Program-made: the position numbers and the translations under genes
In this document: in pieces, positions 1 to 64,000 of the stretch
How the letters are laid out: every line of letters begins with the position of its first letter
How positions within the stretch are numbered: the first letter of the stretch is position 1
The notes under the pieces: model-generated
Told to the model about the DNA's origin: nothing
What the model saw: the letters and a program-made list of their open reading frames with translations, nothing else
Databases searched by the model: none
DNA from: Polaromonas sp.
GTDB taxonomy: Bacteria > Pseudomonadota > Gammaproteobacteria > Burkholderiales > Burkholderiaceae_C
Assembly (NCBI GenBank): GCA_038902815.1
Contig: JBCKNF010000003.1
Location: forward strand, 26,809 to 90,808
Reading direction: 5' to 3'
Length of the DNA: 64,000 nucleotides

Positions 1-309
1 CAGGTGATGGGCAATTACCTGATGACACGCGACAACTTGAAGGCCGTGGTGCTGCTGTGCGACCCGCGCTTGGGGCTGACCGAGCTAGACGAAATTTTGT
101 TAGATGTGATTCGCCCGCGCGTCGAAGCAGGCCTGAAGTTTCTGGTGCTGCTGACCAAGTCCGACAAGCTGAATAAAACCGAAGCCGCCAAGGCACTGCA
201 AATCGTCAAACTACAGGCTGGTGGTGGCGATGTGAAGCTGTTTTCTGCGCTAAAGAAAAAAGGCGTTGACGAAGTCGCCCAGCATCTGTGGGACTGGGTT
301 CATCCTTAA
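1..309 (+). CDS. engB: GTP-binding protein YihA/EngB, 3' part (begins before window)
   Basis: C-terminal EngB motifs: LLCDPR, G4 LTKSDK, FSALKKKG. Confidence 0.85.
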   Translation, partial: QVMGNYLMTRDNLKAVVLLCDPRLGLTELDEILLDVIRPRVEAGLKFLVLLTKSDKLNKTEAAKALQIVKLQAGGGDVKLFSALKKKGVDEVAQHLWDWVHP

Positions 310-1208
310 TCCGAATACACCGACGCATCACCCTCTGGCCGGGTCTTGAAGCGTTTGTGTACCCAGTAGTACTGCGACGGCATGGTGGCGATATAGCCTT
401 GCAGGCGCTGGTTCATCAGGGCTGTGTCTGCTACCGGGTCATCAGACGGGAAAGCTACCCATGCCGGAAAGACCTCAATCTCGTAACCTCCCGCTGTCAT
501 GCGCGGCACCAGCGGCACGACCTTGGCCTTGCCCAGCCGGGCGAAGCGGGCCAGTGACGGCACGGTGGCGGTGGGAATGCCATAGAAGGGCACAAAGACT
601 GAATCCTGCGGGCCAAAGTCCATGTCGGGCAGCAGGTACAGCGGCTGGCCTTCGCGCAGTGCAGTGACGATGGGTTTGACACCGGCAATGCGCCCGAACA
701 GGCGCGCATGGCCAAAGCGCAGCCGGCCGCGCAATATCCATTGATCGACCAGCTTGTTCGACTGGTCGGTGTAGATGGTTATGGACAGGCGCGGGATGTG
801 CAGGACAACCCCGGCCCAGGCTGCATCAAGCCCGTAAAAATGGGGCAGAAAGATAACCGTGGGGTCGTTGCCCTTCAGCTCCTGGACGACACCTGTCAGC
901 GTGACACGCCGCTTGACCCAGCCTTTAGGTGCGTGCCACAACCAGGCGCGATCCAGCCAGGCCTGGGCAAAGTACACAAAGGTTTGCCTGGTTAAAACTT
1001 GCCGCTCGCCAGTCGTTTTTTCGGGAAAGCACAGCGCTAGATTGGTTTCAACAATCAGGCGGCGCCTGCTTACAACCAGATAAAGCACCCAGCCCAGTAG
1101 CTTGCCCATGCTGCGAATGAGCGGCAGCGGCAACGCAGCCAGCAAGCGCATAAAAAGGATGCCGCTCCGCGTAAAGAAGTAGCTGGCCCACTGGCGCGCT
1201 GTTCTCAC
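306..1208 (-). CDS. Lipid A lauroyl/myristoyl acyltransferase (LpxL family)
   Basis: HFYGLD acyltransferase motif, LLPDMD, QYYWVHKRFKTRP; GTG start at 1208 chosen because it overlaps the upstream TGA. Confidence 0.85.
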   Translation of the reverse strand: MRTARQWASYFFTRSGILFMRLLAALPLPLIRSMGKLLGWVLYLVVSRRRLIVETNLALCFPEKTTGERQVLTRQTFVYFAQAWLDRAWLWHAPKGWVKRRVTLTGVVQELKGNDPTVIFLPHFYGLDAAWAGVVLHIPRLSITIYTDQSNKLVDQWILRGRLRFGHARLFGRIAGVKPIVTALREGQPLYLLPDMDFGPQDSVFVPFYGIPTATVPSLARFARLGKAKVVPLVPRMTAGGYEIEVFPAWVAFPSDDPVADTALMNQRLQGYIATMPSQYYWVHKRFKTRPEGDASVYSD

Positions 1209-2095
1209 AGTGCGCCTTTCGATGGCGATTCTTGCCTCGGAGTTTTGTAGCGCCCATAGCCCCACAAATACTGGCCGGGCTGGCTCAAAACAATGGCTTC
1301 AATCGCGGCATTGATGCGCGTGACCACGGTGAGCACATCTGGTTTGGTAGCGCCGCCCGTATTATTCACAGTACGCACATCAACCGGAGGCCAGATTTTG
1401 ATGGCATAACCACGCCCACCCGATAAGCGCTCGCAGCTCACAGGCAGCAGCACAGCGCCGCTTTGCAATGCTAGGCGCGCAGCCAGTGTCATGGTGTAGG
1501 CGGGCTTGCCGAAAAACGCTGCCCACACGCCAAGGCCTTCGGGCGGTACCTGGTCTGTCAGCAAGGCCACCGCCTGATTGGCTTTAAGGGTTTTGTGCAG
1601 CAGCCTGATGCCGCTCAACGACGCGGGCACCACGGTCAATTGGGGGCGTTGACGTGTGGCCTGCTCAATCGCCGCCAGCCACGGTTTGCGGGCTGGTCTG
1701 TAGATGGCAGTCATAGGGCCATACAGCTCGGCCAGCGCCTGTGGCCCGAGCTCAAAACTGCCGCAATGCGGGCCGAAAAAGATCACGCCTTTGCCTTGAC
1801 CGAATGCCTCTTGCGCATGGGCTTGGCCTTCAAACGTGACCTTGAACGAGACGTTATCAAGACACGATTCATTTTGCGGCCGCAGCCACAATTTGGGCAG
1901 CTCGGCCACAAAGCGCCCGGCCTCAAGAATCGCTGGTTGCGCGACTTCAAATGTCAGCCCCGCCTGTGCCACGTTGGCACGAAACTGCGCGCGGTAACGC
2001 GGGCTGCCAGCCCACACCAACCAGCCCAATGCAGCGCCTAATGCGTGCAAAAAAGCCAAAGGGAAAAGCGATAAAAAACGAAACAATAAAAGCAT
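1205..2095 (-). CDS. Lysophospholipid/lipid A acyltransferase (LpxL family paralog)
   Basis: HCGSFE, LLTDQVP, QYLWGYGRYK motifs. Confidence 0.85.
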   Translation of the reverse strand: MLLLFRFLSLFPLAFLHALGAALGWLVWAGSPRYRAQFRANVAQAGLTFEVAQPAILEAGRFVAELPKLWLRPQNESCLDNVSFKVTFEGQAHAQEAFGQGKGVIFFGPHCGSFELGPQALAELYGPMTAIYRPARKPWLAAIEQATRQRPQLTVVPASLSGIRLLHKTLKANQAVALLTDQVPPEGLGVWAAFFGKPAYTMTLAARLALQSGAVLLPVSCERLSGGRGYAIKIWPPVDVRTVNNTGGATKPDVLTVVTRINAAIEAIVLSQPGQYLWGYGRYKTPRQESPSKGAL

Positions 2096-2175
2096 GTAGG
2101 AATAAAACCGTGTGGCGCTAGGGTGAAAGGCGGCTGTTAAAACCATATCGGGCGCAGCATCCTATACTCATGCCT

Positions 2176-2231
2176 GTCGCTGAGTTATTTGTACAACTTG
2201 CAGGGCGACGTTAAACCCAACTGCTAAAGCG
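2176..2231 (+). ncRNA. SAM-II-like riboswitch upstream of metK
   Basis: GTCGC-TGAGTT...CTTGCAGG-GCGAC...GCTAAAG resembles the SAM-II pseudoknot layout; sits directly 5' of SAM synthetase. Confidence 0.65.
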
Positions 2232-2285
2232 TTCGCCAAAGCACTCAGGCTGGCAACGCGCCCACCAACCCAAGGAGTGTACTTA

Positions 2286-3473
2286 ATGGCAAACGACTTT
2301 CTCTTCACATCCGAATCCGTCTCTGAAGGCCACCCAGACAAGGTCGCCGATCAAATCTCTGATGCCATCCTTGATGCGATCTTCAAACAAGACCCACTGT
2401 CACGCGTGGCCGCTGAAACCCTGACCAACACCGGCCTAGTCGTGCTGGCAGGCGAGATCACCACCAACGCGCATGTTGACTACATCCAGGTGGCGCGCGA
2501 CACCCTCAAGCGCATCGGCTACGACAACACCGAGTACGGCATCGACTACAAGGGCTGCGCCGTCATGGTCTGCTACGACAAGCAGTCCAACGACATCGCC
2601 CAAGGCGTTGACCATGCGTCTGACGACCACCTGAACACCGGTGCCGGTGACCAGGGCCTGATGTTCGGCTACGCCTGTGACGAAACCCCAGAGTTGATGC
2701 CAGCGCCGATTTACTACGCGCACCGTCTGGTCGAACGCCAGGCCCAGTTGCGTAAAGATGGCCGCCTGCCTTTCCTGCGCCCTGATGCAAAAAGCCAGGT
2801 CACGATGCGTTATGTCGATGGCAAGCCACACAGCATTGACACCGTGGTGCTGTCTACCCAGCACAGCCCGGATCAGAGCGAGACCATGCACAAAATGAAG
2901 GCCTCATTCATTGAAGCCATCATTGAAGAAATCATCAAGCCCGTGCTGCCCAAACACATGCTGACCAAAGACACCAAGTACCTGATTAACCCGACCGGCC
3001 GCTTCGTCATCGGTGGCCCGCAAGGCGATTGCGGTTTGACCGGTCGCAAAATCATCGTAGACACCTACGGCGGTGCCTGCCCGCACGGCGGCGGTGCCTT
3101 CAGCGGCAAGGACCCGAGCAAGGTTGATCGTTCCGCCGCTTATGCCGCACGCTACGTGGCCAAAAACATTGTGGCTGCAGGCCTGGCCAAGCAGTGCCAG
3201 ATTCAGGTGGCCTACGCCATCGGTGTGGCCAAGCCCATGAACGTGACGGTCTACACCGAAGGCACGGGCGTGATGAGCGACGAGAAGCTGTCAACACTGG
3301 TGCAAGAGCACTTTGACCTGCGCCCTAAAGGCATCATTCAAATGCTTGATTTGCTGCGCCCGATTTATGAAAAGACAGCCGCCTATGGCCACTTTGGCCG
3401 TGACGAGCCAGAATTCACGTGGGAGCGTACCGACAAGGCTGCTACGCTCCGCGCTGCTGCTGGCCTGAAATAA
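2286..3473 (+). CDS. metK: S-adenosylmethionine synthetase
   Basis: [28 protein letters not shown] signatures. Confidence 0.98.
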
Positions 3474-3521
3474 GCCCGGCATAGACCCGCACAAGGACAA
3501 GCCAATGCGTCCTTTGGCTTG

Positions 3522-3653
3522 AGGGCACCTCTACAAATTCACCAAACCCCGTTCGGGCTGAGCCTGTCGAAGCCTTTGGCTAACAAAAACAACCACTTAG
3601 CGAGCAGACCCTTCGACAAGCTCAGGGCGAACGGTAATTTATAGAGGTGCCCT
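3522..3653. repeat. Nested palindromic REP/MITE-like element
   Basis: Outer inverted repeat AGGGCACCTCTACAAATT / AATTTATAGAGGTGCCCT (17/18); inner inverted repeat GTTCGGGCTGAGCCTGTCGAAG / CTTCGACAAGCTCAGGGCGAAC. Confidence 0.75.
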
Positions 3654-3679
3654 TGAAATCTCTTGAAATGCCCTTATGA

Positions 3680-3706
3680 TTAGCACTCGATGACTTTGAG
3701 TGCTAA
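3680..3706 (+). promoter_or_regulatory. CIRCE element (HrcA operator)
   Basis: Perfect TTAGCACTC-N9-GAGTGCTAA upstream of groES; CTTGAA sigma32-like boxes just upstream. Confidence 0.95.
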
Positions 3707-3810
3707 CAACGGCTTCAAGGTCACGCATTACAAGCGCTAACCGGATATTGATTTGTGCGGCTATCGCTTTTGATTCCCTCAAAACCATTGTTTTAATACA
3801 AGGAGCTTTT

Positions 3811-4101
3811 ATGAAACTTCGTCCTTTGCACGACCGCGTGATTGTCAAACGCGTGGAAAACGAAACCAAAACCGCCTCTGGCATCGTCATTCCTGACAGC
3901 GTCGCTGAAAAGCCAGACCAGGGCGAAATCCTGGCTGTTGGCCCCGGCAAGAAGAACAACAAGGGCGAGATCAGCGCCATGGCCGTCAAGGTCGGCGACC
4001 GCGTTTTGTTCGGCAAATACTCTGGCCAGACCGTTAAGGTTGACGGCGATGAGTTGCTGGTCATGAAAGAAGAAGACCTCTTCGCTGTTGTGGAGAAATA
4101 A
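3811..4101 (+). CDS. groES: Co-chaperonin GroES
   Basis: [19 protein letters not shown]; AGGAG RBS. Confidence 0.98.
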
Positions 4102-4163
4102 AGCTACTGCGCGACTCACTCGCTACGCTTTCTTCCACCACAACCCCCCTTATTATTTTTTGA

Positions 4164-5828
<1,665 letters not shown>

Positions 5829-5859
5829 TTGCCCTGTCTGAATTTTTCAGGCACCCACA

Positions 5860-5895
5860 AAAACCCCCGCAAAGCTCGCGCCTTGCGGGGGTTTT
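5860..5895 (+). terminator. Rho-independent terminator of groESL
   Basis: AAAACCCCCGCAA...TTGCGGGGGTTTT hairpin. Confidence 0.85.
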
Positions 5896-5904
5896 ATATT
5901 TTAC

Positions 5905-5955
5905 GCTATGAATTCAATAGCTGCTCACGCCCGCATTCGTTGGGCTATAGGTCTC
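5905..5955 (+). repeat. GCTAT...ATAGC-type dispersed repeat (copy 1 of 4)
   Basis: GCTATGAATTCAATAGCTGCTCACGC...GGGCTATAGG; related copies near 9158, 18661 and 61317. Confidence 0.6.
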
Positions 5956-7917
5956 TCATGCACAACTCCGGCAATTCGGCAGCATGAAACCCGCAAAGAA
6001 GGCGGCCAGTTCCTCGTGCGCGTCCAGCGGCAACACATGGGCGATGTACTGGTCGGGGCGCACCACCACCAGTGCACCTCTTTCACGGGCTATGCCTCTA
6101 AGGTCAAAGATGTCCGGGCCGTTCTTCAGGTCCGGGCAGAAGACCTTTTCATAGTCACGCAGGCCATGGCGTCCCTTGAGCGGCTGCAACAGTTCGGGCA
6201 TGGAGTCGATTTCCAGTTCGGCATGCCCTTGCTGGAATATGGCCCGCAGGTCAAACACCGCGTCAGGGTCCTGCCCGGGTCGCGTGAATTGACGCACCGG
6301 GGAATGAGGTGATTCCTGCAGAAATTTGCACAGTGCGCGCACGCCCAGCATCACATCCGCAGCGTCGTTCTTCCCGGCAAACGCATACAAGCGCCAGCGG
6401 CCATCGGCCTTGCCAACATGCCCAAGATGCACGGGCTTGGCATCGGTGATGCATACCACGGCCGCTGAGTGAAAGCGTGTGCCAATCACGAATCCGGTCG
6501 CCAGCGGCTGGTGCGTGGCGTGGCCGCAGATGAGCGACGGCGAGTAGTGCGTGCCCATGCCGGCGGTAAAGCGCCCATGTTGCTGGAAATATTTCTGGAA
6601 TTCCTTCGGGTCCACACCGCCGCTCTCGCTCTCAGCCTCAGTGCCCTGTTGCTTGGGGCGGTCGCTGATCATCTTCGACCACTCGCGGTCAAAGTCGATC
6701 AGCTCCTGCCCCACGGTCTGGCGCTCTGCTGTATAGGTGTGCAGCAGTTGCGGCGCACATTGCTTACGCAGCACGGCGGCCAGCTTCCAGCCGAGGTTGA
6801 AGGTGTCTTGCATAGAGAAGTTCATGCCCTGGCCCGCCTTCGGGCTATGGGTGTGGCAGGCATCGCCAGCGATGAAGACGCGGGGCAGGCGTGCGCCCCT
6901 GTCCTGCGGCGGCACATCGTCGTAGCTGTCGCAAATGCGCTGGCCGATCTCGTACACCGACCACCAGGGGACTTCTTTCACATCCAGCGTGTAGGGGTGC
7001 AGGATGCGCTGCGCCGCCGCGATGAGCTGGTCCAGCGAGATGTTGCGGTTGGCCACGCGCTCGTCTTCACCGAGCTTGTCCATCGTCACATACAGGCGGA
7101 ACATATAACCGCCCTCGCGCGGGATCAGCAACAGGTTGCCGCCGTTGGCGGACTGCACCGCCACCTTGTAGCGGATGTCCGGGAAGTCAGTCACGGCCAG
7201 CACGTCCATCACGCCCCAGGCCTGGTTGGCCGAATCGCCCACCATGGGCAAGCCTATTGATTTGCGCACTGCGCTGTGTGCGCCGTCGCAACCCACGACA
7301 TAGCGCGCACGAACCGTTTCGAGCTGGTCGGTGTGGGCGGCCCGATTGCCAAAATTTGTGCGCTCCATGCGCACCGTCACCGGGTAGTCTGATGCCTCGT
7401 GGTCTATCGACACGTCCAGCAGCTTGCGCGCGTAATGCGGCTCCAGGCGGCTGGGTGAATGGCGCATGACATCCAGATAGAAATCATGCACCCGCGCCTG
7501 GTTGAGCACGACATGCGGAAACTCGGACAGCCCGTCCTCGGTGTCCTGCACGCGGCCATGGCGGATGATTCTTTCGGGCTGCTTCTCGTCCGGTTTCCAG
7601 AAGGTCACCTCATTGATCCAGCAGGCCTCCTTGAGCACCCGCTCGCTGAAGTTGAACGCCTCGAACATCTCCATCGTCCGGCAGGCAATCCCGTCGGCCT
7701 GCCCCAGCAGCAGCGGGCCTTCCTTCTGCTCCACGATGAGGGTAGCAATGTCGGGGAAAGCCGCCAGTTGCGCCGCCAGGGTCAGCCCGGCCGGGCCACA
7801 GCCGACGATCAGCACATCGACCTGCGTCGGGGCAGCATCCGTGTACGCCACAGCCATGGAGGAGGCAGGGAAGATGTGGGGATCGCCGGGGCGAAAGCCG
7901 TCCAAATTGAATTGCAT
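5956..7917 (-). CDS. FAD-dependent 3-hydroxybenzoate 4-monooxygenase / phenol hydroxylase family (MobA-like)
   Basis: GCGPAG, GCDG, GDACHTHSPKAGQGMN, C-terminal VVRPDQY thioredoxin-like domain. Confidence 0.85.
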   Translation of the reverse strand: MQFNLDGFRPGDPHIFPASSMAVAYTDAAPTQVDVLIVGCGPAGLTLAAQLAAFPDIATLIVEQKEGPLLLGQADGIACRTMEMFEAFNFSERVLKEACWINEVTFWKPDEKQPERIIRHGRVQDTEDGLSEFPHVVLNQARVHDFYLDVMRHSPSRLEPHYARKLLDVSIDHEASDYPVTVRMERTNFGNRAAHTDQLETVRARYVVGCDGAHSAVRKSIGLPMVGDSANQAWGVMDVLAVTDFPDIRYKVAVQSANGGNLLLIPREGGYMFRLYVTMDKLGEDERVANRNISLDQLIAAAQRILHPYTLDVKEVPWWSVYEIGQRICDSYDDVPPQDRGARLPRVFIAGDACHTHSPKAGQGMNFSMQDTFNLGWKLAAVLRKQCAPQLLHTYTAERQTVGQELIDFDREWSKMISDRPKQQGTEAESESGGVDPKEFQKYFQQHGRFTAGMGTHYSPSLICGHATHQPLATGFVIGTRFHSAAVVCITDAKPVHLGHVGKADGRWRLYAFAGKNDAADVMLGVRALCKFLQESPHSPVRQFTRPGQDPDAVFDLRAIFQQGHAELEIDSMPELLQPLKGRHGLRDYEKVFCPDLKNGPDIFDLRGIARERGALVVVRPDQYIAHVLPLDAHEELAAFFAGFMLPNCRSCA

Positions 7918-7922
7918 GTTTC

Positions 7923-9548
7923 TTATATGACTCCAAATCGACGCAGCAAACCCGCAGTTGATGCGTCAAGCTCCGAAGTGTCGCCAGTCACCAGCCTGGC
8001 CTCGATATCCTGAGCAAGTAACTTGCCAAGTTCAACACCCCACTGGTCAAAACTGTTGATGCCCCAGATGGCGCCGCTGACAAACACGCGGTGTTCCTGT
8101 AGCGCGATCAACGCACCCAGACTGGCTGGCGTGAGTTCATCTAACAGCAAGAAACTGCTGGGCCGATTGCCGGGAAAGTGTTTGTGACCGCCTTCATCAA
8201 CTTTACCCAGCATCAATGCCTGCGCCTGGGCCAGTACATTGGCCAGAAGTTTTTGTTGATGCCCTGGCAGCGTATGGGCTTGTCTTTTGACGGCGACGAA
8301 TTCAACCGGCACCACAGTCGTGCCCTGATGCAGCATTTGAAAGTAGGCATGTTGGCCATTCGTACCAGGCTCGCCCCACAGCACGGGTGATGTCTGAAAG
8401 AGAAGTGTCTGCCCACTTACGTCAACCCGCTTGCCATTGCTTTCCATTTCCAGTTGCTGCAAATACGCCGGCAAGCGTCGCAGGGCGCTGCTGTAGGGTG
8501 CAATATTGCGGCTCGTAAAGCCGTGGAAGTTGCGGTACCAGACATCGAGTAAGCCCAGGCGCACGGGCAGGTTTTGCGCCATCGGTGCAGTGCGAAAGTG
8601 CTCGTCCATCGCGTGCGCGCCCGCCAGCAGTTGACGAAACCCCTTGCCGCCTACGGCCAGCGCAATCGGCAAACCAATCGCTGACCACATCGAATAACGC
8701 CCCTCCACCCAGTCCCAAAAACGAAAGGTGGTGGTGATGCCGAATTCATTGGCGGCTTTAACGTTGCTTGTCAACGCGGCGAAGTGACGGGCAAGCTCAG
8801 GACGATCAACACCTTCCCCACCCTGCGCTTCAAACCAGTGCCTGGCCGAATGCGCGTTGGTCATGGTCTCGGCGGTGATAAAGGTCTTGGACGCTATCAA
8901 AAACAAGGTGCTCGCAGGCTTGCACTGCGCCAGCACGCTGGCCAGTTCTTGGCCATCAACGTTAGAAACAAAATGAAAGCGCTTGACTTGCTTGGCTTGG
9001 GCCGCAAATTCAGCCAGGGCCAGTACCGCCATCTGCGGCCCCAGGTCTGAGCCGCCAATGCCGATGTTGATGATGTCGGTGATCGCTTCATCAGCCCGTA
9101 TTTTTTCGGCGTAGGCCAGCATGGCATCCAGCGTGGCGTGTACCTGGGTCAATTCATTTGCTATGTTTTTAGTAGCTGGTTGCGCCTGATTTGCCTGATT
9201 TGATTGGCTTGCAGCCGTATTTGATGCATCAAAAACAGGTTTTCGGAGCAAAAAGTGCATCGCTGCACGGTTTTCGGTGCTGTTAACCGGCTCACCGGCA
9301 AACATCGCATCGCGGTGCTGCTCAAGCTGGCACTGCACGGCGAGGTCAAACAGCAGGGACTCGGTGGCAGCGTCAATCAGGTTCTTCGACAGATCTGCAA
9401 AAACGTGGGATGCCTGTTGGCTGAAATGCTCGAAGCGCTTGGGGTCTTGAGCGAACGCATCGCGTAAATCGAAAGTTTGACCGTGCGTTGTGAATGCTTT
9501 CTGTAGCTCACTCCAAGCAGGTGTTTGATCGCAACGTGGTCGTTGCAT
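7923..9548 (-). CDS. pgi: Glucose-6-phosphate isomerase (with in-frame repeat insertion)
   Basis: GIGGSDLG, QQLEMESNGK, FDQWGVELGK. Confidence 0.95.
   Translation of the reverse strand: MQRPRCDQTPAWSELQKAFTTHGQTFDLRDAFAQDPKRFEHFSQQASHVFADLSKNLIDAATESLLFDLAVQCQLEQHRDAMFAGEPVNSTENRAAMHFLLRKPVFDASNTAASQSNQANQAQPATKNIANELTQVHATLDAMLAYAEKIRADEAITDIINIGIGGSDLGPQMAVLALAEFAAQAKQVKRFHFVSNVDGQELASVLAQCKPASTLFLIASKTFITAETMTNAHSARHWFEAQGGEGVDRPELARHFAALTSNVKAANEFGITTTFRFWDWVEGRYSMWSAIGLPIALAVGGKGFRQLLAGAHAMDEHFRTAPMAQNLPVRLGLLDVWYRNFHGFTSRNIAPYSSALRRLPAYLQQLEMESNGKRVDVSGQTLLFQTSPVLWGEPGTNGQHAYFQMLHQGTTVVPVEFVAVKRQAHTLPGHQQKLLANVLAQAQALMLGKVDEGGHKHFPGNRPSSFLLLDELTPASLGALIALQEHRVFVSGAIWGINSFDQWGVELGKLLAQDIEARLVTGDTSELDASTAGLLRRFGVI
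9158..9235 (+). repeat. GCTAT...TAGC-type repeat inside pgi (copy 2)
   Basis: TTGCTATGTTTTTAGTAGCTGGTTGCGC...GCAGCCGTATTTGATGC; read antisense as a low-complexity insert in Pgi. Confidence 0.6.
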
Positions 9549-9550
9549 GT

Positions 9551-9595
9551 TCAAGCCGCCAGCATCAGTTGCTCAAGCTTCAGCACGTCTAGTTG
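9551..9595 (-). pseudogene. Probable 3' remnant of transaldolase
   Basis: Minus strand reads LDVLKLEQLMLAA*, like the Tal C-terminus; abuts the pgi start as in tal-pgi gene pairs. Confidence 0.45.
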
Positions 9596-9685
9596 ATTCA
9601 TAAAGGCATAAAGAATTTCGTTCGAGAAAAAATGCGATCCCGAGTTACGATTATGCCAAGCAATGATGAAACTTAATCACAATGA

Positions 9686-9708
9686 TTTTTGGGGTCAGAC
9701 CCCAAAAA
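9686..9708. repeat. GGGGTCAGA palindromic REP (short copy)
   Basis: TTTTTGGGGTC-A-GACCCCAAAAA perfect palindrome. Confidence 0.75.
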
Positions 9709-9728
9709 CCCCGCCTCTGCGCACCTAT

Positions 9729-9756
9729 AAAAAAAGCCGCCCGAAGGCGGCTTTTT
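9729..9756 (-). terminator. Bidirectional terminator downstream of porin
   Basis: A7-GCCGCC-CGAA-GGCGGC-T5. Confidence 0.85.
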
Positions 9757-9796
9757 AAACTCTTTTGAGTGCGGCTGACACCAGGCCAGCCAGCCA

Positions 9797-10855
9797 TCAG
9801 AAGTTGTGGCGAAGACCGAAGTTGTAGCCGGTCGAACTACCGTTAGCTTTGGTCGCGGCGCCGCCCAGGGCAACGCTAGCACCACCGCTGTTGGTCACGC
9901 GAGCAAACGTGGTGTACAGGGCCGTACGCTTGGACAGGTTGTGCACATAACCAAGAGCGAATTTATTGGATTGTGGTTTAAGACCAACGTTGGTCTTGTA
10001 GGTGGAATACGAGGCACGGATTTGATGCGTACCCATCGGAACTATGGCACCGATCAGCGTGCCATTGCCGGTCACAGCCGAGCCAACACGGTCACGGGTG
10101 AGCAAAGCCATCGCGGTAGCCACGCCTAAGTTGTACGAACCGCCCAGATTGGTGGACGTGATCTTGCCAGCGGCGTACGTGGTGTTGCCCGTTGCAAATG
10201 CCACGTTGATCGGGCCATTGGCGTAGCCAAGGCGAATTGAAGAGCCATTGCCGTCTTTTGAGTTGGCAACGTTGCTGCTGTTCTCGCCCAGATAATACAT
10301 GGCCTGGCCGTAGAAACCGCCCAAGTTGCCTGGCAGGAAGTAGCCGATGCTATTGGAAGCGCGGACACCGGTTGGGCCTGCGATACCACCGGGGCCGGAG
10401 CCGAAAGGCTGGCTGCTGCCCAAGTTGGCGGGGCCGTGCGGATCGAACACGGCTTGGTTCCAGAAGTGCGGTGTCAAGTCACGGCCCAGACGCAGCTCGC
10501 CCATGTCGGCCCTGGCCAGACTGACCGTCGAACGGCGGTTGAAAGTCAGGCCGCCGCCGCCTGCTGCACCGGTGGCTTGGTTGTTGGTGTTGGTCAGAGC
10601 GCCCGAACCATTGTCGGTGGCCATATCGGCTTCCAGCCAGAAGCTGGCCGACATGCCACGGCCGAGGTCTTCCCTGCCCATGAAGCCCAAACGGCTGGAG
10701 CTGTGGCCGCCGCTCACCAGTAGGGTCCTGTTAGACACTGAGCCGGAGCTGTGTTGGTAGGCTGCGTCAACAATACCGAACAGGGTTACGGAAGATTGGG
10801 CCGAAGCCACGCCGGCAACAGCCAGAATAGCCAAAGCGACTAGTGATTTTTTCAT
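9797..10855 (-). CDS. Gram-negative (Omp32-like) porin
   Basis: Signal peptide MKKSLVALA..AQSSVTLFG, SRLGF, C-terminal GLRHNF. Confidence 0.92.
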   Translation of the reverse strand: MKKSLVALAILAVAGVASAQSSVTLFGIVDAAYQHSSGSVSNRTLLVSGGHSSSRLGFMGREDLGRGMSASFWLEADMATDNGSGALTNTNNQATGAAGGGGLTFNRRSTVSLARADMGELRLGRDLTPHFWNQAVFDPHGPANLGSSQPFGSGPGGIAGPTGVRASNSIGYFLPGNLGGFYGQAMYYLGENSSNVANSKDGNGSSIRLGYANGPINVAFATGNTTYAAGKITSTNLGGSYNLGVATAMALLTRDRVGSAVTGNGTLIGAIVPMGTHQIRASYSTYKTNVGLKPQSNKFALGYVHNLSKRTALYTTFARVTNSGGASVALGGAATKANGSSTGYNFGLRHNF

Positions 10856-11116
10856 TGAAAGTTTCTCCAAGGTTAAACATAGGGCTCCAGGACATTGGCT
10901 CCCCGGGCCAACCTCCGTTAAGGAAGTTGTCTCTATTGCACCAGAGGCGAAGCGCTATGGCAAAGGGTTTGAAAGAAAACCAGCCCTAAAAAAGCATTTT
11001 TGTTGCACTCATGCAACAAATTGAAACATCACCGTGGAAGCCGCGCCACACCCCCTGCAAACCAGCCGGGGCGAAATTGGCTAGACTGCAACTTTCCCCA
11101 CAGAAATGTCCGCCCA

Positions 11117-11734
11117 ATGGATGCCCTGCTGAACGCTGCCGACAACGCCCTGCGCACCCTGTTTGCCAACCCGCGCGCAAGCCGCCCCTGCCCCACAGTG
11201 GCCGACCAAAGCACCGACTTAACCGCAGCTGACAAAGCCTTGGCAGGCGCACTGATGCGGGTCAACCACGTTGGCGAGGTTTGTGCCCAGGCACTTTATG
11301 CGGCGCAGGCCTTGGGCACACGCGACCCCGTGCTACGCGCGCATTTTTTGGCAGCTAGCGCGGAAGAAGGCGACCATCTGGCCTGGACGCGGCAGCGGCT
11401 TGCTGAACTGGGTGCGCGGCCTTCGCTGCTCAATCCGCTTTGGTACGCGGGTGCCTTCGGTTTGGGGCTGCTCGCCAGCCGCCTCGGAGACCGCTTGAGC
11501 CTGGGCTTCGTCGTGGAAACCGAGCGTCAGGTCGAGGCGCACTTGGCAAACCACCTGGAGAAACTGCCCGAAGGCGACCATGAGTCGCGCGCCATCGTGG
11601 CACAAATGAAAGCCGAGGAAGCGCGCCACGCGCTAGAGGCAGTGAATGCCGGAGCGCTGGAGTTGCCAGGCGCAGTGAAAAGTTTGATGGGGGTTGGTGC
11701 CAAGGTTATGACGACCGTGGCGCGCTGGGTTTAA
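11117..11734 (+). CDS. coq7: Demethoxyubiquinone hydroxylase Coq7
   Basis: [15 protein letters not shown] and EExxH di-iron motifs. Confidence 0.93.
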
Positions 11735-11750
11735 CGGTCAGTAATTTACC

Positions 11751-12209
11751 TCAAACCTCCAAAACCTCAAAACTGGTCGTGATCTCAGCCGTTTTGCCCA
11801 GCATGATGGTGGCGGAACAGTACTTTTCATGGCTCATGGCAATCGCGCGTTCTACTGCGCTGGCAGCCAAACCCTTGCCTGTGACGGTGAAATGCATGTG
11901 GATTTTGGTGAACACCTTGGGGTCCACTTCGGCCCTTTCAGAACTCAGTTTGACAGAGCAGCCCCGCACATCGTGACGGCCACGCTTCAAAATCAGCACC
12001 ACGTCATAAGCGGTGCAGCCACCGGTGCCGGCCAGCACGGTTTCCATCGGGCGAGGTGCCAGGTTTGCGCCGCCGTTTTCGGCTTTGGCGGCATCCGGCG
12101 CGCCGTCCATCACCAGGGTATGGCCGCTCCCGGTCTGGGCCAGGAAAGTCATGCCTGAGGGTGACCCCGTGGCCGCGCTCGGGCCGGTCCAGCTAACTGT
12201 GCATTCCAT
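11751..12209 (-). CDS. OsmC/YhfA family protein
   Basis: RPMETVLAGTGGC, EKYCS. Confidence 0.9.
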   Translation of the reverse strand: MECTVSWTGPSAATGSPSGMTFLAQTGSGHTLVMDGAPDAAKAENGGANLAPRPMETVLAGTGGCTAYDVVLILKRGRHDVRGCSVKLSSERAEVDPKVFTKIHMHFTVTGKGLAASAVERAIAMSHEKYCSATIMLGKTAEITTSFEVLEV

Positions 12210-12247
12210 GAATGTCTTTCTGTTTTCAAAGAACTAACTGAGCACTC

Positions 12248-12352
12248 TAGGGTTTTTGGGGTCAGAGTCCAAATTCATTATGCCTTTGGCACGCCCTCCG
12301 GGTGCGATGCTCTGCATCGTAATGAAATTGGCGTCTGACCCCAATAACCCTA
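12248..12352. repeat. GGGGTCAGA-ended miniature inverted-repeat element
   Basis: TAGGGTTTTTGGGGTCAGA...TCTGACCCCAATAACCCTA with internal hairpins. Confidence 0.8.
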
Positions 12353-12376
12353 TGATGTCAGGCTGTGAGAAACACC

Positions 12377-13978
12377 ATGTCATCAGACCAAAACGCCAAA
12401 AAAAAACCGCTCCAACCCGCTGATTATTTAAAGAAAATTCTCACGGCACGGGTCTACGACGTGGCCGTTGAATCGGCACTGGAGCCGGCCAAAGCCTTGA
12501 GCCTGCGCCTGAAAAACAGCGTGCTGTTAAAGCGCGAAGACCAGCAACCGGTGTTCAGCTTCAAGTTGCGCGGCGCATACAACAAGATGGTGCATTTAAG
12601 CGCTGCCCAATTGAAAAAAGGCGTGATCTGCGCCTCTGCCGGCAACCACGCGCAGGGCGTGGCCATGAGCGCGCAAAAGCTCGGCTGCCGTGCCGTGATC
12701 GTCATGCCTACCAGCACGCCGCAGCTCAAGGTTGATGCGGTCAAAAGCTGGGGTGGTGAAGTGCTGCTGCACGGCGACAGTTACTCCGATGCCCACCTTC
12801 ATGCCGTGACGCTGGAGAAAAAGCAGGGCCTCACCTTCGTCCACCCGTTTGACGACCCGGACGTGATTGCCGGCCAGGGCACGATTGCGATGGAAATCCT
12901 CAGGCAATTGCAGGGGCCGGGCACAGGTTCACAGTCTTCCAGACTTGACGCGGTGTTTGTTGCCATTGGCGGCGGCGGTTTGATCTCAGGCGTGGCCAAC
13001 TACATCAAAGCGGTGCGGCCCGAGATCAAGATCATTGGCGTGCAGATGGATGACTCGGACGCCATGATGCAGTCGGTCAAGGCCAAAAAGCGCATCACCT
13101 TGAATGATGTCGGCCTGTTCTCGGACGGCACAGCCGTCAAGCTGGTCGGCGAGGAAACCTTCCGCATCAGCCGCGAGCTGGTCGATGAATTCATCAGCGT
13201 CGACACCGATGCCGTCTGCGCCGCCATCAAAGACGTGTTTGTAGACACCCGCAGCATTGTCGAGCCCGCAGGGGCGCTGGCTGTGGCGGGGATCAAAAAA
13301 TACGTTGCCAGCCACAAAAAGCAGGGCGAGACCTACGCCGCCATACTGTGTGGCGCCAACATGAACTTTGACCGCCTGCGCTTTGTCGCCGAGCGGGCCG
13401 AGGTGGGCGAAGAGCGCGAAGCGCTGTTTGCGGTGACGATTCCCGAAGAGCGCGGCAGCTTCAGGCGGTTTTGTGAGCTGATCGGCGATTTGCCTCAATC
13501 GTCAGGTGCAGGCCCACGCTCGGTCACTGAATTCAACTACCGCATCAGCGACGGCGCAAAGGCCCACGTGTTTGTCGGCTTGACGACCTCCGGCAAGGGT
13601 GAGAGCACAAAAATCGCGGCAAATTTCTCCCGCCACGGCTTCAAGGCGCTTGACCTCACGCATGATGAATTGGCCAAGGAACACATACGGCACATGGTGG
13701 GCGGACACAGCGCGCTCTCAAAAAATGAGCGTCTGCTGCGCTTTGTGTTTCCCGAGCGGCCAGGCGCGCTGATCAAATTTTTATCCGGCATGCAACCGGG
13801 CTGGAACATCTCGCTGTTCCACTACCGGAATCAGGGCGCCGACTACGGCCGGATTCTGGTCGGTTTGCAGGTGCCCAAGGCCGACAGCAAGGCCTTCAAG
13901 AATTTTCTGGATACCCTGGGCTATCCGCATGTTGAAGAAACTGCAAACCCGGTGTACCGGTTGTTTTTGCAGCGCTGA
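12377..13978 (+). CDS. ilvA: Threonine ammonia-lyase, biosynthetic
   Basis: FSFKLRGA PLP lysine, SAGNHAQG, two C-terminal ACT-like domains. Confidence 0.96.
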   Translation: MSSDQNAKKKPLQPADYLKKILTARVYDVAVESALEPAKALSLRLKNSVLLKREDQQPVFSFKLRGAYNKMVHLSAAQLKKGVICASAGNHAQGVAMSAQKLGCRAVIVMPTSTPQLKVDAVKSWGGEVLLHGDSYSDAHLHAVTLEKKQGLTFVHPFDDPDVIAGQGTIAMEILRQLQGPGTGSQSSRLDAVFVAIGGGGLISGVANYIKAVRPEIKIIGVQMDDSDAMMQSVKAKKRITLNDVGLFSDGTAVKLVGEETFRISRELVDEFISVDTDAVCAAIKDVFVDTRSIVEPAGALAVAGIKKYVASHKKQGETYAAILCGANMNFDRLRFVAERAEVGEEREALFAVTIPEERGSFRRFCELIGDLPQSSGAGPRSVTEFNYRISDGAKAHVFVGLTTSGKGESTKIAANFSRHGFKALDLTHDELAKEHIRHMVGGHSALSKNERLLRFVFPERPGALIKFLSGMQPGWNISLFHYRNQGADYGRILVGLQVPKADSKAFKNFLDTLGYPHVEETANPVYRLFLQR

Positions 13979-13988
13979 GGGCTTTATC

Positions 13989-14888
13989 ATGACCACCAAT
14001 CTGGACGGACAACTCGTTGTAGCGATTTCATCGCGCGCGCTGTTTGACCTTGAAGAAGAAAACCAGGTTTTCGAGCAGTCCGACGACCGCGCCTACATGA
14101 AGCTGCAACTCGACCGGTTAGAGCAACCCGCCAAACCGGGCGTGGCGTTCTCACTGGTTAAAAAGCTGCTGGCTTTTAATACCGACATCAAACGCGTAGA
14201 GGTCGTCATGCTGTCGCGCAACGACCCGGTGTCAGGCTTGCGAATATTCAAATCAGCCGAGGTCCATAAACTGCAGCTGGAGCGTGGCGTGTTCACAAAA
14301 GGTCGACCACCCTACGACTACCTCAAAGCACTACAGGCGAATTTATTTTTGTCAGCCAACCCCGATGACGTGCGGGCTGCGCTGGATGCGGGTTTTGCGG
14401 CAGCTACCGTGGCCACCCATTCGGCGCACGCGAAAAACACCTACCCCAACGAAGTGCGTATCGCGTTTGACGGCGATGCGGTGCTGTTCTCAGACCAGGC
14501 CGAGCGTGTGTTTCAAAAAGATGGGCTTGATGCCTTTCAAAAACATGAGAGAAAACTGGCCGGTAAACCATTGCCACCTGGCCCCTTCAAGCCGCTGCTG
14601 ACAGCCCTGCACCGCCTGCAGCAGGCGGGCACACCGCGTATGCGCATACGCACCGCACTGGTCACAGCGCGCAGCGCACCAGCCCATGAGCGCGCCATCC
14701 GCACGCTGATGAACTGGAACATTGAAGTTGATGAAGCCATGTTTCTGGGCGGCCTGGCCAAGGGTGAATTTTTGCGTGAGTTCGAACCCGATTTTTTCTT
14801 TGACGACCAGACCGGGCATGTCAACGCGGCAGCCCAGCACGTACCGTCAGGCCATGTGGCCAGCGGGGTTTCAAATAAATTGTCATAA
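13989..14888 (+). CDS. 5'-nucleotidase
   Basis: AISSRALFD, IAFDGDAVLF, FFDDQ. Confidence 0.9.
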   Translation: MTTNLDGQLVVAISSRALFDLEEENQVFEQSDDRAYMKLQLDRLEQPAKPGVAFSLVKKLLAFNTDIKRVEVVMLSRNDPVSGLRIFKSAEVHKLQLERGVFTKGRPPYDYLKALQANLFLSANPDDVRAALDAGFAAATVATHSAHAKNTYPNEVRIAFDGDAVLFSDQAERVFQKDGLDAFQKHERKLAGKPLPPGPFKPLLTALHRLQQAGTPRMRIRTALVTARSAPAHERAIRTLMNWNIEVDEAMFLGGLAKGEFLREFEPDFFFDDQTGHVNAAAQHVPSGHVASGVSNKLS

Positions 14889-14917
14889 GCCTGAATAAAT
14901 TGAAGTAGCGCAACTAA

Positions 14918-16537
14918 ATGGCAGAAACTATTCCCGGCGAAACGCCCATCGCCGAACCACCCCTGGAGCCTGTAGCAGCCTGGGACCCCATGAAGCGTCC
15001 GGTGTTCAGAATGCTCTGGACCACCTTGCTGGTGGCCAACACCTGCATGTGGATGAACGACGTGGCTGCAGCGTGGCTGATGACCTCCATGACCACCTCA
15101 CCGATCTGGGTAGCGCTGGTGCTATCGGCATCGACCCTACCGATGTTTCTGCTCGGCCTGCCCAGCGGGGCGCTGGCCGATATTCTGGACCGCAGGCGTT
15201 ACCTCATCTTCACGCAGTTCTGGATGGCGGTGGTGGCCACGCTGCTGGGCGTGATGGTGGTGTGGGGGCAGATGACACCGCTGCTGCTGCTAATGTTGAC
15301 CTTTGCCAACGGCGTTGGCCTGGCGATGCGTTTGCCAGTGTTTGCAGCCATCATGCCCGAACTGGTACCGCGCCGCGAGTTGCCCGCCGCGATGGCCTTA
15401 AACGGTGTGTCGATGAATTCCTCACGCATCATCGGGCCACTGGCTGCGGGCGCACTGATTGCCAGCGCTGGCACCGAGTGGGTGTTTGTGCTCAATGCGG
15501 TGTTGTCGGTTGTCTCGGGCTTGCTCATCATGCGCTGGCGGCGCGAGCATGTGCCCAGCCCGCTGGGGCGCGAACGGCTGGTCAGCGCCATGCGGGTCGG
15601 TATGCAGTTTGTGTGGCAATCGAATCGCCTGCGCGCCGTGCTGCTGCGCGGGTCGCTGTTTTTCTTTCATTCAACCGCTTTGCTGGCCATGCTACCGCTG
15701 GTGGCGCGCCAGTTGCATGGCGGCGCGGGCACCTTCACGCTGCTACTGGCATCGATGGGCGTCGGGGCGATTGTGGCGGCGCTCAATCTCACGCGCTTGC
15801 GCCAGTTGATGCCGCGCGACACATTGGTGCTGCGCGCCACCATACTGCAATCGCTGTCAACCGTTGCCGTGGCGCTGGCACCCAACGCCTGGGTGGCGGT
15901 ACCCGCCATGCTGCTTAACGGTGCGGCGTGGATCACCTGCGCCAACTCCCTCACCATGTCGGCCCAGCTTGCCCTGCCCGACTGGGTGCGGGCGCGCGGC
16001 ATGTCGATGTACCAGATGGCCATCATGGGGGCCAGCGCGGCTGGCGCAGCGCTATGGGGCCAACTGGCAACCCTGAGCAATATCCAGGTCGGCCTGCTGG
16101 TAGCAGCCGTCAGCGGCACAGTCACCATGCTGCTGGCCCAGTACCACGTGGTCGACCTGAGCATTGAAGAAGACCTGACCCCTTCACGCGAATTCAAAGT
16201 GCCGGTGGCCGATGCACCGCCCGTCACAGGTCATGTAGTGGTGACGATTGAGTACATCATCGACCCCGCACGCGCTGAAGAGTTTCGAGCCCTGATGCAA
16301 GAGAGCCGCCGCAGCCGCCTGCGCCAGGGCGCGCTTGAGTGGGCCTTGCTGCGCGACATAGGCCAGCCGGAACGCTACCTAGAGCAAATCACCGACGAGT
16401 CATGGACAGAACACCTGCGCCGCTTTGACCGCGTGACCGCCAGCGACGTAGCCCTGCGCGAACGCAAGCTGGCCTTTCACACCCCCGAAGAGCCGCCGCA
16501 CATCACGCGCCGCGTGATGGAGGATGTTCGGGCTTGA
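14918..16537 (+). CDS. MFS transporter (MFS_3 type, C-terminal soluble domain)
   Basis: GALADILDRR, many TM segments, SWTEHLRRFDR tail. Confidence 0.88.
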   Translation: MAETIPGETPIAEPPLEPVAAWDPMKRPVFRMLWTTLLVANTCMWMNDVAAAWLMTSMTTSPIWVALVLSASTLPMFLLGLPSGALADILDRRRYLIFTQFWMAVVATLLGVMVVWGQMTPLLLLMLTFANGVGLAMRLPVFAAIMPELVPRRELPAAMALNGVSMNSSRIIGPLAAGALIASAGTEWVFVLNAVLSVVSGLLIMRWRREHVPSPLGRERLVSAMRVGMQFVWQSNRLRAVLLRGSLFFFHSTALLAMLPLVARQLHGGAGTFTLLLASMGVGAIVAALNLTRLRQLMPRDTLVLRATILQSLSTVAVALAPNAWVAVPAMLLNGAAWITCANSLTMSAQLALPDWVRARGMSMYQMAIMGASAAGAALWGQLATLSNIQVGLLVAAVSGTVTMLLAQYHVVDLSIEEDLTPSREFKVPVADAPPVTGHVVVTIEYIIDPARAEEFRALMQESRRSRLRQGALEWALLRDIGQPERYLEQITDESWTEHLRRFDRVTASDVALRERKLAFHTPEEPPHITRRVMEDVRA

Positions 16538-16564
16538 AAACTATTTCACCTTTGGCTTAAAAAA

Positions 16565-18763
16565 TTAAAGCTTGGCTAGCTCGGCCCGCATCTCATCAAC
16601 TGACAATATTTCCGACAGTACAACCGGTGCGCGGCCTGGTTTGTAAATCACATATACCGGCACGCTGCTGCGACCCAGTTGACTTAATGCCGCAGTGACT
16701 GCCGGGTCACGGCGCGTCCAGTCGGCGCGCAGCAAGGCGACTTTTTTATCGGCGAAGTCGGCCAGCACGGAGGCGTTGGACAACGTGGTTATCTTGTTGT
16801 ACTGGCATGTGACGCACCAAGCGGCGGTGAAGTCTACAAATACGCTCTGCCCCTGGGCTGTGAGCTGCTCGACCCGGCCCTCTTCCCAGGCTTGCCAGGC
16901 TTGCCCGCCGCTGCTGGTCAACTGGGCGGTGGGCGGACCATCTTGCAGCTTGACCACATTCGGCCCCAACGACCACAGCGCTAAAGCCAGCATCAACACG
17001 CTGATACTTGCCAAAATAAGCTGTGGCCGACCTTTGAGCGTGAAGGCCCAAACGCACAGCGCCAGCAACAGCAGCAGCGCCAGCAATGTACCCGCACCGT
17101 CGATGCCGCTTTGCTGACCCAGCACCCACACCAGCCAGACGACCGTTGCAAACATGGGGAAAGCCATTAACTGTCTAAAAGTAACCATCCAGCTACCTGG
17201 GCGCGGCATCGCGCGCGCCACCGCCGGTATCACGCTGGCAGCCAGGTAGGGCAGCGCCATACCGACACCAATGGCACCGAACACGGCCAGCGCCTGCACC
17301 GCTGGCAAGCCGATGGCGTAGCCAAGCGCTGCGCCCATGAAAGGCGCGGTACAGGGCGAGGCAATCGCAGTGGCCAGCACGCCCGTCAAAAACGAATCCA
17401 TGGTCGGATTTTTGACCCGAAAATTCGCCAAGCGACCGGGCAGAAAACTGCCAAACTCAAACAAGCCCACCAGGTTAAGGCCAATCAAGGTAAACAGTAC
17501 CGCCAGCACCGCCACCACCGCCGGGCTTTGCAACTGAAAACCCCAGCCCAGTGACTCACCCGCCGCACGCAGGCTAAGGAGCAAAGCGCCCAGCGCCAAA
17601 AACGACAGCACTACACCAGCGCTGTAAGCCAGCCCGGTGCGCACCCGCACGGCTTGATCTTTGACCTGCACAAAGCCGACCACCTTGATGGCGAGTACCG
17701 GAAACACGCAAGGCATCAGGTTCAAAATCAGACCGCCGATAAAAGCCCCGAGCAGCACGGCCAGCAGGCCAAACGGGGGGGCATTGGCCTGTATGGGCGC
17801 AGCACCCGCAGCAGCATTGGCCTTGAGCGCGGCCCCCAGTGCAGGCGGCAACACCGCAACAGCGGCCACCTTGGGCCACTCGCCTTTGACCGGTGCTTCA
17901 ATCCGGTAAGCAACATTTTCAACCGCAACCACCAGCGGCATGACGGCAGGGCTTTCGGTGCGCTGGCTTGACAACGGCAGTTGTGCTGTCCAGACACTAC
18001 CCTGCCAGGCCTGCTGCCATGCGGCGGCAGGTTCAATCACGCTGCCGATTTCAGGAAATAGCGCCAGCGTTTTGCCCTGTAGTGCAGCGGGCAGGCCGCT
18101 CAAACTGACCTTGATGCTGTTTGTAGATAGGGCTGCAACGTCAATCTGGCTGCTGCCCACAGGCAGGGGCTTGGGTGTGGCATCAAATGTGGCCTGAAAT
18201 AATTTGCTGTTCATGCCGGTCGAGCTTTTGACCGGAATGCTCAAGGCAAACTCGCCTTCTTGCGGAATGCATTCCTTGTGGCAGATCAGCCAGGCGGCTT
18301 TCAGTTTGACGTTGAGTTGCGAGGCCGTGAAGTTGACGGCCACCGTAACCGGCACGGGCAAAAGAATGGTGTTTTCATAGCCATAGTTGAGCAGCGTGCC
18401 AAGCCGGATTTTCTTCGGCGTGGGCCAGGCAATGTCACCCGCCGTGATGCCTGCTGGCAATTGCCACTCCAGCACTGTCGGCAAGCCGGAATCACCCGAG
18501 TTTTTCCAGTAGGTGTGCCACTCGCTCTGGTGGTCAAGCCGCAAACCCAGCCAGACCTGCTTGCCAGGTTCAATGCCATCAGGTGCCCAGGCCAACAATT
18601 CAGCCCGCACCTGATCGGTGGTGACGACGCTGCTGGCCGCTCCAACACCTTTTTTGAACCGATCAAAGCTGATAGTTTGGGCTGTAGCCCCATTAAACAG
18701 AGCGCAACCAGCTATTAAAAGCGTAGCAACCATTGGCGTAGATAAAAAGCGTTTTAGGTTCAT
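16565..18763 (-). CDS. Protein-disulfide reductase DsbD family
   Basis: WHTYWKN, CHKEC, LNLMPCVFPV, SPCTAPF, WCVTC. Confidence 0.9.
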   Translation of the reverse strand: MNLKRFLSTPMVATLLIAGCALFNGATAQTISFDRFKKGVGAASSVVTTDQVRAELLAWAPDGIEPGKQVWLGLRLDHQSEWHTYWKNSGDSGLPTVLEWQLPAGITAGDIAWPTPKKIRLGTLLNYGYENTILLPVPVTVAVNFTASQLNVKLKAAWLICHKECIPQEGEFALSIPVKSSTGMNSKLFQATFDATPKPLPVGSSQIDVAALSTNSIKVSLSGLPAALQGKTLALFPEIGSVIEPAAAWQQAWQGSVWTAQLPLSSQRTESPAVMPLVVAVENVAYRIEAPVKGEWPKVAAVAVLPPALGAALKANAAAGAAPIQANAPPFGLLAVLLGAFIGGLILNLMPCVFPVLAIKVVGFVQVKDQAVRVRTGLAYSAGVVLSFLALGALLLSLRAAGESLGWGFQLQSPAVVAVLAVLFTLIGLNLVGLFEFGSFLPGRLANFRVKNPTMDSFLTGVLATAIASPCTAPFMGAALGYAIGLPAVQALAVFGAIGVGMALPYLAASVIPAVARAMPRPGSWMVTFRQLMAFPMFATVVWLVWVLGQQSGIDGAGTLLALLLLLALCVWAFTLKGRPQLILASISVLMLALALWSLGPNVVKLQDGPPTAQLTSSGGQAWQAWEEGRVEQLTAQGQSVFVDFTAAWCVTCQYNKITTLSNASVLADFADKKVALLRADWTRRDPAVTAALSQLGRSSVPVYVIYKPGRAPVVLSEILSVDEMRAELAKL
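18661..18729 (-). repeat. GCTA...ATAGC-type repeat encoding the DsbD signal-peptide region (copy 3)
   Basis: Minus strand TTGCTACGCTTTTAATAGCTGGTTGCGC...GGGCTACAGCC = VATLLIAGCALFNGATAQ. Confidence 0.6.
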
Positions 18764-18807
18764 GATTGGGTAGTCTGAGCAGGCGGCGATGGTATTAGTT
18801 CCGTGGA

Positions 18808-18907
18808 GGGTTTTTGGGGTCAGAGCCCAAATTCGCCGAGCCTTTGGCTCGCCCGTAGGGTGCAGTGCTTGCACTGCAGCGAAATTGGTGTCTGACCCCA
18901 ATAACCC
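18808..18907. repeat. GGGGTCAGA-ended miniature inverted-repeat element
   Basis: GGGTTTTTGGGGTCAGA...TCTGACCCCAATAACCC; interior similar to the copies at 12248 and 57568. Confidence 0.8.
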
Positions 18908-18981
18908 GAACTCCGATAATAGGATCATGCCGTACACCGCTTCCGTCATTGCCCCCGCCGCATAAATCAGGTAAAAACACC

Positions 18982-19830
18982 ATGACAAGCTCTGCAAGCA
19001 CACCACCTTCAAATCGTTTTTGGGCTGACCTCAAAAGCCCTGACTTCGCCAAGCTCGACTTAGAGCGCAGCATCGCGGTGCTGCCGGTTGCGGCGATTGA
19101 GCAGCACGGCCCGCACCTGCCGCTCAATGTCGATGCCACGCTGGTCGATGGCGTGATGGCCGCCAGCCTGCCCCATCTTCCAGCAAATTTATCGGTGCTG
19201 TTTTTGCCAACCCAGTCGATCGGCCTGAGCCCTGAACACACCCGCTTTGCCGGCACGCTGACACTCAAGGCAGAAACCGTCATACGCCTCTGGACAGAGA
19301 TTGCCGAATCGGTCGCGACCACGGGTATCAAAAAACTGGTGCTGCTTAATTCACACGGCGGCCAGGTCGGTTTGCTCGATGTGGTGGCGCGTGACCTGCG
19401 GACACGACTAGGCATGTTGGTCTACAGCGTGAACTGGTTCAACCTGCCGCTGGCAGACGGCAAGGGCGGTTCTGTGGGCGATCTGTTCAGTGCCGACGAG
19501 CACCGCTTCGGCATTCATGCGGGAGAGATTGAAACCTCGATGATGCTGGCCCTCAAGCCTGAGCAGGTCGATATGGCGAAGGCACAAAATTTCCACTCCA
19601 CCTCGCAAGACCGGGCGCAAAAATTCAGCATCCTTGGTGATGGCCGCAGTGCCAAGCTGGGCTGGCAAATGCAGGACTACAACCCGCATGGCGCAGTCGG
19701 CAACGCCGCTGCCGCAACGCCCGAGAAAGGCCAGGCCTTGCTGAACGCTGCGGGCCGCAGCTTGGCACAGTTGCTGGTTGAGGTGGACCAGTTGCCCGCA
19801 GGCACACTGAGCAGCAAGATTGCGTTTTAA
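18982..19830 (+). CDS. Creatininase family protein
   Basis: EQHGPHLP, SPEH, NSHGG, HAGEIETS. Confidence 0.9.
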   Translation: MTSSASTPPSNRFWADLKSPDFAKLDLERSIAVLPVAAIEQHGPHLPLNVDATLVDGVMAASLPHLPANLSVLFLPTQSIGLSPEHTRFAGTLTLKAETVIRLWTEIAESVATTGIKKLVLLNSHGGQVGLLDVVARDLRTRLGMLVYSVNWFNLPLADGKGGSVGDLFSADEHRFGIHAGEIETSMMLALKPEQVDMAKAQNFHSTSQDRAQKFSILGDGRSAKLGWQMQDYNPHGAVGNAAAATPEKGQALLNAAGRSLAQLLVEVDQLPAGTLSSKIAF

Positions 19831-19887
19831 AACGCCAAAAACAGCAAAAAGCAGTTCTGCGAGCTGCCCATCAGCAAGCAGCGCGAT

Positions 19888-20898
19888 CTATCGCCCTAGG
19901 CTCCACGACATCGCAGCCACGTTCAAAAGCCATTCCGGCAGAGGCAGAACCTTGGCGATGGCGTCTGTGCTGACCGAGAGCAGCAGCGCGCCAAACAGCG
20001 ACACAAGCGTACCCACAAGCAGGCGCGTGCTGAATACTTCGTGCTCGCGGTTTAAAAGCCAGCTGAACAACATGCGAAACAACAAAGACAGCCGCTGGAT
20101 TGGGGCGACCACCGAGACCGGCGCCATCGAGAGCGCAAGATAGCGCAACATTTGCGACAGGCCGACCAAAAGGCCTGCAGCACAGAACCATTTAGCGTTG
20201 GCCGCCGAAACTTTGCGCACGTCGGCGACCTGTCCGGTGACGATAACGACGAACAAGACGACGAGGCTGGCTGCGCCGTAAGAGATCATGCCGCCTGCAA
20301 GGCTCGCGCCTGGACTTGCGTTCTCAAGCGCCGAGCGAATGAGGATGGGGCTTGTGCCATAGCCCAGCGCCGACAGGCCGGCGAAGAGATAACCCTCCGC
20401 GTAAAGCGGCTTGAAAGCGGGCTTCGTCTTCTTGTCCGGGGTCGGTTCCTCACTGGGCACCAGCGCTTTCTTCTTGCCGATCTGGACAGCAAGCGCTGGC
20501 CCCATCAGCACCAGCACAATGCCGAGCGCCATCAACGGCGTGATCGCCTCGCCAAGCACAAGGACGGCGAGCGCCAACGCGATCAATACGCTGGATTCCT
20601 GCAACGGTCCGGCAAGATTCGAACCGATCGCTTTGACCGCGCGATAATTACAATAGCGGCCCCAAACAAAATGTACGATTCCCGCCAGTGCCAGAAAACC
20701 GTAAGAGCGCCATGAAAAATCAAATAGCCAGCCAAGACTGGACGCGGCTGCCGCGCCCAGGAAAAACATCGGAACGCCAATCGGCACCGTAATCGAAAGC
20801 GCCTGCACTACAGACCCTGTCAGCACACCACGCCGGGTAAACGTGTTGTTCAAAGCAAACGTGGCGGCTGAACATAAAGCGAGAAAGGCACCAAGCAC
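19888..20898 (-). CDS. EamA/DMT family transporter
   Basis: Two EamA halves, about 10 TM segments. Confidence 0.8.
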   Translation of the reverse strand: MLGAFLALCSAATFALNNTFTRRGVLTGSVVQALSITVPIGVPMFFLGAAAASSLGWLFDFSWRSYGFLALAGIVHFVWGRYCNYRAVKAIGSNLAGPLQESSVLIALALAVLVLGEAITPLMALGIVLVLMGPALAVQIGKKKALVPSEEPTPDKKTKPAFKPLYAEGYLFAGLSALGYGTSPILIRSALENASPGASLAGGMISYGAASLVVLFVVIVTGQVADVRKVSAANAKWFCAAGLLVGLSQMLRYLALSMAPVSVVAPIQRLSLLFRMLFSWLLNREHEVFSTRLLVGTLVSLFGALLLSVSTDAIAKVLPLPEWLLNVAAMSWSLGR

Positions 20899-20948
20899 GA
20901 TACGATCTCCACTTTATGTTCAACAGTTCACGAGCAGAAAACCAACGC

Positions 20949-21100
20949 CTATTCCATGAACTTGCGCGCGATCTCCACGGCTTCCGACGGCGTGTTCTGG
21001 ATTGCTGAAGCAATCTCGGCAGCCTTCTCGCCGATGATCGGATCCATATCCATCTTCAGCTTGCGGGCGAAGTCGTCGAATTCAGAATCCTTCATCATAT
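20949..21100 (-). pseudogene. C-terminal fragment resembling a tripartite tricarboxylate transporter (TctC/Bug) binding protein
   Basis: MMKDSEFDDFARKLKMDMDPIIGE...TPSEAVE; the 5' side ends near the REP at 21138. Confidence 0.5.
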
Positions 21101-21137
21101 CGAGACGGATAGGAAATTCAACCGCATGAGGCCAAGG

Positions 21138-21168
21138 AGGGTTATTGGGGTCAGACGCCAATAACCCT
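21138..21168. repeat. GGGGTCAGA palindromic REP (short copy)
   Basis: AGGGTTATTGGGGTCAGACGCCAATAACCCT. Confidence 0.75.
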
Positions 21169-21223
21169 TCGAGCACCGCACAACGCAGCAATTCGTCCGA
21201 AAAATGAATTTATAGAAATGCCC

Positions 21224-21892
21224 TTATGAATAAGTAATCCACGTCGCATGTTCGGGCGCATCTAAGTGCGGCAGCGTGTTGTAGGTCACCAGCATGTGGC
21301 GCTTGGGGGTGAAGGCGAACTCGGTGACCGAACAGTTGCGTATGCGCAGGTTCAGCTCAATCGTGGTCTCAGGGCTGCAACCCAGCACATGGCCGACTGC
21401 GGTGGCTATCGGCCCGCCGCTGGAGACCAGCAGCACATTGCCTTTATAGGTCTTGCGAATGTGATCCAGTGCATCGGTCACGCCCGCTACAAAGTCCGTG
21501 TACTCGGGCATTCCCCGCGGGCTGACCAGAGCGGCCATCCACTGCTTGAGCCCGTCTTTCAACAGGCGAAAGTGGTGGTGGACCATCTCGGGCGTGGTGG
21601 CCTTTTCAAGCTTGTGCGGGTGAATGGCGGCAATCACGGCTTCGCTGTCGTATTCGTTAAGGCCCGCAAACTGCGTGGCTTGTAGCGACAGGCCGGCACC
21701 GGCACAAATCCCTTCGAACGTTTTGACCTGCCTCTGCAATGTGCCAGTGAATGCCGCGTCAAAGCGGATGCCCTTGTATTTGAAATACTCGCCCAGCCGC
21801 AGCGCCTGACGGTAGCCTAGATCACTGAGCACGTCATAGTCATCAGCGCCAAACGAAGCCTGGCCGTGGCGGACGAGGTAGAGGGTTCCCAT
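21224..21892 (-). CDS. Histidine phosphatase family protein
   Basis: LYLVRHGQASFG. Confidence 0.9.
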   Translation of the reverse strand: MGTLYLVRHGQASFGADDYDVLSDLGYRQALRLGEYFKYKGIRFDAAFTGTLQRQVKTFEGICAGAGLSLQATQFAGLNEYDSEAVIAAIHPHKLEKATTPEMVHHHFRLLKDGLKQWMAALVSPRGMPEYTDFVAGVTDALDHIRKTYKGNVLLVSSGGPIATAVGHVLGCSPETTIELNLRIRNCSVTEFAFTPKRHMLVTYNTLPHLDAPEHATWITYS

Positions 21893-21954
21893 AGGTGAAT
21901 TGTGCTCGGAAGTGCACGGGCCAGCGGTCTATTTTGCGACTGGTGTGCAACACG

Positions 21955-22055
21955 GCATCGTCAAGGCCACTGCCATCGAGCACCACAGCCAGCGGGTTGC
22001 CGTAGTAGGGCGTACTGGTGAAGACATCAATTTGTTTGCAGGCGCGTTGCTTCAT
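21955..22055 (-). pseudogene. PhzF family N-terminal fragment
   Basis: MKQRACKQIDVFTSTPYYGNPLAVVLDG, after which similarity is lost. Confidence 0.7.
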
Positions 22056-22191
22056 GTCAGTGCCAAGTCCAGCACGCCCTTGTGTTTGCCGCTCATGGCA
22101 GGTTCCCCTTGAAAACATCGGCCAGCGCGGCGATGCCGATGTTGATTGGATCTCGCGGATAAACGAAGGGTTCATTTTATCGACAGTGTAG

Positions 22192-23148
22192 TCAAGGCTT
22201 CAAGACTGCCACAGCAGCCGAAAAACTGAAAAACGCCAGCACCGTCGACACGAGGATGATGCGCGCGATGCGGCCGTTGTTGGCACCAAACCTTTCGGCC
22301 AGCAGCGACACATTGCTGGCGCTCGGCAAGGCCGCCACCAGCACAATCACCGTCAGGGCAAAGGGCTGCAGCGGCACACCGAGCTGAATGGCGCTCAGGC
22401 CCACCAGCGCGACCAGCAGCGGATGCAGCACCAGCTTGATCAGCGCGACCGGCACATAGTCCTTCAGGGGGATGGTTTCCACGCTGTTCATCTGGGAGCG
22501 CGCCAGCACCGCCCCGATGGTGAACAGCGCCACGGGCGAGGCGGCATCGGCCAGCAGCCCCAACGTCTGCATGACAGGCGCGGGTAGTGTCAGGTCCATG
22601 CCGGACGACAAGGCGCCCAGCACGATGGCCCAGGGCATGGGGTTCAGCGCCACGCCCTTGAGGGCTTTTGTTGCCGCCACTTCCGCGCCATGGACATCGG
22701 CCGAGTCCAGTCGCGACAGGGCAATGCACAGCGAGCTCGTCACCAGCAGGTCCACCACGATGGTGACAATGGCCGGGCCGGCCGCCTGGGCACCCAGCAC
22801 GGCCACCAGCAGCGGCACGCCCATGTAACCGGTGTTCGGAAAAGCCGCGACCAACGCGCCGAAGGACGCGTCGTTCCAGCCGATGCGCCGGTTGCGCGTC
22901 ACGGCAATCGTGAACGCCACCATGATCAGCGCACACAGCAGATACACCGCCGCCAGGTTGCCGTCGAGCAGCTCGGCCACCGGCGTACTCGCACCAAAGC
23001 GGTACAACATGCACGGCAGCGCGAAGTACAGCACAAAGGTATTGAGCCCCGGAATCGCAGCCTGCGGCAAAAACCCACGGCGCGCGGCGATGTAGCCGCA
23101 CAGCACCAGCGCAAAAAACGGGAAGGTGACGAGGAGGATGCTTAACAC
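22192..23148 (-). CDS. AEC (auxin efflux carrier) family transporter
   Basis: FVLYFALP, FPNTGYMGVPL, LPSASN; GTG start assumed. Confidence 0.88.
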   Translation of the reverse strand: MLSILLVTFPFFALVLCGYIAARRGFLPQAAIPGLNTFVLYFALPCMLYRFGASTPVAELLDGNLAAVYLLCALIMVAFTIAVTRNRRIGWNDASFGALVAAFPNTGYMGVPLLVAVLGAQAAGPAIVTIVVDLLVTSSLCIALSRLDSADVHGAEVAATKALKGVALNPMPWAIVLGALSSGMDLTLPAPVMQTLGLLADAASPVALFTIGAVLARSQMNSVETIPLKDYVPVALIKLVLHPLLVALVGLSAIQLGVPLQPFALTVIVLVAALPSASNVSLLAERFGANNGRIARIILVSTVLAFFSFSAAVAVLKP

Positions 23149-23217
23149 AGAGCATATTGTCGCCCGCAATACTGACGTATGCGCGACTCGCTATGATGCC
23201 CGCTGCTTCAGACTTTT

Positions 23218-23382
23218 GCCGGCATACCCAGCCGCTTTATCGCCGAGATGGCATTGGAAAAAACCACCATCAAGGAAGACCCGCGCGAAAAACTAAAAGC
23301 CCTGCGCGCAGAGTTTGCAAAGCGGGCTGCGGATAGTCTGGAGGCGCAAGCCCTAGCAGAGTTGCAACGCACGCCGCTCTGA
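23218..23382 (+). pseudogene. 3' remnant of Rep/UvrD helicase
   Basis: Reads PSRFIAEMALEKTTIKEDPREKLKALRAEF...*, with SF1 helicase end motif PSRF and no upstream gene body. Confidence 0.6.
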
Positions 23383-23522
23383 CAAGGCATCAACCAGAAA
23401 AACCGACCGCACCCCGCCTCGCGGCGACGCACTTGCCCTTTAGCTAACCTTCGGCTCTACATGCCCGGTACCGGGACTTTCACCCGGCGGGATTCGTGCT
23501 ATGCACGGTATACACGTTTGCG

Positions 23523-24038
23523 CTAATCGAGCGACGACGATGAGCAGGCCGCAGACGGGACATGGAACTGCTGCACCACGCCTTGCCACCAGCCTTGCGT
23601 AACCTGAACCTCCACGAAGGCTCCCTCGGTTGTTGTGGCGATGACCCGACGCCAGAACGTCTGCGCTGCGAGATTGGCTGGCATTTGACCTACTTCCCAA
23701 GGGCCTGGGTGACTGTGGAAAACATACAGCGCCAATGCGCGGCCGACACCTGAGCGGCGGTGCCTCTTGAGGATGAAGAATTGATCCATCCATGAGCCTT
23801 CATTCCGCGTGACGCTGGCAGGAGCTACGAGAGCGAAGCCCACGTACTGCGAACCCTCAAGTGCGACATACGCATGAAACCGCACAGCTTGTCTGTGGCG
23901 CTCGAGGTTGTATCCAAACTTGCCTTCAGCATCCGTGTCTTGGCTCCAAATGTCGGACAGTTCGTACTGGTACAACTCCAGCATCTGCTGTAGCGCCGGG
24001 AAATCTTCGGGTCGGGCTTTGCGGAGTTGGAGCGGCAT
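23523..24038 (-). CDS. GNAT family N-acetyltransferase (cassette-like)
   Basis: FFILKRHRRSGVG acetyl-CoA motif, NLAAQTFW. Confidence 0.85.
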   Translation of the reverse strand: MPLQLRKARPEDFPALQQMLELYQYELSDIWSQDTDAEGKFGYNLERHRQAVRFHAYVALEGSQYVGFALVAPASVTRNEGSWMDQFFILKRHRRSGVGRALALYVFHSHPGPWEVGQMPANLAAQTFWRRVIATTTEGAFVEVQVTQGWWQGVVQQFHVPSAACSSSSLD

Positions 24039-24060
24039 GCTGTGGGATTTCTGCGGCCTA

Positions 24061-24260
24061 ATCGGGATAGGAAAAAGCCTCGCGGCCCCTCCCTCCCACA
24101 CCACCGGACATACGGGTCACGTATCCGGCGGTTCCTGGAAACTTCGCTGATCTCATGCTGCCCTAGGGACCCACTGTTTCCATGCGCAGCATCGTAACGC
24201 CGTCGCACCCATTTGTCGATTGAGTAATTCTCCTGGGGGCAACCAATGTAGCCATGTGCT
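24061..24260 (-). mobile_element. Decayed group II intron 3' end (domains V-VI plus maturase fragment)
   Basis: Minus strand GAACCGCCGGATACG...GTATGTCCGGTGGTGT (DV), DVI ending CCCGAT; upstream frameshifted IDKWVRRR/LRCCAWKQW. Confidence 0.8.
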
Positions 24261-24275
24261 GGGATACTCAGAGGT

Positions 24276-24830
24276 ATGAAAACCCCGCTTCAAACCCACA
24301 TCGGCCAGCGTTTTGTGAAGCATTGGCGCAGCCAGTGGAAAAGCCACCTCGGCACGCTGGCGCTGGTGGTGGCGGTCATGGTGGCGGTGCAGCTCTGGCA
24401 CACGCGCAACGTGCCGGATGGACCCGCGCCCGACTTCACAACCACGCTTGCAAACGGCGGGGCCGTGACCCTGCAGCAGTGGCGCGCCGCTCACCCCGGC
24501 CAGGCCGTCGCCCTGCACTTCTGGGCCGACTGGTGCCCGATCTGCCGCACTGAAGAACACAGCGTGAGCCGCATCAGCCGCGACTGGCCGGTGCTCAGCG
24601 TGGCGATGCAGTCGGGTGACGCGGCGCGCGTGCAGGGTGTGATGAACCAGCGCGAGCTGGCCTGGCACACGGCCATTGACACCGATGGCCGTATTGCCAA
24701 AAGTTATGGCCTGACCTCGGTACCCGCGCTGGTGGTGCTGGACGCGCAGGGGCAGATCCGCTTTGCCGAGGTCGGCTACACCAGTGAAATCGGCATGCGC
24801 CTGCGCTTGTGGTGGGCGCAGACGTTCTGA
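24276..24830 (+). CDS. Membrane-anchored thioredoxin-like protein disulfide oxidoreductase
   Basis: N-terminal TM segment, FWADWCPIC. Confidence 0.85.
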   Translation: MKTPLQTHIGQRFVKHWRSQWKSHLGTLALVVAVMVAVQLWHTRNVPDGPAPDFTTTLANGGAVTLQQWRAAHPGQAVALHFWADWCPICRTEEHSVSRISRDWPVLSVAMQSGDAARVQGVMNQRELAWHTAIDTDGRIAKSYGLTSVPALVVLDAQGQIRFAEVGYTSEIGMRLRLWWAQTF

Positions 24831-24866
24831 TTTCTTTTTTAGTCATTCGAGCCTGCCCTCTTTGAT

Positions 24867-25904
24867 TTAGACGTAGCGCTTGGCCATCGCCTCCAGCGAC
24901 ACCGGCTTGATTTTTGACGCCTGTCCGGCACAGCCAAAGGCCTCAAAACGCGCCTTGACAATGCCACGCGCCGCGTTCTTGGCCGCGGTCAGCGCCTTGC
25001 GCGGATCGAACTCGCTGGGTTGCTGGGCAAAGGCCTGGCGCATGGCACCGGTCATGGCCAGACGGATGTCGGTGTCGATGTTGATCTTGCGCACACCGCT
25101 CTTGATGCCGCGCTGGATTTCTTCCACCGGCACGCCATAGGTTTCCTTGATGTCGCCGCCAAACTGGCGAATGATGTCCAGCCATTCCGGCGGCACGCTG
25201 GAAGAGCCGTGCATCACCAGATGGGTGTTGGGAATTTGGGCGTGAATGGCGACGATACGGTCCATATCCAGAATATCGCCAGTGGGCTTCCTGCTGAATT
25301 TGTAGGCGCCGTGGCTGGTACCGATGGCAATGGCCAATGCGTCGACGCCAGTTTTTTCGACAAAGTCTTTGGCCTGCACCGGGTCAGTCAGCATCATGTC
25401 ATGCGTGAGTTTGCCTTCCGCGCCGCTGCCGTCTTCTTCGCCGGCTTCGCCGGTTTCGAGCGAACCCAGGCAACCCAGCTCGCCTTCGACCGACACGCCG
25501 ATGGGGTGCGCCATCTCGCACACGTGGCGCGTGATGTCGACGTTGTACTCGTAGCTGGCGGGCGTCTTGCCGTCGCTCTTGAGCGAGCCGTCCATCATGA
25601 GGCTGGTGAAGCCCGAGCGAATCGATGCCTGGCACACCGCGGCCGAGACACCGTGATCCTGGTGCAGCACCACCGGAATGTCAGGGTGCGACTCGACTGC
25701 GGCGAGCATCATGTGGCGCAGGTAGGCTTCACCGGCGTATTTGCGGGCGCCGGCCGAGGCCTGCAGAATGACCGGGCTGTTGGTCTCCTGCGCCGCTTCC
25801 ATGATGGCGATGATTTGCTCGAGGTTGTTGACGTTGAACGCGGGCACGCCGTAGCTGTTTTCGGCAGCGTGGTCCAGCACTTGGCGAAGGGAAACAAAAG
25901 CCAT
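24867..25904 (-). CDS. cbbA: Class II fructose-bisphosphate aldolase (Calvin cycle)
   Basis: [20 protein letters not shown]. Confidence 0.95.
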
Positions 25905-25938
25905 GAGAATCTCCTGATAGTTTGAATGAAAATAATGG

Positions 25939-26003
25939 CGTCATTGCGAGCGCAGCGTGACAATCCAGGGATCATGGATCGCCACGCGTCGCTCGCGATG
26001 ACG
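25939..26003. repeat. GTCATTGCGAG-type REP palindrome
   Basis: CGTCATTGCGAGCG...CGCTCGCGATGACG with inner ATCCA/TGGAT. Confidence 0.7.
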
Positions 26004-26028
26004 AAGTTGACGACGTCGATTGCGAAAA

Positions 26029-27222
26029 TTATTCAGCAGCCCTCTTTTGCAAAATCTCGAACGCGGGCAGGGTCTTGCCCTCCAGCACTTCCAGGAAGGC
26101 CCCGCCGCCGGTGGAAATATAGCCCACTTGCTTTTCGATGCCGTACTTGGCAATGGCCGCCAGCGTATCGCCACCCCCGGCAATGCTGAAGGCGTTTGAT
26201 TCGGCGATGGCTTGGGCGATTGCTTTCGTGCCGTTCTCGAACGCAGCAAACTCGAATACGCCGACCGGACCATTCCACACTATGGTGCCCGCCTGCTTGA
26301 GCTGCTCTGCCAGTTTCCTGGCGGTCTCGGGCCCGATGTCCAGAATCAGATCGTCGTCCTGCACTTCGCTGGCTTGCTTGACCTCAGCTTTTGCACCAGC
26401 GCTAAAGGTTTTGGCGGTGACCACATCAGTGGGAATAGGCACTTCGGCGCCGCGCGCCTTCATGGCCTCGATGACGGCTTTGGCTTCACCCACCAAGCCA
26501 GGCTCGGCCAGGCTTTTGCCGATGTTCAGGCCGACGGCCAACATGAAGGTGTTGGCAATGCCGCCGCCTACGATGAGCTGATCCACATTTTTGGCCAGCG
26601 CTTGCAAAATGGTGAGTTTGCTCGATACCTTGGAGCCCGCCACGATCGCCACCAAGGGGCGCTTCGGATGGGCCAGGGCTTTGGTGATGGCATCGATCTC
26701 GGCCGCCAGCAGCGGCCCGGCACACGCAATGGGGGCGTACTGGGCAATACCGTAGGTGGTGCCTTCGGCGCGATGTGCGGTGCCAAAGGCGTCATGCACA
26801 AAAATGTCGCACAGGGAGCCAAGTTTTTTCGCCAGCACCGGGTCGTTCTTTTTCTCGCCGACGTTGACGCGGCAATTTTCCAGCATGACGATCTGACCCG
26901 GCGCAACAGTCACACCGTCCACCCAGTTAGTCAGCAGCGGCACGTCACGGTCCAGCAGTTCACCCAGGCGTTTGGCCACGGGGGCCAGCGAATCCTCGGG
27001 TTTGAACGCACCTTCGGTCGGGCGGCCCAGGTGGCTGGTCACCATCACCGCCGCACCGGCGTCCAATGCCATCTGGATGCAAGGCACGCTGGCGCGGATG
27101 CGGGTGTCTTCCGTGATGCGGCCACTGGCGTCTTGCGGCACGTTGAGGTCGGCACGGATGAAGACGCGCAGTCCTTGCACGCGGCCCTGCGCGCACAGGT
27201 CTTGGAAGCGGAGGAATTTCAT
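26029..27222 (-). CDS. pgk: Phosphoglycerate kinase
   Basis: RADLNVP, SHLGRP, STGGGA. Confidence 0.97.
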
Positions 27223-27249
27223 GGCTAGATCCGAATGTCTCTGAATAAA

Positions 27250-27936
27250 TTAGTGGCCAAGCAGAACCGAAAAATCCTGAATCACCCGATCCGGGTTGCA
27301 GGCCTCAATCGGCTGGCCCATGTTGTAACCATACGGCAGCGCCCAGACCGTCACACCCGCGTTGCGCGCCGTGGCCACATCAATCGACGAGTCACCGACA
27401 AACAGTGCGCGCTGGCGCGGTACGCCAAACGCTGCCAGACAGCTGTGGATGCCCGCCGGATCGGGCTTTTTGGTAGGCAGGGCGTCACCACTGACCACCC
27501 GATCAAAGAGTGGCATCAACTGGTGGGCATCCAGCACCGTGGTGGTGTAGCGGCCCTCTTTGTTGGTGACCACCGCCAGCTTCACCCCGCGCTCGCGCAG
27601 GGCGGTCAGGGTCTCGCGCACCTGGGGGTAAAGGTGGCTGCGGGTGCCACAGCGGTTTTGGTAGTGCTTGTCGAACTCGGCGGCAATCAACGCCAGGCTG
27701 TCGCTGGCCCGCACCGCGGCTACCTCGGTCCGGCCTGCATGGACCAGCGCCTGGATCAGCAGCTCACGGGTGCCGTGGCCGATCCAGTCGTTTACCTGCT
27801 GCTGCGTGACCTCGGCCATCTCAAAGTGGCGCAGCGTGTCGTTGACGGCGTCGCAGATCTCCGGGGCGGTTTCGATCAAGGTGCCGTCCAGGTCGAACAG
27901 GATCAGGTCGAAAGGTTTGTTCATGGGCTGGTTCAT
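27250..27936 (-). CDS. cbbZ: Phosphoglycolate phosphatase
   Basis: FDLDGTL, VTNK, KKPDP, VGDS, PYGYN; inside the cbb operon. Confidence 0.88.
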   Translation of the reverse strand: MNQPMNKPFDLILFDLDGTLIETAPEICDAVNDTLRHFEMAEVTQQQVNDWIGHGTRELLIQALVHAGRTEVAAVRASDSLALIAAEFDKHYQNRCGTRSHLYPQVRETLTALRERGVKLAVVTNKEGRYTTTVLDAHQLMPLFDRVVSGDALPTKKPDPAGIHSCLAAFGVPRQRALFVGDSSIDVATARNAGVTVWALPYGYNMGQPIEACNPDRVIQDFSVLLGH

Positions 27937-27938
27937 GC

Positions 27939-30008
27939 TCAGTTGATGGACAGAATGATCTGGTCGGGCAAACGGACTTCACGCTGATGCGCGGCGCGGT
28001 GTACCAGCGTGCGCACCGCGTCCACCACGCGCTCCGCCGTGATGCCGAAGTGGGCGTACAAGTCCTTGGCCGGAGCCGATTCACCAAAGGTGGTCATCCC
28101 CACCACCACGCCAGTGCGACCCACATATTTGCGCCAGAAGTCCGGGTGCGCCGCCTCGATGGCCACCGTGGGCAGGGCCAACGGCAATACCAACGCTTGG
28201 TAAGCTGCGGTCTGGCGGTCAAATACGTTGGTGCAGGGCATGGACACCACGCGGGTGGCAATACCGTCGGCCGCCAGGGTGGCCTGCGCCTTCATGGCCA
28301 ATTCCAATTCCGAACCGGTAGAGACAATCACTGCTTGGGCGCCTTGCATGTCGGACAGCACATAGCCGCCGCGCCGGATGCTTTGCGCCATGGCGACATC
28401 GCTCAGGCGTGGCAGGTTCTGGCGCGACAGGCACAGCGCGCTGGGGCCGTCGCGGCGCTCGATCGCACAGGCCCATGCGACCGCGGTTTCCAGTCCGTCG
28501 GCGGGACGCCACACATCCAATCCGGGAATGATGCGCAGGGACGGGACGTGCTCGACGCTCTGGTGGGTCGGGCCGTCTTCACCCAGGCCAATGCTGTCGT
28601 GGGTGAACACGTGGATCACGCGCAGCTTCATCAGCGCCGCCATGCGGATGGCATTGCGGCTGTAGTCGCTGAACGTGAGAAAGGTGCCACCATAAGGGAT
28701 GTAGCCGCCATGCAGCGCCATGCCGTTCATCATCGCCGCCATGCCGAACTCGCGCACGCCGTAGTGGATGTAGTTGCCCCACTGGTCGCGCCCGGCTTTG
28801 ACGCAGCCCTTGAAGTTGGTCAGGTTGGAACCGGTCAAATCAGCGCTGCCGCCAAAGAATTCGGGTACCAGCGGGGCCAGTACGTCCAGCGCGTTCTGGC
28901 TCGCCTTGCGCGTGGCCACGGCGTCCGGCTTGGCGGCAATGGTGGTCAACAGCTCGGGCAACTTGTCAGCAAAGGCGGGCAGCAGATCGGCCGCCATGCG
29001 GCGCTCAAACTCGGCGGCTTGGGCCGGGTACAGCGTGCGGTAGGCCTCAAAGCGCAGGCACCAGGCTTTCTCAAAGCTCTGTCCGCGCTCGATGGCGTTC
29101 CAGGCCGCGGCAATATCGGCAGGAATCTCGAACGGCGCAGCGCTCCAGCCCAGCGCCTCGCGAGTGGCCACGACCTCGGCCGTGCCCAGGGCGGCGCCGT
29201 GCACGTCGTGCGTGCCGGCCTTGTTGGGCGAGCCAAATCCGATCACGGTCTGGCAGCAGATCAGCGTCGGCTTGCCGTCGGGCCGGCCAGCCTGCGCTTG
29301 GGCGGCGCACACAGCAGCATCGATGGCCGCCGGGTTGTGCCCGTCCACGGCAGGAATCACATGCCAGCCATAGGCCTCGAAGCGCTTCGGTGTGTCGTCG
29401 GTGAACCAGCCTTCGACATGACCATCAATCGAGATGCCGTTGTCGTCGTAAAACGCCACCAACTTCGAGAGGCGCAGCGTACCCGCCAGTGAGCAGACCT
29501 CGTGGCTGATGCCCTCCATCAGGCAGCCGTCGCCCATGAAGACATAGGTGAAGTGGTCGACGATCTGGTGCCCGGGGCGGTTGAACTCGTCGGCCAGCAG
29601 CTTCTCGGCCAGTGCCATGCCGACCGCATTGGCCAGGCCTTGGCCCAGCGGGCCGGTGGTGGTTTCCACACCCGGGGTGACGCCGACTTCCGGGTGGCCG
29701 GCGGTCTTGCTGTGCAACTGGCGGAAGCGCTGAAGCTCCACCATCGGCAGGTCGTAGCCGGTGAGGTGCAGCAAGGCATAGATCAGCATCGAGCCGTGGC
29801 CATTGCTCAGCACAAAGCGGTCGCGATCCGGCCATTGCGGATTGGCCGGGTTGTGCTGCAGATGGCGGTTCCACAGCACCTCGGCAATGTCGGCCATTCC
29901 CATCGGCGCGCCGGGGTGGCCGGACTTGGCTTTTTCCACCGCGTCGACGGCGAGCATGCGGATGGCGTTGGCCATCTGGCGGGCCAGGGCGGGCGTGGGC
30001 GCGTTCAT
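27939..30008 (-). CDS. cbbT: Transketolase
   Basis: [21 protein letters not shown]. Confidence 0.97.
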
Positions 30009-30009
30009 G

Positions 30010-30885
30010 TCAGGCGGCCCTTTTTTTGCGATCCATCATGCGCCAGATGAAGGGCGTGAAGATCAGTTGCATGGCTAGCTCCATCTTGCCGCCGGGCACG
30101 ACGATGGTGTTGGAGCGGGACATGAACGAGTCATTGATCATGCTGCGCAGGTACTGGAAGTCGATGCCCTTGGGGTTGGCAAAGCGGATCACCACCATGC
30201 TCTCGTCCGGCGACGGAATCTCGCGGGCGATAAAGGGGTTGGAGGTATCCACCATCGGCACGCGCTGGAAGTTCACATGCGTGTGCATGAACTGCGGACA
30301 GATGTAGTTCACATAGTCGGGCATGCGACGCAAAATGGTGTCGGTCACCGCTTCGGTACTGTAGCCGCGCTTGGACTTGTCGCGGTAGAGTTTCTGGATC
30401 CACTCCAGGTTGATGACCGGCACCACGCCAATCAGCAAGTCCGGGTGCTGGGCAATATTGACCTCAGGCGTGACCACGGCACCGTGCAGGCCTTCGTAGA
30501 ACAGCAAGTCGGTGTTGGCGGGCACGTCTTCCCACGGCGTGAAAGTGCCGGGCTGCTGCTTGTAGGGCGCGGCCTCTTCGGTGTCGTGCAGGTACTTGCG
30601 GCGTTTGCCGGTGCCGGTGGCGGCGTAGTCATGAAACAGTTGCGCCAACTCGGGAAACAGGTTGTTTTCCGGCCCAAAGTGGCTGAAGTTGTTGTTGCCA
30701 GCGGCCTCGGCCTCGGCGGCCTTGGCCTTCATGTCCTTGCGGTCGAAGCGGTGAAAGCTGTCGCCTTCAATCACGGCGGCATTGATGTTCTCGCGGCGGA
30801 AGATGTTCTCGAACGTGCGTGTGACCGAGGTGGTGCCCGCACCGCTGGAGCCGGTGATGGCAATGATGGGGTGGCGTTCCGACAT
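30010..30885 (-). CDS. cbbP: Phosphoribulokinase (proteobacterial class)
   Basis: [22 protein letters not shown]. Confidence 0.97.
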
Positions 30886-30965
30886 GGTGGGTCTCCTAAG
30901 TTGTGATCAGTTGGGGATAGAGCAAAGTTCACTGCGTGTAACTCTTGGTCTGTCCCACAAGCATA

Positions 30966-32060
30966 TTAGTTTCTAAACAGGCTGCGCTCGGCAAACAGCG
31001 GGTTGTCCAGCTCGACTTTGGCGGGCTCGGCGTGGTAACGCTCGATGCGCTCGACCTCGTTTTTGGAGCCGAACACCAGGCCAATGCGCTGGTGCAGCGA
31101 CGTGGGCTGAACGTCCAGCACGGGTTCGCGGCCAGTGGAAGCGCGACCACCGGCCTGCTCCATGATCCAGCCAATCGGATTGGCCTCGTACAGCAGGCAC
31201 AGGCGACCGGGCTTGGACGGGTCTTTGCAATCGCGCGGGTACAGGAAGACACCGCCGCGCATCAGAATGCGATGCGCTTCGGCCACCATGGAGGCAATCC
31301 AGCGCATGTTGAAGTCCTTGCCGCGCGGCCCAGTCTTACCCGCCAGGCACTCGTCCACATAGCGCTTGATGGGCGACTCCCAAAACCGGGCATTGGAGGC
31401 GTTGATGGCGAACTCCTGCGTATCTTGCGGAATCTGCATCATCGGGTGCGTCAGCATGAACTCGCCCAGATTCGGGTCGAGCGTGAAGCCGTTGACACCA
31501 TTGCCCACCGTCAGTACCATCATGGTGCTGGGGCCATACAAGGCGTAGCCGGCTGCGAGCTGCTTGGCACCTGGCTGAAAGAAGTCCGCATCCACCACAT
31601 CACGACCACTGTCAATCACCTCCTGCGGTGCGCGCAGGATCGAGAAGATGCTGCCCACCGACACGTTCACGTCGATATTGCTGGAGCCGTCCAGCGGGTC
31701 AAACACGATCAGGTATTTGCCGCGCGGGTACTGGCCCGGAATCTGATACGGCAGGTCCATTTCTTCTGACGCCATGCCTGCCAAGTGACCCGACCACTCG
31801 CTGCGCTGCATAAAAACATCATTGCTCAGCACATTAAGTTTTTTCTGGGTTTCGCCTTGAACGTTGACCGAGCCACCTGCCTCGGCAGCGTGGTTTCCCA
31901 TGGTGCCTCCCAACTCGCCAAAGGCAACTGCGCGGGCAATGGCTTTGCAGGCGATGGCCACGTCCAGGATCAGGGCGTTGAAGTCGCCCCCGGCAGTCGG
32001 GAAACGGCGGCGCTCTTCGATCAGGAATTGCGTCAAGGTGGAGCGTTGGGTCAATAGCAT
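30966..32060 (-). CDS. cbbF: Class I fructose-1,6/sedoheptulose-1,7-bisphosphatase
   Basis: [17 protein letters not shown]; two conserved-site substitutions (see findings). Confidence 0.93.
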
Positions 32061-32096
32061 GGGGGATTCTTCTGTAAGTTCAAAATTCGGTAAGGC

Positions 32097-32807
32097 TCAG
32101 TGCCCGGCATGCCAGGCGCGCAAATCGGCCACCGTGGTGCCCAGCAGATCGGGCAGGATGCGCAGCGCAGCGGTGAAATCGTGGTGGGCCGTGAAGCTGT
32201 TGGGCGTGATCACGGTCGCCAGTCCCGCTCCGATGGCCGCCTTCAAGCCGTTGGCCGAGTCCTCAAAGGCCAGGCACTCGGTCGCCGGCAACTGCAGGCG
32301 CTGCAGGGTTTGCAGATACACCTGCGGATGGGGCTTCTTGCGCGGCGCGGTGGAGGCGTCCTCGATGACCATGAAGTACTGCATCCAGTCCGGGCCAATG
32401 ACCGAGCGCAGCAGCGCCACGATGTTGACCGGCGAGGTGGTCGTGGCAATGGCCAGCCGCAGCCCATCCTGATACGCCGACTCGATCAGCCGCAGCACGC
32501 CGGGCCGCAACTGCACGGCGCCTTCTTGCACCGCGCGCTCGTAGGCGGCGGTCTTGATCTCGTGCATGCGCGCTACCGTGTCCTGCACGCCCGCGCCGTC
32601 AATGTCCTTGAGGTCCGGCTGAACCTGGCGCCAGTAGTGCAAAATGCGCTCCTTGCCGCCAGAAACCTCGATCAGCCGGGTGTAAAGCGCCTCGTCCCAA
32701 TGCCAGCCCATACCGACCTCGACAAAGGCGTGGTTGAACGCAGCACGGTGCGCACGCTCGGTATCAGCCAAGGTACCATCGACATCAAAAATAAGGGCCT
32801 GAAGCAT
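32097..32807 (-). CDS. cbbY: CbbY HAD phosphatase (xylulose-bisphosphate phosphatase family)
   Basis: FDVDGTLADTERAHRAAFN, GGKERI, FEDS. Confidence 0.9.
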   Translation of the reverse strand: MLQALIFDVDGTLADTERAHRAAFNHAFVEVGMGWHWDEALYTRLIEVSGGKERILHYWRQVQPDLKDIDGAGVQDTVARMHEIKTAAYERAVQEGAVQLRPGVLRLIESAYQDGLRLAIATTTSPVNIVALLRSVIGPDWMQYFMVIEDASTAPRKKPHPQVYLQTLQRLQLPATECLAFEDSANGLKAAIGAGLATVITPNSFTAHHDFTAALRILPDLLGTTVADLRAWHAGH

Positions 32808-32873
32808 ACCAATCCATCTTTCAGAAATATCGCTTTGGCAACGACAAGGATGAACTATAAGCCGTGACTTGTA

Positions 32874-32919
32874 TAAGGTAAATTCACAATTTATTGATTT
32901 TGAATTAAGCTACTACTTA
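32874..32919. promoter_or_regulatory. CbbR-binding region
   Basis: Three TNA-N7/8-TNA motifs: TAAggtaaatTCA, TTAttgatttTGA, TAAgctactacTTA between divergent cbbY and cbbR. Confidence 0.75.
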
Positions 32920-33855
32920 ATGAAAAACGCCACCTTTCGACAACTAAGGGTTTTTACCGAAGTCGCCCGGCAGCTGAGCTTCGCCCGCGCGGCCGAGGCG
33001 CTGCACCTGACCCCGCCGGCCGTGACCATGCAGATCAAAGAACTGGAGAGGCATGTCGGCCTGCCCCTGTTCGATCGCAGTGGCCGGCAAGTGACGCTGA
33101 CCACGGTGGGCGAGTATATGCTGGTCTATGCCCGAAAAATGCTCGCCACGCTCAAGGACGCCGAGGATGCCGCCGCCCGGCTGCAGCGGCTGGACGTCGG
33201 CACGCTGACCATCGGCATGGTCAGCACCGCCAAGTACTTCCTACCCCGGCTGCTGGCGGAATTCCAACGCGAGCACGAAGGCATCGAAATCAAGCTGGCG
33301 GTGGGTAACCGTGAACAGCTCGTCAAGATGCTGCACGGCAACGAGGTGGACATTGCGATCATGGGACGCCCCCCGACCGAGCTGGCCACCCGGGCCGAAC
33401 CCTTTGCCGCCCACCCCCATGTATTTGTGGCACCCACCGATCACCCGCTGCTCAAGTTCGGACATCCCACTGCCGAAGCCCTGCGGCCCTACGGTTTTAT
33501 TGTGCGCGAACGCGGATCGGGCACGCGCGCGTCGATGGAGAAGTTCTTCGAGCACTTGCGCATGGAGCCGCGCGTGGTCATGGAGCTGGCCAGTAACGAG
33601 ACCATCAAGCAGGCCGTGATGGCCGGCATGGGCCTGAGTTTCCTCTCGCTGCACACCATCGGCCTAGAGTTGGAGCACAAGCTGATTGCCGTACTGGACG
33701 TGGAAGGCTCGCCCATCGTGCGCGCCTGGAACGTGGTACACACCTTGTCAAAGCTGCTCTCACCGGCGGCCGAAGCGTTTCGCTATTTCGTGCTGGAGCG
33801 AGGGGAAAGCCGGCTGGCCGAGAAGTACGGCAGCTTCATGCTGCTGCCGGGCTGA
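32920..33855 (+). CDS. cbbR: LysR regulator CbbR
   Basis: TFRQL HTH, VSTAKYF, RERGSGTR, SNETIKQAV. Confidence 0.92.
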   Translation: MKNATFRQLRVFTEVARQLSFARAAEALHLTPPAVTMQIKELERHVGLPLFDRSGRQVTLTTVGEYMLVYARKMLATLKDAEDAAARLQRLDVGTLTIGMVSTAKYFLPRLLAEFQREHEGIEIKLAVGNREQLVKMLHGNEVDIAIMGRPPTELATRAEPFAAHPHVFVAPTDHPLLKFGHPTAEALRPYGFIVRERGSGTRASMEKFFEHLRMEPRVVMELASNETIKQAVMAGMGLSFLSLHTIGLELEHKLIAVLDVEGSPIVRAWNVVHTLSKLLSPAAEAFRYFVLERGESRLAEKYGSFMLLPG

Positions 33856-33863
33856 GGGAGTTT

Positions 33864-35945
33864 TCATGCTCCCAGAAACCTGGCTTGCAGCGTTTGCAAA
33901 GCTGCCTCACTTGATCCGAACAGGTTTTCGCCACCCAACACCCCGGTCAGTCCGGCGCGGTCAAAGGTATCGCGCACCGGCGTCTTCAGGCTGCTGAATG
34001 CCAGGGTGACGTTCGCCTCCCGCAGATACCTGGCAATCTCGCGGATTTTTTCCTCGCCCGAGGCGTCGATACTGTTGATGCCTCTGCCGACCACCAGAAT
34101 GACCTTGGCCTCGGGGTAATCGGCGCGCGCTTGCAGGACCATGTCTTCGAAATGCGCGGCGTTCATGAAATCCACCGAACCGTCGTAGCGCAAGGCCACG
34201 AAGTGGCGGCTGACGGGCGCCACCCGATGCGTCTTGACGTCGCCCAGGCTGCCGTCCGGCAGGCGGCCCAGAATCACCGCGCGCGGCTTGCCCTGGCGCA
34301 GCAAAAGCAGGGCAATGGCCACGACAGCACCGAACAGGATGCCCATGTCCAGGTGCGGGGCAAAAAACAGCGTGGCGACAAAAGTCACGATGGCAGTAAT
34401 GCCGTCATGGCGCTGAGTCTTCCAGGCGTGGTGCATGGCCTTGAAGTTAATCAAGCCGATCACCGCCAGCATGATGACGGCGGCCAGCACGGCTTGCGGC
34501 AGGTGGTAGAGCAGCGGGGTCAGGAACAGCAGGGTGATCAGCACCAGCACGCCAGAAATCACCGAAGACAGCCCGGTGACCGCGCCGGCGCCGATGTTCA
34601 CCGCGGAACGCGAAAACGAACCGCTGACCGGGAACGACTGGCTGAAGCTGGCGGTGATGTTGGACAGCCCCTGTCCGATCAGCTCCTGGTTGGGGTCAAT
34701 GCGTTCGCGGGTTTTTGCGGTCATGGCCTTGGCGATGGCAATCGCCTCCATGAAGGCCACCAGGGAAATCACCAGTGCCGCCGACAGCAAGGCGCGAATG
34801 CTGTCCCAGTCCAGGCGCGGCAGCGCAAATTCCGGCAGACCAGGACGGATGTTTCCGACCACTTCACCGCCGCCCACCAGGTGCACGCCTTTGGCGTCGA
34901 TCTTGTTGATGCGCCAGTGCACGGCCTCGGTGGCGGCCGCGCCGCGCAGCGCAAACAGGGTCTGGCCCTGCGCGTCGGCTGCGGCCACGAACAGGTGACG
35001 GCGCAGCGTCTGGTAGCGGTGCTGGTTTTCCTTTTTTCGGTCTGTCAGCTCCAGCTTGGTGAGATCGAGTCGGTAATCCATTGCAGCAACATTGGCGGTG
35101 TGCTCTTTTTGGTCACTGCGCACCTTTTTCAAAGCCGCGCGCTGTTGCACCAGCGAGTTCTCGAGCTCGCGAATTTCAACTTCCCGGTTCAGGTAGGACT
35201 GGGCTTGCAGACGCACCTCGGGATTGACGATGCGGCTCGCCTCGGCTGTCACTTTGTTCTCGAAGCCCATGTTCCAGCTGAGCAGCGTGGTCGCGGCCAC
35301 CGCAATCAGCATGCCAGGCGCTTTGGGCGCGTAACGCTTGAGCGCCAGCATGGTGGCCAGCGCCCCCAGTCCCATGAACAAGGTGGGCAGGTGCAAGTCC
35401 GCGATCTGTTGCAATACGCCCCAAATGTCGTTCAAGAAATTCTCGCTGCGGCTCATCGACACCCCCAGCAGCTTGTTCAACTGGGACAAGGCGATGATGA
35501 TGGCAGCGGCATTTATGAAGCCGATGATCACCGGGTGCGAGATCAGGTTGATGATGGCGCCCAGGCGAAACACGCCCATGCCAAGCTGGATCAGTCCTAC
35601 CAGCAGGGCCAGCAGGATGGCCAGGGCGATGAACGACTCTGAACCGATCGCCGCCAACGGCGCCAGGGTCGAAGCGGTCAGCAAGGCGACGATGGCCACC
35701 GGGCCGGTGGCGAGCTGGCTGGATGATCCCCATAAAGCGCCCACCATCACCGGCAAGAAGGCCGCGTACAGGCCGTAATACGAGGGCATACCGGCCAATT
35801 GCGCATAGGCCATGGACTGGGGAATCAGCACCAGCGCCACCGTGATCCCAGCGATTAGATCGGCGCGCAGGGTTGACCCGCCCATGGGAAACCAGCGCAG
35901 GAAGGGAAACATGGCGCTGGCCATGGCCATTAGCTTATTGGTCAT
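33864..35945 (-). CDS. SulP/SLC26 anion transporter with coiled-coil insert and STAS domain
   Basis: IPQSMAYA, GLYAAF, SGSFSRS, STAS IDASG. Confidence 0.9.
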   Translation of the reverse strand: MTNKLMAMASAMFPFLRWFPMGGSTLRADLIAGITVALVLIPQSMAYAQLAGMPSYYGLYAAFLPVMVGALWGSSSQLATGPVAIVALLTASTLAPLAAIGSESFIALAILLALLVGLIQLGMGVFRLGAIINLISHPVIIGFINAAAIIIALSQLNKLLGVSMSRSENFLNDIWGVLQQIADLHLPTLFMGLGALATMLALKRYAPKAPGMLIAVAATTLLSWNMGFENKVTAEASRIVNPEVRLQAQSYLNREVEIRELENSLVQQRAALKKVRSDQKEHTANVAAMDYRLDLTKLELTDRKKENQHRYQTLRRHLFVAAADAQGQTLFALRGAAATEAVHWRINKIDAKGVHLVGGGEVVGNIRPGLPEFALPRLDWDSIRALLSAALVISLVAFMEAIAIAKAMTAKTRERIDPNQELIGQGLSNITASFSQSFPVSGSFSRSAVNIGAGAVTGLSSVISGVLVLITLLFLTPLLYHLPQAVLAAVIMLAVIGLINFKAMHHAWKTQRHDGITAIVTFVATLFFAPHLDMGILFGAVVAIALLLLRQGKPRAVILGRLPDGSLGDVKTHRVAPVSRHFVALRYDGSVDFMNAAHFEDMVLQARADYPEAKVILVVGRGINSIDASGEEKIREIARYLREANVTLAFSSLKTPVRDTFDRAGLTGVLGGENLFGSSEAALQTLQARFLGA

Positions 35946-35949
35946 CGTG

Positions 35950-36066
35950 TCAAGCCCATGTAGAGCAGGGGCAGGATCGTAGGCAGTCGCCCACGGTGTA
36001 GCCCGTGATGCCCATGTCTTCCAGATCGGTGAGCAGCGACGATTCGAGCACCGGTTCAAAGCTCAT
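35950..36066 (-). pseudogene. P-II/SbtB-like remnant (38 aa)
   Basis: MSFEPVLESSLLTDLEDMGITGYTVGDC...; ATGA overlap with the upstream SulP stop; too short for the ORF track. Confidence 0.55.
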
Positions 36067-38372
36067 CGTGTTATTCCGTCTTTTGGTTCATCTGGCGGAA
36101 GAAAAATGCCGGGTCGCGCAAGCGCCTCGGCAAAGGAGAGCAGCGACTCTATGGCCTTGGGTGACTCAAGGTCGTGCCCGGGGTAGAAGGCGAGCAGGAC
36201 GTTGTCGCGAATCTCGACATACAAGCCCGGATGTTCGATGAGCCTGCGCTCCCTCCCGGAGTCAACCCAGGCCAGCCCCTGCGCCACATCCTGCGCGTAG
36301 AGGCGGTAGTGCCGGGCGAGCGCCGGGCAGCTCGCCAGATCCACTTCCTGGTACTCGACTAGATAGCGCTCTAAATAAGACCCGGGCGTAAGCGCGAGAT
36401 TGGGCCACTGCACGGAGCCTTCCTCCGGGCGACTCAGCATAACAAGTGTGTGGCGGTGCTCGGCGTAGTAGTCCGGGGCGGCGGTATGGCTGTAATCGAA
36501 CAGCCTGACCTGGCAGCCGCGATAGACGCCGCTCATCGCGTTGCTCTCCTGACGGTTGGTCCCGCGGCGCAGGTACACGAGGTTGTGGCTGTTGAGCGTC
36601 GCCACCGTGGACGGCGCAAACGCGAAGCCGTGACGCCGCGCCACCTCGGCCATCTGTAGTTCGCGCGTCGACAACTGCGCCTTCTCCTTGACCAGCTTCG
36701 CGTCATGCATGCGCGCCGACAACGCGTGGCGGGTGAACTGGTAGAAGTTGTCGAGGCCCTGGATCTCGAACGGACGCCTCGCGTGCAGGCACTCCTCGCG
36801 GAACTGGTGCAGGTATTCCATTGCGGTGTGATCAATGATCCGCCCGGATTCGGTGACGACGAGCGTGATGGCCGCACCCTGCGGGATCGCTTGCAGCAGC
36901 TTGTCGAGCGGCAGCAGATTGAAGCACACGACCGAGCCGAGCGAGATGCGGTAGTGCGGACCTTCCGTGTTCTCCTCCACCTTGACCTTGATCACCGGGT
37001 TGCGGAACAAGCCGCCGAAGTTGTCCCACAGCAGCTTGACCGACTGGGCGAAGGTGAGCCGCCCGGTCAGCACCATGCGCAGCGACGGCGTGAGCAGGTA
37101 CACGAGTAGCGCGATCTCCGCCGCAACGCCGAGCAGGATGCCAACCAGCAGGTCGGTAGCGAGAATCGCCGCGATCGTCACCACGAAGATCAGCATCTGG
37201 TCGCGCCCGATGATGTAGGTCTTGCGGAATACGCTGAACTCGCACAGCCGCCAGCCAACATAGACCAGAATCGAGCCGACGGCCGCCAGCGGGATGCGCG
37301 CGATGATATCCTTGGCCAGGAACAGAAACACGATCAGGAACGTCGCGCTATAGAAGTTGGCCCACAGCGTGCGGCCGCCGGCATCAATGTTGGCGCGGCT
37401 CGGGACGGCGTTGGGAATGATGGTGAGCCCACCGAAGACGGAGGATAGCGTGTTCGACACGCCCATGGCGCGCAGTGTTACGTTCGGATCCGACTTGCGC
37501 TGGTAGGGATCTATTTTGTCCACTGCGGCGATGCTCGCCAGCGACTCAATGCCGTCAATCAGGGTGAGCATGACCACTACCAGAAATATACTCCACCAAA
37601 TCTCGGACCGGTTCCAGGCCGCAGCAAACGCCGGCAACGTGATGCCGCCCTCGATGATGTTGTGCGGCATGGCGATCAGGTGCTGCGGCTCGAGCTGTAA
37701 CAGATAGCCGAGCCCGATGCCGATGCCCGCCACGGTCAGCGGCGGCGGGATGCGCCGCATCCAGGCATGGCGTGTACGGTTGAGATAGAACAGCAGGAAC
37801 AGACAGATGCCGCCAATCACCGCGATCGCCGCATCGGTCTGGAGCAGGACTGCGGGCAGGTTGGCCATGGTCACCAACATGCTCTTCGCGGGCGGCGCAA
37901 GCACACCGAGCAGCGCTGGGAACTGCTTGACGATGATCATGATGCCGATCGCCGCCAGCATTGCCTCGACCACCGTCACCGGCAGGAACAACGCGAAGCG
38001 CCCGGCCTTGAATAGGCTGAGCACGATCTGCACCAGACCGGTGAGGAAAATTGCCACCAGCAGCAGCGGATAGCCCACCGCGAGATCGCCGTCGCCGAGC
38101 AAGATAATGCTGGCGAGCACTGCCGGGGCGAGGCCCGCCGCCGGCCCGCTAATGCTGACGTAGGCGCCGCCTAGGAACGGAAAGATAAGACCAGCGATGA
38201 TCGCCGAGATCAACCCCGCGACCGGCGGCGCGCCAGAGGCGATGGCAATGCCCAGCGAGAATGGCAGATACACCAGCGCCACCTGCAGACCCGCCACCAG
38301 GTCATAGCGCCAGTGCTTTAAGCCTTTGATGCCGTTTTGCGGTTTTTCATGCGGCAATGGTTGCCGTATCAT
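36063..38372 (-). CDS. SulP family transporter (candidate bicarbonate transporter) with extra C-terminal domain
   Basis: LPFSLGIAIASGAPP, SGPAAGL, SRANIDAGGRT, IIDHT; lies in the carboxysome operon. Confidence 0.85.
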   Translation of the reverse strand: MIRQPLPHEKPQNGIKGLKHWRYDLVAGLQVALVYLPFSLGIAIASGAPPVAGLISAIIAGLIFPFLGGAYVSISGPAAGLAPAVLASIILLGDGDLAVGYPLLLVAIFLTGLVQIVLSLFKAGRFALFLPVTVVEAMLAAIGIMIIVKQFPALLGVLAPPAKSMLVTMANLPAVLLQTDAAIAVIGGICLFLLFYLNRTRHAWMRRIPPPLTVAGIGIGLGYLLQLEPQHLIAMPHNIIEGGITLPAFAAAWNRSEIWWSIFLVVVMLTLIDGIESLASIAAVDKIDPYQRKSDPNVTLRAMGVSNTLSSVFGGLTIIPNAVPSRANIDAGGRTLWANFYSATFLIVFLFLAKDIIARIPLAAVGSILVYVGWRLCEFSVFRKTYIIGRDQMLIFVVTIAAILATDLLVGILLGVAAEIALLVYLLTPSLRMVLTGRLTFAQSVKLLWDNFGGLFRNPVIKVKVEENTEGPHYRISLGSVVCFNLLPLDKLLQAIPQGAAITLVVTESGRIIDHTAMEYLHQFREECLHARRPFEIQGLDNFYQFTRHALSARMHDAKLVKEKAQLSTRELQMAEVARRHGFAFAPSTVATLNSHNLVYLRRGTNRQESNAMSGVYRGCQVRLFDYSHTAAPDYYAEHRHTLVMLSRPEEGSVQWPNLALTPGSYLERYLVEYQEVDLASCPALARHYRLYAQDVAQGLAWVDSGRERRLIEHPGLYVEIRDNVLLAFYPGHDLESPKAIESLLSFAEALARPGIFLPPDEPKDGITR

Positions 38373-38391
38373 TTTTTTGAACCCGCCCCGT

Positions 38392-38628
38392 CTAATCAGG
38401 CCAAACCGGAAGCGGGTGTGAGCTGCCAGCAGATGGAACCGTCTTACGTGCCGGACTGGTCTCCACTGGCTTGCTAACCGGGTCAGATGCTTTTGCTGAT
38501 ATTGCCGCTGGCACAGTTCCGGGTAATGTTTGTAATTTCGCCGCCGCGGGCTGTATCGGCTTACCCTGTTGCGATACGACCTGGCGCACACCCTGCGCAA
38601 GTTTTGACCCGATCTTTTTCACCGACAT
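38392..38628 (-). CDS. mcdB: Alpha-carboxysome positioning protein McdB
   Basis: Basic N-terminus, low-complexity middle, C-terminal VWPD; overlaps the mcdA stop. Confidence 0.85.
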   Translation of the reverse strand: MSVKKIGSKLAQGVRQVVSQQGKPIQPAAAKLQTLPGTVPAAISAKASDPVSKPVETSPARKTVPSAGSSHPLPVWPD

Positions 38629-39254
38629 AAAATCTCCTCAATAATCGCTTCAATATCCGCCACAGCCGTTTGGCCGCGTTTGCCCAGTCCGTAGACGCTC
38701 ACGCCTTCCACCGCGGCGCTGCGGTAGGCCGCGCGCCGCTGCATGCTGGCGGTCAGCACCGGCACATCAAATTCCGCCACCGCCTCGCGCATGTCGCGCG
38801 ACAGCGCATTGCGCGATTCCATCTGGTTCAGCACCAGACAGGCACGCAGGTCGGGGTTGTGCTGCCTGGCCTGGTTGACCGCGACCGCCATGTCTACACT
38901 GGCCCACAAGTCGATCGGCGAGGGCAACACGGGGATCAGCGCCAGATGCGCCATGCGCATGATCGCGGTGACCGCGTCACCCTGCGCCCTGGGCGGGCAA
39001 TCCACCACCACATAACGGTGGCTGCGCGCCAGTCGGTTCAGAACGGCCGTCGGATTATCGGCCAGTTGGGCAACAGCCGGCAAACCCGAACTGCCGCCAC
39101 CCATGCCGACCCACTGGGTGATGGAGCGCTGCGGGTCGGCATCCACCAGGTGGGTGGAGCCGCGCCGGGCCAGACCTGCCGCCAGATTCAGCGCCAGGGT
39201 CGTCTTGCCGGTACCGCCCTTCTGGTTGATGACCACGATGATTCTGTCAGCCAT
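38619..39254 (-). CDS. mcdA: ParA-family carboxysome positioning ATPase McdA
   Basis: NQKGGTGKTT, DADPQ, VDCPP; cso operon context. Confidence 0.85.
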   Translation of the reverse strand: MADRIIVVINQKGGTGKTTLALNLAAGLARRGSTHLVDADPQRSITQWVGMGGGSSGLPAVAQLADNPTAVLNRLARSHRYVVVDCPPRAQGDAVTAIMRMAHLALIPVLPSPIDLWASVDMAVAVNQARQHNPDLRACLVLNQMESRNALSRDMREAVAEFDVPVLTASMQRRAAYRSAAVEGVSVYGLGKRGQTAVADIEAIIEEILCR

Positions 39255-39273
39255 GTGCCATCCTGTCCGGCCC

Positions 39274-39552
39274 TTAAGCCTTGCCCACTGCGGCCAGCGC
39301 TTCCATCTCGGAAATAAAGGGAGATTTGCGCTCATTCAGCGCAGCCTGCCCTTCACCATCAATGCTGACGTTGACGTAGGTTTTACCGAAACTCAGGTTC
39401 GGGTAGTAGTCCTCGCGCTTGGACAATTCCGCCAACTGATCCAGGAAGCGCCCCGTCTCGGCATAGCTGCCGAAATCAAAACGCCGGTTCAGCGTGGGCA
39501 GGCGCTCCTGTGGCGCGGAGGGAGCTGCGTTCGGGTCATTGGCATCGCTCAT
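39274..39552 (-). CDS. Pterin-4a-carbinolamine dehydratase-like Rubisco assembly factor (acRAF/Raf2-like)
   Basis: LNRRFDFGSYAET..FLD, YYPNLSFGKTYVNV. Confidence 0.82.
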   Translation of the reverse strand: MSDANDPNAAPSAPQERLPTLNRRFDFGSYAETGRFLDQLAELSKREDYYPNLSFGKTYVNVSIDGEGQAALNERKSPFISEMEALAAVGKA

Positions 39553-39992
39553 GGTGTCGCTCCTTGGTGAATTTCAGTCAGCAACCGATCCAACTCGCGC
39601 AAGTGGCCGAGCTCATCTTGCAGCAGACCGGCGAACAAAGTTTGCGTCTCGCCATCACGCATCCTGGCGCAGTAGTGGGCCGCTTCCTCGTACAAGCGGA
39701 TCGCTTCGATCTCGATCACGCGGTCAATCAGCAGCATCTCCGCTATGCTTCGACCCGTCCGGATCGGCGGCAACTGGGTACCATTGCAGGGAACACCCAA
39801 CACCAGCATGCGTGCTATCAGTTGCTGCGCATGCCCAAGCTCCTCCTCCGCATCGCTGCGGAAGCGGCGACTATGCTCGCCAAGCTGCCACATCGCGGTC
39901 AGACTGGCCTGGGCGAGGTACTGCTGCACTGCGGCCATCTCGTGGCTGAGCGCGCGCAGCAGATAGCCTGTCAGTCGCGGATCGGTCGCCAT
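39549..39992 (-). CDS. Carboxysome-associated bacterioferritin-like protein
   Basis: YLLRALSHEMAAVQQY, EELGH, DELGH. Confidence 0.82.
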   Translation of the reverse strand: MATDPRLTGYLLRALSHEMAAVQQYLAQASLTAMWQLGEHSRRFRSDAEEELGHAQQLIARMLVLGVPCNGTQLPPIRTGRSIAEMLLIDRVIEIEAIRLYEEAAHYCARMRDGETQTLFAGLLQDELGHLRELDRLLTEIHQGATP

Positions 39993-40003
39993 CGCCAGAG
40001 CCC

Positions 40004-40342
40004 TTAGCTTTGTATCTGACTGATTACGCCATCCAGTCCACTGTCACCGTCATCGGGTGTCTTCGGCAAAATGTTTTCCACCTCGGAGTGCACGCGAGCA
40101 ATGATGTGCGCCGCCACCAGGCCGTCGCCGACGCGCTCGCACGCATCCGCTCCGGCACGCACCGCCGCATTCACCGCGCCGGTTTCGCCGCGCACCATCA
40201 CGGTGACGTAGCCGCCGCCGACAAACTGGCGACCCACCAGGCGCACTTCCGCCGCCTTGGTCATCGCGTCTGCCGCTTCAATCGCCGGTACCAGACCACG
40301 CGTCTCGATCATGCCCAATGCCACTCCACTTACGTTTGCCAT
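40004..40342 (-). CDS. csoS1: BMC-H shell hexamer CsoS1 (B-like, C-terminal extension)
   Basis: [36 protein letters not shown]. Confidence 0.96.
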
Positions 40343-40391
40343 TTCAGTACTCCTTCTCTGATTCAGTTAATAAGTTAATAAGCTAAAAGCC

Positions 40392-40688
40392 TTATTCCGC
40401 CAGACCGCTGGGCAAAATATTTTCCACTTCACTGTGCACGCGGGCGATGATGTGCGCCGCCACCAGGCCGTCGCCGACGCGCTCGCACGCATCCGCTCCG
40501 GCACGCACCGCCGCATTCACCGCGCCGGTTTCGCCGCGCACCAGCACGGTAACGTAGCCGCCGCCGACGAACTGGCGGCCCACCAGGCGCACTTCCGCCG
40601 CTTTGGTCATCGCGTCTGCCGCTTCAATCGCCGGTACCAGACCACGTGTCTCGATCATTCCCAATGCCACACCTCTTACGTTTGCCAT
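40392..40688 (-). CDS. csoS1: BMC-H shell hexamer CsoS1 (A/C-like)
   Basis: Same CsoS1 signature, 98 aa, AGGAG RBS. Confidence 0.96.
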   Translation of the reverse strand: MANVRGVALGMIETRGLVPAIEAADAMTKAAEVRLVGRQFVGGGYVTVLVRGETGAVNAAVRAGADACERVGDGLVAAHIIARVHSEVENILPSGLAE

Positions 40689-40734
40689 TTTCAGTACTCC
40701 TTTTAGGTTAAAAAACTCTGCGTTAAAAAACTTG

Positions 40735-41001
40735 CTACTTATCCGCCTGGCCGTCGCCGGCATCCCATCCATCAATAATTCCGGCGATGGTCAGGTCGGT
40801 CAATATCCGGTAATCCCCTGCCGCGTAACGGGCTGCTGAACCGCTCACGGCAATCACCCATTTGCCCGGCGGCACGCCCACCGGGTCGCAGGCCACACTG
40901 AGCTTGCCTTTGGCGTCGGCGAGCACCCTGAGCGATGAATTTTTCAGCCCAGGTATACGCTGCGTGGCCACCAGATCAGACACAACACACATGATCTCCA
41001 T
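40735..41001 (-). CDS. csoS4B: Shell vertex pentamer CsoS4B
   Basis: MEIM...VACDPVG..GKWV..SGSAAR..TDLTIAGIID. Confidence 0.93.
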   Translation of the reverse strand: MEIMCVVSDLVATQRIPGLKNSSLRVLADAKGKLSVACDPVGVPPGKWVIAVSGSAARYAAGDYRILTDLTIAGIIDGWDAGDGQADK

Positions 41002-41011
41002 CAAGGACGTC

Positions 41012-41260
41012 CTAATCTTCCGACCAGTGGTCGATGATGCCGACAATGGTGGCATCGGACGGGAAGTCCTTGCTGCCCGCGGCTTCCCGCGCCGCCGAGC
41101 TGCCCACCACGATCACCCAGTCGCCGGGGATGCAGCCCACCGCGTCAATCGCGATGCTCTGCGCACCGTTTTTTTCCTTCACCACCAGCAGCGGGCGATG
41201 ACCCATTTCCTTGATCCGATTGGTCGAAACCAGGGTTTTTTGCACCTGACAAATCTTCAT
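41012..41260 (-). CDS. csoS4A: Shell vertex pentamer CsoS4A
   Basis: LVSTNRI, DAVGCIPGDWV, GSSAAREAAG. Confidence 0.94.
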   Translation of the reverse strand: MKICQVQKTLVSTNRIKEMGHRPLLVVKEKNGAQSIAIDAVGCIPGDWVIVVGSSAAREAAGSKDFPSDATIVGIIDHWSED

Positions 41261-42879
41261 CTCTTGCCCCTAAACTGTTGATGTTCTCCATTCGCCTCGA
41301 TCGCCTCGATCGATTCGATCGGGCTGCCCGGGCACTTGTCCTGCACGGTCATGCCGCACACCAGCAGACCCTTTTGTGCCAGCTCCGGGTAACGTGACTC
41401 GATCGCCGCCTTGACCCGTTGACAACGCTCCACAGTGCGTTCACGACTGCCCGGTACCCGGTTGTCGTAGCGAAAGTGAATCGCCACCGGCACCGGCAGC
41501 CCATGCACCACGTTGAGCTTGCTGAAAATCTTGATGCCCACGTCCATATCCGGCGCGCCTTCTTCCACCGTGTAAAGGTGGGCGAAATAGGCCAGGTTGC
41601 GCAACTGGAATTCTTCGAAGCCGTCGCCGACGCTGATGAAACGCTCGTTGTGGCCGATGTCCGGGTAACGCCCGCCCCAGTTGCCGCACACATACTCAAT
41701 CTGCGACAGGTTGTTGATCAACAACGTGGCGACGAGCCGGCGCATACCTTCGTGCGGCTCACCCTGGCCCGCGCCCCAGCCGGTGGCGGCGCTGGCGATC
41801 TGAATCGCCTGGTACACCTTGAGCCGCGCACTGCTGGCGTCATCATTGACGCTGTGCCGATACAGCTCCAGGTTGTCCACCGCGCGGTACGGGCTCATTT
41901 CTCCATCGGCATCGGGTACGTGTACTTTGATGGCGTCGGTGTCGGTATCGACCCCGATCAACAGGGTGTCCACCGAGGCGCCACAGCAAAAGCTGTTTTC
42001 GATCGCCTGACGGAATTCTCGCAAGCGTTGCAGCGCACTCTCCGCCGCCTGGCGTTCGTTGCTGGCGTGGGCGGCGCAGCCCTCGTGGGTCGGGTCGGAA
42101 CTGCTCCAGTGGTACACCACGATCTTGAGGTAACGCGTGCCCGCGTCGGCTGTCACCGGACGGCCTTCGCGATAGCGCATCAGTTCGGTCTCGATCCAGC
42201 GCTTGACATTGGCTTCCACGTCGAACATGGCACCGGCATAGGCCTTGCGGCTGCGCACCGCCGCATCGGGCAGGCGCAGGATGTAGCGCACCAAACCCTT
42301 CAAACGCCCGTCCGAACACGGTGTGATGTCCACCGCGTGGTAGCCGCAATCGAGGAAGAACGCCACCGCCTGGTCGACGCCTTGTTGGGGGCTGGCCGCG
42401 CGCGCCTGCTCGGCCATCAGGCGCAACGCACGCATCACGCACTCGCCGTACAGCGCGCGCATGTCCAGATCAGCCACCCAGGCATCCGCCAGTATCTGCG
42501 CGGGCAACTCGAAGCCGAGCTGTTCGAGCGCCAGCGCCTGGGCACGTTCGATAAAATCGGACTCATGCTGCTGGCCGGCAATCCGCTTGAGCAGCGGAAC
42601 GATGGCATCGAAGCGCCCCTTCACGGTCTGCTCGTGTGCCAGCAGGCGCCGGTTCTCCGACTCGTTGGTGAGCGGGTGCCGGCAAGGTCGTCCGGTGTCG
42701 GTTGAGCAGGCCGGATTGGGGGCCACCTCCGGGGCGAGAGCGATGCCTTGCGGCGCAAATACCGGTTGCGGGTGGCGACCCTGCAGAACACCGTGAGGCG
42801 TACCCAGTCCATACGGCGGTCGGCGCGCTCCAGACAGCGGGCTGGTGCTACGCCCGGGATGGTTTCTCGTATTCATCAC
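41257..42879 (-). CDS. csoSCA: Carboxysomal beta-carbonic anhydrase CsoSCA
   Basis: PCSDGRL and HWSSSDPTHEGCAAH Zn ligands intact; GVDTDTDAIKVH. Confidence 0.95.
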   Translation of the reverse strand: MMNTRNHPGRSTSPLSGARRPPYGLGTPHGVLQGRHPQPVFAPQGIALAPEVAPNPACSTDTGRPCRHPLTNESENRRLLAHEQTVKGRFDAIVPLLKRIAGQQHESDFIERAQALALEQLGFELPAQILADAWVADLDMRALYGECVMRALRLMAEQARAASPQQGVDQAVAFFLDCGYHAVDITPCSDGRLKGLVRYILRLPDAAVRSRKAYAGAMFDVEANVKRWIETELMRYREGRPVTADAGTRYLKIVVYHWSSSDPTHEGCAAHASNERQAAESALQRLREFRQAIENSFCCGASVDTLLIGVDTDTDAIKVHVPDADGEMSPYRAVDNLELYRHSVNDDASSARLKVYQAIQIASAATGWGAGQGEPHEGMRRLVATLLINNLSQIEYVCGNWGGRYPDIGHNERFISVGDGFEEFQLRNLAYFAHLYTVEEGAPDMDVGIKIFSKLNVVHGLPVPVAIHFRYDNRVPGSRERTVERCQRVKAAIESRYPELAQKGLLVCGMTVQDKCPGSPIESIEAIEANGEHQQFRGKR

Positions 42880-42925
42880 TATCGCTTGTCCATTAATGAT
42901 CGCTCAATCGCTTGCCAGCTTGGCG

Positions 42926-45427
42926 CTAGCCGCGCGCGCCGCCGGAATAGGTGATGGCCGAGCCTTTGGCAGCGTTGCCGCTGCTGCCGGTGATCTTGCT
43001 GACAGGGATTTCAGGGCGCGCGCGCTCCTTGTTCTGCGCAGCGCCTATCACGACACCGCGCGGGTCACCGCGCAAAGTCGGGTTACGCCGCGTGAAGGGG
43101 CCCTCAGTACCGGTCACGCTTTCATTGCGCCGCCATGCTGCTCCGGTGATCGCAAAACCACCTTCGCGCCCGTCGCCAGTGAGGCGGCTGCGCGGCTCTT
43201 CAGGCGCTTGCACCTGCCCCATGACCAGCGGCGCTACACTTCGCGCGTCGTCCTTGTAGCGAAACTCAGGCGTGCCGGACACCAGGCCTGCGGCCAGGTT
43301 GACCGGGCCGGTGATGCGTCCGATGGCGCCGGAGGCCGTGCCGGTGATGCGGTTTAAGCTGTTGTCCTGAGCGCTGCGCGCCGGCGTGGCGATGCTGAAA
43401 TCGCCCTGGACACGCGCCGCCGGCGGCACTTCCGCAGGCTGGCGTGGCGCATCAAACGGGGCGCGCGCCAGCGGATGCGGGTTACTGTTCATGCCACGCT
43501 GCGACACACGCTGACCGGGGCCAGCGTAGGGCGTGCCGCTCAACACCAGAGCCGCGCCGCGTTCCGCGCCAGTCACTTTACCGCCGGATGCAACGCGTGT
43601 GCCGCTAGGCACCGCGCCGACCTTGGCCGGTGACGCTAGCGGCTGCGTGCCGCACAGTTCTTGTTGCAGCTCCGCGCCGATGTACTCGGTGCCGGTAATG
43701 CCGTGACACGCGCCATACTCGTCACCGGTAAGTTTGGCGGAACCGCCCACCAGTGTTCCGGTGACCTTGCGCCCATGCGTGGTGCGCGATACATTTACTT
43801 TGGCCGGGCCGGGTGATTGTTCAGCCGCGCACGGCACATCCGCCGTAGCCGGATTGAGATATTCATTGCCAGTGACGTGTTTGCAGGAACCCGCCTCGTC
43901 ACCTGTCACCTTGGAACTGGTGCCAACCTGGGTGCCAGTCACGGCCTTGTTCTTCACCGTGCGCGTCACGCCGACCTTGGCCGGTGGGATAGAGGGGTCG
44001 CTGGCGCATAACGCCGTGTACTGGTCGGGGCCGATATATTCGGTGCCGGTGATTTTCTTGCAACTGCCCGCTTCGTTGCCGGTGACCTTGGCGTTGCGTT
44101 CGACACTGTTGCCGGTAACAATCTGGCCGCCGGTGGTTGCCGTCTCTGCCACTTTGGGCGGTGCCTCGCACTGACCAAACTCGCAACGCCCGTTCACTAC
44201 CTTGGGCGGCTCGCGCCACGCCTCACGCCGTGGCTCGGGCTGTGCTAAGCGCGCAGCGGGTGCACCCTTGGTGCGTTTCTGCCAGCGCGATGCGGTCTGC
44301 GCGGGCGGCAGGCCACGAGGCATACCGCCGAAACCAGCGTCCGATAACGAACTGTTGTGCTGGGCCGATTCATTAACTGTCATGTCTGTCTGCATAGTAG
44401 GGTTGTCCTGTATTGCATGATGTGGTTCGCTGGCCGGCGCGCGGACAACCGGGTGATCAATTTGCCGCACGCTCTCGGAAGTTTTTTTTTCAGCCTCCGG
44501 CTCCTCTTTGATCTCATGCGGTAGGCTCTCCCGCTTGATCTCCCGGAATATCCGGCTGGCCAGCACGTCCTCCGCCTCGATGGTCATCAGCTCCTCGCGG
44601 GTCAGCGTACCGCCCCTGGCGTACAGGCGATTGGCTTGGCGCAGACGCGCACGATCCAGCGCGTTGCGGATGCTTCTGGCGTTGGCGAATTGCGGCATCT
44701 TCGTGCGCTTCTGGATGTAGTCGTAAAACGCCTGCTCCGCCTCTTCGCTAAAGCGGTATTGCTGTTGTTGCAGCATCAGCTGCGTGATCTGCGCTAATTC
44801 ATCCACCGCGAAATCCGGAAAATCCAAATGGTGCGCGACGCGCGAGGACATGCCCGGATTGCTCTTGAAGAACGTAGCCATGCGATCACCGTAACCGGCC
44901 AGAATGACCACCAGGTCGTCGCGATTGTTCTCCATCACCTGCAGCAGAATCTCGATCGACTCCTGACCGTAATCACGCTCGTTTTCCGGGCGATACAGGT
45001 AATACGCTTCGTCTATGAACAGCACACCGCCCATGGCGCGCTTCAATACCTCTTTGGTCTTGGGCGCGGTATGGCCGATGTACTGGCCGACCAGGTCGTC
45101 ACGCGTCACCGATACCACTTCCGGGCGGCGGATGTAGCCTAGGCGATGCAGGATCTCCGCCATGCGCAGTGCGACTGTGGTCTTGCCGGTGCCGGGGTTG
45201 CCGGTGAACGACATGTGCAGACTGGGTGGCCCGGAGCTGAGGCCCATGCCCTTGCGCAGCTTGTCCACCAGCAGCAAAGCGGCGATTTCGCGGATGCGCG
45301 TCTTGACCGGCTTCAAGCCCACCAACTCGCGGTCGAGCTGGTCCAGCACTTCATCAACGTGGCAGTCTTCACAGCTCTCTGCCGCGTTGCTCTGCGCGCC
45401 GCCTGTATTCATCTGTGTAGTCGCCAT
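42926..45427 (-). CDS. CbbX (red-type Rubisco activase)-CsoS2 fusion protein, 833 aa
   Basis: aa ~25-295 CbbX ([38 protein letters not shown]); C-terminal half has CsoS2 (V/I/L)TG repeats, TGxEY, and terminal ITYSGGARG. Confidence 0.9.
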
Positions 45428-45478
45428 GCTATGTCTCGTTTACCCGTATCGGTGAAATAATCCCCTGCCTGCTGCTTT

Positions 45479-45898
45479 CTAGCTGTAGCGCTCCCCCTCG
45501 GGGTTATCAGTGGCGTAGGAAGCCACGGTGTAGCGGATGCTGCGGCCCCCCACCTCCTGCCGCACCAGCCGATAGCCCGGCTCGTAGGAAGGCCGGTTGA
45601 CGATAAACGACATCGTCATGCTTTCGGTGCCGCGCGTGGAATCAAAGGCGTTGACCTTGATGTAGTGCTGGGGAAAAGCCTTGCGGCAGGCGCTGACCTC
45701 GTACAGGACGGCGGCGGGATCCTTGACGTCAAACATCGGCATATCCCACATCTCCCAGTAGGTGTTGCGCGGGTGCGGATCGTCGGTGTATTCCACGCTC
45801 AGCGCCCAGCCTTTATTCAGGGCATATTGCATCTGCGCCTTGATCTGCTCGTCGCTCAGCTCGGGCAGAAATGAAAACATACCTTGTGTCACTTTCAT
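45479..45898 (-). CDS. cbbS: Rubisco small subunit, red type
   Basis: MKVTQGMFSFLP, DDPHPRNTYWEMW, C-terminal beta-hairpin extension. Confidence 0.96.
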   Translation of the reverse strand: MKVTQGMFSFLPELSDEQIKAQMQYALNKGWALSVEYTDDPHPRNTYWEMWDMPMFDVKDPAAVLYEVSACRKAFPQHYIKVNAFDSTRGTESMTMSFIVNRPSYEPGYRLVRQEVGGRSIRYTVASYATDNPEGERYS

Positions 45899-45931
45899 GT
45901 CAGTTTCTCCTTAGTTCTCAATGCGTGTTGA

Positions 45932-47419
<1,488 letters not shown>

Positions 47420-47469
47420 TTAACTGTTAATCAAAGCACGCCAAAGAAGGCTTGCCTTGAACTGAATTG

Positions 47470-47545
47470 GATTGTTAAGTTAAAAAAAAAATTTTAAAAG
47501 TAAAATGTTTGTATGATAATGTTTTACTAAAATAAACCTATGAAG
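47470..47545. promoter_or_regulatory. AT-rich divergent cbbL/cbbR control region, putative CbbR sites
   Basis: AGTAAAA...TTTTACT inverted repeat, TAAtgttttacTAA, T-N11-A boxes. Confidence 0.6.
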
Positions 47546-47553
47546 GAGTTGCC

Positions 47554-48462
47554 ATGCAACTGCGCCATGCCACCCTGCATCAGTTACGGATTTTCTCGGC
47601 CGTCGCCCGCCACGGCAGCTTCGCCCGCGCCGCAGAAGCGCTTCACCTGTCTCCCCCCACGCTGTCGCTGCAGGTCAAGCAACTTTCGGAAACCGTCGGC
47701 CAGCCGCTGTTCGAGCAGTTGGGAAAGAAGATCTATCTGACCGCAGCCGGGCAGACGCTGGCCGCGGCTTGCCAGGACATCGAAAGCCGCATGGAACGGC
47801 TGTCACAGGACCTGGCGGCCCTGCAAGGCGTGGAGCGCGGTAGCCTGAAGATCGCCATCCTGACCACGGTGAAGTACACCGTGCCCAAGCTGCTGGGCGG
47901 GTTTTGCGCGGCCCATCCCGGCATCGAGGTGGCGATGTTCGTGGGCAATCGCGAAAACCTGCTTACGCGCCTGGTCAGCAACCAGGACGACCTCTACATC
48001 ATGGGGCAACCGCCGGAGCAGATGAATGTGGTTTGCGAGAACTTCGCCGACAATCCGCTGGTGCTGGTGGCCCCGCCCGAGCACCCGCTGGTCGGCCAAC
48101 GCAACATCCCGGCGACCCGGCTGCGTGATGAGCCCTTCATCCTGCGTGAACCGGGCTCGGGCACGCGACTGACGGCCGAGAGGTTTTTTGCAAGCCAGGG
48201 CATGACGCTGAAAACCCGGCTTGAAGTGGGCAGCAACGAAGCCATCAAGCAGACCGTGGCCGGCGGTTTGGGCCTGGCGGTACTGTCGGCGACCACGGTG
48301 GTGTCGGAACTGGCGCTCAAGGAACTTGTACTACTGGATGTACAGGGTTTCCCGCTGATCCGGCGCTGGTATGTGGTCTATCCCACCGGCAAGCGGCTAT
48401 CGGCCGCAGCCACCGCCTTCAAGGCCTGGCTGTTCGAGTACAGGCCATCTGTTGTGCGCTGA
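47554..48462 (+). CDS. cbbR: Second CbbR-type LysR regulator
   Basis: TLHQL HTH, REPGSGTR, SNEAIKQ; divergent from cbbL. Confidence 0.88.
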   Translation: MQLRHATLHQLRIFSAVARHGSFARAAEALHLSPPTLSLQVKQLSETVGQPLFEQLGKKIYLTAAGQTLAAACQDIESRMERLSQDLAALQGVERGSLKIAILTTVKYTVPKLLGGFCAAHPGIEVAMFVGNRENLLTRLVSNQDDLYIMGQPPEQMNVVCENFADNPLVLVAPPEHPLVGQRNIPATRLRDEPFILREPGSGTRLTAERFFASQGMTLKTRLEVGSNEAIKQTVAGGLGLAVLSATTVVSELALKELVLLDVQGFPLIRRWYVVYPTGKRLSAAATAFKAWLFEYRPSVVR

Positions 48463-48488
48463 CGAGCCGGGCTCGTCCAACAACCGGT

Positions 48489-50225
48489 TTAGGCAGAAGC
48501 GTATCCCTGGTTGGGTAACACACCTTTCAACTCAGGGTTGTTAAGCTTTCTTGGCGTAACCTTGCCGCCTCGAGCTTTGAGCCATTCCTCAACGACGTCC
48601 CAGACCTGCTTGTTACCCTGGTTTCTGGCTTCTTCGGCGACAGGAGCCCAGCCGGCAACCCGGTATTTCTTGGTCGCTTCAATGGGCCTGCCGTTCAAGC
48701 GCATGTTGTCAATGCGCTTGCCCATCGATGCCAGTGGCGAACAACTGTATTGCAGGCCGCCGACGCGCACCATGTCGCCACCCTGCTGGTAGTAGGGGTC
48801 GGGATTGAACAGGTTGTCGGCCACGTCTTCAAGAACGAGCTTGATGGTTTCGCCGGTCATTTCGCTCACGGTGGCGTAGGAGTAGGTGGTGGCCGTCATG
48901 TCCATCAGCCATTCGCGCGTGATGGCCTGGCCTGAAAGCAGCGACGTACCCCAGCGGAAACCGGGCGAGAAAGCGATTTCGGCGCCCTGTACATCCATCA
49001 GCGCATCGAGAATGAGCTGGTCGCCGGTGCCGTTGAAGTTGCCGAGGCGGTACAGCGTGCCCTCGGTCACAGCCAGCTTTTCAGCCAGCTTGGCTTCATA
49101 CGGCCCGCGAACCTTGTTGATCAATGCATCCATCTCTTTGTCTGCCGGCAACATATTGGCGAAAATGGGTAGCAATTTATAGCGAAAGTCGGCCACCTTC
49201 TTGTCCTTGACTTCAAAGTCAAGGACAGCCAGGAACTTGCCATTCGAGCCGGCGTTGGTCACTATGGTCTTGCCGCCTTTGTTGCTGACCAACGTGGCCA
49301 CCGGCATGCTGTCGTGCGTGTGGCCGCCCATGATGGCGTCGATGCCGGTCACGCGGCTGGCCATCTTCAGGTCCACGTCCATGCCGTTGTGGCTCAGCAG
49401 GACCACGACCTGGGCGCCCTTGGCGCGCGCCTCGTCCACCGTCTTCTGCATGCTCTCTTCCTGGATGCCAAAGGCCCAGTCAGCCACCATGTAGCGCGGG
49501 TTGGCAATCGGCGTGTATGGGAAAGCCTGACCGATGATGGCGCAAGGCACGCCGTTGATCTCACGCATCACATAAGGCTTGAACACCGGGTCGCCGAAGT
49601 CCGTGGTCTTGATGTTTTGCGCGATGAATTCGATCTTGCCGGCAAAGTCTTTTTCGATGATTTCCTTCACGCGCGCCATGCCCAAGGTGAAGTCCCAGTG
49701 TCCGGTCATGAGGTCCACGCCCAGCAGCTTGCAGACGTCCACCATGTCCTGGCCCTTGGTCCACAGCGCCGTGCCCGAGCCCTGCCAGGTGTCGCCGCCG
49801 TCGAGTAGCAGCGCGCCGGGGCGGCTGGCCTTCATGCGCTTGACGAGGGTAGCCAAATGCGCAAAGCCACCGACCTTGCCGTAGCGCCTGGCGGCTTTTT
49901 CGAAGTCAAGGTAGGTCAGCGCGTGAGCCTGCGCCGTACCGGGTCGCACCTTGGCCACCTTGAGCAAATGCTCGCCCACCAGGTGGGGCAATTTGCCTTT
50001 CATTGATCCCACTCCGATCTTGACGCTGGGCTCGCGGAAGTAAATCGGCTTGAGCTGGGCGTGGCAATCGGTCATGTGCAGAAAGGACACATTGCCGAAC
50101 TTCGGGATGTCGTACAGACCGTTAGCCGCCGTGGCGGCATCGGCGTCGGCATAAGCCCCCAAGCCCATGCCAGCCATGGTGCCGGCACCCAGCACCTCGA
50201 AAAATTCGCGTTTTGTTAAATTCAT
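48489..50225 (-). CDS. soxB: Thiosulfohydrolase SoxB
   Basis: TDCHAQL, DGGDTWQG, SHNG, GGHTHD, PGFRWG. Confidence 0.95.
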   Translation of the reverse strand: MNLTKREFFEVLGAGTMAGMGLGAYADADAATAANGLYDIPKFGNVSFLHMTDCHAQLKPIYFREPSVKIGVGSMKGKLPHLVGEHLLKVAKVRPGTAQAHALTYLDFEKAARRYGKVGGFAHLATLVKRMKASRPGALLLDGGDTWQGSGTALWTKGQDMVDVCKLLGVDLMTGHWDFTLGMARVKEIIEKDFAGKIEFIAQNIKTTDFGDPVFKPYVMREINGVPCAIIGQAFPYTPIANPRYMVADWAFGIQEESMQKTVDEARAKGAQVVVLLSHNGMDVDLKMASRVTGIDAIMGGHTHDSMPVATLVSNKGGKTIVTNAGSNGKFLAVLDFEVKDKKVADFRYKLLPIFANMLPADKEMDALINKVRGPYEAKLAEKLAVTEGTLYRLGNFNGTGDQLILDALMDVQGAEIAFSPGFRWGTSLLSGQAITREWLMDMTATTYSYATVSEMTGETIKLVLEDVADNLFNPDPYYQQGGDMVRVGGLQYSCSPLASMGKRIDNMRLNGRPIEATKKYRVAGWAPVAEEARNQGNKQVWDVVEEWLKARGGKVTPRKLNNPELKGVLPNQGYASA

Positions 50226-50306
50226 GAATTCGCAACTACTTAATTAGCGGAAATAAAAAGACCCGGACAAGTGCCGGGTCCGGACGGGGCTTACTGGCTT
50301 ACTGGC

Positions 50307-50954
50307 TTACTGGTTGACCGGAGATTTCGGATCCAGCAGCAGCGCCATGAGGTGTGCTATCTGGGTCTCGTTCAGGATGCCCGCATGGCCGCCGCGCGGC
50401 ATGCTGGAGCAGGCGTTGTAGGCCTTGGCGTTCCAGAGCTTACCCCAGGTGTATTCGACAATCGCCTTGGAAGCCGGGCTGGCCGGATCCGTCACGCCGC
50501 GCAGCTTGCCGTAGTTGTACAGGCTCGGGCCGAGGGTGCCGAAGGAAATTTCTTTTTTGTCGATCCCGTGGCAGTTGTAGCAGTTGCCGCCATTGGCCGA
50601 GCCCGCCGCATCGGTCCAGGTCATGCCGCGCCCGCTCTGCGCGATTATCTCGCCCTGTTTCCAGTCACCCAGAAACTTGCCATCGGCGGGCCATTTGATG
50701 GTTTTTAGGTTGGCGGCTTCTATGCTTTTGGCCAATTTTTCATCAATCGGTTTACCGGCCACATTGGCAGCACTGCATTCGCGATTGGTATCGTCCTGCA
50801 CCAGCCGAGCGACCTTGGCTTGACCCTGGTCGCGGAACGAGGATTTGAGAATGTCGGCGGTGCGCTTGTCCAGCTCCGGGCCGGACGGCAGGGCGGCACA
50901 ACCGGCCAGCACAAGCGCCAGCAGGGGTGCGAGGTATTTGATGGTTTTTTTCAT
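50307..50954 (-). CDS. soxX: Cytochrome c SoxX
   Basis: Lipoprotein LAGC, GGNCYNCH, GPSL, SSMP. Confidence 0.93.
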   Translation of the reverse strand: MKKTIKYLAPLLALVLAGCAALPSGPELDKRTADILKSSFRDQGQAKVARLVQDDTNRECSAANVAGKPIDEKLAKSIEAANLKTIKWPADGKFLGDWKQGEIIAQSGRGMTWTDAAGSANGGNCYNCHGIDKKEISFGTLGPSLYNYGKLRGVTDPASPASKAIVEYTWGKLWNAKAYNACSSMPRGGHAGILNETQIAHLMALLLDPKSPVNQ

Positions 50955-50967
50955 GCTGCTGTGTTCC

Positions 50968-51753
50968 TTAACGCTTGAGAGCCGGGGTAATGGATACAGC
51001 GCCTTTGCCAGTCACGCCCATGTAGGAGGTCAAGGCAATGGTGGCGTCGCTGACCAAGATGGGGAATGGAAAGCGCATCTGGCGGAAGCAGTCATTTATG
51101 CGAGTCTGCATGGTCCACATTTGACCAGGGGTATGGCGGTACGCCGGCCAGCCGGCGGCAGCGGCAGCGGCACCGGCGTTTGTCGTCAGATTCGGCAAGT
51201 CTTGCAGGCGGATGCGCTTGCCGTCCACTTCGTGACACGAAGCACAGGAAAAATCATGCGTGCCAGCGCGGGTAAAAAACACCCGCTTGCCCACTTCATA
51301 CATGATTTTCTCTTCACTATGGTCTTGCGGCACGTTGAATTTCATGCCTTTTGACTGGCCGGAGACCCAGGCGGCCAACGCGATCACGTTGTTCCGCTCA
51401 CTCTTGGCAATCTCGGCGGCGCTGAAGCCCTGCTGGGTTTCCATGCAGGTATGCAGGCGCGACTCCAGGTCTTGCACCCGTTTGGTATCGGCAAAGTAGC
51501 GCGGAAGTTCGACAAATACACCCTTGGCTACACCGGGGCCTTTGCCCAGGTCGCATTTTTGCAGCGTTTGCTTTTGCGGGCCGCGCGCTTGCTTCCACAA
51601 GTCTTCGCCCTTGGCTTCGAACAATTCGGCCGGGTTGCCGTCGGCCAGCATGGCTTGGTATTCTGCGGTTGCTTCCGCCGCTGTTTTTTGCGCCAGTGCG
51701 ACAGTGCTCAAGCAAGTCAGGGTCAAGATTAAAAGAATCTTTTTAGTGGTCAT
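50968..51753 (-). CDS. soxA: Cytochrome c SoxA (monoheme type)
   Basis: NPAEL, FSCASCH, WPAYR, DCFRQMR. Confidence 0.93.
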   Translation of the reverse strand: MTTKKILLILTLTCLSTVALAQKTAAEATAEYQAMLADGNPAELFEAKGEDLWKQARGPQKQTLQKCDLGKGPGVAKGVFVELPRYFADTKRVQDLESRLHTCMETQQGFSAAEIAKSERNNVIALAAWVSGQSKGMKFNVPQDHSEEKIMYEVGKRVFFTRAGTHDFSCASCHEVDGKRIRLQDLPNLTTNAGAAAAAAGWPAYRHTPGQMWTMQTRINDCFRQMRFPFPILVSDATIALTSYMGVTGKGAVSITPALKR

Positions 51754-51774
51754 AGTGCCTCCTCGTAGTGTTCG

Positions 51775-52086
51775 TCAAGATGCGGTGGCTTCGTCGCTGC
51801 GGGTCTTGCCCTGATTGTCTTTCCAGGTCACGCCAATCTTGTCGCCAACCTTCGCGCCCTTGACGACGAATTGCAGGAAGGGGTTCTTCGACACGGCGGT
51901 CCCCCATTCGACGGTCAGCACGATCTTGCCGTTGTGGGTGGCGGTGACCTCCTGGATGAACCAGGCCGGGATGATAGTGCCGGCAGCGTCTTTGCGCTGA
52001 CCGGTTTCCATTTCATGCGCCATCAGGACGCGAACGGTGGCTTTGTCGCCAGCTACTTGGGCGCGAATGCGCATCGGATCTGCCAT
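51775..52086 (-). CDS. soxZ: Sulfur carrier SoxZ
   Basis: HEMETGQRKD, SKNPF, WKDN. Confidence 0.96.
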   Translation of the reverse strand: MADPMRIRAQVAGDKATVRVLMAHEMETGQRKDAAGTIIPAWFIQEVTATHNGKIVLTVEWGTAVSKNPFLQFVVKGAKVGDKIGVTWKDNQGKTRSDEATAS

Positions 52087-52136
52087 TTTTAGCTCCTAAA
52101 TCTGAATTAAAAATATGTCTGTAGCGGGATGGACTA

Positions 52137-52592
52137 TCAACCGCCGCAGCCGCCGAGCGTGACTTTGACTTCCTTCTTGGCAAACAACGCCCTGCCATCG
52201 CCCATGATGGCGACGGCGTACACATCAGAAGACTGGCCCATCTTGGCGCGGCTGGAGAAGGCGGGCTCAACACTGTCGAACACATTGAACACGGCGACCA
52301 ACGGGAATGGATTTTTTTCCACCAGGATCAGCAGGCGCTTGACGCCCGGCAACGTGGTGCTGGCAGCGAGCGGAACCACGGTACCGTTTTCGGCGATGTC
52401 CGGGGCAGTAAGGGTGACGTCCTTGCTTGCGACGAGGGTGCCCGCACCGAGGGCCTTGATCGCATCCTGGATGCTCTTGGCTTCAAAACCGCCCCTGCTG
52501 GAGGCAAGGGCGAACTGGGGGAACAGGCCAGTGGAAGCCAGAAGGCCGGCCACGACGGCGGTTTTCTTGAGTGCTTGTCTACGTGATTGCAT
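52137..52592 (-). CDS. soxY: Sulfur carrier SoxY
   Basis: Tat SRR, PDIAENG, VKVTLGGCGG terminus. Confidence 0.97.
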   Translation of the reverse strand: MQSRRQALKKTAVVAGLLASTGLFPQFALASSRGGFEAKSIQDAIKALGAGTLVASKDVTLTAPDIAENGTVVPLAASTTLPGVKRLLILVEKNPFPLVAVFNVFDSVEPAFSSRAKMGQSSDVYAVAIMGDGRALFAKKEVKVTLGGCGG

Positions 52593-52605
52593 GCGATTTC
52601 TCCTG

Positions 52606-52792
52606 TTGAATAAGTAAATACTAATATGCTTTTGGAAAAAGTAACATAGTGTATTCCCTGATTATTGTTACTAATATTGATATCGTTATCATTGATATTT
52701 CGCAAGGTTTTTGCGAATTTTTATTACGATTTCTTCTATTGAATAAGTGAAGACTAATAAGTTTTTGGGAGCCGGACCATAGTGTATTCCCT
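52606..52792. repeat. 54-bp imperfect direct repeat (two copies) upstream of soxY
   Basis: 52606-52659 vs 52739-52792, 44/54 identical without gaps, ending CATAGTGTATTCCCT. Confidence 0.8.
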
Positions 52793-52798
52793 AATCAA

Positions 52799-53749
52799 CT
52801 ATCCCCGGCAAAGCTGGGGCCTAGCTTTTGTCAATGGCATGCCAGGTGTGCAGTTGTTTTTCTGGGCCAGCGCCTGAGCAGCCTTGCCGTCAACCCCACC
52901 TGCAGACGCGGCTGGCTTGGGCGTGTCGGCGGCCTTGGCAGCAACGGCGGGAGCCTGCGCCGCGGCAGCGCTGGCAACAGGCACCTTGCCTTCCGGCCGG
53001 GTTGTATCGGCACCACGCTGGGCGCCCACCAGGCGGTTTTGTTCCGCCAGGTTGCCATGGGCATCACGCGCATAATCCGGCAGCAAGGAAGCCACCTTGG
53101 GCTCGGTTGCACAGTTTTTCATGCACGCCGTATTTTTAACGTCGGGCACCTTCACACCTTTGAACTCGTTGCCCGGCCACATTGCATGCTGCGTCGTCAT
53201 GCCATTTCGGTTGGGCATGCGGGCTTGCACCTCGGCAATGTTCTTGTCCGACAGCGTGAAGTTATCCGGCACCACGCCGGCCAGGTTCAACATGAATGCC
53301 GTGACCGCATACACCTCTTCGGTGCTCAGCGACTTGGGCTGCGTCCAGGGCATGGCACGGTTGATGTAGTCCCACAACGTCGAGAGGGTCGCCACCTTCA
53401 TCATGGTGGTGCGGCCACCGCTAGGGTCCATCAGATTGACCACCCGACCGGTCTTTACATCCGCAGCCGTGGTGCCGCCGATCAAGGGGGGGAACACCTC
53501 GGTCGCTTCACCGAAAACGCCGTGGCAACTGGCACACTTAGCCTCCCACACCCCCTGCCCCTTGGCAACGGACCCGGCTCCAGCCGGAAGCCCCTTGAAG
53601 TCCGGCCGCACATCGATGTCCCATGCCGCCACCTCCTTGGGAGTAGCTGCACGGCCGATGCCAGGATAGGCATTGCCTGCCTGCGCCGCCGCAAGGCCGA
53701 CTGCAGCCATCGCTGCAGCAAGGATGATTGAGTTACGAAAGTTGAACAT
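52799..53749 (-). CDS. soxD: SoxD cytochrome c subunit, second heme domain disrupted
   Basis: AWDIDVRPD, CASCHG, DYINRAMP; reading frame breaks at KNNCT. Confidence 0.88.
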   Translation of the reverse strand: MFNFRNSIILAAAMAAVGLAAAQAGNAYPGIGRAATPKEVAAWDIDVRPDFKGLPAGAGSVAKGQGVWEAKCASCHGVFGEATEVFPPLIGGTTAADVKTGRVVNLMDPSGGRTTMMKVATLSTLWDYINRAMPWTQPKSLSTEEVYAVTAFMLNLAGVVPDNFTLSDKNIAEVQARMPNRNGMTTQHAMWPGNEFKGVKVPDVKNTACMKNCATEPKVASLLPDYARDAHGNLAEQNRLVGAQRGADTTRPEGKVPVASAAAAQAPAVAAKAADTPKPAASAGGVDGKAAQALAQKNNCTPGMPLTKARPQLCRG

Positions 53750-55097
53750 TTTTCACCTCGCCACTTTCCTGAACCAGCCACGATTGAATGGCGTTGTTGT
53801 GATGGAGCGAACGCGTGCCGCGCACGGCCCGCAATTGCTTGTAGGTAGGTTGCACATAGCCGGTATCGTCCATGGCGCGGCTTTGAATGATGGCCGGCTT
53901 GCCATCCCAGACCCAGTCGATGTTGAAGCGCGTGAGCGCCTTCGAAAGCACCGGCGTCTCGAGTCTGGCCTGGCGCCAGTTACGGCCCCCGTCCACAGAC
54001 ACGTCCACCTTCTTGACCTTGCCCCTGCCCGACCAGGCCAGGCCCGTGACGTTGTAGAAGCCCTTGTCGAGCAAGACCTGGCCACCGGAGGGCGTCGTCA
54101 CCACGCTCTTGCACTCCTGCAGGCTGGTGTACTGACGATGCAAGCCGTCGGGCTGCAGGTCCACGTAATGGATGGCCTCGTCCTTGGTGGCGTAAGGCTT
54201 GTCGCCGACCTCGATGCGGCGCAGGTATTTGACCCAACTCACGCCCTGTATGCCGGGCACGACCAAGCGCAGCGGGTAACCGTTTTCGGGACGCAGCATC
54301 TCGCCGTTCTGCCCGTAGGCCACCATGACCTCCCCCGAGGCAATCATGCTCATCGGGATGGTGCGGGTCATGGACGATCCATCGGCACCCTCGGCCAGCA
54401 CGAATTTGCCGTTCTTGAGATCGACCCCCGCCAGTTCGAGCAGGGTGATCAACGGCACGCCGGTGAACTCGCTGCACGACAGCATGCCGTGGCTGTATTG
54501 CACTGTGGGCACCGCCACGTTGCCCCACTCCATGGCGGTATTGGCACCACACTCGATGAAATTAAAACGCGAGACCGATGGCAAACGCATGATCTCGTCC
54601 ATGGTGAACACCTTCGGCTTGCTGACCATGCCGTTGATCATGAAACGGTGCTTCGAAGGATCAATGTCCCACCAGCCCTGGTGATGCCGCTCGAAGTGCA
54701 AACCACTGGGCGTGACGATGCCGAACAACGACTGCAAGGGCGCAAACGACACCGAGGACTGCGTGGTCTGGGTCAAGCCCGGACTCTGGCGGCGCTGCAA
54801 ATTGGCCTCGTACGTCGAGGGCTTGCCGTAGCCCTCCGTGGCCACGCCCTGCCCCAGGCCCGTGCTGTGCTCGGGCAGGTTCAGAATGTTCGGATCCCCG
54901 CCCCCGGTGGCTACCGGGTTGCTCTGGGCCAGAACACCCGTCGTCGCTGTGCCGGCAATGGCCGCGGCGAACGCGTTGCGAATAAAGTCGCGCCGACCAC
55001 GCCGGGCCTGCTCAAACACGGTTTTGACATCGTTCTGACTGATGAAGTTTTCAGGCGCTTTTTGCACCCTGCCGAAAGGAATGTCTTCTTGCTTCAT
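53733..55097 (-). CDS. soxC: Sulfane dehydrogenase molybdoprotein SoxC
   Basis: Tat GRRDF, HFERHH, FIECGAN, ENGYPLRL. Confidence 0.95.
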   Translation of the reverse strand: MKQEDIPFGRVQKAPENFISQNDVKTVFEQARRGRRDFIRNAFAAAIAGTATTGVLAQSNPVATGGGDPNILNLPEHSTGLGQGVATEGYGKPSTYEANLQRRQSPGLTQTTQSSVSFAPLQSLFGIVTPSGLHFERHHQGWWDIDPSKHRFMINGMVSKPKVFTMDEIMRLPSVSRFNFIECGANTAMEWGNVAVPTVQYSHGMLSCSEFTGVPLITLLELAGVDLKNGKFVLAEGADGSSMTRTIPMSMIASGEVMVAYGQNGEMLRPENGYPLRLVVPGIQGVSWVKYLRRIEVGDKPYATKDEAIHYVDLQPDGLHRQYTSLQECKSVVTTPSGGQVLLDKGFYNVTGLAWSGRGKVKKVDVSVDGGRNWRQARLETPVLSKALTRFNIDWVWDGKPAIIQSRAMDDTGYVQPTYKQLRAVRGTRSLHHNNAIQSWLVQESGEVKNVQLS

Positions 55098-55185
55098 ATG
55101 AACTCCTTGATGCGCGCATCATTGATTTATTGCATAAGAATATTAGCAATAACAAATATCCCTACCGAAAGGAATGTCTTCTTGC
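55067..55185. repeat. 26-bp direct repeat duplicating part of the soxC 5' end, flanking a TTATTGC/GCAATAA palindrome
   Basis: CCCT(G/A)CCGAAAGGAATGTCTTCTTGC at 55067-55092 and 55160-55185; inverted repeat at 55127-55152. Confidence 0.8.
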
Positions 55186-55385
55186 AGCCACGTGAGTTAC
55201 TTGCAAGGGGGAAAACCCCATTACCCATATGGGCTTCCCGACATCACCCTTCGCGGCGATAGACGTACCACGGCTCTTCCTCTAGAATCACTAGATGCAG
55301 TGGGCGAAATACCCATTTCGCCGGGGTCGCTGTATTTCCCTGCCCCCAATAACCGGCTGCGATCAATCACCAATGGAGACAAGAC

Positions 55386-55613
55386 ATGGAATTCAACAAG
55401 GAATTTGACGCATCGGGCCTGGCCTGCCCGCTGCCCATCGTAAAAACCAAGAAGGCACTCGCGGACATGACCTCCGGGCAGGTGCTTCGCGTGATTTCCA
55501 CCGACCCCGGATCGGTGGCCGACATGGCCGCGTTTTCCGAGCAGACCGGCCACACGCTGCTGGAACAAGGCACTGAAGGCGGCAAGCACGTCTTCTATCT
55601 CAAAAAAGCCTGA
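55386..55613 (+). CDS. tusA: Sulfurtransferase TusA
   Basis: DASGLACPLP. Confidence 0.93.
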   Translation: MEFNKEFDASGLACPLPIVKTKKALADMTSGQVLRVISTDPGSVADMAAFSEQTGHTLLEQGTEGGKHVFYLKKA

Positions 55614-55648
55614 ACTTCATCATCGACTGACACCACCGGAGCACACAC

Positions 55649-56119
55649 ATGGCAACAAAAAAAATGGCGCTTATCGCCACCAAGGGTACGCTGGACATGG
55701 CCTACCCACCTTTCATTCTGGCCTCCACCGCCGCAGCGCTGGGCTGGGAAGTCCAGATCTTCTTTACTTTCTACGGCCTGCAATTGCTGCGCAAGAGCCT
55801 GGATGGCATCAAGATCAGCCCGTTGGCGAATCCAGCCATGCCGATGCCGGTGCCCATGCCCGTCTGGGTGCAGATATTGCCTGGCATGGAGTCCATGGCC
55901 ACCATGATGATGAAGAACAAGATGAAGTCCAAGGGCGTGGCATCGTTGCAGGAACTGCGTGACATTTGTCTGGAAACAGATGTCAAGTTTGTCGCCTGCC
56001 AGATGACGGTGGACCTGTTCGAGTTCAAGACCAGCGAATTCATTGATGGCCTCGAGTACGGTGGCGCCGCCACCTTCATGAAGTTTGCCGGCGAGTCCGA
56101 CGTCTGTCTGTTTATTTGA
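55649..56119 (+). CDS. DsrE2-like sulfur trafficking protein
   Basis: YPPFILASTAAA, FFTFYGL, ACQMT; next to tusA. Confidence 0.88.
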   Translation: MATKKMALIATKGTLDMAYPPFILASTAAALGWEVQIFFTFYGLQLLRKSLDGIKISPLANPAMPMPVPMPVWVQILPGMESMATMMMKNKMKSKGVASLQELRDICLETDVKFVACQMTVDLFEFKTSEFIDGLEYGGAATFMKFAGESDVCLFI

Positions 56120-56132
56120 GAGCTAATTTGAC

Positions 56133-57236
56133 ATGAGCGAAGCAATCAGCCCAGCCACCCTGGTCGTATGGGGTGGCTTCCTGCTGGCCTTCTTCTATGG
56201 TGCGGTCGCCAGCAAGACCAACTTCTGCACCATGGGAGCGATCTCGGATGTGGTCAACATGGAGCACTGGGGCCGTGCCCGCATGTGGCTGCTGGCCATT
56301 GTGGTCGCCATGATGGGTGCCAACCTGCTGTATTACTTCGATCTGGTCGATCTGTCCAAGTCGATCTATTACCGCCCAACGCTGCCCTGGCTGTCCCTGC
56401 TGCTGGGTGGCTTGCTGTTCGGCGTGGGCATGACGCTGGCGGGGGGCTGCGCCAACAAAAATCTGCTACGTCTGGGCGCAGGCAGTGTACGTTCGCTGGT
56501 GGTGCTGGTGTTTCTCGCCATTGCCGCCTACATGACACTCAAGGGCCTGTTTGGGCAGTGGCGCGCCAGCTACCTGGACCCGGTGAACATCGATGTATCC
56601 GCATGGGGCCTGTCCGCCATGGGGCTGGCGCAGATTCTTGCCAAGCTGTCCGGCCTTACGGAAAAAACCAGCCTGCTTGCCACCGTGGCCGTGCTCGGGC
56701 TGGGTTTGCTGGTGTTCGTCTTCAAGGACAAGCGCTTTCGCGGCAATATCTCCCAAGTCGTCGGCGCTGCGGCCCTGGGACTGCTGATCGTGGCAGGCTG
56801 GTACCTGACGGGGAACATCGGTTATGGCGAAAACCCCGACACCCTGGAAACCGTGTATTTCGCCACCAACACCCGCACGCTGGAGTCCCTGAGTTTTGTG
56901 GCGCCCATGGCCTTCAGCCTGGAATTGCTGATGCTGTGGACGGACAAGTCCCTGCTGATCAGCTTCGGTATTGCCAGTGCGGCCGGGGTCGTGCTGGGTT
57001 CCTTTGCCTATGCCATCAGCACACGGCAGTTTCGCTCGGAAGGTTTCGCCTCCCTGGAGGATCTGCGCACCCAGTTGATCGGCGCGGTCCTCATGGGATT
57101 CGGCGGCGTCCTGGCGATGGGCTGCACGGTTGGACAGGGTTTGTCGGGCGTGTCCACGCTCGCCATAGGCTCGTTCATCGCGCTGGCCGGCATCGTGTCC
57201 GGCGCGGTCGCCACGATGAAGTGGCAGCAACGCTGA
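56133..57236 (+). CDS. YeeE/YedE family sulfur-compound transporter
   Basis: NFCTMG, AGGC, AMGC conserved Cys motifs. Confidence 0.9.
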   Translation: MSEAISPATLVVWGGFLLAFFYGAVASKTNFCTMGAISDVVNMEHWGRARMWLLAIVVAMMGANLLYYFDLVDLSKSIYYRPTLPWLSLLLGGLLFGVGMTLAGGCANKNLLRLGAGSVRSLVVLVFLAIAAYMTLKGLFGQWRASYLDPVNIDVSAWGLSAMGLAQILAKLSGLTEKTSLLATVAVLGLGLLVFVFKDKRFRGNISQVVGAAALGLLIVAGWYLTGNIGYGENPDTLETVYFATNTRTLESLSFVAPMAFSLELLMLWTDKSLLISFGIASAAGVVLGSFAYAISTRQFRSEGFASLEDLRTQLIGAVLMGFGGVLAMGCTVGQGLSGVSTLAIGSFIALAGIVSGAVATMKWQQR

Positions 57237-57301
57237 AGTCACGCCACGGCGCTTGCGCTCTAGAGTGGCGGCCTTTCCTCATTATTTAAGTGGCCCTACC
57301 C

Positions 57302-57571
57302 ATGAACAACGAAGCGTTAAGAAAAGAACAGCGTATCCTGCGCGCCATGCGCTTGACCCTAGCGAGTGTGGTCAAAGATGCCACACCGCAGGGCGACTAT
57401 CCCAGCCCCTTGTCGGATGACACGATTGAGGGCATCAAGGAATGCTTCACGCTAATATCAAGCCGCGAGCGGGAGTTGGCTGAAGAGTTGGGCATGAACA
57501 CGTCCATGCCGCATTACGTGGATGAAGTGCAGACCTCGAAGGTATTGAATTTCATTAAACTGAAATCGTAG
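57302..57571 (+). CDS. Hypothetical helical protein
   Basis: Compact ORF, KEQRILRAMR..VVKDATP..ISSRERELA. Confidence 0.65.
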   Translation: MNNEALRKEQRILRAMRLTLASVVKDATPQGDYPSPLSDDTIEGIKECFTLISSRERELAEELGMNTSMPHYVDEVQTSKVLNFIKLKS

Positions 57572-57671
57572 GAAATGGGGGTCAGACACCAATTTCGCTG
57601 CGGCGCATCGCGCCGACCCTGCGGGCGAGCCGAAGGCTAGTCGAATTTGGGCTCTGACCCCCATTTCCTAC
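57568..57671. repeat. GGGGTCAGA-ended miniature inverted-repeat element between convergent genes
   Basis: GTAGGAAATGGGGGTCAGA...TCTGACCCCCATTTCCTAC. Confidence 0.8.
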
Positions 57672-58705
57672 AAAATCGCGCCCTCACCGATTTCCACCAG
57701 CCGCATTTCCGCCTCTCCCGCACGCCGTGCTTCGATCATTTTGTTCCCCGTCGCGCGCCAATGCTCGCGCCCGCGTGCGACGGCTGCTTTCAGCGGCGCA
57801 AGATTGCCGCTCTCAACCCAGGCCTGATAAGCGCTGGTCGCCAAGGGAAACAATTTTTTACGTATGCCTTCGAAGTTGGCGAAATAGAAATGCAGCGAGG
57901 GCTGCGCATCGCGTTCAATCAACGTCGGCAGGGTCGATAGGCAATCCGCCAAATTGTCGCGCACCGAGCGCGCATACAGCTCGGGACGGCGGCGGCTACA
58001 GGTCATGAGCACCTCGCCCCATGCTTCGTCGCCGTATTCGCGCCCGGCTAAACCCTCGCCAAGCTCGTGCAAAATCATGGCTTCGGCTTCGGCATCGGTC
58101 ATGCGCGTCAGCGATTGATCCGGCGCGCGCTCAAAGTCGTAGCAGGCGAGCGCGCGTCCCAATGCGTTTTCGCGCTGCTGCACACTCCACTCTTCGACTT
58201 TGCTCCAAAGGAAACTTTTTACCGCTTCACGCCGAATGTAGATGGTATTGCCTTGCAAGGCGGCCGGCGGCGCAATCAAGTCACGCGCATATTCGCAGTC
58301 GACTTCCAAAACTTGGAAGCCATCGCGCTGCTCGACACGATGCAAGCGACCGAGAAAGAAATGCGGTCGATGAAAACGGCCATAGCCCGCGCTATACACG
58401 TAACCTTGCGCGACCAATTCTCGATTGACGGTTTCGGCTTCAAACGTGTCGCACGCGCCGCTGGACAGCGGCATGGGGCGGTAAGGCTGATCTTCGAGGG
58501 TGCTCCACAATTGTTCGCGCTCGATCAGCCAATTGCCCAGATCATCCTTGGGCAAATTGTCGGTATAGGGGATATCGTATTCCCAGCGGTAGTACTGGCG
58601 CATCTCCAACAAAAAGATGCACATAGTCATGTCTTGCGCATGACGTGCGTCGGTTATGTGGCAATTGGTTTGAACCGCATCCACGAGTTCATGGAAATTT
58701 TGCAT
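57668..58705 (-). CDS. Conserved hypothetical protein (Sfum_1244-like)
   Basis: VQTNCHITDA, PHFFLG, ILHELGE (HExxE), RDNLADC. Confidence 0.65.
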   Translation of the reverse strand: MQNFHELVDAVQTNCHITDARHAQDMTMCIFLLEMRQYYRWEYDIPYTDNLPKDDLGNWLIEREQLWSTLEDQPYRPMPLSSGACDTFEAETVNRELVAQGYVYSAGYGRFHRPHFFLGRLHRVEQRDGFQVLEVDCEYARDLIAPPAALQGNTIYIRREAVKSFLWSKVEEWSVQQRENALGRALACYDFERAPDQSLTRMTDAEAEAMILHELGEGLAGREYGDEAWGEVLMTCSRRRPELYARSVRDNLADCLSTLPTLIERDAQPSLHFYFANFEGIRKKLFPLATSAYQAWVESGNLAPLKAAVARGREHWRATGNKMIEARRAGEAEMRLVEIGEGAIL

Positions 58706-58729
58706 CGACTGCCTCGCTGTTCCGATAGG

Positions 58730-59173
58730 CTATGCCTTGGGCGCTGGAGCGCGGCGCCGCGGCTGCCAGGCCACGATGTCGGCGACGATTTTTCCCCAAG
58801 GCAACTCCAGCAGGCTGGCATCGTTGGCCTTGGCCTGTTGCACCATGGTATGAACGTCCGCCCCAGGCGCAGCAAGTGCAGTTTGCAGACCGCGCAGGCC
58901 GCCGCACTGCAACTGCATCACTTTGGCATGGACGATGGAAGCGCCCGCACGGGGCAGGCGCAACGCGAACCTGGCCCGCTCATGAAACAGTTTCTTCAGG
59001 GTGGCGCAGTCGATACGCGCCACTTCAAGGGAGCAGGCCACCACTTCACGCTCGGCCAGCGCATGCGGCCTGGCCAAATTGCACTGCACGCAGCCAACCA
59101 GAATGGCCCGCTCAAACACGCAGGGTGAAAGATTGATCGCCTGGCGAGACGCGTGATAGCGAAGCTCATCCAT
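58730..59173 (-). CDS. Cys-containing hypothetical protein
   Basis: 147-aa ORF in operon, PCVFERAIL, MQLQCGGL. Confidence 0.65.
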   Translation of the reverse strand: MDELRYHASRQAINLSPCVFERAILVGCVQCNLARPHALAEREVVACSLEVARIDCATLKKLFHERARFALRLPRAGASIVHAKVMQLQCGGLRGLQTALAAPGADVHTMVQQAKANDASLLELPWGKIVADIVAWQPRRRAPAPKA

Positions 59174-59183
59174 ATCGCAGGTC

Positions 59184-59402
59184 TCAGTCGTCGCCCTTCG
59201 GTGGGGCTATACGCACCTGGCACAGCAGGTCTTCGGCTTGCAGCTCATTGTCCGCAAACATGACCTTGATTTTCCCCGGCGCGTTAGTGATTTGCTGGGC
59301 GCGCAGTGCCTTGGCATGGGTTGACGCCTCGTTGTAGGTGGCAAACTCGGTCAATTTATCGAGCTGGGAAAAGGGTTTGACCAGATAGATGTAGTAAGGC
59401 AT
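59184..59402 (-). CDS. Small hypothetical protein
   Basis: MPYYIY..KALRA..FADNELQAE; operon spacing. Confidence 0.65.
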   Translation of the reverse strand: MPYYIYLVKPFSQLDKLTEFATYNEASTHAKALRAQQITNAPGKIKVMFADNELQAEDLLCQVRIAPPKGDD

Positions 59403-59435
59403 GGTGTGTGGATTGCGTTCGTTTTAGTGGCGATT

Positions 59436-59825
59436 TCAGAGGTAGTGTTTGGAGGCGCGGCGCCGCCCCGGCAGGGCCTTCTGGATGATGACGCCGCGCA
59501 CGGCGCTCAGGTCGGCCAGCGGGACATCGGCAAAGGCCGGATTCAGCGGGTGCAGCACCCAGCCCGTGCCCGCCCGCAGTAACTGCCGAAAGGTCCATTC
59601 GTCGTGATGCGAGGCCAGCACATAAGAGCCGTGCGTGGCCAGTCCCGCGGGCTCGATGATGATGATCTCGCCCTCCAAAAACTCAGGCACCATGCTGTGG
59701 CCCAGCACCATCAGCGCAAAGGACTCGCCGCCCCCGCACTCGGGCACATAGGTATCGGCCGCTGCAGCTGTTGCATCGACATAGGTCGCAGCGTGAGGCG
59801 TCAGTGAGTCGGCGGTAGGGAGCAT
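59436..59825 (-). CDS. Stand-alone S24 peptidase-like domain protein
   Basis: FALMVLGHSMVPEF..IIIEP..TFRQL. Confidence 0.75.
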   Translation of the reverse strand: MLPTADSLTPHAATYVDATAAAADTYVPECGGGESFALMVLGHSMVPEFLEGEIIIIEPAGLATHGSYVLASHHDEWTFRQLLRAGTGWVLHPLNPAFADVPLADLSAVRGVIIQKALPGRRRASKHYL

Positions 59826-59826
59826 G

Positions 59827-61305
59827 TCAAAACACCTCGGAGAAGATTTGAGCCGCCGCCACGCCCGAGGCACGCAGTTCGTCGTGCAGTGTGCTGATGA
59901 AACCGGGCGGCCCGGCGAGGTAAAAATCACAGTCAATGTCAAACAGGTCGGCCCGCATGGCTTGGGCAATTTGCCGGGCGCCGACCGCCACATCGTCATG
60001 CGACACCAACTCGTACTCAAACTGGTCCAGCGCATCGGACCAGGCACGGCACTGGTTTTTATAAAAATGCCCGTCACTTTTCGTTGCCAGCCAGAACAGC
60101 GAAAGCGATGGCGCCGTATCCAGCGAGAAGGCATGTTCGATCAGGCTCTTGATCGGGGCAAACCCGCCGTCGCAGGCGGCGAATACCAGCGGACGGTGGC
60201 CGTCGGCCAACACGAACTCACCGGTTGGCCCCAACACCGTCACGCTGGCGCCGGGTTTGATATCGCCCGCAAACAGGTGGCACGCCAGGGGGTTGGACTC
60301 GTCGCGGGCAATGAAAAACAGCAGATTTCGGTCGTCACAAGGGCAACTGGCTACCGGGTAGATGCCGTGTGCATCATCCTGGCCCGGCATCGTCCAGCCC
60401 AGCGACACCGACTGCCCGGCCAAAAAGCGCAGCCGATGCGTGCGCGGTGTCTGCAAATGCAGCAGTTGCGTGTCGGGCGTCAGCACGGTCACGGCGCGCA
60501 CCTGGGCCACGATCTGCTGCTCGGGAATGTCCTGCGGGCCGCTGGCCTCCAACATCTCCAGCGTGAGTTCGCTACTGGCGGCGGTGTGACAGCACATCAG
60601 GGTGTAGCCCTGGGCTTTTTCCGCTTCTGACAAGGGGTAGTCAAAGTGCTGGGTTTTCACGACTTCGCCGGAAATCACGCGCACCTTGCACATGCCGCAG
60701 CTGCCATTGCCGCAACCGTAGTTGAGCTTGAGCCCGGCGTACAAACCCGATTCCAGCAGGTTGGCATTCCCCTCCACCGAAAACTGGTGCCCGCTGGGGC
60801 GCACCGTGACCTGTGCCGTCATGATTTTGAGCATATCGTCCATTACCTCCAACAAATCCACCGGTTCGGTGGCCAGTGCCTGCGCCAGGCCCTGGGTGAC
60901 TTGCTGCTCCAGTTCGCGCCAGGCCGTGTCGCCCGTGTGTTGCGTGGTCAGCTCCCGAATACGCTTTTGCAGCTCGATCACCAGGGCGTGGTAGCGCTGC
61001 AGGTGTTTGCGCACGTCAGCCAGTTCCTGGCTTTGGGCAAACAGCCGCTGTGCCAGTACCTCCTGGCTGGGCAGCAGGCGCTCGCGCACCCTTCTGCCAA
61101 AGGCTTCTTCCCGGATTTGCAATACGCGCTCGAGCAAACCCGATTCCTCCAGCTTCACGCCGGGGTACAAGCGCAGCAAGGCGTCGGTGGACACCAGGCC
61201 GTCGTCACTTGGCATCAGCGCGCCCGCGCGCACCTGCTGCTGCAACACGCCGCGCGCCACGCCGATCAACTGGGCGGCACGCCAAATGCTGACTTGATGT
61301 GACAT
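59827..61305 (-). CDS. HTH/coiled-coil + 2Fe-2S ferredoxin + FAD/NAD-binding oxidoreductase
   Basis: CGNGSCGMC...LMCC, FLAGQ, GPTGEF, GFAPIKSL, FYLAGP. Confidence 0.82.
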   Translation of the reverse strand: MSHQVSIWRAAQLIGVARGVLQQQVRAGALMPSDDGLVSTDALLRLYPGVKLEESGLLERVLQIREEAFGRRVRERLLPSQEVLAQRLFAQSQELADVRKHLQRYHALVIELQKRIRELTTQHTGDTAWRELEQQVTQGLAQALATEPVDLLEVMDDMLKIMTAQVTVRPSGHQFSVEGNANLLESGLYAGLKLNYGCGNGSCGMCKVRVISGEVVKTQHFDYPLSEAEKAQGYTLMCCHTAASSELTLEMLEASGPQDIPEQQIVAQVRAVTVLTPDTQLLHLQTPRTHRLRFLAGQSVSLGWTMPGQDDAHGIYPVASCPCDDRNLLFFIARDESNPLACHLFAGDIKPGASVTVLGPTGEFVLADGHRPLVFAACDGGFAPIKSLIEHAFSLDTAPSLSLFWLATKSDGHFYKNQCRAWSDALDQFEYELVSHDDVAVGARQIAQAMRADLFDIDCDFYLAGPPGFISTLHDELRASGVAAAQIFSEVF

Positions 61306-61316
61306 GCTGCTTACTC

Positions 61317-61380
61317 GCTATCTTTTTTGTAGCTGTTTATGCAATGAATACGAGGTCTAGAGGCTGATTTATTCATAAAT
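61317..61380 (+). repeat. GCTAT...TAGC-type repeat (copy 4)
   Basis: GCTATCTTTTTTGTAGCTG...GGTCTAGAGGCTGATTT. Confidence 0.55.
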
Positions 61381-62286
61381 TCAGGAGGCATCCTGCGTCG
61401 CCAGCGCAGGCGCATGGATGCGATCCAGGTAGCGGGCGCGGTACAGCAGCCGAGGTTGCTGGGGATCGTCCACAAAGCCCGATCGGTCATGCAGCACGTT
61501 GTTGCACACCAGCCCCATGCCGGGCTCCAGGCGCAAACGAAACACATGCGGCCCGTCGCTGGCCAGCAGCTGCTCCAGAAAGGCTGCTGCCGCGCGCGTT
61601 GGCGCATCGTCCTTCCACTGCACACTGCGCGTGCGCGCCGTGTAGCGCATGTGCAGCGCACCGCTGGCTGCATCGACCGAAAACACGGGGCCGGCCTGCT
61701 CGGCGCGCGCCACTCCGTCCTCATCCAGCCGTTCGGGAATCGTCATGGCGTCGGGTGCCATCAGCGCGCGCACCCACTCTAGGTTGGCTTCACGCACGGC
61801 GATATAAGCCATCTCGTGGTCCATCACGGCGTTCTCGCCGCCTGCGGCAGCCGCCCGCACGCAGTGCAGAAGCATGGCCCGGATGTGACGCGACTGCGGG
61901 TGGTAGTAGCCATCGGTATGCCACTTGATGGGCCGGTTGGTGTAGGGAATGAAAGCAGTGCGGTCCCCCACCGGGGCCGCCACCTCGATCTGCGAAATAC
62001 CGTCTTCGTCGGCCAGCCAGTTGCCGTCCAGCCGGTACAGCCCTAACTGGTTGGCCAGCAGGCGCGGGATGTCCTTGTCCGGGGTCTGCACCGGGCTGCG
62101 GTAGATCGCCATGTTGGCCGTGGCACAGCGTTGCAGCAACGCTTGCTGTTCCGCTTCGCTCAAGGCGCGAGGGTCGGCCACGTCCACGATCAAGTCCTGC
62201 GCCCGGGTGGGATGGTCGGCCCGCTTGGCATCACGCCAGCGTTGATACGCGGCTTGGCTGTCCAGATCGAAGGGCGTGCTCATCAT
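61381..62286 (-). CDS. TauD/TfdA-family Fe(II)/2-oxoglutarate dioxygenase-like protein
   Basis: WHTDGYY (HxD), NNVLHDR, LLYRARY. Confidence 0.85.
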   Translation of the reverse strand: MMSTPFDLDSQAAYQRWRDAKRADHPTRAQDLIVDVADPRALSEAEQQALLQRCATANMAIYRSPVQTPDKDIPRLLANQLGLYRLDGNWLADEDGISQIEVAAPVGDRTAFIPYTNRPIKWHTDGYYHPQSRHIRAMLLHCVRAAAAGGENAVMDHEMAYIAVREANLEWVRALMAPDAMTIPERLDEDGVARAEQAGPVFSVDAASGALHMRYTARTRSVQWKDDAPTRAAAAFLEQLLASDGPHVFRLRLEPGMGLVCNNVLHDRSGFVDDPQQPRLLYRARYLDRIHAPALATQDAS

Positions 62287-62297
62287 GGCTCTGTGCC

Positions 62298-62915
62298 TCA
62301 GTCGCCTGATGTCACGGCGCGAGCGCGGCGCGGCGCGCGGGGTTCGGTGGACAGCACGTTCTGCATGGCGCCTTGAATCATCTGCAGCGCATCGGGCACT
62401 TCGATGGCCATGATCTGGTCAACCACCCAGTGCTTGTCCTTTTCCGGCATGAGCGCCTCGATGCGATGCCCCAGGTAGCGCACAAAGGCAAAGTCTGGTC
62501 CATCGGCATCAAAGCCAAAATCGGCGTAATGGTCGGCCAACTCGTTGAACAGGTCGATGAACACGTCGTAGTGGCTGGGCTGCCCCGGCGCCGGTACGCC
62601 CATCCAGGTGTCCTCGTTTTCCTGCAACACCTCGGCCACGCGCTTGACCAATGCCGTGATGAACACGGTCCGCGCCTCAGAGTTCATGCGCTCAAAAGCC
62701 ATGCGGTCCAGCACTTGGGTCAGGAACACCAGCACCTCATGCGTGAAGGCAAAGTACTGCGGCCCGACGTCGATGTCAAATTGCGCCGAGCGCATTTGCT
62801 TGAGCATGTTTTGCGACACGCGCCAGGTGATGAAGGCCATCGCACTGGCGGTTTGCTGCGGCGTCTTGGTGGCGCCCGAGCGGAACCACTGACTCTTGAT
62901 GCGGATATTGGCCAT
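62298..62915 (-). CDS. Conserved hypothetical protein
   Basis: 205-aa ORF in operon, WVVDQIMAIE. Confidence 0.7.
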   Translation of the reverse strand: MANIRIKSQWFRSGATKTPQQTASAMAFITWRVSQNMLKQMRSAQFDIDVGPQYFAFTHEVLVFLTQVLDRMAFERMNSEARTVFITALVKRVAEVLQENEDTWMGVPAPGQPSHYDVFIDLFNELADHYADFGFDADGPDFAFVRYLGHRIEALMPEKDKHWVVDQIMAIEVPDALQMIQGAMQNVLSTEPRAPRRARAVTSGD

Positions 62916-62920
62916 AGGGC

Positions 62921-63250
62921 TCAGTAGCCACCCTTGCCGAGCGGTTGCGGCAGGCCGGCTACCTTGGGGCCCTGCTTGGCCGGACCCACGGGGAACAGGT
63001 CATACAGGTACTTGCTGTCGACTTCAGGGCGGATTTCCGTCATGCCCTTGACCAAGGCGCGAAAGTTGGGGGTGTGGCCCTCCTCGCGGTACTGGTCGCG
63101 CAGGTAGTTCACGACTTCCCAGTGCGCATCGGTCAACTCGATGTTTTCAGCCTGCGCGATAACGCGCACGGCTTCGTCATCAAACACCGCCTCCAGCAGG
63201 AAGCCTTCTTTATCGATCTCGTGCTCTACGCCATTGATGTTGTAGCCCAT
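62921..63250 (-). CDS. DsrC/TusE-family protein lacking cysteines (RspA-type)
   Basis: DKEGFL, LTDAHWEVV, YLYDLFP, AGLPQP; no Cys. Confidence 0.88.
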   Translation of the reverse strand: MGYNINGVEHEIDKEGFLLEAVFDDEAVRVIAQAENIELTDAHWEVVNYLRDQYREEGHTPNFRALVKGMTEIRPEVDSKYLYDLFPVGPAKQGPKVAGLPQPLGKGGY

Positions 63251-63285
63251 TTTTCAGCTTCCTTTTTTTGCCTGTCAAGAATTTT

Positions 63286-63900
63286 CTATACCGCAGCCGC
63301 CGACTTGTGCGGCACAAACAGCCCGCAACCCAGCAACCGGTGCGGCCCCAAGCCGTGCTGTTGCAGCCGCAGCGATTGCTCCGGTTTCAGCGCGTGCAGC
63401 ATCATGCTGAAGGTGTCCATGGCACGACCCGACACTACCATGGACTGGCGCTTGCCGCACACCCGCTCACCACCGATGCCCAGCGCCGCCAGCTCAAGCT
63501 CCAGCGCGGCCATGAGCGCCACCTCATCGCCACTTTCGGACGCCACCTTGTAAGCATACAAGGTGCTATGGGGATGCAGTGCGCGCAGATGCGGCGTACT
63601 CAAGCGCAAACGATGACCCGCCACGTCAAGGTCAAGGGCTGTCAGTGCCATCAACTCGTCCGCTCGCTGCGCACTCACCCGCAGCAACAGGCGAGCCCGC
63701 CGCGACAGCAGCGCGGGATCATCTGTGCTGGGAACGAGTTTGATGGAGTGCACCCCCGCCACCGCATCTTCACTCAGCCACGGCCACTGGGCGCACAAGG
63801 CCTGCTGCAGGGCCTGCGCATGGTCACGCGCCAAGGTCTGGCCGTCGATCGGAAACACCACGTCCACCGCTGCCACAGTCTGCGCTTGCTGGTTGGTCAT
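63286..63900 (-). CDS. Cas6-like (type I-MYXAN/Cmx6-like) RAMP protein, no CRISPR array in window
   Basis: VDVVFPIDG..RDH, SLRLQQHGLGPHRLLGCGLFVPHK G-rich loop. Confidence 0.8.
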   Translation of the reverse strand: MTNQQAQTVAAVDVVFPIDGQTLARDHAQALQQALCAQWPWLSEDAVAGVHSIKLVPSTDDPALLSRRARLLLRVSAQRADELMALTALDLDVAGHRLRLSTPHLRALHPHSTLYAYKVASESGDEVALMAALELELAALGIGGERVCGKRQSMVVSGRAMDTFSMMLHALKPEQSLRLQQHGLGPHRLLGCGLFVPHKSAAAV

Positions 63901-64000
63901 AGCGGCTCCTGCAGTTCCTGCACGACATCCGTCAGCGTCTCGGGCTGCGGTTGCGTCTGCGCCCAGCGCAGCAAGGCCTCACCCCACAAGCGGGCGGTCA
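63897..64000 (-). CDS. 3' end of upstream gene (partial, unidentified)
   Basis: Open frame TARLWGEALLRW...QEPL* with ATGA overlap onto the cas6-like start. Confidence 0.55.
   Translation of the reverse strand, partial: TARLWGEALLRWAQTQPQPETLTDVVQELQEPL

Follow-up and report, generated by a model that had tools for sequence, protein, structure and literature searches.

The system closest to the locus described here is the α-carboxysome, one of the protein shells that concentrate CO2 around Rubisco, which reviews through 2026, in the portions available (PMC9164163, PMC12918739), define by its form IA Rubisco cargo, the β-carboxysome being defined by form IB. In the cso operons of Halothiobacillus neapolitanus and of the form IA loci in the family of L006, a Gallionellaceae MAG, the genes run in the order cbbL-cbbS-csoS2-csoSCA-csoS4A-csoS4B-csoS1-csoS1-bfr-acRAF-parA. 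According to partial texts of PMC5009743 and PMC12918739, the single scaffold gene of H. neapolitanus gives a long and a short product by frameshifting (CsoS2A/CsoS2B). The −1 site is within the M region, and the short product lacks the C-region. The second related system is the red-type cbbL-cbbS-cbbX operon, as in Rhodobacter sphaeroides (CbbX, PDB 3syk/3zuh) and form IC Betaproteobacteria. DnaX, unrelated in function, is an AAA+ clamp loader. In Thermus thermophilus, one dnaX ORF encodes an ATPase at its N-terminal end and contains a 9-base run with close stops in both other frames, and T9 transcriptional slippage yields the short and long AAA+ products (gamma and tau) at 1:1; 9-base A or T runs slip efficiently in vivo (PMC5009743, in excerpt). 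Finally, the diatom pyrenoid, likened here by description, holds red form ID Rubisco in a CO2-concentrating body with a motif-bearing disordered linker, PYCO1 (available part of PMC13159521), although it is eukaryotic and has neither a BMC shell nor a fused activase.

Here we analyzed a 64,000-nucleotide stretch of Polaromonas sp. DNA (the window), which carries an operon combining features of the first two systems (Table 1). Its gene order is that of the cso operon, and its scaffold has the CsoS2 M and C regions in common with the α-carboxysome. It differs in that a red form IC enzyme takes the place of form IA, new motifs replace the N-peptides, CbbX is fused to CsoS2, and no CbbQ or csoS1D-type gene was found. 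With the red operon, the window shares the cbbLSX order, a CbbX of about 75% identity in which every motif is present, the large-subunit C-tail and the small-subunit extension. Whereas ordinary CbbX from 80 loci ends at most about 30 residues past SRVF, the window CbbX reads on into the scaffold; shell genes follow, while carboxysome genes were absent from the stretch examined at all 80 ordinary loci. Joining red form IC Rubisco, CbbX-CsoS2 and a full set of shell and carbonic anhydrase genes, the operon probably encodes a carboxysome built around the red enzyme.

Table 1 Features of the operon and its surroundings, in window coordinates
Feature	Position	Strand	Basis
Two SulP-family transporters, candidate bicarbonate supply	33864..38600	-	Pfam; position
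Small McdB-like ORF, named by position	38392..38628	-	No family match; 39% to counterpart in 3 control loci
ParA/McdA-like positioning ATPase	38619..39254	-	NF041546 above cut-off
Pterin-dehydratase-like protein (acRAF-like)	39274..39552	-	PF01329 weak, below cut-off; 41-61% to control-locus counterpart
Bacterioferritin-like carboxysome-locus protein	39549..39992	-	PF00210; same position in control loci
csoS1 shell hexamer, second copy	40004..40342	-	NF053791 above cut-off
csoS1 shell hexamer	40392..40688	-	NF053791 above cut-off
csoS4B vertex protein	40735..41010	-	TIGR02704 above cut-off
csoS4A vertex protein	41012..41260	-	TIGR02703 above cut-off
csoSCA carbonic anhydrase	41257..42879	-	TIGR02701 758 bits; active-site motifs
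cbbX-csoS2 fusion, 833 aa	42926..45427	-	Single open frame; profile and PDB sequence matches
CsoS2 C-region, shell-binding by homology	42929..43402	-	90% identity with an ordinary CsoS2 across the final 150 aa
CsoS2 M repeats, three full and start of short fourth	43610..44161	-	PF12288
Linker motif GxCEFG, candidate red-Rubisco sticker or metal/disulfide site	44165..44200	-	Motif comparison
Linker motif GFGGMPR ([FY]G-x1-2-P[RH] family), candidate red-Rubisco sticker	44315..44335	-	Motif comparison
AGGA, then ATG 10 nt later (Met345 of Met-Gln-Thr), candidate internal start, 489-aa CsoS2-only product	44393..44409	-	Sequence; unfused P0141, P0144 begin here
Candidate slippage site: A9 run within Glu313-Lys-Lys-Thr316	44482..44490	-	Conserved run, shifted-frame stops
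CbbX AAA+ module, residues 15-294	44546..45385	-	TIGR02880; catalytic motifs intact
cbbS, small subunit of red type (139 aa), extended at the C-terminus	45479..45898	-	Pfam, alignment
cbbL, large subunit of red type (form IC) with a long C-terminal tail, 488 aa	45932..47398	-	PDB scores, identities, tree
LysR regulator, CbbR-like, divergent from operon	47554..48462	+	Pfam LysR_substrate and HTH_1; form IA control loci preceded by similar DNA

Results

The CbbX part of the fusion scored 511.8 bits against TIGR02880, above the equivalog cut-off of 459.25, and matched the solved CbbX 3syk with an E value of 1e-123; the scaffold part scored 226 bits against PF12288 (CsoS2_M). A first-pass annotation, made from the sequence without searches, had described one ORF joining a complete CbbX module to CsoS2, and its particulars held. 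Walker A GNPGTGKT lies at residues 76–83, YIG at 116–118 and FIDE at 137–140; a linker spans residues ~296 to 422; full M repeats begin at 423, 482 and 541, followed by a short repeat from 600; and the last residues are those of the conserved CsoS2 C-terminus, ITYSGGARG. The domain scans and the search for further fusions that it had suggested both spoke for the fusion: the two domains occur together in 22 other 90%-identity clusters from three sources, rather than always in separate genes as it had feared, and the same fusion is in frame in a second genome, G1226, of another order. On a single contig from a run of another study (X6 record 25), CbbX continues into the linker across 30 gap letters, a multiple of three. 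Another worry of the annotation, a misread homopolymer, was also dispelled, as no indel was listed at the T9 run (A9 on the coding strand) in run X4 (depth 166) or X9 and the run is conserved in G1226. The CbbX-CsoS2 fusion ORF is real and conserved. In a fold prediction (pLDDT 38), everything beyond residue 299 scored below 50, as expected of a disordered tail; a cbbL fold without an alignment was uninformative (pLDDT 35).

Scanning genome contigs for CbbX motifs yielded the 80 ordinary cbbX loci, used here as controls. It also pointed to G1226, the sole match to the fusion motif pattern among 12 genomes of its order. The same pattern gave no match in 400 genomes of the window's own order or in the metagenome contigs searched. 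No fusion was found in 60 relatives, in 203 genomes of the genus, or among the CsoS2 matches listed in 317, 201, 103, 12 and 50 further genomes; the 201-genome set had another 164 matches beyond those listed, and the last set took in all but 20 of the 70 loci remaining. A second metagenome scan returned seven loci, among them a single red-clade locus represented by its tail, and an Atlas search returned ordinary CbbX clusters only. P0152, a fragment of a fusion cluster, was left out of the ordinary CsoS2 set; forced changes numbered three. Two actinobacterial CbbX sequences are placed within the fusion clade, where they sit on a long branch; we read this as probable long-branch attraction.

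Red-type cbbL and cbbS lie directly ahead of the fusion in both genomes for which DNA was available, and an independent contig (X6 record 27) joins red cbbS to this cbbX. The best PDB matches of the window cbbL were red enzymes (886–943 bits, versus 594 bits for form IA 6uew/7smk); it is 71–89% identical to cbbX-linked cbbL but 57% to form IA, and exceeds in length the 470–474 aa of form IA controls. The cbbL matches of G1226 were likewise red (2/2). According to the accessible text of PMC10614612, form IA Tyr72 is required by both CsoS2 and CsoSCA; at the place of this CsoS2-binding residue, the window has Leu83, and fusion-linked cbbL have Leu or Met. The two fusion-linked cbbL form a clade of their own (SH-like 100) nested among proteobacterial cbbX-linked enzymes, and the small-subunit C-terminal hairpin extension is present; from this tree placement we infer form IC, not ID. 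The substitutions common to the two, based on two sequences, include one at cbbL residue 81, a neighbor of the site that CsoS2 binds in form IA, and cbbS Asp52, which is Gly in 49/49 ordinary red cbbS.

In all 13 ordinary csoS2 control loci with cbbL in view, this gene was form IA-like. The operon departs from the cargo by which α-carboxysomes are defined. The first-pass annotation had recognized the fusion but missed red-type Rubisco as its likely cargo. In G000, the window's own genome and a MAG 69% complete, the red Rubisco was the only one detected and a search for form IA cbbL found none; both genomes are incomplete MAGs, in which a form IA gene elsewhere could have gone unseen. At only two loci does cbbL share a contig with the fusion, and only in the window is the operon complete on a single contig.

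The linker, which had been taken as merely low-complexity, carries conserved motifs. Using our own N-peptide pattern (R..RR..GK helices), set on ordinary CsoS2, we found the form IA N-peptide in 15/15 and 56/56 ordinary CsoS2 but in 0/43 distinct fusion linkers. GxCEFG, in contrast, was present in 43/43 distinct fusion linkers and 0/15 ordinary CsoS2, and the [FY]G-x1-2-P[RH] family in 42/45 fusions and 0/56 ordinary CsoS2. A linker search against 1.84 billion representatives returned only itself and P0142. Loss of the form IA N-peptides, which the first-pass annotation's idea of a substitute module implies, was thereby borne out, but its view of CbbX itself as the substitute was not supported in that form.

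That view remains the strongest competitor: the CbbX ring itself would recruit Rubisco by gripping the C-terminal tail of the large subunit, leaving to the linker motifs other tasks such as binding metal, forming disulfides or contacting the shell. CbbX is indeed fused in 23/26 clusters with linker motifs, and all four of its motifs, including Walker A/B and the pore-loop Tyr, are intact in 45/45 full-length fusions. Three points argue for the motifs instead: two CsoS2 proteins, P0141 (on contigs of up to 18 kb) and P0144, bear them without CbbX and begin at the conserved Met-Gln-Thr; GxCEFG is repeated one to three times in relatives exactly at the N-peptides' place; and the N-terminus of one red-clade CsoSCA (L165) has YGVPR, resembling linker FGVPR. 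The window retains a single GxCEFG, and the two cysteines of this motif are closer to the Cys-rich M repeats than to an Arg-rich helix, as the competing view would have it. CbbX, on the other hand, acts on inhibited enzyme, and its rings need ATP and RuBP (PMC9833100, in part), which suits repair over stable packing. We consider recruitment by the ring unlikely. The linker motifs are likelier Rubisco binders than CbbX, which would act as a tethered activase and valency multiplier; the related suggestion that CbbX on a shell-binding tail would bring the activase into the shell is in keeping with the conserved fusion.

Behind the fusion, csoS1 hexamer and csoS4 pentamer genes share the locus with Rubisco. 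CsoSCA has all its active-site motifs (C-x-D-x-R, H...C and H-x-E) and is 77–80% identical to form IA-locus copies. Since even its N-terminus matches the ordinary form IA type, its recruitment to the red enzyme may fail. A 67% relative of the upstream SulP gene lies next to the second fusion locus. In G000 (69% complete), we found no csoS1D-type third BMC gene, no DabA and no CbbQ_C match; on the last of these, CbbQ/O was rejected as the activase. The locus is flanked by cbb and sox genes. With these flanks and a GC content of 56–63% along contig C3 except for one 47% end block, a misbinned contig was rejected.

Alternatively, the shell might not hold red Rubisco: the fusion would be an inherited read-through, short CbbX and CsoS2-only products would do the work, and the shell would be empty, decaying or filled with a form IA enzyme whose gene went unassembled. 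The genomes are incomplete, Rubisco-less α-carboxysome loci are known (L155, L156; available part of PMC9164163), and the window gene has lost motifs and M repeats compared with its 960–1137-aa relatives; moreover, the slip site and internal start considered below could each bypass the fusion. However, although indels are frequent, none of 43 distinct linkers has a closed or shifted frame in the 30-odd codons from the A9 run to Met345, the shell and carbonic anhydrase genes are intact, the linked Rubisco forms its own clade, and the known mode of binding form IA would be unavailable without N-peptides. We hold a shell without red Rubisco to be unlikely.

Right after CbbX, the A run is the only in-frame slippery heptamer found in the fusion. 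A shift to the −1 frame would meet a stop at 44457–44459 and give a 323-aa product, and a +1 shift would give 348 aa. The run is identical in G1226 and unchanged in runs X4 and X9. Its block comprises 19 identical bases in the two genomes, conserved base for base across two orders with unalignable flanks, while CbbX codons agree at only 123/206 shared residues; among strains varying at 17 other sites of 44447–44529, the block shows no substitution in 15 bases. Such runs occur in only 3/918 long ORFs of G000. At the protein level, the Lys-Lys pair is lost in 2/43 linkers (EEKT, EKNF), and in 41/41 linkers keeping it, the next residue can start with A. A slip-prone run with nearby out-of-frame stops is found in 2/2 genomes with DNA available and in contigs of two runs, with 2/43 protein motifs deviating. 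Lys-Lys often precedes Thr or Ile elsewhere in the fusion proteins as well, so that the motif may in part reflect selection on the protein. No shared RNA structure was seen downstream of the run, making a classical structure-stimulated −1 ribosomal shift less likely than slippage. For the internal start, Met345 and the annotated start have the same ribosome-binding score (−4.0 kcal/mol); two internal Mets score better, and P0002 and P0004 have Val in place of Met345.

Might only the full-length fusion be made, with the A9 run and Met345 as neutral leftovers of the old cbbX end and csoS2 start? Met-Gln-Thr with an upstream AGGA is the expected trace of an ancestral csoS2 start, and the two linkers without Lys-Lys and the lack of a conserved stimulator structure fit as well. 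Yet the block is identical across two orders and free of substitutions amid variable sites, and so slippery a run should vanish if the long product alone mattered, leaving this explanation very improbable. The homopolymer flagged by the first-pass annotation does exist; rather than an artefact, it is probably a programmed slip site, and we lean slightly towards its releasing free CbbX from the same gene.

Over 38579–43579, the window DNA is 71–73% identical to form IA loci, and the junction from red to IA falls near 43580–43615. Judged by this comparison, the window copy is a mosaic in which a red module appears grafted onto a form IA-type shell operon. The tail of L165 is of the main clade and is followed by csoSCA-csoS4A-4B-csoS1x2-bfr-acRAF-parA. 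Because the red module was found on at least three unrelated CsoS2 tails, it seems to move as a unit. An assembly chimera or homopolymer miscall, which the MAG origin, the A9 at the junction and the mosaic near 43,600 might suggest, has a negligible chance and is ruled out by independent copies, namely the 22 other clusters, the second genome, the junction-spanning contigs of other studies and the relatives P0002 and P0004 with the same mosaic tail.

Discussion

We propose, with moderate confidence, a model in which the M and C regions very probably bind CsoS1 and CsoS4 as in ordinary CsoS2, and the cargo is quite likely the red L8S8 enzyme. It also seems reasonably likely, taken as a whole, that GxCEFG, FG-x-PR and an Arg-rich stretch serve as stickers for red Rubisco while the fused CbbX, active and carried into the shell, forms rings bundling several tails. 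Such bundling would raise valency and matter most in the window, with its single GxCEFG left. We marginally favor polymerase or ribosome slippage on the A9 run as the source of free CbbX of 323 or 348 aa, which would allow mixed rings or a cytosolic pool. One gene would then give long and short products as in H. neapolitanus csoS2, although the fusion's shift would drop the whole scaffold; the layout is that of Thermus dnaX, with slippage a prediction in the fusion. More tentatively, and with our expectation leaning against it, an internal start at Met345 would supply a CsoS2-only scaffold.

A broader scenario, which we regard as rather unlikely, has a mobile red module (cbbL-cbbS-cbbX plus stickers) repeatedly capturing α-carboxysome shell operons through recombination in csoS2, a single gene giving activase, scaffold and activase-scaffold by slippage and internal start, and assembly switched by RuBP. 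The switching of scaffold valency and assembly would follow from the need of CbbX rings for ATP and RuBP.

In the literature searched, we found no description of a red-Rubisco carboxysome with a CbbX-CsoS2 scaffold. Several uncultured bacteria, known here from genes alone, likely build a carboxysome in which red Rubisco and its activase are enclosed side by side. Such a natural shell, if true, would break the cargo rule of form IA for α and form IB for β. Red enzymes include the Rubiscos with the highest CO2 specificity and are wanted for crop engineering, as stated in part of PMC9833100; the locus offers a ready-made 12-gene route to their encapsulation and a new candidate Rubisco-binding motif for mapping. 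Entry of the activase and its ATP into the carboxysome is not yet modelled, according to the available portion of PMC12918739, and the fusion makes it a testable question. The mosaic tails suggest that carboxysome cargo can change in one recombination step and, if the mobile-module reading is true, red Rubisco would be a third Rubisco type inside carboxysomes.

The CbbX–CsoS2 fusion is real and conserved

The first-pass annotation described an 833-residue reading frame joining the Rubisco activase CbbX to the carboxysome scaffold CsoS2, and domain scans together with structure alignment bear this description out. It also called for a search for other such fusions, which returned 22 further 90%-identity clusters carrying both AAA and CsoS2_M domains among the 120 matches listed; cluster look-ups of 20 proteins supplied extra members. 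The 45 full-length fusion proteins compared, the window's included, range from 833 to 1137 aa, with the four catalytic motifs checked intact in every one and a GGARG/A ending in 43. Contigs from other studies span cbbS to cbbX, cbbX to linker, and the CsoS2 tail to csoSCA, and together with the further clusters they rule out an assembly artefact. Thus, the fusion locus is real and conserved. It is also rare, as CsoS2 scored above cut-off in one of 204 genomes of the window's genus, namely the window's own metagenome-assembled genome (MAG), G000.

Features of the window (nucleotide positions, or residues of the fusion protein where stated)
Feature	Position	Strand	Remark
Transketolase, phosphoribulokinase, FBPase, HAD (CbbY-like) gene	27939-33855	minus	named by eye from translation
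Second LysR gene	32869-33855
DNA matching form IA loci	38579-43579		71-73%
cbbX-csoS2 fusion	42926-45427	minus	single open frame, 833 residues
CbbX	residues 15-294		profile search, above equivalog cut-off
CbbX of solved structure, aligned	residues 20-295
Linker	residues ~296-422
CsoS2 M repeats and C-region	residues 423-833
DNA matching G1226 red locus	43615-44216		70%
Junction motif, nine A	44482-44490
DNA matching G1226 red locus	44583-47381		77%
A10 run	47482-47491		intergenic, between cbbL and divergent LysR gene (G000 C3:74290)
sox-like cluster	48489-55097		SoxB, X, A, Z, Y, cytochrome c, SoxC-like ORFs, named by eye
cbbL, cbbS			upstream of fusion
csoSCA, csoS4A, csoS4B, two csoS1, bacterioferritin-like gene, acRAF-like gene			downstream of fusion
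ParA ATPase, small McdB-like ORF, two SulP transporters			downstream of acRAF-like gene

An alpha-carboxysome operon with a red Rubisco

The genes of the operon stand in alpha-carboxysome order, and by its sequence relationships the Rubisco is of the red type (form IC). The best solved-structure relatives of cbbL score 836-943 bits and include 1bwv and 5mz2, red enzymes according to PMC9833100; form IA 6uew and 7smk score 594 bits, and the top match is a recent entry, PDB 25hn. The large subunit, which has a long C-tail, shares 71-89% identity with its 61 cbbX-linked counterparts and 57% with form IA; cbbS carries the red extension. Within G000, which is 69% complete, single copies of cbbL, cbbX and csoS2 were detected; searches for CbbQ, DabA and a third BMC gene came up empty. 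Among 11 control loci with ordinary, unfused csoS2, cbbL was in view in nine and form IA-like in all nine (two lack cbbL), as it was in four of four further loci from a metagenome scan. A sox-like thiosulfate oxidation cluster lies directly past the operon's regulator, suggesting a sulfur-oxidising autotroph.

Judged from genes alone, the content matches an alpha-carboxysome, whose cargo is defined as form IA in PMC12918739. However, both form IA cargo and the Rubisco-binding N-peptides of ordinary CsoS2 are absent here, and the operon is therefore not a plain member of that class. CbbX near alpha-cyanobacterial carboxysome loci is not new, since the same source considers CbbX to serve these carboxysomes. 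In the open literature, with subscription journals outside the scope, we found no paper on a CbbX–CsoS2 fusion or a red-Rubisco carboxysome; one match to "carboxysomal form IC" concerned a form IC enzyme tested without a shell. As far as searched, the locus is undescribed; similar loci could stand unremarked in the tables of loci that accompany PMC8217296 and PMC9164163.

The linker has lost N-peptides and gained new motifs

We compared 47 fusion sequences, comprising 43 distinct linkers, with 15 ordinary CsoS2 proteins. The Arg-Arg helix motif occurs in none of the 43 linkers versus all 15 ordinary proteins (2-5 copies each), and G-x-C-[ED]-F-G is present in all 43 (1-3 copies) and none of the 15. 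Of 45 fusions, 42 carry a second motif, [FY]G-x1-2-P[RH], which none of 56 ordinary CsoS2 has. It recurs in the CsoSCA N-terminus of one fetched locus, L165, and is absent from the window's CsoSCA and 15 others; this is only a hint, because form IA CsoS2 and CsoSCA use one common Rubisco site with different motifs (PMC10614612). Linker motifs without CbbX appear in three clusters. Two of the related proteins compared, P0144 and P0141 (represented by two NCBI proteins, on contigs of 18 kb at most), begin precisely with Met-Gln-Thr, the Met of which is kept in 41 of 43 fusion linkers. P0141 is an unfused CsoS2 that carries red-type motifs, and its record names a Verrucomicrobiota MAG as the source. 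Because the N-peptides are lost, the new motifs conserved and unfused CsoS2 starts at Met-Gln-Thr, the linker appears to be a new N-region in place of the form IA one, and its motifs are likely stickers for red Rubisco.

On the enzyme side, the large subunits linked to the fusion in the window and in a second MAG, G1226, form their own clade (FastTree, 65 rows, SH-like 100). Rare residues common to these two sequences, Ala81 and a non-acidic residue 82, lie beside the form IA CsoS2 site, and small-subunit Asp52, common to both loci, stands where all 49 ordinary red copies have Gly. With two sequences to draw on, this pattern is tentative. In form IA, the binding of CsoS2 and CsoSCA centres on Tyr72 (PMC10614612 and PMC7714395), which in these two enzymes is Leu or Met; ordinary red enzymes also lack it.

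The fusions vary in other ways. In P0006-P0009, P0011 and P0121-P0126, tandem (I/L)RNE-like units precede the Lys-Lys motif described below and lengthen its distance from the end of CbbX to 39-55 residues, with the frame kept. An in-frame insert like (S)VAGGR[TM]PGAT, found at varying places in several fusion proteins (L133:9140-9180, P0013, P0014, P0015, P0017, P0020, P0139, P0142), resembles a small mobile repeat that inserts into disordered stretches.

A run of nine A follows CbbX

Just past CbbX, at 11 to 55 residues from its end, 40 of 43 linkers have Glu-Lys-Lys with Thr, Ile or Ser as the next residue, one has Ala-Lys-Lys-Thr, and in two the pair is broken. The window encodes this motif as nine A, a run present in just 3 of 918 long ORFs of G000. 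G1226 and the window share 19 identical bases at the run; their flanks do not align, and of the 206 CbbX residues that the two have in common, only 123 use the same codon. Among strains in sequencing run X4, 17 sites vary in 44447-44529, but the stretch 44478-44492 is invariant; run X9, with low depth, is in line with this, and the site lies outside the coverage of runs X6 and X7. Both shifted frames soon reach a stop, with predicted products of 323 or 348 aa for the window and 314 or 355 aa for G1226.

According to PMC5009743, nine A or T lead to efficient polymerase slippage, and in Thermus dnaX slippage on a nine-base run makes short and long products 1:1. By the same account, A_AAA_AAA shifts E. 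coli ribosomes only weakly. No RNA structure common to the sequences downstream of the run was found. Our preferred reading, held at slightly better than even confidence, is that transcriptional slippage on the A run would yield free CbbX. Against slippage, Lys-Lys followed by Thr or Ile is frequent in the M repeats also, two linkers deviate, and the run is known at the DNA level from few lineages.

The window's gene is a mosaic

By its DNA matches, partly to the G1226 red locus and partly to form IA loci, the window's fusion gene is a mosaic. Over its last 150 residues the protein shares 90% identity with ordinary CsoS2 P0029 and 42-57% with the tails of four other red-clade proteins. The red-linker label needs at least three changes on a tree of 106 C-regions (the fragment P0152 excluded). 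The fused CbbX domains group together, except for two long-branch intruders. The simplest account would be one origin of the red module, then several grafts onto resident shell operons via csoS2-repeat recombination.

In four fusions (P0021, P0022, P0023, P0140) the CsoS2 tail diverges strongly, with 42-50% identity to every other tail across the final 150 aa, yet CbbX, the junction motif and the GxCEFG repeats are the same. Two alpha-carboxysome operons, L155 (G675:C3:51000-64000) and L156 (G1020:C2:146000-159000), have no cbbL/cbbS upstream. Their csoS2 has a short N-region with 1-2 N-peptide matches and is preceded by a LysR gene and by two ORFs, one PII-like and one of ~1000 aa resembling DabA (by eye). 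For their CsoS2 tails, the highest scores are those against the main red clade.

Proposed assembly and a second genome

A mechanism seems likely in which the new linker motifs gather red L8S8 while the M and C regions build the shell. Fused CbbX would be carried into the shell, where it could repair Rubisco; assembled into a ring, it may also bundle several tails. Slippage would yield short CbbX that dilutes tails in mixed rings or serves cytosolic enzyme, and an internal start would yield plain scaffold. More boldly, RuBP may gate assembly, since bacterial CbbX requires ATP and RuBP for ring formation (PMC9833100). Weak points are that the window's CsoSCA is form IA-type and that a csoS1D-type gene is missing from G000, at 69% completeness.

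G1226 belongs to an order of 12 genomes distinct from the window's. Its contig carries sulP, red cbbL, cbbS and the fusion, which runs to the contig end; csoSCA and shell genes lie on a separate short contig. Among 17 CsoSCA compared, that of G1226 is closest to L165 (60% versus ≤50% for others), a locus with the full shell set behind a main-clade fusion tail. The two G1226 contigs are probably one locus. Both G1226 cbbL copies are red, one in an ordinary cbbLSX operon and one linked to the fusion (G1226:C115 = L008; G1226:C480 = L133). Two such operons would permit a division of labour between high and low CO2.
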